A stretch of DNA of 64,000 nt, taken from positions 1,178,001 to 1,242,000 of the forward strand of contig CP145409.1 of assembly GCA_036867785.1 (NCBI GenBank), in the 5' to 3' direction. Positions 1 through 64,000 of this stretch are shown piece by piece (the stretch's first letter is position 1; each line of letters opens with the position of its first letter). The stretch comes from Plasmodiophora brassicae. Its lineage: Eukaryota. The notes under the pieces were generated by a model. It did not search any database. It saw only the letters and a program-made list of their open reading frames with translations, and had not been told where the DNA came from. The translations under genes were made by a program, and so were the position numbers.

Positions 1-264
1 GGGCTGGGGCTGGCGCTGGGCGTCGTTCCTGCGGTCGCGCTGCTGGGCATGTCCGACCCTCCGCCTCCGGGTCACGGCATTTTTCGAATAACTGCGCCCG
101 AAGACACGCGGCGACTCGTCCGCGCCTGGAACGGGGGACCGGGGGGCCGACACCCTACTTAACGGCTCCGCGTTCTTCGGGCGATGCGGTTTGCGCCGTT
201 GCGGCGGCAACCGGCACTGCGCTGACGGCGTCCTGGACGGGATCGTGTCGTTTCCTGGCGACGG

Positions 265-1560
265 ATGCGGGTGGTCGTTGCAGCGAACGCGCTGAAGGAG
301 TGCCTGTCGGCGGGGCGGGCCTGCGAGGCGATCGCGTCCGGGTGCGAGCGCGCCGGCGCGGAAACGATCAGGGTGCCGCTGGCGGACGGCGGCGACGGGT
401 CGGGCGAGATCCTGCACGGCGCCGTCGGCGGCGAATGGAGATCCGTCGATGTGCACGGGCCGACCGGCCGGATCGTGCCAGCCCGGTACGTTTGGGATGA
501 GCGGACCCGGACGGCGCTGATCGAGATGGCGAGGGCGAGCGGGCTGGCGCTGCTCACTGATGATGAAAAGGACCCGATGCAAACGTCGACGACCGGCGTC
601 GGGGAATTGCTGCTTGACGCCGCCTCGCTGTCCCCCGAGTCGATCATCGTCTGCGTCGGCGGGTCGGCGACCAACGACGGCGGTGCCGGGATGGCACACG
701 CTCTCGGTTACAGATTCGTCGGCGACAATGGCGAAGACGTGACCCCAACGGGAGGCGCGCTCCGCAACGTCCGCGAATGTGTCGCGCCTGTCGATCGTTC
801 CGCGATCGATGCGATCCGGCGCGCGAACGTGACGGTCGCCGTCGACACCGACGCGACCTTGGTTGGTCCCCGCGGGGCGACGGCCATGTTTGCCCGCCAG
901 AAAGGTATTCCATTGCGGCGCGCGCCTGGGGCGACCTGTCTCGTGTGTCTCGCGCTGACCGTTGCGCAGGCGCAAAGCAGGGCGACGTGGAGGCGCTCGA
1001 GCGTGGCCTCGGCCGGTTAGCGTCGATCTGGAAGGGATCGGCAGAGTTCGGCCACGCCGATCTCTTGCAAGTGGCCGGTGCGGGTGCGGCTGGGGGCCTG
1101 GCCGCCGGCCTCATGGCCTATTGTGGCGGGCGGCTGCGTGGCGGGTTCGAGCTGATCGCGTCGCACGTCGGCCTCGACGATGCGGTTCGTCGGGCCGACC
1201 TGGTCATCACGGCGGAGGGCATGGTCGATTGTACCGCCGGAAAGGTTCGCCCCCCCGTGTCGCGTGATGTATTACCACACGCGGTTGACGACGCCGACGA
1301 CGTGCCAGGTCCCTTGGGAAGTTGCCCGGGTCTGCGCTGGCCACAACGTTCCTTGCGCGATGCTGACGGGGTCGCTGCCCCCCGGCCCCGTCCTCGCTCG
1401 CCTGGAACGTGCGGCAACGGCGGGTGTCTTTTCCATTGCACCTGGGCCGATATCGCTCCAAGAGTCCAAGGAACGCGCCGAGGCCCTGCTGTCAACAACG
1501 GCCGCGCAGGTGGTGCGATGCTTCCGAAGCGGAATGAATCGCCGTTCTGCATTGCCATAG
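265..1560 (+). CDS. Glycerate kinase, class I (GlxK/GarK-like); exons 265-904, 970-1244, 1309-1560
   Basis: Motifs PLADGGDG, IEMARASGL, GGSATNDGGAGM, GAGAAGGL, ITAEG, GKVP. GT-AG introns 905-969 and 1245-1308 join the three ORFs in frame. Confidence 0.9.
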
Positions 1561-1756
1561 CCCTTGTTACGGACCGGGGTAGCGGGGGGGACTGACCAGA
1601 AACGCTCGGCCAGTAGCGTTGTCAGTGACGAGCGTTGTCGCCTCGCCCCATACACAATGACTGCTAGCCATGGCAACGCGCCCCGGTTCTGCTTGTGACG
1701 CGCATCGCGACAGATTCGCTGGGCGACATATCGGAGCGGCGGCGGAAGCAGCTGAG

Positions 1757-1906
1757 CACGTGACTGGGGGAGGGAGGCAACGTATCGTAGCCCTGGTCAC
1801 GTGGGCTCGGTGTTCGCTATGTGACTGCTAACGACCCGTTGGCAGCTCGGTACGGCGACAAACTACGAACAACACCAACGCGAGAGCGGGCGCCGTTGTG
1901 CACGTG
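1757..1906. promoter_or_regulatory. Three CACGTG E-boxes upstream of the bHLH gene
   Basis: CACGTG at 1757-1762, 1798-1803 and 1901-1906. Confidence 0.4.
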
Positions 1907-1947
1907 CGCGCTAGGGAAGCGGTTGGAGCCCCCGTCCCGTGCGCGTT

Positions 1948-2430
1948 ATGCCCCTGTCGGAACACCTGGAGCCGTATTTCGACGGCGAGATGATTGCCCT
2001 ACACGCCGCATTCGACGACAGCGCTCAGTTCCGGGACCTGGCCATCTCCATCTCCGGCGTCTCCCCGGAAGGGCTCCCGTCCTGGACGTCGTCGTCCGAC
2101 GCACAAGACAAGCAGCGTCCTAGGGCGACTCCACCGGCCACTAAACCCGCGTCGACAACCACTACGGGCACACGTCCTCCGCCGGACGGGGCGCTTCCAG
2201 AGAAGACGACCCCAAGGACGGTCTCGAAACAGCCGCCGCCGAATTCACCGGCCAGCTCGACGTCACCACCAAGCACGCGCCGAGAGAAGCACAATGCCCT
2301 GGAGAATCGGCGTCGTGGAGTGAAGCGGCAGATCTTCGACGAGCTCAAGTTCCTGCTGGAAGGCCCGACGCAGCAGATACCCATCCTTCGGAAATGCCTG
2401 CGAGTCGTCAAGCTCGCCAAGACAAAGTGA
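1948..2430 (+). CDS. bHLH transcription factor (Myc/Max/USF-like basic region), truncated at the C-terminus by the LTR element
   Basis: RREKHNALENRRR...IFDELKFLL...ILRKC basic helix-loop-helix. The stop TGA is the first 3 nt of the LTR, and the frame resumes at 7559. Confidence 0.8.
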   Translation: MPLSEHLEPYFDGEMIALHAAFDDSAQFRDLAISISGVSPEGLPSWTSSSDAQDKQRPRATPPATKPASTTTTGTRPPPDGALPEKTTPRTVSKQPPPNSPASSTSPPSTRREKHNALENRRRGVKRQIFDELKFLLEGPTQQIPILRKCLRVVKLAKTK

Positions 2431-2607
2431 TTCATAATGGGAAGGCTAGCGACAGTGGCCGACCCATGAGTCACGACGACGTGACGCAACTGGTGCACAG
2501 TGGCGACCGTGCCACTGTGTGTGCGACGTCATGGGGACGTCGGCTTCCCCCACGTTAGATACACTGGGGACTTTCACTTTCCTAAGCGCTTCGAACTGCT
2601 TGAATCA
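2428..2607 (+). repeat. 5' LTR (180 bp)
   Basis: TGATTCA...TGAATCA 7-bp terminal inverted repeat; identical by eye to 7374-7553. Confidence 0.97.
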
Positions 2608-2627
2608 GATTAAGAGTCCCACTCTCT
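2608..2627 (+). other. Primer-binding site complementary to the anticodon arm of tRNA-Lys(CUU)
   Basis: GATTAAGAGTCCCA directly follows the LTR. Its reverse complement TGGGACTCTTAATC matches the tRNA-Lys CTT anticodon stem-loop. Confidence 0.8.
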
Positions 2628-2628
2628 G

Positions 2629-4098
2629 ATGGCGACGATCCCAAGCATCCCAGCCGACCTGGCCCAAGCAGAGGCCGTGATCGCCCAGATAAGCGCTGCG
2701 CTGTCCGAGGCCCAGCGGCAGCAGGATCGGCTGGAGGCGGAGGTTGAACGTCTGCAAGCAGCGGCGGCCGGGAGCGGGACCGGCCAGCGCGAGAACGCGG
2801 CGCTCAAGGATCGTCTGGCGCGGCTGGAAGCTGCGCAGAAGGAAAGGCTGACGGGCCTGAAGGAGTCCGGCATCAAGATCTCCGTCCAGCTGAAGGGCAA
2901 GGACAATTACCTGGTCTGGGCGTCGTCGATGACGACGATGCTCAAGAAGTCGGGCCTGCAAAAGGCCGTGGAGCCCGCGACGCGCGGGCACAACGAAGAG
3001 CCGGCGTCGGAGCAAGAGAGGCTCCACGCAATGTACGCTATCAAGAAGAACGTGCATGAAGACGAACTTCCCTTGATACTCGACATACCCGACGACCGTC
3101 CGGACCTGGCGTGGAGCGCCATCCAGACGGAGTATTCCGGCCAAACGGGCACGGACCTGGCGATGTTCGACATTCTTCTGTCAACAACAAAGCTTAAGGC
3201 GGGCGCCGACCTCACGGAGACCAAGGCGCACCTGACGGCGATGCGCGACCTGGGCATCAACCTGGCCCGGGCGGATCCGAATCGGACGAAGACTGAGTCG
3301 GACATGGCGACGAAGGTCCTTATCTCGCTGCCATACACCGAGTACAAGGACTTAGTCAACGCGATGCTGCGCGGTCCCATCGGAGAGCTGACGCAAAGCA
3401 AGGTCCGCGCAGAAGTGCTCGCTCAGTACAAGCGGGGAGCGATAGAGCGCGGCGACGACGACAGCGGCTCCTCGGCGGCCATGACGACGACGGGGTTCTC
3501 CGGCAAGTGCTTCAACTGTGGAAAGGCTGGACACAGGGCGGCCGACTGCCGTAGCCGCAAGAAGACCGGCAACGCCGAGCGCGGCAAGGCCAGGAACGGC
3601 AAGCGGAAGGGGGGCAAAGAGGAAGGCGGTTCGGCGTCGATCGCGCTCCTGACGAGCCTGGCGGGCGTCGAGGACGCGCCGCGGAAGGGCATCCGCGACT
3701 TCATCGTCGACAACGCGGCGACGTGCGGCCACGTGTCCACCCACAAGGCGCACTTCGAGGAGCTGGACTTCATCGCCGACAAGGACCGGCCGACGATCGG
3801 CGGCATCGGCCCGCAGCGAATCAAGGTCCATGCCAGGGGCAACGTCCGCCTCAAGCTGGCTAACGGCAAGTCGATCACGCTGACAAACGTCGCGTACGCG
3901 CCAGATGCATCCGCGAACATCTTCGCGGTGCGTTCGGCACTCCTGCAGCTCGGCAAGGACGGCAAGACGGGCGCGGAGCACCATGAGCAGACGCGCTCAG
4001 CCCGGCTCCTGGACGGGGCCGGAAGGACGATCGTGACCAGTACGGTCCGCAAGGGCCTGTACTACCTGGATCTGCACAAGGTCCAGGATTTCGAGTAG
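2629..4098 (+). CDS. gag: Copia Gag plus aspartic protease (ORF1)
   Basis: LKGKDNYLVWA gag N-terminus, CFNCGKAGHRAADC zinc knuckle, FIVDNAATCGH protease-like motif, LTNVAYAP and GLYYL. Confidence 0.93.
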   Translation: MATIPSIPADLAQAEAVIAQISAALSEAQRQQDRLEAEVERLQAAAAGSGTGQRENAALKDRLARLEAAQKERLTGLKESGIKISVQLKGKDNYLVWASSMTTMLKKSGLQKAVEPATRGHNEEPASEQERLHAMYAIKKNVHEDELPLILDIPDDRPDLAWSAIQTEYSGQTGTDLAMFDILLSTTKLKAGADLTETKAHLTAMRDLGINLARADPNRTKTESDMATKVLISLPYTEYKDLVNAMLRGPIGELTQSKVRAEVLAQYKRGAIERGDDDSGSSAAMTTTGFSGKCFNCGKAGHRAADCRSRKKTGNAERGKARNGKRKGGKEEGGSASIALLTSLAGVEDAPRKGIRDFIVDNAATCGHVSTHKAHFEELDFIADKDRPTIGGIGPQRIKVHARGNVRLKLANGKSITLTNVAYAPDASANIFAVRSALLQLGKDGKTGAEHHEQTRSARLLDGAGRTIVTSTVRKGLYYLDLHKVQDFE

Positions 4099-7000
4099 CG
4101 GGGGTGGCGCTGGCCGCCCCCGATCACGATCATCCAAACCAGCCAGAAAACAAGAGCCCGAGCAAGGAGGAGCCGGCCGAGAAGAAGGAAACGCGCAAGC
4201 CCGCGGACGTAAAGCGCGACAGAACGATATCATTGGCGGAGGCGCACGCGAGGTGCGGCCACCTGTCCACGATCACGATCAGAAAGGCAGTCAAGAACGG
4301 GGCAATCACCGGTCTCAACATCGACGAGGCCGACCTGGCGAGCGACGAGGTGCCCAGGTGCAAGGTGTGCATCGAGGCCAACCTCAACCGAACGGCGATC
4401 CCGCGGAGACGGACACGGACGGTGCTCTCGAAGCTGCAGATCGTCGGGGCGGACCTGCAGACGTTCGACACCAGGTCGCATGACGGAAAGACGTACATGG
4501 CGTGCTACGTTGACCACGCGACTGGTGTCGGTGCCACGGTCAACCTGGCAAATAAGGGTGACCAGGAGCAAGTCGTCATGGACGTGCTGACCCGGCTCGA
4601 GGTCATGGGCGGCACACGCGTCGACACGTTCCGCGCCGACCAGGGCGGCGAGTTCACCTCGACGCGCCTGGCGAAGCTGCTGCGCGAGCGGGGAATCGCA
4701 CAGGAGTTCAGCGACACGGACCGCCCGCACCAGAACGGTCTCGCGGAGACGTTCGGTGGCAAGATTGTCAAGATGATGCGCGCAGCTCGTGTCCAGTCAG
4801 GCGTCCCGCGCAAGTACTGGACCGAGAACGGGCGGCATCAGACGTGGGTAGCCAACCGCGTGCCGCTCCAACGACACGGCCACCGGACGACGCCAATCGA
4901 GGAACTGACGGGGGAACAAGCAGACCTGTCGAGGGCGATGCCATTCGGTTGCGAGGCGTGGGTCAGGATCCGGCGGCAAAAGAAGTGCAAGCTGGACGCC
5001 AGGGCCGAGCGCGCGGTCCACATGGGGGTGTGCATCGACAAGAAGGCGTACCGGCTGCTGCTGTGGCACAGCCGCAAGATGATCGAGTCTTCGGACGTGG
5101 TCTTCTTCCCCAACGAATTCCCGTTCAAGGATGACAGCGGCTCCCGCGGAGAGGAGACCCGCAAGCGCCAAGAGACGGCGCAAGCCCAGCTGCAAGGAGG
5201 CGGCGATGGCGGTCAAGACGATCGTCATGGGCAAGAAGACGACGGCGGTCGGGACGATCGCGTCGCACGACAAGACGACGGCGATCGAGAAGGTCGCGTC
5301 GGTCAACAACAGGGCGGCGGCCAGGATGGCCGCGCCATTCAGCGAGGCGGCGGCGGGGACGACCGTGCCAGGGAACTCGCAGGTGCCGGTGAAGACCGGC
5401 ATGACGGACGCGATGAGCAAGCAGCTCAGGGCGGCGGGGATCGAGGACCTGCTGCTCAAGGCGTCCCTGAACCGAGGCGGTCGACGCGCATCAGAGGAGC
5501 GCCCGCTCGGTTTGCCGACGTGGACTACGACGGCGAAGCGCGGCGCCAGAGGGCGGCCAGCGCCAGGGCGGCAGCAGGGGCTGCCGACAACGTCGACCAG
5601 GCGGCAGCAGCAGATGCTGTCGACCACGACAACGAGGCCAACGACGACCCGGACAACGAGGACCAGGTCAACCAGGACGAGGCGCTCGAGAACGAGGACA
5701 GCTACCTGGAGGAGGAGGACGCTGGCAACGCGTTCCTCACTGAGTACGAGGCCGAGAACGGGCCTGACCGGGACAAGTACCTGGCGGCGCAGGTCGAGGA
5801 GATGCAGTCGCTGAAGGAAGCGGGCACGTATGAGATCGTGGACCGCCCGACCGACGCTCAAGTGCTGCCAACAATGTTCGTGCACACGACGAAGCGCGAC
5901 GAGGACGGGGAGATCACGCGCCACAAGGCCCGCTTCTGCGTCAAGGGATGCTGCGACAAGTTCAAGGGCCAGAAGGAGACGTACTCGCCGACGCTCCGGT
6001 ATGCGACGTTGCGCATCATGGTGGCGCTGGCGGCCATGCTGGGCGTGGTCATCCACCAGCTGGACGTTAAGACGGCGTTCCTGAATGGAGACCTGCCGTA
6101 CCCGATCTACTGTGAACAGCCGAAGAACTTCGTGGTCGGAGGACGCGGCAAGGTGATGAAGCTCCTGAAGGCGCTGTACGGCCTGGTCGAGGCGCCGAAG
6201 CTCTGGTACGATAAGCTCGTATCAGTTCTGTTCGAAATCGGCTTCACAAGGGTGACCGGCGACCCGTGCCTGTTCGTTATGTTCACGACGAAGGACGGCC
6301 GCAGACAGATCACGATCCTCGGGGTGTTCGTGGACGACTTTATGATGTTTGGCACGGATCCCGACGTCATCGAGTACGTCAAGGCAGCGTTGGGCAAGAA
6401 GTTCAAGATGAAGGACCTCGGCATCGCGAGATGGATCCTGGGGATGCGCATCAAGCAGGAGGCAACGCGCATCACGATCGACCAACAGCAGTACGCCAAG
6501 GAGGTGGTCGCGCGGTTCCAGACCGACATCGACGAGGCAGCCGCCGGGCGCCGCTTGCGCGCGCCGGCCACGGCTCTGCCTGTCGGGCAGATTATGCCCC
6601 GGCGAACCGACGGTGTTCCGCACCAGCATGAGCGGTACCGCGAGGGCGTTGGTTGCCTGGCGCATCTGTCGATCGGCACGATGCCGACAATCACGCACGC
6701 GGTGTCGCAGCTGTCGCGTCACCTGAACAACCCGGGTCGGGAGCATTTCGAGGCGATGCTCCACGTGCTGCGATATGTCCAGAACAACACGGATGTCGGC
6801 ATCATCTACGCGAAGAGCAAGACACCGGCGACTGAATTCGACCCGATGGCACTGAACAAAGACAACGTGAAGGAGTCGGAGCCCCGGGCGGCGGTCGACT
6901 CGGACTTTGCGATGGACCCGGACACATCCAAGTCGGTCACGGGATTCATCGTCACGCTGATGGACGCAGCTGTGAGCTGGCGATCGAAGCAGCAAAGCCT

Positions 7001-7367
7001 GGTGGCGACCTCCTCAGCGCACGCGGAGTACGTGGCGGCCAGCGAGCTGGCGCGTGAAGTAGTGTGGGTCCGGATGCTCCTCACCGACATCGGGTTCACT
7101 CTGACGGACCCGTCGATTGTGCTGGAGGACAACACGGCTGCCGAGCAGATGGTGAAGACGCTCGGGGTCACGGACCGGAACAAGCACATTCGGGTGAAAT
7201 GGCACTATGTGCGAGAGTGCGTCCAGGAGGGACTGCTCCGGTTCGAGCGCGTGGCGTCAAAGAACAATCCGGCGGACGCGCTCACCAAGCCGACCACTCG
7301 TGAACCTGTGGAGGTCATGAAGAGGGCGGCCGGGATGGGTCGGGTGGACCTGTCGCTGGCGCCTTAG
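4086..7367 (+). CDS. pol: Copia integrase-RT-RNase H (ORF2, -1 frame, probably reached by frameshift)
   Basis: HARCGH/CKVC zinc motif, DQGGEF and QNGLAE integrase core, QLDVKTAFLNG, KALYGL, FVDD, RNase H DSDFA/EDN/ADALTK. No ATG near the start; the frame is open from 3987. Confidence 0.93.
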   Translation, partial: GFRVAGVALAAPDHDHPNQPENKSPSKEEPAEKKETRKPADVKRDRTISLAEAHARCGHLSTITIRKAVKNGAITGLNIDEADLASDEVPRCKVCIEANLNRTAIPRRRTRTVLSKLQIVGADLQTFDTRSHDGKTYMACYVDHATGVGATVNLANKGDQEQVVMDVLTRLEVMGGTRVDTFRADQGGEFTSTRLAKLLRERGIAQEFSDTDRPHQNGLAETFGGKIVKMMRAARVQSGVPRKYWTENGRHQTWVANRVPLQRHGHRTTPIEELTGEQADLSRAMPFGCEAWVRIRRQKKCKLDARAERAVHMGVCIDKKAYRLLLWHSRKMIESSDVVFFPNEFPFKDDSGSRGEETRKRQETAQAQLQGGGDGGQDDRHGQEDDGGRDDRVARQDDGDREGRVGQQQGGGQDGRAIQRGGGGDDRARELAGAGEDRHDGRDEQAAQGGGDRGPAAQGVPEPRRSTRIRGAPARFADVDYDGEARRQRAASARAAAGAADNVDQAAAADAVDHDNEANDDPDNEDQVNQDEALENEDSYLEEEDAGNAFLTEYEAENGPDRDKYLAAQVEEMQSLKEAGTYEIVDRPTDAQVLPTMFVHTTKRDEDGEITRHKARFCVKGCCDKFKGQKETYSPTLRYATLRIMVALAAMLGVVIHQLDVKTAFLNGDLPYPIYCEQPKNFVVGGRGKVMKLLKALYGLVEAPKLWYDKLVSVLFEIGFTRVTGDPCLFVMFTTKDGRRQITILGVFVDDFMMFGTDPDVIEYVKAALGKKFKMKDLGIARWILGMRIKQEATRITIDQQQYAKEVVARFQTDIDEAAAGRRLRAPATALPVGQIMPRRTDGVPHQHERYREGVGCLAHLSIGTMPTITHAVSQLSRHLNNPGREHFEAMLHVLRYVQNNTDVGIIYAKSKTPATEFDPMALNKDNVKESEPRAAVDSDFAMDPDTSKSVTGFIVTLMDAAVSWRSKQQSLVATSSAHAEYVAASELAREVVWVRMLLTDIGFTLTDPSIVLEDNTAAEQMVKTLGVTDRNKHIRVKWHYVRECVQEGLLRFERVASKNNPADALTKPTTREPVEVMKRAAGMGRVDLSLAP

Positions 7368-7373
7368 GGCGGC

Positions 7374-7553
7374 TGATTCATAATGGGAAGGCTAGCGACA
7401 GTGGCCGACCCATGAGTCACGACGACGTGACGCAACTGGTGCACAGTGGCGACCGTGCCACTGTGTGTGCGACGTCATGGGGACGTCGGCTTCCCCCACG
7501 TTAGATACACTGGGGACTTTCACTTTCCTAAGCGCTTCGAACTGCTTGAATCA
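7374..7553 (+). repeat. 3' LTR (180 bp)
   Basis: Direct copy of 2428-2607, followed by TSD CAAAG. Confidence 0.97.
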
Positions 7554-7558
7554 CAAAG

Positions 7559-7648
7559 TGGCCCGACATCATGACCAGAATCGACGGCGAGAGCGATGCA
7601 GGCGACGATAGCAGCGATGGGGAGCGCACCAGTCCATCCCTACCCTAA
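7559..7648 (+). pseudogene. Detached 3' end of the bHLH gene (29 aa, WPDIMTRIDGESDAGDDSSDGERTSPSLP*)
   Basis: In frame with ...KLAKTK once the element and one TSD copy are removed. Confidence 0.8.
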
Positions 7649-7786
7649 CTATATATACACGGAGATGCCCTATTATTCCCGACCTGTATGGAAGAATTCA
7701 TCTGTGGCACCGCGTTCAGCATGTGACAGTGGCCGTCACGTGGCGCGTGCCATTCGAGGAGTATCGCTGGCGCTGGTTGCCGTATC

Positions 7787-8940
7787 ATGGCGCCACCCAA
7801 GGGCAAGGGGAAGGGCCGTAAGGCAGGGCCACAGGAGGAGTACAATGGGTTCTGCGCGCCGGTCTCGCTACTGTACGACACGTTCAAATCGAACGTGGCG
7901 GCATCGGGCGGCCGCGTCCTGCCGGAACAGGCCGCCCCTGTCCTGGCCATGCTCCAGAAGGAACCCGACGATAAGCTCACGCAGATCAACATCGGGGACC
8001 CGATCGGGCCCGCCTGCGTCGAGCAACTGTGCCGAACCGTCCAGCAGATCTACTTCCTCGGCATCCGATCCGTCTGCTTCTGGAACGCCCAGCTAGGAGG
8101 TCAGTTCGACTCCAGCGGGCCGTTCACCTTCGCGTTCGTTAACCCCACCAGGCAGACGCCGGCTGCGCCCACGTTTGCCGTGCTATTGTGTACATGGAAG
8201 CCTTGCACAAGTTCGAGATCACTGACAGCGGCATGGGCGTCATGGCTGCCACTGCCCTCGTCCGTCACCGCCCCAATCACAGGCCTGATCATGACCGCGC
8301 GTCTGACTGAACATTGCAGGCGGACTCGCTGAGGACGTACAGAAACAAGCACCTGCGAATCATTAACGTCAGCAGGAATGCCGATCTAGGTGACGCGGGC
8401 GTTGAAGCCCTTCTGAGAGGGGTGCGGCTTCGTAAGGGGATCCACGAGCTGGACGTGTCGTTCTGCGCGCTGACGCCCCAATCCGGCCCGTATTTCGCCG
8501 ACCTGCTACGGTCGGCATACACGAGGATTCAGGCGATCAACCTCGAGGGGAACAACCTGCTGTCGACGGGCACGCTGGAGCTATGCCGGGGGCTGATCGG
8601 CAACCCCACGATCGAGTTCGTCAACTTGGCGAACAACAGCTTCGATGTCGAGAACCAGGACGCGATCCAGGCGCTGTGCGAGGTCATGCAGCACACGCCG
8701 TCGCTGGCCGAGATCGACCTTGACGGTAACCTGCTGAACGACGACAGTTCCGCCCTGCTGCTGGACGCGATCAAGAAGGCGCCACACGTGTCCAAGCTCG
8801 TCATCAGCCACCTGGTCCCGTTGAAATCAGCCCAGCTGATCCTCGACGAGCTCGGCAAGCGGAAACCCGGCCGTAAAGGGAAGAAGGCGGCCGGCGGCGC
8901 GAAGAAGGGCAAGAAAGGCGGCAAGAAGAAGAAGAAATAG
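7787..8940 (+). CDS. RNI-like leucine-rich repeat protein with Lys-rich termini; 2 introns
   Basis: LxxLxLxxNxL repeats (INLEGNNL, VNLANNSF, IDLDGNLL), GKKKKK tail; introns about 8100-8155 and 8260-8319. Confidence 0.8.
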
Positions 8941-9025
8941 AACACGCTGGTCAGATTGTATTTCTACCGTGTCGACGACGTCGATCCCAGTCTTGGGCCA
9001 GGACGTCGGTAACGTCGCCCGTCGC

Positions 9026-10817
9026 TTAACGGCGGTCGGGCGCTGCCTCCTGACCGGCGACGGGATGGCCTCGATAACCTGACATGGAGCTGTTCACATT
9101 CAACGAGAGAGAGCTAGCACGCAGAGCAACGTACTCCAGCGCAGACTGAAGTCGTGCCAGATGCCCTTTCGAGCCCGCCGACAGGGCTCGTGTACCAGGT
9201 TGGCAGGCGCTGCTGACCTTCCGCGCGTCGTCGACAGGAGTGGTGCTGACGCGTCCGTCACGAAGCATTTCGGGCGGGGCGCCGGCCGCAAGCAGAGCTT
9301 CCCCGAGCAGGAGGCGGCTGGAACGAACGATTGCGTCCACGCGATGACGGCTACTCTTCAAGAGGAGGTCGTTCGCGGACAGCATCTCGCCAACCACGTC
9401 CTGCTGAGATGCTACCGACCAAGAGATCGTCGTGGGGCGCTGTCGGAACGGCACGTCCTCATCGTCATCGTCCACATCGTTATTGCCGTCGTCGTCCTCC
9501 GGTTCGCCAACGTCTTCGCCTACATCGCGACGAACGGGCTCCTAGACATGGTCCTGTCACACGCCACACATGCAAAGGCACCCTCCCCCAAATAATCACC
9601 AACCTGTGGGCTAACGAAGACCCTGTCAACGACACGAACCGTGGGGACGGATGAGGATATACGCTCAACTAGGGCGTCCCGATCCAACGAAGCACAGCAG
9701 GGGTTCGCTGCAATACCGAGCTCGTAGAGGTCAGGCAAGCGGCCTAGCGCAGCAATGGCCACCGCCAGGTCACGTAGGCCGTTCTCGGAAACGTCGAGCA
9801 CGAGCAGGCCAGGAAACTGTTCGTCAATCCCTTTAATATCTGTATCGCGCCCACCTTAGTATTTGCACGTGGTGGACACATAGCCAAACGCACCAGTAAG
9901 CCTATTGCGAGCAATGTGCAACTCCTGCAGAAGCGGGAGCGTGGGCAGGTCCTGAAGTTTGCGAATACGGTTTCCAGACAGCGACAGACACTGAGGTTCC
10001 CCAATCAGGTCTGGATCAGAGGACTTCAGATGGGAACCAACCGTCAGCATCGTTAGAGACGAGAGGCATGCAGCGCGCGCGATGCGATTTCGGCCGAGTT
10101 GGAGGTCCTCCAGATGGCAGCACAGCGAGATGGGCTGGACGTCCTCGATATCGTTGTTATCCGCGCTGAACCACACCAGCTGGCCAAGTTGCCGAGCGAA
10201 CTGTCGCCGAAGGGTGTTTGCGAGATTGAGAACGCGATGGTCGGAGCACGCTTACAGAAACGCTTCGTAGGCGATTGCCAGACACGTCAAGCGACGTCAA
10301 CGATCGCGGCAGTTCTGCGATGTTCTCGATACAGTTCTGCTGGAGGCGAATCTTTGTCAGGGACAGAAGGCGCGCCACGCCACTGGCGTCTGAGATCCGG
10401 TTATTGTTCTACGATTACCAAGAAGGGCAGTTAGCGCCGCATGGCCTGCCCACCAAGCCGTCCCCTTTCAGCATACAAGGTACAGAATTGTGAGTCGAGG
10501 CTTCCTAGAGACGCTGTCAGGATTTCGACGACCCTGCGCCATATGAAGGACGGCCCTACTTCACGAGCAGGTTGAACTTTGATATCCGATTGTAGCCCAG
10601 GTCGACAAAGGCGACGTCGAGAAACGCTTCCAACCCCATCACATCGACGATCCGGTTCATGCTCAAGTTCAGGGCGCTGACGGTACCGGCCTATCGAATC
10701 GATACAATCATGACACGTTCGGGGGTCGTGTATGTGGAGAGGCACCTCGGGAACGGATGGGATGGCCTCCAGATTCCTACTGGACAGGTCGAGTTTCTCG
10801 CCACTCCGCTTCCCCAT
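9026..10817 (-). CDS. SDS22-like leucine-rich repeat protein, multi-exon (boundaries approximate)
   Basis: LDLSSRNL, LDVSGNRL, LQLGRNRI, LSLSGNRI, LDVSENGL and an ANPC cap, spread over short exons. Confidence 0.75.
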
Positions 10818-10958
10818 CGCCGATTCTCGCACGGGCGCCGGTCGTCGACGACAGGCTGTGACTGCCCCACTGCCAGCCCGCCCGACTTCAACAACACGCG
10901 CTCTACCATGCCACGCCAGCACCGAGAAATCGACGAGGAAACGGCATCAGAACCAATG

Positions 10959-11453
10959 TCAAGACGACGTGCTGACGTCCTGATCTTCATCCCCGTCTTG
11001 GCCTGGTTCTTGGGATCCCAAACAGCATCTGGAGCGCTCCGCGGCGTCGTCGTCCACGACGAGAACCGGATCGCGCATCACCGGACGGATCAGGGCGCTC
11101 AGGTACGCGTCGACGAGCAGGCACACGGCGATCAGCGCCGAATGGTCCATCGACTCCACCAGGTCCAGGCGCCCCATGTCATACATGATATCCTGGGCCA
11201 TGACGTGCACCGCCTCCTGCAGGTCGCACGGCGGCAGACGCCTCGTCGACGCCGCCGACGCCGCCTCGTCGCGCCGCTCGAGCGCGTCGCCCAGCGCCGC
11301 ATCCGCACGGTCGACCGCCTGCGGGACCGTCACGCTCCACGTCCACACGCGACCGTGCCGCCGCTTCCGGATCAGGTCCTGCTGGTACGCCGCCCGCCTA
11401 CCATCGCCCCACGTCTCCCGCAGCAACGCCTCCCGTGCCCGCTTCCGCGACAT
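10959..11453 (-). CDS. Hypothetical protein
   Basis: ORF MSRKRAREALL... with protein-like composition; no recognised domain. Confidence 0.5.
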   Translation of the reverse strand: MSRKRAREALLRETWGDGRRAAYQQDLIRKRRHGRVWTWSVTVPQAVDRADAALGDALERRDEAASAASTRRLPPCDLQEAVHVMAQDIMYDMGRLDLVESMDHSALIAVCLLVDAYLSALIRPVMRDPVLVVDDDAAERSRCCLGSQEPGQDGDEDQDVSTSS

Positions 11454-11630
11454 CGCCTGCACCGTGCCCGCCCGAAATGGCCGAACGACCGCCGACGCAA
11501 CGAGACCGTCGACCGATCGAACGGGGGATCCCACTGACTCTCGTGATAACGGTGCGACGTGTGTGTAGTGATCCTAGGCCGGGTGTGTCGTCGGCGTGTT
11601 CGACGCGCTGCTGGAGGGGGCAGCGGTGGC

Positions 11631-12686
11631 TCACGTGAGAAGGCCGACGGCGATGCCCGAGGCGAACATGGACAGGACGGTGATCCAGGACGTGAGGTTC
11701 AGCATGGAGGTACCGGAGAGGCCATGCCCGGACGTGCACCCGCCGGCGAGGCGCGCCCCGAATACGACCAGGAAGCCGCCGGCGAAGCTGGACGCCCACG
11801 ACGGCAGCGGCTCGTGGAACGGAGTCGCCGTCGCCCCGGCGCTGGCGAGGAACGACCCGACGACGGCAGCGCTGACGAACGCGGCCTGCCCGATCTTGGA
11901 CGGGTCGGTCGACGTCGAGCAGTCGCCGCACGTCTGGTCCGCTTCGGCAGAGGCGATGAACGTCTGGACGGCGCGAGACGCGCGCAGGCCGTTCAGCGCG
12001 CGGCAGACGGCGATGACGAACGAGGACGACGTGCCGAGCGCGGTCGGGACCATCGTGGCCAGTGGCAGCTGAAGGGCGCCGATCGCCAGCCCCGCTGCCG
12101 TTGGCGTCCAGGACGCCGTCGTCAGCATCGCCGTCTCCTGACGGGACGGAACGAGAACCTCCAGGGCGAGCGACGCGCAGAGGCAGACCGTCCCGAGGGC
12201 GAACTGGACGGTCGACGATCCCGCGTTCAGTTCCGCGTTGCGAATCGTGGGGTACCGCGCGACGACGCGTTTGATGAGCGGGCGGGCGGCGATGAAGGTC
12301 GCCGCGCCGAGGAGCCCGCCGAGAACGCCGGGGATGGCGTTGGGAATGCCGGCGCCCAGCTGGACGTAGACGGTGCCCGGGCAGGTCCCGCCGATGGCCA
12401 TGCCGGCACCGAGGAGGGCGCCACCGGAGATGAGCGTCGCGATCGAGTAGGGTTGACACCTGGCGCGGACGGTGGCGAAGGCGGCCGGGCGGAATTTCGA
12501 CAGCATCGCGAACGCGATCATGGAGGCGGACAGGGCGCCGAGGAACATCTTCATCATGATGAATCGGCGCAGGCGGAACTGGTCCATGATGATCGCCGGC
12601 ACGTGCACGTGCCCTTTGTTCATGGCGTACCCGAAGGTGGCGCCCGCGGCCAATTCCACCGCCCACTTTGACAGGTCCGTCCCCAT
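11631..12686 (-). CDS. YeeE/YedE (TsuA-like) thiosulfate/sulfur-compound transporter
   Basis: Multi-TM protein with GGTCPGT and ARLAGGCTSGHG motifs; single exon. Confidence 0.88.
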   Translation of the reverse strand: MGTDLSKWAVELAAGATFGYAMNKGHVHVPAIIMDQFRLRRFIMMKMFLGALSASMIAFAMLSKFRPAAFATVRARCQPYSIATLISGGALLGAGMAIGGTCPGTVYVQLGAGIPNAIPGVLGGLLGAATFIAARPLIKRVVARYPTIRNAELNAGSSTVQFALGTVCLCASLALEVLVPSRQETAMLTTASWTPTAAGLAIGALQLPLATMVPTALGTSSSFVIAVCRALNGLRASRAVQTFIASAEADQTCGDCSTSTDPSKIGQAAFVSAAVVGSFLASAGATATPFHEPLPSWASSFAGGFLVVFGARLAGGCTSGHGLSGTSMLNLTSWITVLSMFASGIAVGLLT

Positions 12687-13409
12687 TGGAATCGAAACGC
12701 GACACCGACGCGTACAGCCAGGGCCCCCTGGTAACGGGATACTGTAGCGGTTCTTAGCGCCAATAACAGGGGCGAACCGTCACAGCAAGGGTCCGCATCG
12801 CTCACACAGACACCTGTGTGACCGCCAGCTACGGTGGGCCGTTTCTCTCGGGCCTGCGGATCGGATCGCCTCGTTACGCGCCCATGTGAAATTTGACCAT
12901 CATCTCTGCCGCCACGTTAGTGCGGGCGCTGCCCCCTCTCGCGCTATCCCCCTCGCGGTCGGTGCGCAACACGATAGCCCGGATCGGGAAAGTCGTACTG
13001 AATGTTCCGCGCCGGATGCAGTGAGGCCGCGAACGCACGTGGATCCGCGCCTGGGCTGACTGACCACCGGCGGTTGTTGTTGCCCGTATAGCGCGTGGGG
13101 ACGCGACGGGAGGTGTCGCGCATCAGGGCAGCAGCGCGGGCGGACGCGGCGAAGGAACCAGGATCCAGTGCTGCAGCAGGGGGGAGGGGGCCTCTCTGTC
13201 AGTCAGGCCCGGATCCGTGGGCCGTGGTGGTCCGTGACTGCCGCGACGCAGTCGTGCCGGTCGCCGGATTTAGCGCTCGCGGGCTGCCCGCAGTGGCAGG
13301 TGGGTCGCCTCGTGAAAAAGGGGGCCCGATCTTGCCCATGTTCCGCCCGACTCCTCGGACAACCTGCCCGTAGCCCGGATGATCCAAAGCAGACCCACTA
13401 TCGGTCGGC

Positions 13410-14614
13410 ATGTCGTCGGTGGCGGTGGCGTACAGCGCGCCGAGCGAGTTGCGCTTCAGGGGGCGGCGCCTGTCGGGCGCCGGCTCCGGCGTCTGCGGGG
13501 TCTACTTCGTGCGCCGGCCGACCACCGGGCGGGACGCGCGCGCCGTCGACTACGTCTTCAAGCCGCGGATCGAGGAGCCCAGCGAACCGATCAGCAAAGA
13601 CAAGCTCGTCGCCAAGAAGCCGTCACCCGTCATCCGCAGCATCATGGCAGGCGAGCGCATAGGAACGGCGTCGCCCATCAAGAACGGTGTCATCGTCGGC
13701 GACGGTCCGTAACGTATCGTCAGCCGGCGCCAATATGTCGTTCTGACGATCCGCCCGCAGCTGTTCTTAAGGAGCGTGCCGCATACCTCGTCGACCACGA
13801 CCAGTGGGCGGGCGTCCCGCGCACCGAAGCGGTCCGCGTCAGCATCGAGCTGGACGACACGGGCGCTGTCGTTCGCGACTTCGGGTCGCTGCAAGCGTTC
13901 GTTCAGCATGATTCCACATCGGAAGACGTTGGCTGTGCGCTGTTCGACAAGAATGATGTCCATCGTATTGGGTTGCTCGATGCGCGCCTGTTCAACCTGG
14001 ACCGGCACGAAGGGAACCTGTTGGTGCATCGCCGTGAGGATGGACGCGTCCGGTTGGTCCCCATCGACCATGGGTACGCGTTGCCATCGTGGCGCGACCT
14101 CAGCGACGCCTCGTTCTGCTGGCAAACCTGGAAGCAAGCATCGTTACCGTTCAGCGACGAGGTCGTGGCGTACGTCGCGGATTTGTGTCCCAAGCGGGAC
14201 ATCGTACCGTTGTTGAATCTGGGCCTCAAGCACGAATGCGTCGTCACATACATCATCTGCTCGTCGTTCGTCAAGAAGGCGGTCGCTGCCGGCCTGACCC
14301 TCGCCGACATCGGCAGCATTCTGCAACGCGATATGCTGTCGCCTGACGACCCATCCGAATTCGAACTCATTGTACGATCGGCGGCCAGCGCCACCGACTT
14401 CTTCTCGTTCGTCTTCCAATCAAAATCCAGTTGGGACGATGAACGCGTCGCCGACTTCCTAGAGGCGTTCGGCCGCCTAGCCGACCAGCTCATCGACCAT
14501 CGCTGCGAGCATCGCCGCCAGAGCATGTCCACGACCTGCTCTGCATCATGTGCATCCGACTCAGGCATTTCCAGCACTGTCCGTCATCGTTCACACGTTG
14601 CTTCGTCGTCATAG
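13410..14614 (+). CDS. Type II (gamma-like) phosphatidylinositol 4-kinase family protein; intron 13705-13760; start uncertain
   Basis: YVFKP, ERAAYLVDH, GSLQAFV, NLDRHEGNLLV, PIDHGYALP. Confidence 0.87.
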
Positions 14615-14796
14615 TATTGTTATTATCAGCAAATAGATACACCGGTCGTTAGAACGTTCCGCATGGCATGCTGCAATTGCAAACGAAAACGCTCGCGGTC
14701 GTTGTATTGAAATATGGACTCCGTCCCGAAACAGAAAGCAGATCACGCCACGAGTAAGACTTGCACCAGAACACACGGGTTCGTCGTTGTGAGCGT

Positions 14797-17700
14797 TCAG
14801 TTGCTGCAGATCAGTGCAACGTTTAGGTGCTTGCGAATGCCGTCTGTTGACAGTAGTGTCAAATCTGGCACTATTCCAATGGGAAGCCAACGAACGCTAC
14901 GTACAGCAGGGGTCGCCGAAGACCGAGTTCACCGCTTGAATCGAGCACGACGGACGGTGCAGGCACGCTTGCTGGGCAACAGCCGCGGACGACGACGCAT
15001 GGCATTTCGACGAGATCATTCCCCCTTCTGGAAGACCGTATGACGCGAACGCCACAGCAGAGACGGTCTGGCCCGCGGGACACGACAGCGTTAACGTGGT
15101 GGTCTCATCGGCCGACCCGGAGATCTCGTGCGTCTGCGGCTGGGGTGGCGCGGGAGCCGGCCCACTGCAAATCACCGCAAGGTTCAGGTGCTTCCTGGTG
15201 CCATCTGTTGACAGATTAGCACAAACGGGTGGAACACTGAACAATGTTACGTACAGCAAGGGTCGCCGAAGACCGAGTTCGCCGCTTGGATCGAGCATGA
15301 CGGACGGTGCAGGCACGCTTGCTGGGCAACAGCCGCTGACGACGGTGCATGACACTTCGGCGAGATCGTGGTCCGATCCGGGAGACCATACGACGCGAAC
15401 GCAACGGCGGAGACGGTCTGGCCCGCGGGACACGACAGCGTCAACGTCGTGGTCTCGTCGGTAGATCCGAAGATCTCGTGCGACTGCGGCTGGGGCGGCA
15501 CGGGAGCCGGCCCACTGCAGATCAGGGCAAGGTTCAGGTGCTTCCTGGTGCCATCTGTTGACAGATTAGCACAAACGTGTGGCACACTCAACAATGTTAC
15601 GTACAGCAAGGGTCGCCGAACACCGAGTTCGCCGCTTGGATGGAACACGATGGACGGTGCAGGCACGCTTCCTGGGCAACAGCCGCCGACGACGACGCAT
15701 GGCATTTCGGCGAGATCGTGGTCCGATCCGGGAGACCATACGACGCGAACGCCACAGCAGAGACGGTCTGGCCCGGGGGACACGATAGCGCCAACGTGGT
15801 GGTCTCATCGGCCGACCCGAAGATCTCGTGCGACTGCTGCTGGGGCGGCACGGGAGCCGGCCCACTGCAAATCAGCGCAAGGTTCAGGTGCTTCCTGGTG
15901 CCATCTGTTGACAGATTAACACAAACGTGTAGAACACTTAACAATGTTACGTACAGCAGGGGTCTCCGAAGACCGAGTTCACCGCTTGAATCGAGCACGA
16001 TGCGCGGTGCAGGCACGCTTGCTGGGCAATAGCCGCTGACGACGGCGCGTGGCATTTCGGCGAGATCGTGGTCCGGTCCGGAAGACCGTACGATGCGAAC
16101 GCCACAGCAGAGACGGTTTGGCCCGCGGGACACGACAGCGCCAACGTGGTGGTCTCATCAGTCGACCCGAAGATCTCGTGAGACTGCTGCTGGGGCTGTG
16201 CGGGCGCATGCGTCAGGGGCGGCGCAGACATGGGCACGAGTGCCGCAGTGCATATCAGCGCCACGTTCAGGTGCTTCCTGGTGCCAACTGCAGTACGGTC
16301 AGACAATGGTTGCGATGCTGGCGCTGTCACCCGCGACGCACGTACCGCAAGGGTCGCCAAACACTGAGTTCCCCGCTTGGATCGAGCACGAAGTGCGGTG
16401 CAGGCACTGAGCTTGGGCAACCGACACCGACGACGGCGCATGGCATTTCGGCGAGATCGTGGTGCCGTCAGGTAGACCGTACGACGCGAATGCAACCTGG
16501 CCGATGGTCTGGCCCGCCGGGCAGGACAGCTTCAGCGTGGTGGTCTCGTCGGCCGACCCGTAGATTTCGTGCTTGGTCGCTTCGACACACTGGCCTTCGT
16601 TGCCGCACTCGTAGCCTTTGGCACAGTGTGCGTCCTTCAAGCAGCGTTCGCAGGCGGAAGATTTCGGGTTGCATAGACCAGCAACGCCAACGCCCTCCAT
16701 GTTCTTGTTGATCCAGGCGATGGCGCTCTCGAGGGCCGCCAGCTCCTTGTTGCGGATCTGGACGCGCGCCTCGTACTCCTTGGCGTCGCTCTCCTGCTGG
16801 CTGTGCAGGCGGGCGAGCAGGGCCTGAAGCTGGGTGATCTGAGCGCTCAATGTGTCGAGGGCGCCCTGGACGAGCTTGAGACGGGTCTGGCCCGTCTGGA
16901 CGTCGGTCGACAGCAACGACGCGCCCTGTGCATTCAGCTGCAGCTGACGGTCGAACTGGGCGATCAGCGCATTCGTCGCCTGTTGAAGGGCCGCGAACTC
17001 GGTCCTGTCTTCCTGGAGCTGCGCGGTGTACACTTTGGCGCTGGCTTGGATGCCTGCAACGACCTGCTCCAGGATGCCAATCGCTTCTTGCACGGCGGCT
17101 TCGCCGACGCTCTCGTCCTGGTCCTGTTCCTCCAGCAGGCGCAAACTGTCGATGGCGTCCTGGACCAGCACCGTAACCGGCTCCACGTCTTCGTGCATGT
17201 ACTCGTGCGTCTGCGTCGACAGCTGCTCGACGAAATGGTGCACGTTCAGGTCCGCTTGTTTCAGGGACGTGATGATGTCCTTGACCAGCTGAAGGGACCG
17301 CTGATGGTCCTCGATAGCGTCAGTCAGCTCGCGCTGGTCGTTGCTGAACTGGATCGTCGCAACGTTCAGATCGGCACGCAGCTGGGCTTCGTACCCTCGT
17401 ATCTGGCCATTGTCGCTGTCCGTCGCAGCCAGGTCGTGCTTCAGGTTGGCGATCTCGGCAGGCAGCGACTGGACGACCTTCTGCGCTGCACCGCGGTCGC
17501 CCTGGATGTCCTGCAAGTGTGCCTGGTTCGTCTTGATCGCGTTGCTGAGGTAGGATTGCGCGGACGTGAATTTCGCGGCGTCTGCCTTCTGGTCGGCCAT
17601 GATCTCCTGCTGGATGCCCAGGAGCGCGTTGATGATCTCCGCCTTGGTGGACCTGAGTTCGACCAGGTCCGTCGACGATTCCATATCCATGTACCGGGAT

Positions 17701-17813
17701 GCGACCGCCAGGACCGTGTCCATCAAGTCGGTACCCATGCGGGCATTACTGGCGTGGTCGCTGGCGAACACACCCGCGGCCGCCACCACGACGAGGACGA
17801 GCTTGCCGAACAT
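14797..17813 (-). CDS. Secreted coiled-coil protein with a Cys-rich linker and five SUEL/Gal_lectin domains
   Basis: Signal peptide MFGKLVLVVVAAAGVFA. Repeats LSCPAGQT..FASYG..C..C..SCSI..FGDPC/GTRKHL. Phase-1 introns at 16288-16345, 15905-15954, 15555-15604, 15205-15254 and 14844-14904. Confidence 0.88.
14800..16575. repeat. Tandem repeat of about 350 bp x5 (lectin domain plus intron)
   Basis: Near-identical units at an exact 350-bp period in the middle copies (300 coding + 50 intron). Confidence 0.95.
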
Positions 17814-18275
17814 GACTCGCGCTGTCACTGCGTTTGGGTTCTGGCGTCATGGTCGACAGCGAGCCTCGCAGCAGCCAGGCGAACCGGTCGGCGGGCCCGG
17901 CACAGCGACGACGTCGCCGCGGCGGACTGTCGGGCATAGACACTGCTGCAGGCAGTGACAGGCGACTGCGAACTGCAAACTGCAGCTTATGAACGCAGAC
18001 GGCGCTCGCCTGGCGGCTGGCACTATCTGCACTACGTACTATACTCGTCGCTGTCACAGGGCGCATCATGCAGCGCCACCGTGACGTACAGGCATGGCCC
18101 CAACAACTGTTGCGGCCGCCTGTGCGAAATGTGCTGTTCAGCTACGACATGCCCGATAGGTACTGCGCTGTCGTTATCGTTGTCCAGCGCGCCACGTACG
18201 TGGCCGACGAGCGGCGACCCCACGTCAGGTGACAAATAGTTAATAATAGGGATGTGGGCCTTCGAAATGGTCGAA

Positions 18276-20650
18276 TCACGCGGCCGTCCTGCTGAACTCG
18301 GAGACGTCGCCACTGGAGACGGTCATCAGGGACGTGTTGCGGGCGGGCGCCTTGGTGGACCCGTGTGGCGCGTGCCCATTCCCCATTTGTGTGATGCTGG
18401 GCTTCTTGGTCAGTCGCCTGCGCGACATGCCGCTCAGCGACAGGGACATTCGTTCGAGGGACGTGAAGGCGATCGACAGGCGCGTGGTCTCGTCGACCCG
18501 CTGGAACACGTGGACGATGTCGTCGACCTTGTGCATCCACACGTCCCCGTTGAGGATGTCCCAGAACGCCATGAGCAGGATCCGCATGCGGATCTTGCCA
18601 GGGATGCCGCCCATGTCGGCCCGGCGAACCAGCAGAGCGCATCGCAGGGCATGTACCCGTTCATGGGCCAGGTGCCGACGAGCCTGACGATACGTCGCGT
18701 CGTTCGACGCCACCGACGTGATGTACATCGGCAAACGTTGCAGCCGACCAGCGAACCTCTTGATCAGGATAGCGACGACGGCACCCTGGTCCGCCCGCAG
18801 AGCGGCCGCGAACGTCTCCTCGACGGCGCGCGGGAACACGTCGCCACCCGCCATTCGGAAGATGCGATCGACCACGAGCGCCTGCCCCACCCTGGCACAG
18901 TTCAGCAGGCAGCACGACGCGATCTCCTTGATACCAATGCCAGCGTCCATGAAGAACGCCAGGCACATCGCGTTCCCATCCGAAGTGGCCTATGCAAACA
19001 CACTCAGCGGGTCGTCGCGTCATTGGCGCAACTGACAGCCAACCTGGACAAGCGCAGTGGGGATGTAATCGGACAGACCAGGCACCTTCAATAGCATGTG
19101 GGCGGCGTCGAAGTTGCCGCTGGCGATGGCGGCGTCCAACGCAGAGTAGCATGCGTCCGCGGTGGCACACATGCCCGACAGCAACGCGATGGCGTCGAGC
19201 TGATTGTGCTGGCAGGCGGCGATCAAGGCCGACTGCTTGACGACATCGCCGACCCTGTCGACAATCATCTGGACGATGTCGACGTGCCCGTGACGAGCGG
19301 CTTGGGCCAGGGCCGCCTCCACCCACAACGCATCGCTGGTGATCGGTTCCACGCGGTCCATCAGCGTCTTCAGGCAGGCAACGTGCCCATTACCGGCCGC
19401 CTCGACGAACGCCTGATGGTCCTGGTCAGTGCAGTCGACCAATGGATGCGACAGCAGAAGCTCGAGCATCTCGACCGATCCGTTACTCGCCGCTCTGATC
19501 ACGCATTCGTTCCCTGTGCGACCGTCATACACGAGCAGCAGACCAGTGTTCGACGGCGTACCGTCAGCGCCCGGGTGCACATCGGGATCAGCAAGGATGC
19601 GTCTAGCGATACCAACGTGGCCGCAGGCGACGGCCAGCTTGATCAGGCAGTTGTCGTTGAACGATAAATCGATGCCCGGTGCCTCGCTGAGCATGTCAAA
19701 GACGGCCAGCTGACCGTTCTGGACCGCCTTGCGAATGCACTCGTAGACGACCGCCATGGTGAACTTGCCAATCGACAGGAGGTCCTTGACGACATCGATA
19801 TGGCCGCCGGCGCACGCCAGGCGCAGCGCCAGGGCGTTCTCCTCGCTGACCGACCCGCCCGCGCGAACCAGTCGCTCCACCACGTCCGTGTGGTTGTGCT
19901 TGGCGGCCAGGATCAATGCTTCGTCAATGACCGCCCGGTCCATATCGAACGTCGACAGGCTGAGAATGCGGTCGACGATGGAGAAGTGGCCTCGAGCAGC
20001 AGCACGTCGCAGGGCGTAATTGTTGGAGTCGTGCGGGTTCACCTCCGGTAACGTCAACAGCATATCAACGATGTGCAGGTGGCCAGCGGCGGCCGCCAGC
20101 CGGAACGCCATGTTCTCCGATGCCGACACGTCGACACTGGGGAACGTCAGCATGAGTTTAACAACCTCCAGATTACCCGACGCGCATGCCAGCTGGATCG
20201 CCCGGTTGCGATTCGCCCCAGGGTCCACACCCGGCATTGGGATAAGGCAACGGATCTGTACAGAGATGAGAACGCGCGCATCAGAAACGATGACAAGGTG
20301 CCAGGTGCACGTACCATGGCCAGATCACCCTTCTCGCATGCATAGCCAACCGCCCCTATCATCGTGATCAGTTCGCGGGATACAGTTAGGAGGGCGCGCG
20401 CATCGTGGTTACAATTGTTATTGGCGCCGGGGTCGGCACCGAACATTAAAATGAGGAATTCGGCGACGGCGACGTCGCCATTGATGACGGCGCCAGCCAG
20501 CAAATCGCTCTTCTGCTCGTCGTCGAGCAGGAACGGCAGGCACGCGTTGTCGGCGAGAATGCGTTTCAGACCGTCCAGTGATCGTCGCTCAACGGATAGG
20601 CGCGCATCCTCGAAAAGCGTTCGCTTCGACACCGTCGTCGACATGGCCAT
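18276..20650 (-). CDS. Ankyrin repeat protein, multi-exon
   Basis: Many A(C/A)xxGHxxVVxxLL repeats with DPGA/DVSA linkers. Confidence 0.88.
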
Positions 20651-20907
20651 CGCCGATCAGAAATCGTCGTCCACAACCGACGGGCACGGCCACGTGGTTT
20701 GACAGGGCGGGTCAGCAGTCAATGTCGCGCACTCCCTATAATTAGCGCGGTAAAAGGTAACGCGGCGTCTCGCATCCGGCATGGGGAAAATAACGTGGCG
20801 AGCGGCAAGCGGTGCTCGTTGTATTGAACATCCGCCTTGCCGAAAGCGTACAGATAACGATACGACGCGAGTGCATGCATTGGAACTCGCAAGGCGGGTC
20901 GCGATTG

Positions 20908-21330
20908 TCACATGGTCAGCATGCGGGCCATGTCGAGCTCGTGCTGGTGGGGTTGAATCGTCAGGACAACTTTGTCGTTGCGCCGCAAGCTGATCGCATG
21001 CCAGCCTTTGATGACGCCGATGTGGATCGGCTTCGGGAATTCTTTCTTGAGGACGTCGTCGACGAGAACGTAATCGGTGGGCCACTTGATCCGCTTCTGG
21101 TCTTTCTCGAACCAGCAGATGGCACGTTTCCGTTTGTCCAGGACGAGAATCGCCATCTGCATATCCTGTGACACTTCAAACCGTTTGAACATTTGTTGTA
21201 GGGTACTCTTCACGACGCTCCAGCGTTCCTGTGCGAACGGCGGATCCGGCAGCGACTCCAACGGCAACGACGGACGCTGTGGCTTGTCATGCTCAAAGAT
21301 CCTGCATCGGGAGTTAGCACAACACTGGAC
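20908..21330 (-). CDS. Hypothetical protein (5' end uncertain)
   Basis: Protein-like ORF, ...RAICWFEKDQKRIKWPTDYV... Confidence 0.45.
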   Translation of the reverse strand, partial: VQCCANSRCRIFEHDKPQRPSLPLESLPDPPFAQERWSVVKSTLQQMFKRFEVSQDMQMAILVLDKRKRAICWFEKDQKRIKWPTDYVLVDDVLKKEFPKPIHIGVIKGWHAISLRRNDKVVLTIQPHQHELDMARMLTM

Positions 21331-21481
21331 AGCCGCGTCGCGCGGCACATCGACCAAACTTAATTTTCTGATGGGGCGCGGGCGACAGCAGGCGGTGCTG
21401 CCAGAAGCGCCCCGCTTTGGACCCGGACATCGCGTTGCTTGCACGACCCGCCGCGCCACTAATTTCAGTGCGTCCCGCCTC

Positions 21482-21940
21482 CTACCTACCGCTGTGATAT
21501 CCTAACCGAATCGCAACGATCGTCATTACAGACCAACAAGACGGGCCGAATAACATTCTCCTTCGGCGCTGCGTAAGTCTAAAGGCAGGCGGACCGCCCC
21601 GATTGACGTCACAGTGACGCAGCGTTTTCAAGAACCTCGCGCCCGACAGCTTCATTACCAGCTTGCAAAACTGACTGTCGGCATTCACGTCCGTCAAGCG
21701 ACCCTGTTCGAGATGCCGCTTCATCCACTCCATCGGGTCGCTTTCCGTCACCTAATCCGAGTCCTTGCCCAACTCCCAGGTGCATACCGCCTTCAACAGA
21801 CCTGGATCGATCATGCTCCTCAGTGACCGCGGAATTTGGCCCTTGGCGCTCGGATCATCTCGGAAACGATTCCAGGCGCCTTGTTCATCTGCAGGACGAC
21901 CGTCGAGCCCTTCACGTGCCGTCCCTACTGCCAGTCGTCA
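21482..21940 (-). pseudogene. Degenerate coding relic, possibly retroelement gag-like
   Basis: SMIDPGLLKAVCTWELGKDSD*VTESDPMEWMKRHL has an in-frame TAG at about 21752-21754, with more stops upstream. Confidence 0.35.
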
Positions 21941-22348
21941 TCGTCCTCCATCAACATATCCTCAGCAGTGGTCAACATCGCGTCCTTCTGCACCTTCCCC
22001 GAAAGGAACCGTAAGAGACCTTACCCAACCGTGTGTGTCGTCCCGCGTCGTCCGTCGTATACCTACTCTCTTCCTCGGGATCTGGATTCCTCTAGCCCAA
22101 TCACAGCTATGTTCATCTTGTAGCTTTGAGCCGCCACAAGGCATACATATGGCACACAACGCTGAACCTCTGCGCGTTCCAGTATCATGTAAACGTTCGT
22201 TGCTACCACTGACATATCAGGGCTGGGACCAATATAATAGCTTTATCATTGCGGATGTATAACACCTGTGAGCCTGCATAATTCATGACCTGTTCAAGAT
22301 GTTACGTCAGCACAAAGTTCATTGACATGAGAATGCGGAATGACCAGC

Positions 22349-22426
22349 ATCGGGTCAGAAAACAGGACAGTTATCGTCAAAGAAATTCAGTTGAAAGATG
22401 GTGATATAGGAATTCATCATGCCAAT
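22349..22426 (-). ncRNA. Box C/D snoRNA, U51/SNORD51 (snR39/snR59)-like, copy 1
   Basis: On the minus strand: C box ATGATGA (22420-22414), guide ATCACCATCTTTC, D' CTGA (22390-22387), degenerate C', D CTGA (22358-22355). Confidence 0.78.
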
Positions 22427-22549
22427 GAAGACAAAACGTGACACGTCCTACATGTAATGCTGCGATGCAGGAAGCCGGAATCCGCACTACACTATGGCAT
22501 TAGTTAGAATTAGCACTACAAGGTACAGTTGAAACAATGGAAAAGGCAA

Positions 22550-22632
22550 TAAAATCAGAGACTTGAGTATAGAATAGTTGCATCACGATATCATCAGTTG
22601 AAAGATGGTGATTAGAAGAATCATCATTGGAA
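22550..22632 (-). ncRNA. Box C/D snoRNA, U51/SNORD51 (snR39/snR59)-like, copy 2
   Basis: C ATGATGA (22627-22621), AATCACCATCTTTCAA, D' CTGA (22597-22594), C' GTGATGC, D CTGA (22558-22555). The guide is antisense to the conserved LSU rRNA sequence GAAAGAUGGUGA. Confidence 0.82.
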
Positions 22633-23235
22633 GTGGATATAACTAACGGGCACTACCTGCAGACTACGGTTCAGGTGACCTCGCCAGATCGCAACTGATG
22701 TCACGGATCCACGGCGTCCGTGGCGGACTCCTCGACTGAATGGTATATATCGCAGCGCCCTAATATCTGAAAGCACTCGTTGCTTCTTAATGCTTTTTAG
22801 GTGACGTCCACAAAGTACAACCCGATCGAGTAAGAACTCCTATGACGGCTGCGCTATTGCACGAAGTTGCTGAAGATGTCCAAAGAAATCGACAACTGCC
22901 ACCTCCTTACGAGATGTCAGGTGGATCACCAACGCCTTTGGCTATTTCGAATTGGAGATGTACGGGCAACACAAGCGTCATGACCATAGTTCCCCACAAG
23001 TTCCGACAGGCATCGCTAAAATGGACGTCGTTGCACTGTTGTTGTCAAGATGGCCTAAGCAGTAGCACCTGCGAAAACAAACTGTGCCTGGGGGGCACAC
23101 CTCTCACCTCTGTTCGGAGGAAACGAACGCACCAACGTTAAGCTGCTGTTGTGATGAGTGTGGACATTTGAAAACGGCGATTCCGGGTGTACGTCATAGA
23201 CGGCGAAGTGATAACGTAAACAGACAACGTTGCCA

Positions 23236-24467
23236 TTACTTCATAATGTCGACAATACTGTCCAGCAATGCCTTCGAAGATGCGCACAGCACTCGACCAG
23301 AAGTCATATCGAACGTGCCACCGTCTTGGTCGGATATAACACCGCCGGCTTCCGTCAATACGACTTCAGCTGCAGCGAAATCCCTACCCGCACACGTGTC
23401 AGCTGTGAGAATAACTGAGCAGATAGCTGAGCAAACCAGGGCTTCGGTCCGATTTTGGACGTGTGGCCTTCGAAGTAAACGTCGGCTCGCCCACATGCCA
23501 CACTGCACATGTTCAGAGCCGCTGCACGACCAAGAATGAGAAGGATAATTCCTTTACTGCAAACGCAGATAAGCACACCTGATCCGAAAAAGCGAACGCT
23601 TTGCACGTTGTTGGTTAGAAGTTTACGTAAGCAGCCTAGCATTCGATCGATTGCTGAAAAGGCCAGTCAGTCAACTGTTTGAACGGTCCCCACGTGAACA
23701 TACTCGCAGGATCCCGCCCATAGCCGAACTCGTTGATGACAGCTGCCTTATCGAGTTTGGTGATGTTGGAAACACGGATCTGACGACCGTTCAGGAATGC
23801 CCCTTGGCCAGCCCTATAAAGCATAACGGTCAGGACAGGTAAGCTTCGCTGGAAATTTCAGGACCTTGCTGTGAACAACTCGTTGATAATTGGATTGTAC
23901 ACAATGCCGAATGCCGGCTTGCGGTTGACGTGGCAGCCAATGGATACACAGGTCCAGGGTATGCCGTGGATGAAGTTATTCGTTCCTGACACAGATATTA
24001 GAAGATGATGCCACCACGACGCTGAACATGGTGGTACCATCAATCGGATCAACGAACCACGTCATGTCATTTGACAAATCGTAACCGTTATCGGCGTGAC
24101 TTTCTTCAGCAATGATCTTCGCTGTCGGAAACGCATGTCGAATTCGCCCGACAATCAGTTCTTCACATTGCCGATCGTATACGGTCACCTTTGAAACAAG
24201 GAGTTACACATCGACATCTTCACCAAACGGTAACGACCCCAACCAGGTCAGTGGCTCCGGATTTGCTCTCAATCGACTTATCACGCTTGTGAAACGCATC
24301 CACGATGACCTGACCGGCATCCTTGGCTGCCTGAAGAGCCTGCAGCAGCGCGTTACTCGTCAGTTCCTGGACCCGTCCAGCATGTTTCTGGACCCGTCCA
24401 GCACGTTCCTGGACCCATCCAGCAGTACGCATCGTACCAAGGTGAATGCAGCGTCTTCGTCGGCCAT
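23236..24467 (-). CDS. Inositol monophosphatase, multi-exon
   Basis: KIIAEES, WFVDPIDGT/NNFIHG, GSG/AAALNMC, EAGG motifs. Confidence 0.92.
24364..24426. repeat. 21-bp tandem repeat x3 in IMPase intron 1
   Basis: TTCCTGGACCCGTCCAGCATG-like units, each with an internal CTGGA/TCCAG inverted repeat. Confidence 0.85.
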
Positions 24468-24600
24468 TCAGGACACAGCGCACGAGCACAGGCAAACGCA
24501 CCTGCGCAATTCAGAACCAAAATGTCGGGACTCGCATGCCGCGTGAATTCCACACCGTCAGCTGCAACGCAACGCACACAGTGAGAAATACATTAGAAGT

Positions 24601-27281
24601 CTATTTGAATAATATAGGGCTGAACGATGCTTCAGAAAAATCGCGCTGGGTCTTCTTCGCCGCGTTGAAGCCCTTTGTAACTTCAGGGCCAAGGGGAGGC
24701 CGACATTGGTCGAAACTGGACGCAGCGTCGCCGCCTCGTGGAACAAGGTTGTTCGGATCGTCGTCGTCAACGCAACCGGATGTCGATCCAGATGCAGGTG
24801 ACGATGAACCGGCATCGTTTGTATCCGGGTTCTGGTCGGGTGGCTTCGGGCGTTTCCTAACAGGTGGCGGGTCCAGGACAGATGGGACGAACGTAGCGGG
24901 TTGCTGGCCGCTCCTGACTGCCGCCATCATCAACCGCAGCTGCTCGCGCTCGAAATCGTCTAGCTCGACGACACGCTTAGAGTGCCTATCGAATCGGTAT
25001 GGGACCTTGCCCATCTCTCCGTCGTACCGGTTCTTATCCACTGAGATCAGGCGAATCTCAGGCGTGGCTTGTGACGGTTGCAGAATGACAACATTGTCGG
25101 CCTCCTGAGTGGCACGAGCCGACCCGAAAATGGACGAGACAGACAGTGTTTCTCCATCAGCGACCTTGCGCGGATGGATCACGAGCGTGAGGTGGACATT
25201 GTAATCGGTCGCGAACTTTCTCAGCATCGAGATGGCCTGGTCCTGAAGGTCGAACTTGGTCGAGCCGCCGGACGCGGTGCCAAGCATGAACTGAAGGTTA
25301 TCGAGCAAGATGTGATCCACGTCGTGAACATACACAGCAAACTCCATCGCCTCCAACACTTGATGGATGTCGGTTGCACCGAAGAACTGGAACAACCAAC
25401 ATCAATACCGTGGCGTTACCAAACGAATGGGGAAGGCTCACCTTGAGAAAATAGATCGGAAGCTTTTCGAAGCGTTCGAACATCTCATCGAACTCCTCTG
25501 AGGAACAGTTCGCGATTGACTGGCCGTGGAGTTGGTTAAGCATGGTCTTGGCAAGGCGGTGGTTCTTGATCTCGAAGCTGCCCCACAGCGTATTGACGCC
25601 CTGGAGGCACAGGTCGAGCGACATTTGTGATAGGACAGTCGTCTTTCCCATGCCAGTTGGACCCGTAAAGACGGTCAACTCCCCCCTCCGATGACCTTTG
25701 AGCAACTTGTTCAAGGACGGAAGCGTCGTGATGGGCACACCTTCGAATCTCGACCCGTTCTGCAGTTCGTGTAGAATGTCTCCTCGCAAATCCTTGACAC
25801 TCATGATTTGCAAGTGGGCCGGGCGTTCGGCTTTGTCCAGCAGCTCCTTCATATCGCAGTTGGGGTTCAATAACGCCTCGTTCGCGTCCTTGGGACTGAA
25901 AATCGCAAGCGTCCTGTCAGTACGAGAATGTCTGCTAACGATGATACAGGGCCGCGCTTACCCGCTCGCTGAGCCTTGCTTTGATCGAACGTTGAAGCAG
26001 CGACCCAGTCCTACTTTGCGCATGAACTTGGTTGCCCCATCCTGGCCGGCTGTATCGTCATCTGAGCAAACCCAGTCAGAGTAGCGCGACAGTATACGAT
26101 TCAGGGAATGAGACGTACCCATCCAGATGATAATCTTCTGGAACCGTTCCAGACAGGGGATGATTTCAACCGGGAACGAGTTCGCACCATTGGGAAGCGA
26201 CACTGCTGGCACGCCCGTCGTTTGGTAGACTGCCATGGCGTCGAACTCGCCCTCCGTTATAACAATCACTTCTGCCGATGCAGGAACCGTGTGCCAGCCG
26301 AACAGTCCCCACGGACCGCCTCGAGGCTCCAGTCGCTGGTTCGCTTTCTGCTCAATACTGCGAATTTTCAGGCGATCCACGTACAGAGGACCATACCCAG
26401 AATCTTCGTCCTAGCAACACATCGTCACTAACAGCGATAAGGTCTGTCATTGTCCGGATACAATTCGTACCATTCTTGCCCATGGAAAGGTAACACACTT
26501 TTCCAGCTTCCAGTCTGGCGATTCGCCACCACTAGCGAACCAGACGTCGGCAGAGCCAACGCCATACTTCTTCAGAACGTCCCGAGACAAGCCGCGGGTC
26601 TCCGTCAAATATTTTAACACGTCGGGCTCGGTCTCAAGTCTCTCCCTGGATTCAAACGCTTTGGCTTGGTCGAGTTGCTTGTCGTGTGCCTTCGAGTTGC
26701 CGCCCAAAGTTGTCGAGATCCCAGCGAGGCCACCCGTCTGACGCTTGAAGTCGTAGAAGCTACAGTTCAACCCGCATCGATGACAAAAGCATCGTCCATT
26801 CTCCAACTACACAGAAATACGCCTTCTTAGACATTGACAAACGCAACAGAGCGTGTATACACCCAGCTCTTACCCATATGTACAATTTCCACAAGTTATC
26901 ACGCGAGTTCTTATGCGGTTTGCAGAAGGGGCACTCCTTGACAATCGCATGCACATCGCTGACGCGATGCACCAGGTTCTTCCTCGTGAGATAGCGGACG
27001 ATTTCCCCGTCGGGCATCCGGTAATGCGACGACACGTACGTCGGTTTGAACCCCACCGTCGACATATTCCGTGCCTCAACGGCATCTGGCGACGGTTTCG
27101 ATGCGAACGCCCTGAAGACGACGACCCCGGCGAGTCGCCAGTGCCGCCGCCCAGCCGGCAGAACCAGACGCGCATGGCGCATAGACGCGTCTGGTGCTGC
27201 TCTGAAACGCCGCATTTTGCTGCCGCCGGGCCCGGGGCGAACGACGCCGCCGCCGCATGCCTCGTTGACGGATCTCCACAT
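24601..27281 (-). CDS. TWNK: Twinkle mitochondrial primase-helicase, multi-exon (start approximate)
   Basis: CPFC/CHRC zinc domain, TOPRIM TEGEFDAMA, Walker A GPTGMGKT, WGSFEI, LDNLQFM, VIHPRK, QEADNV, KNRYDG. Confidence 0.93.
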
Positions 27282-27413
27282 TGCGGAAGCTATCAGACTC
27301 CCAGTATCGCAGCAGGCCGTGAACGATCGGCAGCTCTGGCATAGCCACGCAGCAACACTTTCGATGCCTCGAGCCAAATCAAACACAGGCTGGCATACGC
27401 ATAGAAGGACCAT

Positions 27414-27870
27414 TTATTCAGGTCCGTCTCGGGGATCATATTGTTCTAGTGCGTTCCTGTACGTCCGCTTGATGTGATCACACATGGATATCAGTGCTTC
27501 CATGGACGTCCGCAGGGCTTGAGTTGCAGGTGAGCCAGTGGTCTGGACGCGAATGTTCATGCGGTGCTCTGTCGGATGGGGAACGGAGTATCCGACAAAT
27601 TCAACGTCAAGGCTGGCAGCAAGCATTAAATGGCAGTCACATGTGCGGCAGGACGGGGAACGCACCTCTTCGCCATGATATAACGGGCGGCGTTACCCAG
27701 CGTGTGATCTTCATCTTCAATGAAGAACGTGGCGCAGGTTTCATCGGCGTTGCCTTCCTGAGGCAATACAACGTGTCAGATAAAGAAGGCCTGCACTACT
27801 TTATCGCCTGTAGTAGTACCAATCGAAGCTTGGGAATTCCGTCTCGGCGAACGGTGGGATCAGAGGCCAT
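27414..27870 (-). CDS. POLR1D: RNA polymerase I/III subunit AC19 (RPAC2/POLR1D), multi-exon
   Basis: EDHTLGN and GYSVPHP..MNIRVQT motifs. Confidence 0.87.
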
Positions 27871-28389
27871 GACTGGTTTGCCGTCGGACTCCGTGGCGGA
27901 TCCTCGGACTGCGCGGGAACGTGCCGACATACTGCTGCCCTTTCGACTTTCGCTCATCATACAGGTTGGGGATTGCAGAAGCGTTATAGGTAAGTATGCC
28001 CAAATTAATGCTGACGGATATCCATCGACTACAGACTTCAGCTATCGCAGATGTGGAGGATTCGCGAAATCCGTTTCGTGATCTACTTTGTGCACATTCA
28101 CCCGATGGTTTCCCGTTGGGGGAAGACAGCAGTATCCATAGCCCCGTACGTTTTCGGCCGGCTTGACTGGGGATCCTCAACTTACATGGGTCGTTACAGC
28201 AGGTACAGTGGGGCGGCGCCTTATAGTGTCACGAGATACGACCCACGACAACGCGGCCAAATTTGGTACACAGTAACGTGGACGGGCACTTTGGCAGAGG
28301 GGCCGCGCTGACGTCCCAACTCGCGATGGAACGCCCATTTTCTTTTGGATAGTGTGAGGTCGCGGGAGTGAGTTCGTGACAACGATCCA

Positions 28390-29675
28390 ATGGCGACTCT
28401 CGACACCACGGTCTACTTCCAGTACATGAAGATCGAGCAGGGCGAGCGCGTCCAGGCTGAGTACATCTGGGTCGGTGGGTCCGGTTCTGATATCCGTTCC
28501 AAGACGAAGACCCTGGATGTCAAACCGAAGTCAGCCGACGAGCTCCCGATTTGGAACTTCGATGGGTCGTCGACGGGGCAGGCGCCCGGATCCGACTCCG
28601 AAGTGTACCTCAAGCCGGTCCAGATCTTCCCCGACCCCATCCGTGGTGGCAATAACATCCTCGTCGTTTGCGAATGCTACACGCCTCAGATGAAGCCGCT
28701 GCCATCCAACACGCGTTACCCTGCGAACAAAATCATGGAGGCCGCCTCTGACCACCACCCATGGTTCGGTATCGAGCAGGAGTACACGCTGTTCGAGAAG
28801 GACGGCCACACTCCACTGGGATGGCCAAAGGGCGGATTCCCATCGCCTCAGGGACCCTACTACTGTAAGCCCATGGTGTTGTTTGCCATCAAACCTTGAT
28901 ATTGTCTGATTCGCTGTTAGGTGGCGTTGGGACGCGTTCCGCCTATGGGCGATTCATCGTCGAAGCTCACTACCGCGCGTGCCTTGCAGCCGGCCTGAAG
29001 ATTTCTGGTGTGAACGCAGAGGTTTCTGTCTTTGCGTATACTTGTAACATTCCTTGATTTATTCGGTCTCGTGTGAATAGGTTATGGCTGCCCAGTGGGA
29101 GTATCAGGTCGGCCCTTGTGAGGGCATTGACGCTGGCGACCAGATGCTCATCTCGCGCTACCTCCTGCATCGCGTTTGCGAAGACTTCGGAATCGTTGCG
29201 TCCTTCGACCCCAAGCCGATCCCAGGCGACTGGAACGGCGCTGGATGCCACACGAACTATTCGACAGAGGCGATGCGATCGAAGGGAGGTTTCGACGTCA
29301 TCCTGCAGGCGATCAAGAAGCTGGAGATGAAGCACCACGAGCACATTGCTGTCTACGGTGTCGGAAACGAGCGCCGCCTGACTGGCGCACATGAGACGGC
29401 TCATATCAGCAAGGTGCGCTTTGCGTTTCGTGTGTTTAGCTGTTCTGACTTCTTGCCTTACAGTTCAGCTACGGTGTCGCGAACCGGGGTGCTTCTGTCC
29501 GAATTCCTCGTCAGGCAGAGAAGGACGGTTTCGGATACTTCGAGGTACTCTACACCAACAGAGTTGCGACTTCCCTTATGCGCTCAACAATGATCGGTAG
29601 GACCGTCGCCCGGCAAGCAACATGGACCCGTATGTCGTCACGGGCAAGATCGTCGAGACGACGGTGCTCAACTGA
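28390..29675 (+). CDS. GLN1: Glutamine synthetase type II; 4 introns
   Basis: [66 protein letters not shown]. Confidence 0.97.
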
Positions 29676-29902
29676 GCGGAGCTAAGCAAGAAACCCATCC
29701 ACATCCTCACCAATTATGCTAACGATACTGAGGTGGTTCCCGAATAAACTTGCTCCCGCCATTGCAATGTTCAGCACCTATGAATTATGATGCCTACGTA
29801 GGTAGTTCCATTCTCAGTGTGCTCATGCCAACATCTATTGAGCAATGCCTGTGGAAACTGAAAACGAAATATGTATTGAGACAGAGAAACAATCAGACAC
29901 GC

Positions 29903-31135
29903 TCATTCGTCGCCTTCTTCGTCACTCTCGGCTTCCTTCAGCCAGTCAATGAAGCGCGACGCGCTCTCACGCATCTCTTGGCGCTCGAGGTCTGCCAGAC
30001 CGCCAGCAACGTTGGTCAACCCATCATACCAATCAAGAAGGACTTCTTCGGAGACGATATCCGACTCATACAACGTATGAAGGATCAAAGACGTGCGCGG
30101 GATCAAACGGGTCGGCTCGACATGGCAGATCATGTTCTCGATCGCACCAAGCAACGCCTGCGATTCGGCTCGGGTACGTGCAACCTGGCGAAGGATGCTT
30201 GAACGGGAGCGAATTTGCGACAGCAACGCCTTCGGGTCTGAAGGATCCAGAAGTGCAGTGGCCAGGGCGCTGATCTTGGCAGAAGTCGTCAACCCACGAG
30301 ACAGCTCGAGACGGCGAAGCTCGCCCAGAACTTCGGTGTCGGAACGCTCTTGCCCTTGAACAAACGAACGCAGAATCTCTTCAGCAGGCGCATTCGCAGC
30401 CACCGTCTGCGCAATCTGGACTGATTCCAACCTCTGATCAAGATCCCCAAGCTGCTCATCGCCAAGCGCCGCCATTTCTTCATGCTTGCGAGCCTCGGCA
30501 GCCGCAGCGGACGTGTCAGTGTACCACTCTTCAGTGACGGGAGCGTTGATCATCGACGACGCCGTCGTCGACGCTGGAGCACCGCCGGCATCACCTCCAT
30601 TGTCCTCATCCTTCTTCTTTTTCTCCCGCTTCTCCTTCTTCTTGTCCTTCGACGACTCGGCAGCGCCATCTTTCGACGACTTCTTCGACTTCGTCGGCGG
30701 GTTCTTGACGATATAGACGGTGAGCTTATGCGAATCGCCAACGGTCCCTTGATAGCCGCAGGCAGCGCAATCGACACGAATTTGATCCTTCTTGACCTTC
30801 AGGCGGATCTCGGGCAGCCGACAGGCCGGCGATGGACACAGCACGTACGTCTCGATGAACTTCTCCATAACGGCTTCGATCGCCGACACGTCGTGGGCGC
30901 CATTCACAATGGCCACATCTCGCGTCTTGTCGTACTTGGACTGAGCGCCAAGTTCGATACCGAAGAACTTCGTGGGATACGAGGGCGTCATGCGCAGGGC
31001 CTTCGCGACGTCGACCATGTTCGGGATAACGGTCTTGATACCGTTGCCACGACCTTCAATCTTGGTGAGGCATCGCGGGCGCTTGTACCGATACGATCGG
31101 TCGTTAGGGTCGCCTCCAATGTTGATTTCCGCCAT
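29903..31135 (-). CDS. EIF5: Eukaryotic translation initiation factor 5
   Basis: YRYKRP..KIEGRGNGIKT, PTKFFGIELGAQ, zinc ribbon, C-terminal W2 domain (FIDWLKEAESDEE); single exon. Confidence 0.97.
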   Translation of the reverse strand: MAEINIGGDPNDRSYRYKRPRCLTKIEGRGNGIKTVIPNMVDVAKALRMTPSYPTKFFGIELGAQSKYDKTRDVAIVNGAHDVSAIEAVMEKFIETYVLCPSPACRLPEIRLKVKKDQIRVDCAACGYQGTVGDSHKLTVYIVKNPPTKSKKSSKDGAAESSKDKKKEKREKKKKDEDNGGDAGGAPASTTASSMINAPVTEEWYTDTSAAAAEARKHEEMAALGDEQLGDLDQRLESVQIAQTVAANAPAEEILRSFVQGQERSDTEVLGELRRLELSRGLTTSAKISALATALLDPSDPKALLSQIRSRSSILRQVARTRAESQALLGAIENMICHVEPTRLIPRTSLILHTLYESDIVSEEVLLDWYDGLTNVAGGLADLERQEMRESASRFIDWLKEAESDEEGDE

Positions 31136-31146
31136 GGTTGATGATG

Positions 31147-31248
31147 TCAGTTAGAACTTGAATTCAGGCGTATATGATGAGACGATTCGACGGACGACTG
31201 CTGTCTTGACGAATCGGCAGCACAATCATAAAGCGACGTGTCGTACAT
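31147..31248 (-). promoter_or_regulatory. Two poor-context uORFs in the eIF5 leader (31248-31147 and 31229-31164)
   Basis: uATG contexts TGC-ATG-T and TTT-ATG-A versus ACC-ATG-G for the main start. Confidence 0.6.
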
Positions 31249-32944
31249 GCACGAGCGTCTCGCGCGTTCGGGTGGTCAGCGCGGCACGCAGCGGATGCAG
31301 CAGCAGCAGCAGCAATCAGGCCGATATGCAGAATGATTGGATCGGACCAACCACGCACGTCGTCGACAGGCGCGCAAATGTCCGTCACGGACTAGCCGCA
31401 TCCTCGGGGCACCAGCCACCACTGGATGAGAGGCCGCGCCGTCGGACCACCACTACCACCCGGCGCTGTTCCACCAGACCACCACCCACTGTGCTAGCTG
31501 CCAAAAGTACAACCGGAGATGCCTGGGCTGATCGTTACGCACTGTCGAGCGTGAACGAATGTGCACGTTGCCGACCGTCATTCACGGGCTCTGCTGATAG
31601 GTAGGCCAGAGGCGTCCATCATCGAGTGTGAGGGCTCGGTAGGTAGGTCTGGTTGCAATACGTGCGGATTGCGATATTGGGACGCCAATCACATCAACAT
31701 CGTCTTCATAATAGCATTGTTGTTACTCCTATATAATCTCTTATCGGCAAGGCAGGCGTTACATAGCGCTATGTAACCAGTAGTTAAAGGTATGTAAAGG
31801 TTATATGCCCAGCGTGATGACAAATATTAGGCAGCGCGTGGTGGACAGACCCAAAACTGCTACCGATCAAAAATTGGACCTGCAACTGCAGAGCGGGCTC
31901 TATTTCGGGGACGGGCACCACCGTGCGTGCAAATGACTCAAATGAGTGCGTCGACGTTCCTGGCGGTCCGCGTCGACGTGGGCTGGTCGCTGGAGGCATT
32001 GTAACGGGCGGACTTGGTTGGACGACGGGCCCATGTGGTAGGTTTGCCACGTCACTTGCCTTAATCGGCCGCCCGGCCCCGCATCATGAAACGTGCACCG
32101 GCGGACGTCGAGGTGTCGTCCGTGGCCGCCAAACGGCACTGCCCGTTCCCCAGCCAGCCTCCGCGGTGCATGCCCGTGTCGCTGAACGAGTTCCGGTTAT
32201 GCCAGGAGATGCGCAGCAGAACATCGTCGTCGTCGTCGATGACGGTCCTGGAGATTCTACGACAGACAACTGCCTGATTACTCCGTGTCCGTTCAATGTC
32301 GTTGTCTTCGTCACCACCACTTCACGCCTGTCACGTTGGTTCACGTTGTGTCCGCTCAAGTCCATTACAATTCTTTGTCCTGCACCGGGCTCGCTCTCTC
32401 AACTTCGAAGGCGCCCGAATATTTAACATTCATCACCCAATATTTTATTAAACACTTCATCATCCCATTCAGAGCAGCGTTGCACACCGGTCGTCGCCGG
32501 CGCGGCACCGCTCGCGGTGGCAGAACATATGAGCCTCCGGCAGCACCAAATGGCCAATGGACAATAGCTCTTGGGGGCACATCTGAAACTGTGTACCAGA
32601 TACCTAAATGATGGCCGACGTGACACCGCTTGAACTTGACGCCCGTACTCTTATCTGTCAGTGTGCTTGACGACGTGATCGACACAGCACTCGTGACGTG
32701 GTCACTCAAGTCGCAGGCAATCCGTCCGTTCCAAACTGCTCAAACGATTCTCCTACATAGTTTGCCCAGGTACCCGTCATGTTGCTGGAGCGACCACACG
32801 TCGATTTTCGTTCCACGTATCATATGGTTTACGGGTGACGTCTCTAATCAGTAGTTACGCCGGCAGCAGAGGCGGTTGGAGCGTAATCTCCTCTGTGAAT
32901 GGCCTGAGGAATGGCCCGTTGAGCGATACGTCGAAGCTCGCAAA

Positions 32945-33373
32945 TCAATGCATGCCCGAGGAATCCATCAAGTCGTCGCCCGTTGTTGTCGTATCCCTAG
33001 GGCGGACCTCGACCACGTTGGCCGTTGTCGTCGCCGTCGTCACCTTATGCATGGTCCGATCATTCGACAATGGCCCTTTCTCGCGTGCCCAGCAGCAAAA
33101 GCACAGCCGCGTCTGCCACGGTTCGCTTTCGTGACTGCTCAACGACCGGCTGCCGGTCGAGCTCCTTCGCTGCTTCGACGAAATGAAGACCATGAACCGC
33201 TGGAACAGCGTCGGTGGCCGGATGTCGGATTCATACACCAGGGACAATGTTTTCCTGCTGTGTACCCTCGAGGAACGCTTTCTGGGTGGTGGCGGTGCTA
33301 TGGATGACAGGGTGTGCATCCATCCCTCTCGTAGCCTGACGATAGGCCTGGGCGGCGTGACGCCCGCCTCCAT
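32945..33373 (-). CDS. Small hypothetical Ser/Arg-rich protein with an FCCW motif
   Basis: ORF only. Confidence 0.35.
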   Translation of the reverse strand: MEAGVTPPRPIVRLREGWMHTLSSIAPPPPRKRSSRVHSRKTLSLVYESDIRPPTLFQRFMVFISSKQRRSSTGSRSLSSHESEPWQTRLCFCCWAREKGPLSNDRTMHKVTTATTTANVVEVRPRDTTTTGDDLMDSSGMH

Positions 33374-33480
33374 GATCCTGGACGCAGGATGGGTACTCGG
33401 GTGATCCGACTTTCTCCAAGGAATCTCTTCCCGGTCCGGGACGGTATGGGATCCCCATACACGAGTTTGCCAGGGTTTAA

Positions 33481-33858
33481 TCACTGTTCTCTCATGTCGC
33501 CAGTAGTGGCCGCCGATTCGTCATGCGCTGGCACGATGCGCGTCCTGCCGAGAGACAGCCTGTGGAAGCACCAGAACCACCTCTTGACGCTCGTTGGGGG
33601 AGGGACTTCGTCGATGACGGGAAGGTCGCCAACTGGCGCCGAGAACCGCCGCCGAGACACGGCATGTCGGGACGGAGACCCTGACGACGTCTTCTTTTGA
33701 CGATCCTCATCTCCTTCCTCGGCGTCGTCGTCTCGATCGAACGACGACAAGATATCACCAGGCGAGGCTATCCATTTATGGTAGAGGTGCCCGGCAGGTC
33801 GCTGGACTACGACCGCTGGAGACGCTGGATCCGCGGTGGCGTCCCCATCGTCTTGCAT
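33481..33858 (-). CDS. Small hypothetical protein with a WFWCF motif
   Basis: ORF only. Confidence 0.35.
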   Translation of the reverse strand: MQDDGDATADPASPAVVVQRPAGHLYHKWIASPGDILSSFDRDDDAEEGDEDRQKKTSSGSPSRHAVSRRRFSAPVGDLPVIDEVPPPTSVKRWFWCFHRLSLGRTRIVPAHDESAATTGDMREQ

Positions 33859-34103
33859 AACTTGAGGGCCGATGGAGGCACAGGCGGCCGTCGGTGAAAT
33901 GCCGAACCCGCGCGTAGGGTGGTACAAATTAGAGGAGCGCCTTGGTCAGCACAGTACCCCCAGTACATAAACTATTGTACATATCGTTAATAAATCACAC
34001 TGACCGTGGGTCTATGGGGTTGAGGCCGCGCCTTGCACTGAGCGGGTCGACTCAACGGGGCCAACACGATTATGGTTCGACATTGCAGCAGGTAGGAGCA
34101 AGG

Positions 34104-35346
34104 ATGTTCGCGTTCATCATCACCTGGATCACAAGGATCCTGATGGGCGTCGTGTTGATTGGCGTCATGGGGGCCATCCGTCAATGGCTGACGCGATCGA
34201 ACAAGGTCGCGAGCCTGACGGTCGGGTTCGGGAATTTGTTCGAACGCGGCGACGCCGTCGTCGAGGATCAATCCAGCGAAGACGATGACTCAGACAGCAT
34301 TGCTACGTCGCCGACACCTAAACCGGAGGTCAGCTCACCTACGATACCAACAACGACGAGTACACCGACAACAGCAGGTACCTGGTGGAGTGTCGCGCTT
34401 TGGTCCGATACATTCCCACAGGATATTTCTGCAGAGTCAGTGTCATCCCCGGCGACAAAGCAGGGACCTGTTCCGCACCCTGTCGTTGTGACGCCCGACC
34501 CGGTACCAGCGCCAGTGACGTTGGCGTCGTCGGCACCTGGCATTGACGACGGAAACGGGAGCGTCTTCCAGGCTTTAGGTACGTCCAGTTCGTGAGCAGA
34601 GTTCGGCGGAAGAGATTTACAGGGCCCGTTGCACAGTCATGCTGTGCACCCGGTCGAATCACCTGCCGCGCGATGCGTTGCATGACCTGGTTACCAGCGA
34701 GGCGAACTCCGGGTCGATCCAGGCGTTTCAGGAGGATATCCTGAGGACCCTGATCGACAACGGCGCCCAGGATCCCAAGGATCAACCCCGGCACCATGCC
34801 CCAACCATCGTCGGCCGCTCTTCTGCGCTTCGACAGGAATCCCCTTCAGTACGCAGTCGTTCAGCAGCGTCGTTAAGGCAGCGGCTGACCGCAGTCCAAC
34901 AGGCGAGAAAGAGGAGCGTGTCCGAGGAATCGTTACGCCTGCCGCGAGGCGCTGCCACTGATGACGAGTCCAGTACGGACGACGATATGCAAAGCGCCGC
35001 CGACCTAGACAAGGCGGTCAAGATCGGGGCGTCTTCCACATCGCTCCAAGATGCGATCCAAAGAATGACCGAATGGGATGCCGAATCCGATCACGAATGG
35101 CGTAAGCTCGTCGACGCGTGCCGCGACGCACGGTTCTCCACCCTCCGGCGCATTTGCAACGAGGTACGGGAAACGCATCGGCCAACCACGACACAGCACC
35201 TGTCCGACCGGTCTGCGTCCCAGATGGGTATCTCGCCCGACGATCCCGTCTACACCGACACACTCCGCCCCCACATCGAGCACATCAACGCCGGCGTTTC
35301 CACGGGCGTGCACAACCCGCCCGTTAATATCAACAAGCAAACGTAA
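34104..35346 (+). CDS. Hypothetical protein with an N-terminal TM segment (probable intron at about 34579-34623)
   Basis: MFAFIITWITRILMGVVLIGVMG hydrophobic start; two ORFs separated by a GT...AG gap. Confidence 0.55.
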
Positions 35347-35514
35347 CAGGAACGTACCGGGTTCCCGGGAAAGGCAGCCGCGCTTCGTGTATTCCGTTCC
35401 GTTTGAAGCGGAACCTGAGGACCTGCAAAAAAGGAGGTCGACAGGTGTCAGGTCCAACCGAAAGCAACGCCTTGAACGGGTGGCGTTTTTTTGGGGCGTT
35501 GATTCGGAATAGCG

Positions 35515-36408
35515 ATGGCGGCCATGATTGACCTGTCGTTCGTCGATGAGGAGGTCGGCGTATCAAGGATGGGCGCACCGGTGTGCAGCGGGGCTCCCGA
35601 CCTGTCGATCAGTGCGCTCATGATGCCGGTCGAGCCGCCGTCGGCGATCGTGCGCATGCAGGAGCGCGTGGAGGCGAAGGCGGACGGGCGGACGCCGACC
35701 GAGAGCCCGTTGGTCGGCAGGTCGCTGTCGGCGTACACGAATCCGCTGGTGAAGGACATGAAGTACGCTCACGGTACGACAACACTTGGGTTTGTGTTCA
35801 AAGGCGGCGTCCTGCTTGCCGTCGATTCGCGTGCGTCGATGGGGTCGTACATCGGGTCGCAGACAGTCAAGAAGGTGATCGAGATCAACGATCGCCTTCT
35901 GGGAACGATGGCAGGTGGTGCCGCTGACTGCTCCTATTGGGAGCGGCACCTGACGTTCAAGTGCCGCCTCTACCAGCTCCGCAACAACGAGCGTATCACT
36001 GTGGCTGCTGCGTCGAAGATGCTGTCTAACATATTCTACGCGTATCGGGGACGCGGTCTGTCCTGTGGCACGATGGTCGCTGGGTGGGATCAGCGTGGAC
36101 CGCAACTGTACTACATCGACGACGACGGGACGCGTCTGAAAGGGCAGAAGTTCTCGGTCGGCAGCGGTAGCACGTACGCGTACGGTGTCCTCGACACTCA
36201 CTACAAGTATGAATTGTCTCGTGAGGAGGCCATTGAGCTGGGCAAGCGCGCGATCTACCACGCCACTCATCGCGATGCGTACTCGGGCGGCACCATCAAC
36301 GTCTACGTCATCGAGGAGCAGGGCTGGACGAAGGTGTTCTCGAACGACATGAACACACTGCACTATGGGCAGTATGCGGCGGAGCGGAAGGCGAAGGGCC
36401 TGGCGTGA
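35515..36408 (+). CDS. PSMB5: 20S proteasome subunit beta 5
   Basis: HG/TTTLGF processing site, [32 protein letters not shown]. Confidence 0.97.
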
Positions 36409-36594
36409 TGTCCCCGCGTACCAATGATGACTATCCACGATACACTCGGCGTGCAACTGGAATTTGTATCCTGGATCTGGTGCCTGTGTTGGGGTGGCTT
36501 GCAAACATCACTGTCAAGTGACAGCGACCATAGCACGTCACACATTCCTGACTTCCATTGGTGGTCGCCGACCGACAGACGCGAACTGCTGGCA

Positions 36595-37222
36595 ATGGCC
36601 AAGTCCTTCTCTGCCAAGGCAACAAACAGTGTGCGCTTGCCTACGGCCGAAGAGTGTGACGTAAGCGTTACGATAGGCTCTATGCTTCTGCATCCTGCTG
36701 TTCATCGATGCGACATTGAACTCCCTGATTGGCCTATCGTCCAGCCTCATTAATGCGATTCTTTCGATGTCGGTCCGATTGCAACGTATGCGAAACGCTG
36801 AAGTGACGGTGGTGTTGTTCAGAGTGCAACTTGTTGCATTGGTAGTTGGCCTATTCCTTGTCTTCCTTCTCATGGGCGACACTATCCTCTTCGGCTACGG
36901 GCTGCTTGGTATCCTCTGTTCACAGATGAAGCCAATCTTCGTTGCCATGCCCGTCTACATTACCGTTACGATCCCGCTGAGAGTCCTGACCATGATCAAC
37001 GGGTTCACAGGGCAGGCACCACAGGAGAACTGGAAGTCGGACATCTTCACGGCACTGTTCTACGTCCAGGGCTGTGGTACACAGGAGTTCGATGAACCGG
37101 TAGCGCATGAGACTCAAATGTCTGGTGTAGTGGCTCTAGCCTATTACATTGTCGCGTTGCACACGTTATTTCGACTCGCCGACCCGAAACTCTACAACGT
37201 CGACGAAGGATGGATAAAGTGA
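36595..37222 (+). CDS. TMEM138: TMEM138-like ciliary membrane protein (exons approximate)
   Basis: Multi-TM pattern DT..F.YGLLG.L, W...F.ALF.VQ, YY....RLADP.LY. Confidence 0.7.
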
Positions 37223-37262
37223 CTGACGATGTCTTGGTCTGGTTAAGGGAACCAGTGTCAGT

Positions 37263-38890
<1,628 letters not shown>

Positions 38891-39573
38891 GACGGCCGCA
38901 GATCTTTGTCGCGAGCGGCGCACTTTGCCGCGTGGCAGCCGCCCCCACTCTCCCGCCGCCGCGGCTCGCCGTTGTTGACGCGGTCGACGCGTTGTCGACA
39001 GGCGATGCTGACGCGCCGGGCTGGGTGCCGCTACCTACCTACTGTAGGTGGCCGCCGCCGCCGCCGCCGGCCTGGCGTGCTACCGCGACTCAAAACATGA
39101 GGAGACCAGCCCCTGGGACGACAGGCTGGCTTGATAGAGCGGGTCGATTCATTGCCATGAGGTAGCGCGACGCTGCGGCACGTTCGATCGCGACGACGAA
39201 CTGTGGACCACCATCGTTCCGATGGCGTGGAACGAGGTGGCTGTCTTTGCTTGGGAACGGCGCTGCCCTGTTACCGGGAGGCCGAGACCTGCTTGGGCTG
39301 CTCGCTCGACCACCAGTCTGCATTTCCCGTTTGGGCGATTGCGATGGCAGTAATAGCGCATCGCACAACGATTGCCGGCTCGACAGTACAAACCCAGTAC
39401 TGTTGTCCATTGCTACAAATCCGACCTTGGTACCACGTCGTTCTAGAATCGCCTGGAATATCAGGGCTGCCGAGCATCACTTGCACTGGCGCCCGAATCC
39501 GAATCCGTCGCAGAACCAAAAATAATATCTGGCGCGGCGGATCTTCGGGGGGGCGAACTGCGAAGCCGCCCCA

Positions 39574-40743
39574 ATGCAAGTCCAGGTGTGCTCGGACCTG
39601 CATTTAGAGGTGTGGCGCGGGACCAGCTGGCCGCGCGTATGCCCACCTGCTCTCGAAACGGGTGCCGTTTTCTGATGGCCGCGGCTAGAAATTGGTGTGG
39701 GAGCTGATGATCAAGCCGGCGGCGCCGTATCTCGCGCTGGTCGGCGACATTACGACCCCCGGCATCTTCCGGATCGTCGGCGCCGAGTCCGATGTCGATA
39801 ACCTGGCCGCCTTCTTGCGTTGGCTGTCCCGCCGATTCGTCAGAGTCTTCTTCGTCAGTTGCCCTTTGCGCGCTTGACGATACTGACGGGCCCGTTCGGA
39901 ACCGACTTAACGTGTCCTCGCCCAGGTCATTGGCAATCACGAACTGTTCAGCAAGTCGAGAAGGTACCCATCGCTACCGGGGCAGAGTGCGTCGGCGATC
40001 TTGAAGATCATCAGCGACATTTGCGATTCGATTCCTGGCGTTGAGCTGCTCAACAGACGAAGCGTGGTTGTGGATAACGTTCGCGTTATCGGTGCAACAC
40101 TCTGGTCCGATATCGATGTCGACTCGCAGCCGATCGTGGCCCTCGTCGAAAACTCCATTGGCGATTACCATCGCATATTCGTCGAGAAAGATGACGGCGA
40201 GTTGCGGTTGCTGAAGGTCTCCGATACGGTCGAGTGGCACCGTCAAGATGCTGCCTTCATTCAAGAGGAGTTGTACGAGGCCGAACGTCTTGGACAGCGC
40301 TCGTTAGTTCTAACACGTAAGGTTTGCATTGCCTGGTGGTGCCAGATGTGGTCATTATTGACGGAACCATGAGATCACGCGCCATGGCGAGCAGGCACCT
40401 GCAAGCCCGAATTCGCCAACTCGCAGCTCAACTGGTAAGGAGCCCCTGCGAAGACGCGTCTCGGGGAATGCCTGATTGCCGTTACAGCGCATTCGCGTCC
40501 GATATCAGATTCCTGGACCTCGGGACAGTCCATACGGCCTGGGTCCATGGGCATACCCACTGGAACTCTAGACAAATCATCGGCGGGTCCGTCATCGTCT
40601 CGAATCAGGTGCTTCCGGATCCACGTGAGGAAAGCGCGACTTCTTCTGACTGCTGTTCCTAGCTCGGCTACAAACGGAGAACGGAGTGCGACATTGAGGA
40701 CTGTGGACTCGCGTATGAGCCAGACTACGTCATCTCTATATAG
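39574..40743 (+). CDS. Calcineurin-like metallophosphoesterase, multi-exon
   Basis: SDLHLE, LVGDI, GNHE, GATLWS, HAP, WVHGHTH, SNQ/LGY. Confidence 0.88.
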
Positions 40744-40992
40744 CATACGAACTTTACACGCTGAAAGCACTCCTGTACTGCGTCGTGGCCGGGATGACAG
40801 TCGCAGTCTGTGTCGCGAGAGACTCGGACGAATGACATGGACAATCTGTCCCCCTAACATGAGCCGCAGACGTCCGCTGTGTTGACGATCCGTCTCCCAA
40901 TGTATTAGGCGCGTGAAAGAGCCCTCTGGCCATATCATGGCACATCTGAGTGCGATATTCGGTCAGATCATGCCGTACGTCGGTCGCTAAGC

Positions 40993-42929
40993 ATGGATAC
41001 GCCAGGATCGGCTGCACGAGACGACCAAGGCCACCTGAGGTCCGCGTCCTCTGCCTCGAACGCGTTCCGGCTCCGACCACTAGGGGAAGTTGCCCCGGCA
41101 AACGATGATGCGGGGTCGGCACCTCAACCGGGCCACCGACGCCGCACTCGAAGGTCGTCGTCGGTGTTCGACCTCGCGTCAGTCGCGTCTAGCACGATAC
41201 CGGCGTATCGCCTACAGGGAGACCTAGCAATGTACACACCCATTGCCATGGAACGACGTGCACAGCTTGCCGCCAACCAGACCGTCATCACCTGCATTGA
41301 CCTCATCTGGGGCGTCCTCCTGCAATGCCTCCCAGACAAGACGTCTTCCTCGTTAGGTGCGCACTGCGACACGATGCGCACCGTCAACCGGGCTCCCTGA
41401 TCCCACATTGGTTGCTAGATCCCATAGAGGCCACGGTTTCGTTCGATGGCTACGCCGGTCTGCATGTTCGTATCTGCAAGGCGCTGCTAAGAGACTACAC
41501 GGAAGAGTTGGCGTACCGGCTAAGCTGCCGTGATTGGAAGCACGACGTCGGGTTGGCCGAGTCGATGTCCAGGGCGGAATTTCGCCGGTCCATGTTCGAG
41601 ATTGTCGACCAGTGGACGCCGCGGGTCGACCTGCACGACTACATTGATTTCCTCGTCGAGCTGCTCACAAGGATCGCGGAACCTGCCGACGGTGCCGATC
41701 TGGATGAGATCCTGAACGGAATCATGGCCGCGCTGTTTGAGAACGACACACCGGGAAGCCTACCTGCGATACCCAAGATGAAACTACGTGACGTGGACGC
41801 GATATCGTCGATGCAGAGAGACCCGGCTGGACAATGGACACCAAAGACGCCAGGAGCGGCTGGAATCGACAAGCTTCTGGCCCAGGCGACGCCGGCACAT
41901 CTGGGAGAACTCGGTCGTGCCGCCATCGACAACGATCACAGGCGAGAGGCCATGATGCTGGCTGAGAAGGATCCGTCAGCCATTGCGGAGCTGTTACGAA
42001 CCGGGCGCCTGACCGCGCAGGACTTGTCGGATCTCCTGTTCGTTTCACATGCGTAACCCCGGGAGCGCTCGACAGCACTGATTCGTGCTGACAGGGCTCG
42101 TGGTGCCATCACCAAAGACCAGCTGATGGGGCTGCTGCTCCTGTCCTCTGGCGACGATACGTTGCTGGCCGCAATCGAGACGGCCCTATCTGGTAACCAT
42201 TCGGCAGAGATGTCGACCATTCGGGACCAGGTTACCGCCCAACGTCGAACGACGTTGATGTCTTTATCAACTTCCAATACCGGAAGCACGCGCCCGGCCG
42301 ACAATGAAGACGAGGAGGACGGCCTTGTTAACGCGTGGAACCCGGACGATGACGGGAAACCGGTGGTGACGGTCGGAGAAGGCACCACTTCTGGCCTGCG
42401 GCAACTCAGCAGAAGCAGTACGCGTCGTTCCAGCAGAGGGGTATTGGCGCCCAAGAGAAGCCAGTCATCCAGTGGCAGGCAATCCATAACGAGCCCAACT
42501 TTGGCGACCCCTGCACGTCGTCCTGGACGACGAATTCAGCATCGGACACCTCGGGTCAAGGGCACTGACCCGGTAATGTGTTCCAGGCTGTTAGGGTGCC
42601 CGACGGGACAAGAGATTGACAGGCGCGTGAAACTCGAACCACATCCAGCGGCTGCATCCGCATTGAAGTGGCGTCTGTATCGGCGGTTGGTGACCAAGGC
42701 GGAACTGAGCAGGCTGGTTCGGGAGGCTCCCTCAGTGACAGGCGCTGATGCAATCGTGTGGGATGTGGGCGCCATTGGAATCGACCGGCTGCGCGCTGGC
42801 GGATCTTTCGCCTGGATAAAGCGATGTCCTCCTGCTGCATCACGACACTTGCGACCATCGAGAACCCTGCCGGTTCTGCCCCCGTATCGGGACCCGCCTC
42901 TGTGGAAGGCAATCTTTAGTAAACCGTAA
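40993..42929 (+). CDS. Hypothetical protein with an EF-hand-like region, multi-exon
   Basis: LHVRICKAL..RDWKHD..FRRSMFEIVDQWT segment; consecutive ORFs linked by short intron-like gaps. Confidence 0.55.
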
Positions 42930-43124
42930 CGTCCGTAAAACAAAGGTTATCTTCACGCGGGACTGTTCCTGCCGGTAACTAGCCGTTGACCAAGACCGCA
43001 GTTGACACTGTTCTATCTGGAGCAGGACACCGCGCTATGCTCTGCTGACCGCGGGCGCTAAAATATATTGTACTTACCGTCATTTGCTTCAGGTAGTTTG
43101 CTAATCGCGGTTCAGGCAATTATG

Positions 43125-44063
43125 TTACGTCGTGTACTCAGAAAATGAGGTGTGCCCCGTTGTTTTCGCATGCTGTAATGCGTCCGCCTGTCCGGTTAAC
43201 CCTTTGCGGCAGACGTCACACCGGAGCTGGAACCCATTCACATCGGTGAATTCGGAGGCGGCGTGAGCAAGTGCAGCAAACTCCCTCGCCATGCGTTCGA
43301 CGGTCTCGTCTTGCGATGAGAAGACGGCTCTGGTCATGGGATCTTCCAGGACATCGTAGTGGATACCGTCGTACAGAAGGTATACCCTCTCGCTACCCTG
43401 CCCGTAACAGTGCAATTGCATCGTTCGAACGTCGACGGCCACGAGTTGCAGGCCTGTGATCTTACTCAGGACGACGAGCTCGACTTCACCTCCCCAACTG
43501 TCCGGCCTGGTGATCCAGTTGCAATACTCGTCGGCGGGCTTGCCCAGTAGCGCGTCTGGGAATTCCGATGGGTTCGAAAGGATCTCGTCCGCAACGGCAC
43601 GCCGTAAGTCTTCAATAGTGGTCTGCGCTGTTGGGGTTCTCCTTTGCAGCGCATAGCTAATTGTTTGAAGTTAAACCATGAAATCCGCCCCTATGAACAA
43701 TCGTACCGAACGGCATGGAACATGCAGCTGTTATCGCTAGGGATCTCATGCTTGCACAATCCGCTGGCCTTCTGTTCTTCAGTAATTTCCGCTGTAAACC
43801 TGAGGAGTCGTTCATCAGAAGCGATACGCCCGAAGAACGATGTCAAGCGTGGACACCGACGTGTCCCCAGATCGGATATTAGGACAGTCTCCTAGCCGGG
43901 CAGATAGCGGCGCCGTCAGCGGCTTCGGCGGGTACATCCCGTGCAGGACCCGAACCGGGCGCCCGACGATACCGGTGATCCGATCGACAAGCGCCCCGAC
44001 CGTCTCATCCTCCCGCAGCTCGACGACCTGCGTCCCCGCCGGATACCGGCACCGAAATCGCAT
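43125..44063 (-). CDS. OTU1: OTU1/YOD1 deubiquitinase, multi-exon
   Basis: Ubiquitin-like N-terminus, IPSDNSCMFHA, WGGEVEL, LLYDGIHYD, C2H2 zinc finger LRCDVC..HAKTTGH. Confidence 0.92.
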
Positions 44064-44228
44064 TTGCCGCCCGACACCATTTTCAGCACTGGCCCCGCCT
44101 CGGACGGCTGCCGGTCGACGCTGTCCCGTCGTGAACCTCGCTTTAACGAAACCTGACGCCGCCGGTTTGAAATTGAAACGACAGGGCAGAGTCGCCAGAG
44201 TCGCGGACAAACGCGATAACGCCGGTCG

Positions 44229-47200
44229 ATGGCGTTCGTGTGGGATACGGATGTGCCCGTAGCCGATGTGTGCCGATGGCTGGCCGGAGACGGGGTCCAG
44301 TTTGGGGACGATACAGAGCGATGCGCGGTGGCGCGCGCGCTCGCGGCTGACCTGCATGAGGAGTGGCTGCGTCTGGCGTCGTTGTGGCAGAAGGCGCCGG
44401 TCGTGCGCGCCGAGCGGCACCCAGCGCGGGAACCCCCAGGGCACCAGATTCGGATAACGCCGACGCCCGTTGTTGCACAAGGTCAAACGTCGTCGCCGCC
44501 TGCGTTCCGGCCAATGCAGGAATCGTCACCGAACATGCTGCGTAAGGTGCCGTCGAACGAAATTCGCCGACAGGTTCGACTAGAATCGGCAACGGCCTGG
44601 GCGCATCAGCGCAAGTCATCACCACCCGTTAGGTTGGACGACGACGTACGGTCATCCAGGTCAGTAGGATCTGTACCGCTGTCACGTGGGCATCGTCCTG
44701 ACAACCGTTGCGGTTTGCAGTAGCGGATCAAGCCCAGCGCGGGCGATGAACCAACCAACACGAAACGAGGTCGTGGTACGACTAGCGAACATATTTAGCA
44801 CAATCGTCATGTCGAGGCTGGTGCCGCATGTGCTGCTGGAAGTGCGTTTTCTCGTCGATCTGCTGCTGGCGCCGCGTCGCGACCGTTTTCCTGTACAATG
44901 TCCTGATAACCGGCTCTTTAACAGCACCGACGACTGCCTACTGTTCTCTGGTCGCGCGTTGGACACCCTCGCTGGAATCATTTCGCACCTTGGTGAGAAG
45001 CTGACGACGCTTCTGGTGAATTGCGATGCCGCGAAAGCCCACTGTCCAAAGCTGGTGACGGAGCTAGCGAAAATGCCAACAGCTGAGCGGACGAACGACT
45101 TCAACGAAGACGACCTACTTGGTGTTGATGAGACATTCAGACGTAAGAAACGCCTGTTCGTGCTGCTCTCGTTATAACGTACAGTAATGAGTGAACCCGC
45201 TTGTAGCATCCCTTGATTCCCGACGTATGTTCAAGACTCCTGCCCAAATGCGACTATATACCAATCGAGAGCAGACGAGAGACCTGTTTATGGAGGCACT
45301 CACGGTCAGTGGTCACATGGAACAGTTGATGATGAGGGCTAAAACTGCAATAGAGCTATCGAGGTTCGCTTGGCGATCGATCAGATGTCCGTCAGATAAT
45401 TGACAACTGCGCTCCTCCAAACTATCATTTCCTTGCCGGGTAACCCCAGGGTTCGTGCGCACTGAGTCGAACCTGTTTGACACCCGTTACATAGGTTGTT
45501 TGTGAACCAGCTCATTCAGCAATGTTGGAACGACCGGTCCTGGCTTCCTAACAAGGCAGTCGCATCATCTGATCCGGAGAAGCTTCGTAAAATGCAACGA
45601 TTAGCAAGGCGGGTTTCAGCGCCGTCCGCCGTCTTGACGGCCGCTGCCAAAAGTGTCCCCTTGGATTCGGATTCGGACACAGCGACTGAATCGAGGTTCA
45701 CCGGGGCAGAGAAATTCTTCTTCCGCCTTCTTCGGGATTCCGATCATCACCGTTTCTCACAGCTTGTTCGAGCCCATCTCGCGAACAAGGTAGCGTCTCT
45801 TAGGGCTACTGAGGATGGTCGAACAGCTCGTATCGTCAAACTTATGACATTGGGCAAGTTTCTCGGTTTCATCACGTTCTCCCCTTTCTGGGTGGTTGAT
45901 GAACTTCAAAGCCCGAATGCTGTCAAGGAAACATCACAGATTTTGCAATCATCCCGAATTGGCCCGTTCAGCTTAAATCAAATTCTTCGAAACGCGTTGC
46001 AACGTGGTGCTCTTAGCCTGCTGACGAATGTGCCATGGATATGTGAAATGTTGAAGATGTCTAGCGAGGCCTCCCGCGCAACATCAGGTTTGCATTTGGT
46101 GTGTTTGTATGGTTGCCAGTTCTGATTACCTGTTTTCAGAGATACAAGAGGCGGTGTCCCTGCTGAGACAAGTTCCGCGCCAGTTCAACTCCTCCGTTGG
46201 CGCTTGTGTGTCTGTTGCTATCGAAGAACTGTTTCTGACGCTCCGGTTGAACTTGGAGCCCTCGACGTCCATCGTTGATGATATCGAGGACCGACACAAG
46301 CGGGATCGCATTCTGTTTGCAGCGTCACCCCATCTCGAGCAGGCCTTAGCGGCTTTGCGGAAGTCCTCCTCGAGCGCTGTCACTGCCGCACCTACAAGAA
46401 TGATTACGCCATCACGTAACGTCGTAGCGCCGTCTTCCGTTACAACGACTCTGCGTAGCGCGTTCTTCACCTGCAATTCTGAACTGGCATCGCTTGTCCC
46501 ACTGATTCTCGATCGCGTCGTCCCGAACGCCGTCGAGCTGGCCATCAGGTCTGCATGCGACAGCGCCGTTCGTTTGTTCGCAGTGCGAAATTCGGATGAT
46601 CAGGTCGAAGAGAGGCGCGAAGACGCGCTCCTAGCTGCGACTCGAGATGCCATGTCCATGTCTCTGTCAAGTTGCAAGGAACGAATTCCATTGGCGATCG
46701 ATGCACTTGCACCAAGGACTGCCCGGGCCCCAGTGGATTCCAAGGTTGCCGAGCATGCCAAAGCTCTAGCTATTTCTCATGCTGCGGACAGGGTGTCTGA
46801 TCTCGTCAAGAACCGTCTTCCCGAAGCGTTTGATGACCTCTGGGATTCTTCTGTCAAGCGCCTTAGCCGTCCTCCCAGCAGCACCGACCAGATCAGATCG
46901 CCAAGAGCGACCCGTTTGAAGCACAGCTTCTGCTCCAGCAGTATTCTGGCGCTGTTCACATCGTTCGCTCAGCAAGCGCACATCGAAGATTGCTCTCAAA
47001 TCATAGGCGCGGTTCGTTCTGTTTCCCGCCCCGACGTCCCTCAACTGCTGTCTTCGCTGGCCCATCCGTCGCTGCTGCATCTCCCATCGTGGCCTACCGT
47101 TTTCGTCACTGTCATCACCGATGTTCCCATCTCCCCGTGTCTCGTTGAATCCGTTCTTATCAAGGTCGTCAACAGTGAGACTGAGCGCCAGATCGTTCGT

Positions 47201-47487
47201 TTCGTGGAATTGTACCTTCTGCGACTTGACGAAGGTTTTCGGCTACACTTTCTGAACCTCCTGAGCCGCTGCTCTAGCCTGGAGGCCAAATCCGTCCTAA
47301 CTGACGTATGTTGTGTCGCAACTGCTTTCTGAACGCAGGTCAACTGTCTTCCAACGACGTTCTCGTTACCTACAAAGAATGGCAGGACGGTAAGCACAGG
47401 CGATGACGGGCGATGTTCGACTACGAGGACGAAAACGAGACCAATGTCGAATGCTTTGACTACCTACCGTACCTACACAGTCTATAG
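44229..47487 (+). CDS. Codanin-1-like protein, multi-exon (ends approximate)
   Basis: FFFRLL..SD..F, LGKFLGFITF, VPWICEML and LRSAFF motifs resemble CDAN1. Confidence 0.65.
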
Positions 47488-47664
47488 GTAGTCATATGGA
47501 TATATAACGATTTGTTTACCTAGATCCATAGCATCACAGGGGTTCTACCTACATAGTTCGCGTTGCATCGTTCCGCCAGGTTCCAGTTCGATTACGCACG
47601 TAGCTTTACGTCAAGATGTGAGGTCGGGTTTCGGGGCCACAGAATTGTTCCTTGGTTGGAGGAC

Positions 47665-48168
47665 TCATGGCTGGTTTACGATGGCGGCGAAGGCCCCGAT
47701 CAGGAAAGCGATCCAGACACTCAGGAACGGCGATGACAACAATCCGGAGCTGAGGACGGCAACGGACGCCAATGCAATAGCCCAGCGTTTCGCTGGCCCT
47801 AGATCGCCGGGAGGTTTCGCGGTCGGTGCGGCAGATTCCGCCACCGGGACCGTCATGACGGGCACGACCGTCTGCCCGGATTTATGCAGCATGTCATTCT
47901 TGGCCTCGACGAGTAATTTCGCAGCACCGTCCTCGACCATCTGCGAGCACTTGGCCTGGAGCGTGAGGGACGACAACGACGGGACGCTGCCGGTACGGGG
48001 CGACACGGACACCCACTCGGGCACGTTGGTCTTCACTGCGAACGACAGCTCGTGCAGGTACGGGTTCGTCACGCGGACGCTCCCCGTCCATACACCGGCG
48101 GAATCCTGCTGCAACCGCAGCTCCTTGGGCTCAACCAGCACCGGCACGACATCGCCCGACACCGTCAT
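47665..48168 (-). CDS. MSP (VAP-like) domain protein with a C-terminal TM region
   Basis: VTNPY..LSFAVKTN.P..VSVSPRTG; hydrophobic C-terminus. Confidence 0.7.
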   Translation of the reverse strand: MTVSGDVVPVLVEPKELRLQQDSAGVWTGSVRVTNPYLHELSFAVKTNVPEWVSVSPRTGSVPSLSSLTLQAKCSQMVEDGAAKLLVEAKNDMLHKSGQTVVPVMTVPVAESAAPTAKPPGDLGPAKRWAIALASVAVLSSGLLSSPFLSVWIAFLIGAFAAIVNQP

Positions 48169-48182
48169 TATTTGCGCAAAAT

Positions 48183-48627
48183 GGCCCCCACACCCCAGGT
48201 CGCCATGCAGTTCAGGCGCGCCGTCCTGCCGCCTGTCTGGACGCCATCGTCATTAACACCCACCTCGACGATGTGTCGTCCGAGGCGCGCCTCGATGGCA
48301 TCAACCGCGTCCCGACATTCCTGTGCACCATGAACAAGGAAGGACTGCCCGTGATCCTGACCGGGGACTTCAACAATGACAGCGAAGAAGCAACCGAGGT
48401 CGAAGCCGTCAAGCGGCACCACCTACTGGATACGTTCCGCGTCGTGCACCCTGACGCGTTCGCGTACTCGTATCACGCGTTCAGGGGCAGGCCCGAATCC
48501 TGCAAGGCCGGCTTCGTGTTCGTGTCGCCCGACGTGCGCGTCGGGGGACGCCAGCATCGACCGTGCCAAGCATCACAACGGGTACCCTTCCGACCACTTC
48601 CCGGTGACCGCCATCGTCGACATCTGA
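48183..48627 (+). pseudogene. 5'-truncated, frameshifted endonuclease/exonuclease/phosphatase (EEP) gene
   Basis: NTHLD, VILTGDFN and PSDHFPV are present. There is one extra G in a G5 run at about 48543-48547, the IDY motif is degraded and the N-terminal half is missing. Confidence 0.75.
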
Positions 48628-48661
48628 CCTGTAGTATGTATATATTCAATGGTCTACGCTG

Positions 48662-64000: not shown

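What the first reader, a model, noticed from the sequence alone, without database searches (positions are those of the whole stretch)
2608..2627. Retrotransposon apparently primed by a half tRNA-Lys(CUU)
Seen: the PBS starts directly after the LTR as GATTAAGAGTCCCA, without the usual TGG. Its complement TGGGA-CT-CTT-AA-TC is the anticodon arm of eukaryotic tRNA-Lys(CTT), ending 2 nt into the 3' stem strand. Known: Drosophila copia and Ty5 prime from the equivalent internal position of tRNA-iMet (PBS GGTTATGGGCCCAG). Inference: the same half-tRNA priming mechanism switched to a Lys tRNA, which I do not recognise as a common configuration.
Basis: partly seen in the sequence, partly recalled or inferred. 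Interest (0 to 1): 0.75.

Follow-up and report, generated by a model that had tools for sequence, protein, structure and literature searches.

The report
Copia retrotransposon primed by half tRNA-Lys
An intact, recently inserted copia-type retrotransposon in a protist genome carries a primer site that matches the middle of a lysine tRNA instead of its end, a rare but already described way of starting reverse transcription.

Summary
Window 2428-7553 is a complete Ty1/copia LTR retrotransposon: two identical 180-nt LTRs (TG..CA), a 5-bp target duplication CAAAG, and open gag-PR and IN-RT-RH frames. The 14 nt directly after the 5' LTR (2608-2621) are the exact complement of nt 27-40 of eukaryote-type tRNA-Lys(CUU) genes fetched from metagenome contigs. 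That is the anticodon arm, ending 2 nt into the 3' stem strand, the position from which hemiviruses (copia, Ty5, Osser, 1731) prime. No other place in the window is complementary to this tRNA for more than 10 nt. There is no TGG-type site next to the LTR, and self-priming is not supported.

The reading "half-tRNA priming switched to tRNA-Lys" is therefore the best one. It is not new as a kind. Donnart et al. 2017 report an 11-nt PBS, sharing 10 of its 11 letters with this one, "complementary to an internal region" of tRNA-Lys in FunCo1 (found in 270 fungal species). Half tRNA-Ile is described for the plant Bianca lineage.

New here are the host (a plasmodiophorid-like rhizarian, by eIF5) and a copia lineage without named close relatives.

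The host's own tRNA-Lys(CUU) could not be read, and relatives' PBSs could not be surveyed.

The parts
2423..2427 (+). Target-site duplication CAAAG, left copy
   Evidence: The same 5 nt stand at 7554-7558, directly outside both LTRs.
2428..2607 (+). 5' LTR, 180 nt, TG...CA
   Evidence: Direct repeat family D2, 100% identical to 7374-7553. There is no further copy in the window.
2608..2621 (+). Primer binding site GATTAAGAGTCCCA, complementary to nt 27-40 of tRNA-Lys(CUU)
   Evidence: It is the exact complement of 12 of 12 tRNA-Lys(ctt) genes found with it. It is the longest tRNA complement in the window.
2622..2627 (+). Possible extension of the PBS: 2 mismatches (tRNA nt 26, 25), then 4 complementary bases (nt 24-21)
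   Evidence: Four bases alone are not significant, so the function is only inferred.
2629..4098 (+). ORF1: gag (copia-type, CCHC knuckle) plus protease-like beta-barrel
   Evidence: Pfam hits Retrotran_gag_2 (below its cut-off), zf-CCHC and Pol_BBD. ORF listed.
3987..4098 (+). Overlap of ORF1 with the open -1 frame of ORF2 (presumed frameshift zone)
   Evidence: the ORF2 frame is open from 3987 and the ORF1 stop is at 4096-4098. No slippery site was identified.
4104..7367 (+). ORF2: integrase, SH3-like domain, reverse transcriptase RVT_2, RNase H region
   Evidence: Pfam hits rve (below its cut-off), SH3_retrovirus and RVT_2 at E 3.4e-54. Relatives are 42-49% identical.
7366..7373 (+). Short purine-rich stretch next to the 3' LTR (putative polypurine tract)
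   Evidence: Sequence. It is a weak tract and the assignment is inferred from position only.
7374..7553 (+). 3' LTR
7554..7558 (+). Target-site duplication CAAAG, right copy

Best explanation
The locus is an intact, very recently inserted Ty1/copia (Pseudoviridae-type) LTR retrotransposon. Its minus-strand DNA synthesis is primed by a 5' fragment of cytoplasmic tRNA-Lys(CUU) whose 3' end lies at about nt 40, two bases into the 3' strand of the anticodon stem. It is not primed by the CCA end of a tRNA.

The fragment pairs through nt 27-40 with the 14-nt PBS that abuts U5. Reverse transcriptase extends it into U5/R, and the rest of the cycle follows the usual LTR-retroelement scheme.

Shown here: the anatomy of the element, the exact complementarity to eukaryote-type tRNA-Lys(CUU) genes, its position flush with the LTR, and the absence of alternative primer sites.

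Inferred: that the host tRNA has this arm, that the tRNA is cleaved at nt 40 (by whatever activity makes the copia/Ty5 primer), and that the element is active.
For: Structure:
- Identical LTRs, a TSD and open gag-PR and IN-RT-RH frames.

PBS and tRNA:
- 2608-2621 is the complement of nt 27-40 in 12 of 12 tRNA-Lys(ctt) genes recovered with the 14-mer. Eleven of these are of eukaryotic Pol III type.
- Complementarity starts at the first base after the LTR and does not continue into it.
- The 14-mer is the longest complement to the tRNA in 128 kb of sequence; the next best is 10 nt.

Literature:
- Hemiviruses start cDNA from the 3'-OH of nt 40 (PMC1181622, passages).
- FunCo1 elements have an 11-nt PBS sharing 10 letters with this one, assigned to an internal region of tRNA-Lys (PMC5445492, passages).
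- The primer type is lineage-specific, and half tRNA-Met and half tRNA-Ile occur only in Ty1/copia (PMC6317226, passages).

From established retroviral knowledge (recalled): the plus-strand copy of the PBS is templated by the primer. A copy with identical LTRs should therefore still show the primer's sequence.
Against: The host's tRNA-Lys(CUU) was not seen. I laid contigs of four runs that hold this locus on a phage tRNA-Lys(ctt) gene with the same arm. Only 3 short contigs were laid:
- 52 nt, 3 of 33 other letters;
- 82 nt, 12 of 62 other letters;
- 152 nt, 6 of 43 other letters.
None was identical over nt 8-40.

The 52-nt contig continues after nt 40 with AGT where the eukaryote-type genes have CCA. 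If it were the host's tRNA, its stem would differ and the PBS would probably pair over only 11 of 14 positions (nt 30-40). Its origin is unknown; the runs also hold plant and probably bacterial DNA.

No related element could be fetched, so conservation of the PBS in the lineage is untested. No primer, cDNA or small-RNA data were seen.
Confidence: 0.8

Rival explanations
1. The primer is a tRNA-Lys(CUU) 5' fragment with another 3' end. Examples are a loop-cleaved tRNA half, or a 5' exon ending at nt 37 if the host gene has an intron. Under this reading the first 1-3 bases after the LTR are only a spacer that happens to match.
For: FunCo1's PBS as printed lacks the base that would pair with nt 40. 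One laid contig departs from the bait right after nt 40; this could be a different stem, though I cannot rule out an intron-bearing gene.
Against: All three bases 2608-2610 pair with nt 40-38; the chance of that is about 1 in 64. Complementarity ends exactly at the LTR edge. Hemivirus priming is reported from nt 40.
Confidence: 0.1
2. The match is coincidental, and the element primes in another way: Tf1-like self-priming from its own 5' end, or no tRNA at all.
For: The host tRNA was not seen. Fungal GalEa elements show that copia elements can lack a tRNA-type PBS.
Against: The longest complement between the LTR and 2608-2640 is 6 nt, a length reached by 1219 of 2000 shuffles. A 14-nt exact match flush with the LTR, to the very position used by hemiviruses, has a chance of order 1e-6 even allowing about 50 tRNA species and a few end points (my estimate). 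The next-best tRNA complement in the window is 10 nt.
Confidence: 0.04
3. A conventional PBS for the CCA end of another tRNA lies further downstream, at the TGGCGACG at 2630.
For: A TGG exists at 2630-2632.
Against: It is 22 nt from the LTR and is part of the gag start codon context ATGGCG. None of the 32 tRNA genes in the loci scanned was compared with it, so this rival is weakly tested. From recalled knowledge, PBSs lie 0-5 nt from the LTR.
Confidence: 0.02

Closest known systems
FunCo1 clade of fungal Copia retrotransposons (Donnart et al. 2017, PMC5445492)
   Same: The PBS ATTAAGAGTCT is assigned to an internal region of tRNA-Lys. Ten of its 11 letters equal window 2609-2618 plus the following base pattern. 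Both are Ty1/copia elements.
   Different: The eleventh letter differs (C here, T there), which corresponds to the other form of the tRNA's anticodon stem. The host here is a plasmodiophorid-like rhizarian, whereas FunCo1 was found only in Pezizomycotina plus 2 copies in Lipomyces. Phylogenetic relation was not tested. The nearest named proteins here are green-algal and arachnid, at about 35% identity or less, not fungal.
Hemivirus-type elements: copia, Ty5, Osser, 1731 (half tRNA-iMet)
   Same: The PBS is flush with the LTR with no TGG, is complementary to the anticodon arm, and implies a primer 3' end at nt 40. The superfamily is the same.
   Different: The tRNA species is Lys(CUU) instead of initiator Met. 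Priming here is inferred, not demonstrated.
Bianca lineage of plant Ty1/copia (half tRNA-Ile; Neumann et al. 2019, PMC6317226)
   Same: It shows that a half-tRNA-priming copia lineage can use a tRNA other than Met.
   Different: The tRNA is Ile rather than Lys, and the hosts are plants.
Tf1/TAR-type self-priming elements
   Same: They also lack a TGG-type PBS.
   Different: They need a PBS complementary to the transcript's 5' end. That was tested here and not found.

Membership tests
Ty1/copia (Pseudoviridae) LTR retrotransposon | Two LTRs with TG..CA ends and a 5-bp target duplication | tested here: met
Ty1/copia (Pseudoviridae) LTR retrotransposon | Domain order gag - protease - integrase - RT - RNase H, with a copia-type RT (RVT_2) | tested here: met
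   ORF1 has gag_2 (24.8 bits, below its cut-off of 27), CCHC and Pol_BBD. ORF2 has rve (30.3 bits, below its cut-off of 32.6), SH3_retrovirus and RVT_2 (184.5 bits).
Half-tRNA-priming elements (Hemivirus in the ICTV sense) | PBS next to the 5' LTR, complementary to an internal tRNA stretch ending in the anticodon stem (nt ~40), not to the CCA end | tested here: met
   against tRNA-Lys(ctt) genes from metagenome contigs that serve as stand-ins for the host's gene.
Half-tRNA-priming elements (Hemivirus in the ICTV sense) | The host has a tRNA with that arm | tested here: inconclusive
   No tRNA in the window and no genome held. The laid contigs did not settle it.
Half-tRNA-priming elements (Hemivirus in the ICTV sense) | A cleaved tRNA found attached to minus-strand strong-stop DNA | not testable with these tools
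   This needs VLP cDNA or small-RNA data.
FunCo1 clade | PBS ATTAAGAGTCT (internal tRNA-Lys) | tested here: met
   Ten of 11 letters are identical. The single difference fits a variant of the same tRNA stem.
FunCo1 clade | Clusters with FunCo1 in an RT/RNase H tree | not tested
   No FunCo1 sequence was on hand. The nearest relatives are unnamed metagenome proteins.
FunCo1 clade | Host in Pezizomycotina | tested here: not met
   The best named eIF5 hit is Spongospora subterranea at 63% identity. An outer-dynein-arm docking protein (ODAD1) lies in the window.
Self-priming elements (Tf1-like) | PBS complementary to the 5' end of the transcript within the LTR | tested here: not met
   The longest complement is 6 nt, reached by 1219 of 2000 shuffles.

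The most novel reading that the evidence does not exclude
Half tRNA-Lys(CUU) priming arose, or was kept, in a copia lineage of rhizarian protists that is unrelated to fungal FunCo1.

The half-tRNA primers known to me are initiator Met, Ile and Lys from the papers read, plus Arg(UCU) of Candida Tca2, which I recall and could not find in the library. By textbook knowledge all of these tRNAs read ANN codons and carry t6A at position 37.

The step that makes or selects the half-tRNA primer might therefore recognise this class of anticodon loop. That would explain which tRNAs a hemivirus-type element can switch to.
Probability: 0.2. Interest if true: 0.6.

Novelty: new member of a known kind. Interest (0 to 1): 0.3.

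Why it matters
It extends a rare priming mode, an internally cleaved tRNA other than initiator Met, from fungi and plants to a rhizarian protist. It does so in a young, apparently intact copy whose PBS should still mirror the primer. Together with FunCo1 and Bianca, it shows that the tRNA species is exchangeable while the cleavage position (nt ~40) stays fixed. That constrains models of how the primer is made. For annotation, LTR-retrotransposon finders that look only for 3'-end PBSs will score such elements as lacking a PBS.

Tried and rejected
**Host tRNA**
- ARAGORN and Rfam found no tRNA in the window.
- ARAGORN with introns gave one spurious hit with a 1025-nt intron.
- No genome is held.
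- Of 24 sequencing runs listed, 20 hold at least 0.92 of the words of 2000-8000, in 9 studies. No RNA holder is listed.
- I did not use a eukaryote-type tRNA-Lys gene as bait for read laying, because I recall it as identical to a human gene. I used the phage tRNA-Lys(ctt) of L073 instead. Runs X8 and X10 laid nothing. X3 and X15 laid 3 short contigs of unknown origin. The result is inconclusive.

**PBS survey of relatives**
- Of the 105 of 117 14-mer matches that lie outside tRNA genes, none lies in a locus encoding a gag/pol relative (0 of 116 loci, tblastn).
- None is flanked by an LTR-like repeat or followed by a CCHC+RT ORF.
- Viral contigs and prokaryote genome contigs hold no relative.

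**Other attempts**
- Duplex-energy tiling of the window against the tRNA half did not discriminate in this GC-rich DNA: -46.0 at the PBS against a minimum of -49.7 elsewhere.
- The second 14-mer-like site at 52542 (2 mismatches) lies in coding-looking sequence with no LTR and was dismissed.
- Earlier findings of this scan held nothing relevant.
- Ke et al. 1999 on Ty5 is not held.
- Supplements are closed. Additional file 4 of PMC5445492 and files 1 and 5 of PMC6317226 may hold the exact FunCo1 and half-tRNA PBS tables.

Full report
**What is there**

Window 2428-7553 (+) is a complete LTR retrotransposon of 5126 bp. Its LTRs (2428-2607 and 7374-7553) are 180 nt long, 100% identical and bounded by TG...CA (sequence). 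The pentamer CAAAG stands directly outside both LTRs, at 2423-2427 and 7554-7558, and is the target-site duplication.

ORF1 (2629-4098) carries a copia-type gag (24.8 bits, below Pfam's cut-off), a CCHC knuckle and the Pol beta-barrel (protease-like) domain. ORF2 (4104-7367) carries integrase (rve, 30.3 bits, below its cut-off), the retroviral SH3-like domain and RVT_2 at E 3.4e-54. The order PR-IN-RT makes it Ty1/copia. There is no second copy or solo LTR in the window. Identical LTRs, open frames and an intact duplication point to a very recent insertion.

**The observation**

The base after the LTR is 2608, and 2608-2621 reads GATTAAGAGTCCCA. There is no TGG within 22 nt, and the first one belongs to the gag start ATGGCG.

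No tRNA lies in the window (the intron-mode hit is spurious) and no genome is held. ARAGORN placed 12 of the 117 matches inside tRNA-Lys(ctt) genes.

In all 12 genes the 14-mer is the complement of nt 27-40. That covers the 5' strand of the anticodon stem, the loop with anticodon CTT, and the first two bases of the 3' strand. Eleven genes have no encoded CCA and a T-run just downstream, the mark of eukaryotic Pol III genes. The twelfth is part of a 21-tRNA phage array.

Beyond the 14-mer there are two mismatches (nt 26, 25) and then four more complementary bases (2624-2627, nt 24-21). Towards the LTR the complementarity stops at once, since nt 41 is C and the last LTR base is A.

In the whole window, on both strands, the longest perfect complement to the tRNA is this 14-mer. 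The runners-up are two 10-mers.

**What the other 105 matches are**

- None lies in a locus encoding a gag/pol relative (0 of 116 loci).
- None is preceded by a sequence that recurs as an LTR would. The only recurrence is the two tRNA copies of L037.
- None is followed by a CCHC+RT ORF.

They are chance occurrences in a very large collection and tell nothing about related elements.

**Mechanism**

The best reading is hemivirus-type priming. A 5' fragment of tRNA-Lys(CUU) ending at nt 40 anneals through nt 27-40 to the PBS, and reverse transcriptase extends it into U5.

PMC1181622 (passages) states that hemiviruses (Ty5, Osser, 1731, copia) use a half-tRNA and start cDNA from the 3'-OH of nt 40 in the anticodon stem-loop. 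That is exactly the end implied here. A review (PMC5371799, passages) attributes the Ty5 primer end to RNase P-mediated internal cleavage. I could not read the primary paper.

Self-priming is not supported. The longest complement between the LTR and 2608-2640 is 6 nt, reached by 1219 of 2000 shuffles.

The cleavage, the packaging of the fragment and the activity of the element are inferred, not shown.

**The host tRNA: not settled**

The eIF5 gene of the window (29903-31132, minus strand) has Spongospora subterranea as its best named relative, at 63% identity. The window also encodes an outer-dynein-arm docking protein and a proteasome subunit. The host is therefore a flagellate, plasmodiophorid-like rhizarian, not a fungus.

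Of 24 runs listed, 20 hold at least 0.92 of the words of 2000-8000, in 9 studies. All are kept as contigs.

I laid four of these runs on the phage tRNA-Lys(ctt) gene of L073, which has the same arm. I did not send the eukaryote-type genes because I believe they are human-like.
- X8 and X10 gave nothing.
- X3 gave a 52-nt contig (3 of 33 other letters over nt 8-40) and an 82-nt contig (12 of 62).
- X15 gave a 152-nt contig (6 of 43).

The differing letters were not listed. The 52-nt contig continues after nt 40 with AGT rather than CCA. Its stem therefore differs from the eukaryote-type genes. If it were the host's tRNA, the PBS would probably pair over nt 30-40 only. Its origin is unknown; these runs are far larger than the host genome is likely to be, and include a plant metagenome series.

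This result neither confirms nor refutes the arm. In either case the loop and the nt 39-40 part of the match would stand.

**Comparison with what is known**

The configuration is in print.
- Donnart et al. [quoted passage not shown] The element here shares 10 of these 11 letters. The eleventh corresponds to the other variant of the tRNA stem.
- Neumann et al. 2019 (PMC6317226, passages) found half-tRNA PBSs only in Ty1/copia lineages of plants: half Met in Osser, Bryco and part of Gymco-II, and half Ile in Bianca.
- The ICTV profile (PMC8515867, passages) uses the short tRNA segment as the mark of Hemivirus.

A half-tRNA primer other than Met, and tRNA-Lys in particular, is therefore a known kind.

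In the held library I found no report of it outside fungi. The library is partial and supplements were closed.

**Is it a FunCo1 element?**

This was not shown.
- The closest pol relatives (42-49% identity over the whole ORF; up to 55% over RT-RH) are unnamed metagenome proteins.
- Of 10 top hits looked up, the 4 nearest relatives among them (P0162, P0163, P0165, P0168) carry no name. The named ones are a green alga (Micractinium, 36%) and a pseudoscorpion (28% and 34%).
- Other named hits are Haematococcus and Closterium, mostly at 30-39% over roughly half the query or less.
- No fungal name appeared, but names are sparse in these libraries and no FunCo1 sequence was on hand.

Whether the Lys PBS is inherited or convergent stays open.

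**Verdict**

The mechanistic reading is well supported by sequence logic (confidence 0.8). The novelty is modest: a new member of a known kind, in a new host group and a poorly sampled copia lineage.

The boldest reading still open concerns the half-tRNA primers known so far: iMet, Ile and Lys, plus Arg(UCU) of Tca2 from memory. All are ANN-decoding, t6A37-bearing tRNAs by textbook knowledge. This could mean that primer formation recognises that class of anticodon loop. It rests on recall and four cases, and I put it at about 0.2.

Noticed in passing
window 1939-2427 and 7559-7648: The element sits inside the 3' end of a host ORF. The 163-codon frame upstream runs into the LTR, whose first three bases TGA now end it. 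The same frame continues for 29 codons to a TAA just after the right target duplication. The insertion would therefore cut off the last 29 residues. The ORF has no Pfam hit at E 0.001.
   Followed up: partly
window 3987-4104: gag-protease and integrase-RT-RNase H lie in two frames. ORF2 is in the -1 frame and overlaps ORF1 by 112 nt. I recognised no slippery heptamer. All nine relatives aligned (P0002-P0007, P0162, P0165, P0168) are 932-1082 aa (A1). The six with Pfam domains listed (P0002-P0007) show no gag or protease domain. More distant relatives of 1350-1900 aa carry gag to RT in one ORF. A split between protease and integrase may thus be a trait of this lineage.
   Followed up: partly
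window ~3703-3720 (ORF1 residues ~359-364): At the start of the protease-like beta-barrel domain the sequence reads VDNAAT. I recall copia proteases having D-S/T-G-A at this point, so a non-canonical active site is possible. It was not aligned against references.
   Followed up: no
window 14893-16633: There is a tandem array of five copies of about 350 nt (300-nt core, 66-89% identity to the first copy) in a GC-rich region.
   Followed up: no
window 1-20000 versus 20001-60000: G+C falls from 0.62-0.66 in the first 20 kb to 0.53-0.59 afterwards, and rises again to 0.65 in the last 4 kb.
   Followed up: no
window 5130-5700 (ORF2 residues ~345-535): A long low-complexity linker rich in G, D, R, Q and A lies between the integrase SH3-like domain and RT. 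The alignment consensus is undefined over most of it in relatives.
   Followed up: no
L073 (metagenome contig), 1244-8726: An array of 21 tRNA genes on one strand includes a tRNA-Lys(ctt) with the same anticodon arm and an encoded CCA. It looks like a large phage.
   Followed up: no

Follow-up and report, generated by a model that had tools for sequence, protein, structure and literature searches.

Mammalian GAS5 and UHG are reportedly non-coding hosts of snoRNAs. The spliced RNA of hosts of this type is unstable or degraded by NMD, and vertebrate snoRNA hosts start at a 5' terminal oligopyrimidine (TOP/TCT) sequence. The hosts of U51 and of snR39/59 are said to be protein-coding. Non-coding intronic snoRNA hosts were described in clusters I-V of Neurospora crassa (PMC2780460), and such hosts were predicted for the intronic snoRNA arrays of the ciliate Oxytricha (PMC3177221). 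In the yeast LSU, Am807, Um898 and Gm908 are assigned to snR39/snR59, snR40 and snR60, respectively (PMC8053091), and the guidance of 25S Um898 by snR40 is given elsewhere as well (PMC4344503). The A807 site is conserved in plant, human and yeast, and clan CL00054 holds snR39/59, U51/U32a and snR40 (PMC3511168). Guide shuffling between snoRNAs is known in fungi (PMC2780460; PMC5824354). The optimal distance from the D box to the branch point in mammals is about 50 nt, with snoRNP assembly coupled to splicing and aided by Aquarius (PMC8162545). A review of 2024 calls protist annotations clearly incomplete (PMC11028025). The mentions of snoRNA in the available parts of two Plasmodiophora papers are confined to a reference or to a filter for reads (PMC6823432, PMC13547706), and the passages of a Bigelowiella paper concern nucleomorph RNAs (PMC6461891). 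We found no description of a rhizarian nuclear snoRNA host in the open literature searched.

The locus described here lies in a stretch of 64,000 nucleotides of Plasmodiophora brassicae (the window, G000:C1:1178001-1242000), from a genome of 25.28 Mb in 20 contigs. It sits between an inositol monophosphatase gene (PF00459), upstream, and a diverged interspersed repeat, downstream. We consider it likely that the locus is a dedicated non-coding host (about 22686-22224, minus strand, roughly 460 nt, polyadenylated) whose two introns are spliced, debranched and trimmed into two guides for the equivalent of yeast A807, of which copy 1 would also serve the U898 equivalent (Table 1). It resembles the UHG/GAS5-type hosts in its short exons, the lack of a real ORF, the single C/D snoRNA per predicted intron, the polyadenylation and the presence of partly unspliced forms. 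It differs from them in being much smaller (two introns, 136 nt of exon), in belonging to Rhizaria, in its paralogous payloads and in the lack of a 5' pyrimidine tract at the observed RNA end (22686), although contigs cannot fix the cap site. The likeness is one of design, and we claim no homology of the host itself. The design is already known in animals and Neurospora and predicted in Oxytricha, and no new kind of mechanism is involved.

Table 1. Features of the snoRNA host locus (positions in the window) and of related loci elsewhere in the genome (contig coordinates).
Feature	Position	Strand	Evidence or remark
Candidate promoter element TCCGCCACGGA	22717..22727	(-)	31 nt upstream of the RNA 5' end; putative promoter role
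Exon 1 of host, about 30 nt	22657..22686	(-)	5' end from contig ends in X1, X4 and X7; contigs cannot fix the true start
Intron 1, 165 nt, predicted: GTAGTG...CTAAC...ATAG	22492..22656	(-)	Sequence; joint seen in none of the four runs
snoRNA copy 1, predicted double guide	22555..22627	(-)	Boxes, two LSU duplexes, Rfam scores below GA
Copy 1 boxes and guide	C 22627-22621; guide 22611-22600; D' 22597-22594; C' 22586-22580; D 22558-22555	(-)	Sequence
Exon 2, 40 nt	22452..22491	(-)	3' boundary from the X1 joint, 28 nt on the exon side; 5' boundary predicted
Intron 2, 162 nt: GTAGGA...CTGAC...CAG	22290..22451	(-)	In one of four runs (X1), a joint with CT..AC ends that skips 162 nt
snoRNA copy 2	22355..22420	(-)	Boxes, D'-guide duplex, Rfam scores below GA
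Copy 2 boxes and guide	C 22420-22414; guide 22404-22393; D' 22390-22387; C' 22380-22374; D 22358-22355	(-)	Sequence
13-nt inverted repeat around copy 2, possible external stem	22318..22429	(-)	Arms 22429-22417 and 22330-22318
Exon 3 to poly(A) site at about 22224	22224..22289	(-)	T24 loose end, X7
Apparent non-coding host (L171)	G000:C13:895570-896320	(-)	DNA only; three predicted introns of 204, 253 and 164 nt
Apparent host (L170)	G000:C5:467400-468100	(-)	DNA only; three predicted introns of 184, 172 and 169 nt; 27-nt middle exon
U18-like C/D snoRNA (L148, L172)	G000:C15:382146		RF00093 31 bits (GA 41); terminal stem, no obvious flanking intron

The first-pass annotation of this DNA had placed two minus-strand C-guide-D'-C'-D units in an AT-richer gap, and all of its coordinates hold. 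GC content is 0.39-0.43 in the snoRNA gap and 0.50-0.60 on the flanks. The sequence contains the proposed intron bounds with the middle exon between them, and the distance from D box to 3' splice site is 63 and 65 nt. The unusual intron size, given as about three times the local one, holds as well: the eight canonical neighbouring introns seen spliced measure 50, 51, 52, 53, 55, 57, 58 and 98 nt (median 54). Both copies carry the boxes of C/D snoRNAs, i.e., ATGATGA (C), CTGA (D'), GTGATGC or TTGACGA (C') and CTGA (D), and an antisense element of the usual 10-21 nt next to D or D' (12 bp in both, 15 bp in copy 1). The predicted mature products are snoRNAs of about 66-73 nt, one per intron. Introns 1 and 2 align end to end, and the strongest direct repeat in 21900-23300 is a 34-nt block from C to D' (79% identity, spacing 207). 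From this alignment and this repeat, the two snoRNA introns probably arose by tandem intron duplication.

The snoRNA cores fold no better than their shuffles, as expected for C/D RNAs. The arms of the inverted repeat around copy 2 are 92% complementary and overlap the first four bases of box C. The possible external stem that they would form has a fold z of -1.95, reached by 6 of 200 shuffles, and copy 1 has no such stem (z +1.06). The region of the RNA 5' end (22700-22681) is 75% complementary over 20 nt to the D' guide and box of copy 1 (22611-22592), which could reflect guide masking in the precursor, or chance.

We sought rRNA targets in one complete rDNA unit cut from contig C5 and compared duplex scores with those of 200 shuffled guides. 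Against the LSU of this genome, each D' guide gives a duplex of 12 Watson-Crick pairs at unit position 4173 (1/200 shuffles each). The second A of CCGAAAG, which corresponds to yeast Am807, is paired with guide position -5 in both copies. The U51-type layout with D'+5 on this adenosine, which the first-pass annotation had recognised, is matched by a duplex in each copy, and D'+5 on the LSU A807 equivalent is a feature of SNORD51/U51/snR39. The 12-mer target word occurs seven times in 25.3 Mb (two guides, four rDNA copies and one other) and its reversed control not once. This rarity and the shuffles put the D'-guide match above chance. Guide positions -1 and -2 (AA) face CC in the rRNA and are unpaired. 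A compensating change in the rRNA opposite AA was considered and is wrong, since the target has CC. Among 73 distinct look-alikes from 96 metagenome stretches, not all of which are real snoRNAs, position -2 is G in 55 and AA is found in 6, which makes AA a minority state, though not a unique one.

The two units had been taken to share the same guide. This holds for the D' guide; the D-side guides differ, and the second guide of copy 1 had been overlooked. The D guide of copy 1 (22574-22560) forms 15 bp (13 Watson-Crick and 2 GU) at LSU unit position 4264 (1/200 shuffles), with its position -5 on a U that lies 91 nt downstream of the A807 equivalent. Since this offset is that of yeast 807 to 898, the U is the equivalent of Um898, the LSU site that snR40 guides. 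The numbering was calibrated with the snR60/U80 homologue of contig C5 (RF00309, 43.9 bits, GA 41), which targets +101, as from yeast 807 to 908. The D' duplex and the 15-bp D duplex thus make copy 1 a predicted A807+U898 double guide. We found no precedent for this combination in the open literature searched. The best duplex of the D guide of copy 2 (11 bp with 2 GU, at unit position 4595) is reached by 38 of 200 shuffles, and we rejected it as an unproven methylation target. A sixth match to the U898 guide word, at G000:C7:46320, was rejected as a guide, since neither a D box behind it nor an Rfam hit was found.

A short CTATAC element is present near the 3' end of four metagenome homologues that have AA before D' (L030, L059, L077, L102). 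Judging from these elements, the association with the U898 rRNA segment may be older than the plasmodiophorid lineage. The word GTCC is found repeatedly within the D-side guides of L018, L021-L023, L032, L073, L091 and copy 2 (22369-22364), and could provide accessory pairing with GGGAC just 5' of the A807 site. Among homologues the motif is found in 7 of 13 that lost the pair at -2 and in 3 of 42 others (p 0.0007), in a test that leaves out 18 of the 73 entries, without a D box 20-45 nt on, and whose samples are not independent. Four of the seven are paralogues from one organism; hence, this link is a lead only.

At gathering thresholds, Rfam gave no hit in the whole 64-kb window; the families that rank first below them belong to clan CL00054. 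The best Rfam match of both copies is RF00535 (copy 1, 34.2 bits, E 0.0013; copy 2, 32.5 bits, E 0.0032; GA 49). In a run over the genome, the SNORD51 model (RF00280) retrieved only these two loci among the 57 candidates scored, with 28 bits for copy 1 and 25.7 for copy 2 (GA 50). The Rfam check suggested with the first-pass annotation is thus borne out in ranking and not in score, and neither copy reaches the gathering threshold of a family of clan CL00054. We predict that these snoRNAs function like U51/snR39, with formal membership of an Rfam family not reached.

Like SNORD51/U51 (RF00280), Drosophila snoMe28S-Am982 (RF00535) and yeast snR39/snR59 (RF01197), our snoRNAs have a D' guide antisense to GAAAGAUGGUGA and place D'+5 at the A807 equivalent. 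The yeast pair is also intron-encoded and duplicated (PMC8053091). Our snoRNAs depart from the U51/snR39 families by AA in place of G at -2/-1 and, in copy 1, by a complete second guide, directed at the U898 equivalent; their host, unlike those of U51 and snR39/59, is apparently non-coding. The D guide of copy 1 shares its Um898-site target with yeast snR40 (RF01201, CL00054), whose D' guide targets 18S Gm1271/Gm562 (PMC4344503). The D' guide of copy 1 is directed at LSU A807 rather than at SSU G1271/G562, and we therefore did not file it as snR40. A similar arrangement exists in the metagenome locus L063 (1168-1441) of an unrelated eukaryote, where two U51-like copies lie at a distance of 214 nt and each of them follows a GT donor inside an apparent intron. 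That locus is AT-rich, has GA at -2/-1, lacks the U898 guide and is known from DNA alone; its duplication is probably independent of the one described here. The copies of L063 lie directly downstream of a gene that we take to resemble ribosomal protein P2, and another C/D-like RNA is found in an upstream intron of this P2-like gene. We recognised no plasmodiophorid orthologue among the 96 metagenome stretches.

Transcription was analysed in assembled long-RNA contigs of 4 of the 24 listed runs, from four studies (X1, X2, X4 and X7). These runs are presumed RNA ('RNA?'); the spliced neighbours and the poly(A) ends in them are as expected of RNA. The 5' ends of the contigs fall at 22686 in X1 and X4 and at 22685 in X7 (three of the four runs). 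At 22224, X7 shows a non-templated T24 loose end where the genome has no A-run. The shared end and this tail delimit an independent polyadenylated unit, with a run-through contig in one of the four runs. Of the two junctions predicted earlier, that of intron 2 was found in X1 only, removing exactly 22451-22290, and that of intron 1 in none of the four runs (both among the joints listed). The 30-nt first exon is near the detection limit of contigs, and a 136-nt spliced RNA with such an exon would easily be lost from long-RNA assemblies, so that the blank for intron 1 is weak evidence. Six of the seven introns of the upstream gene are spliced in all four runs and the seventh in three (among the joints listed). 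The spliced host RNA measures 136 nt. Its first ATG opens a frame of two codons followed by a stop (AUG-UCA-UGA), and the longest ATG frame before the poly(A) end has 21 codons and no stop; the RNA thus lacks a significant ORF. In Pfam, six of nine proteins of the gap, the downstream side and the neighbours had no hit, the other three being the upstream inositol monophosphatase. The earlier proposal of a dedicated snoRNA host agrees with the contig ends, the T24 tail, the intron 2 joint and the lack of a usable ORF.

The downstream repeat occupies window positions 21647-22146 on the minus strand, with about 25 long matches at 78-80%; 85 other pieces of the genome match it at 72-86% identity. 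Its broken reading frames, which are without a Pfam hit, presumably resemble a retrotransposon gag-like protein. The X1 contig spliced at intron 2 extends into this repeat, and a lower-depth contig of X1 continues to 21678.

Unspliced contigs dominate in X2, X4 and X7, where they are the main ones across the unit. Together with the missing joint of intron 1 and the 13-bp stem flanking copy 2, this would fit snoRNAs that are real and are released mainly from an unspliced dicistronic RNA, through endonucleolytic cleavage and trimming, in the style of yeast and plant clusters, with intron 1 unused and intron 2 rarely spliced. We hold this to be unlikely: a product of 136 nt with a first exon of ~30 nt would tend to escape contigs, and the splice and branch signals are complete in both introns, whose D-to-branch spacing is that of six other snoRNA introns. 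That the D-to-branch spacing is kept argues for splicing, as there would otherwise be no reason to keep it.

The snoRNA introns might also belong to a read-through 3' UTR of the inositol monophosphatase gene rather than to a separate gene, given that one X2 contig (22241-23127) joins the unit without a break to the 3' region of that gene and that the upstream contig of X1 reaches 22760. However, the upstream gene has its own poly(A) site (T20 at 23212, X7), the interval 22710-23111 is without cover in X7 and has 2.3 in X4 against about 100 on the unit, and three runs end at 22685/22686, with the enriched promoter-like motif TCCGCCACGGA 31 nt further upstream. We accordingly give this reading very little credence. 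A very small protein-coding host, with spliced exons encoding a functional micropeptide, could be argued from a 27-codon ATG ORF that starts at 22286 and closes at 22203 in the longer 3' form (X1). Yet this ORF is preceded by AUG-UCA-UGA and is still open where the poly(A) site is reached (22224), and the longer 3' form enters the diverged interspersed repeat, which makes a coding role extremely improbable.

For the dedicated non-coding host that we favour, the following course can be proposed. Transcription would start from a short putative promoter downstream of the inositol monophosphatase gene, giving the RNA whose boundaries were observed, and both introns would be spliced, as seen for intron 2 in one run. 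Given the distance of about 50 nt from D box to branch point, snoRNP proteins would load during splicing, as in known systems, and the debranched lariat would then be trimmed to the mature snoRNA. Both snoRNAs pair with the A807 equivalent and would guide its 2'-O-methylation via D'+5; copy 1 also pairs with the U898 equivalent and would guide it via D+5. The 136-nt spliced exons, in which the first AUG is followed by one codon and a stop, would be a by-product subject to decay. Points that speak against this reading are the sparse joints of the two introns beside the well-spliced upstream gene, the unspliced main contigs, the X2 contig that reaches the upstream gene, the sub-threshold Rfam scores and the mismatches of both D' guides at -1 and -2.

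The motif TCCGCCACGGA has 178 matches in the genome and 19 for its reversed control, i.e., it is nine times commoner. The ORF context of its matches has a median of 132 codons versus 278 for the control (28 and 19 loci, p 0.004). It may be a common promoter element. The window contains two copies (22717-22727 and 27890-27900), and across the genome its copies, flanked by GGA(G/C), often form 12-nt tandem or inverted pairs. On C3, the motif is also present about 360 nt upstream of the match to fibrillarin.

We found two more apparent hosts of the same design in the genome, by a partial screen of the DNA: 112 box-pattern matches were listed and 60 stretches chosen by eye, of which 12 scored at least 10; 12 loci were read (five of them from those 12) and three were judged real. 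The host on C13 has three snoRNAs, of which two are paralogous double guides for the LSU and one is a guide for the SSU. Its LSU duplexes measure 12 and 11 bp, at unit positions 6177 and 6170, and its SSU duplex 12 bp, at position 447. We take the LSU targets to be the region of yeast G2288 and A2281. Rfam found none of these three snoRNAs. The host on C5 carries two snR60/U80 copies, which have an ATGA D box and score 43.9 and 40.1 bits with RF00309, together with one SSU guide. The joined exons of the two hosts have no ATG frame of more than 30 codons in the stretch examined. The U18-like gene on C15, with no obvious intron around it, is possibly transcribed independently, and on this account snoRNA organisation in the genome appears to be mixed.

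The end of the D box lies 47-52 nt from the branch-point A in all eight snoRNA introns of the three loci, where seven of the eight intron ends and all branch points are predicted. Alternative branch motifs occur at 44 and 54 nt in copy 1 and at 56 nt in one intron of C13. The distance from the 5' splice site to the C box is variable, from 29 to at least 83 nt. The genes for fibrillarin and Aquarius are both present in this genome.

The rDNA of this genome is subtelomeric and adjoins TTTTAGGG repeats. The rDNA of C10 (G000:C10:1271300-1291300, L011-L013) has the same layout as that of C5:1-20000, but their alignment shows 115 differing columns, which cluster in conserved blocks; the two copies on C10 are not identical either. 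The letters of the C10 rDNA look plant-like, as we presume, suggesting that host reads entered the polishing and that these are not true rDNA types.

From the three loci and their eight introns we put forward, tentatively and as a possibility that falls short of a firm proposal, that miniature non-coding hosts are a main route to C/D snoRNAs in plasmodiophorids, that they follow the mammalian rule of ~50 nt from D box to branch point, and that copy 1 is an A807+U898 double guide whose paralogue kept the A807 guide only. The spacing of 47-52 nt is a testable sign that the mammalian processing rule holds over a wide span of the eukaryote tree. Within clan CL00054, the A807+U898 double guide would be a new case of guide shuffling. 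The locus supplies snoRNA genes, targets and a host-gene design for Rhizaria. If the proposal is true, splicing-coupled and Aquarius-aided snoRNP assembly would be pan-eukaryotic and probably ancestral.
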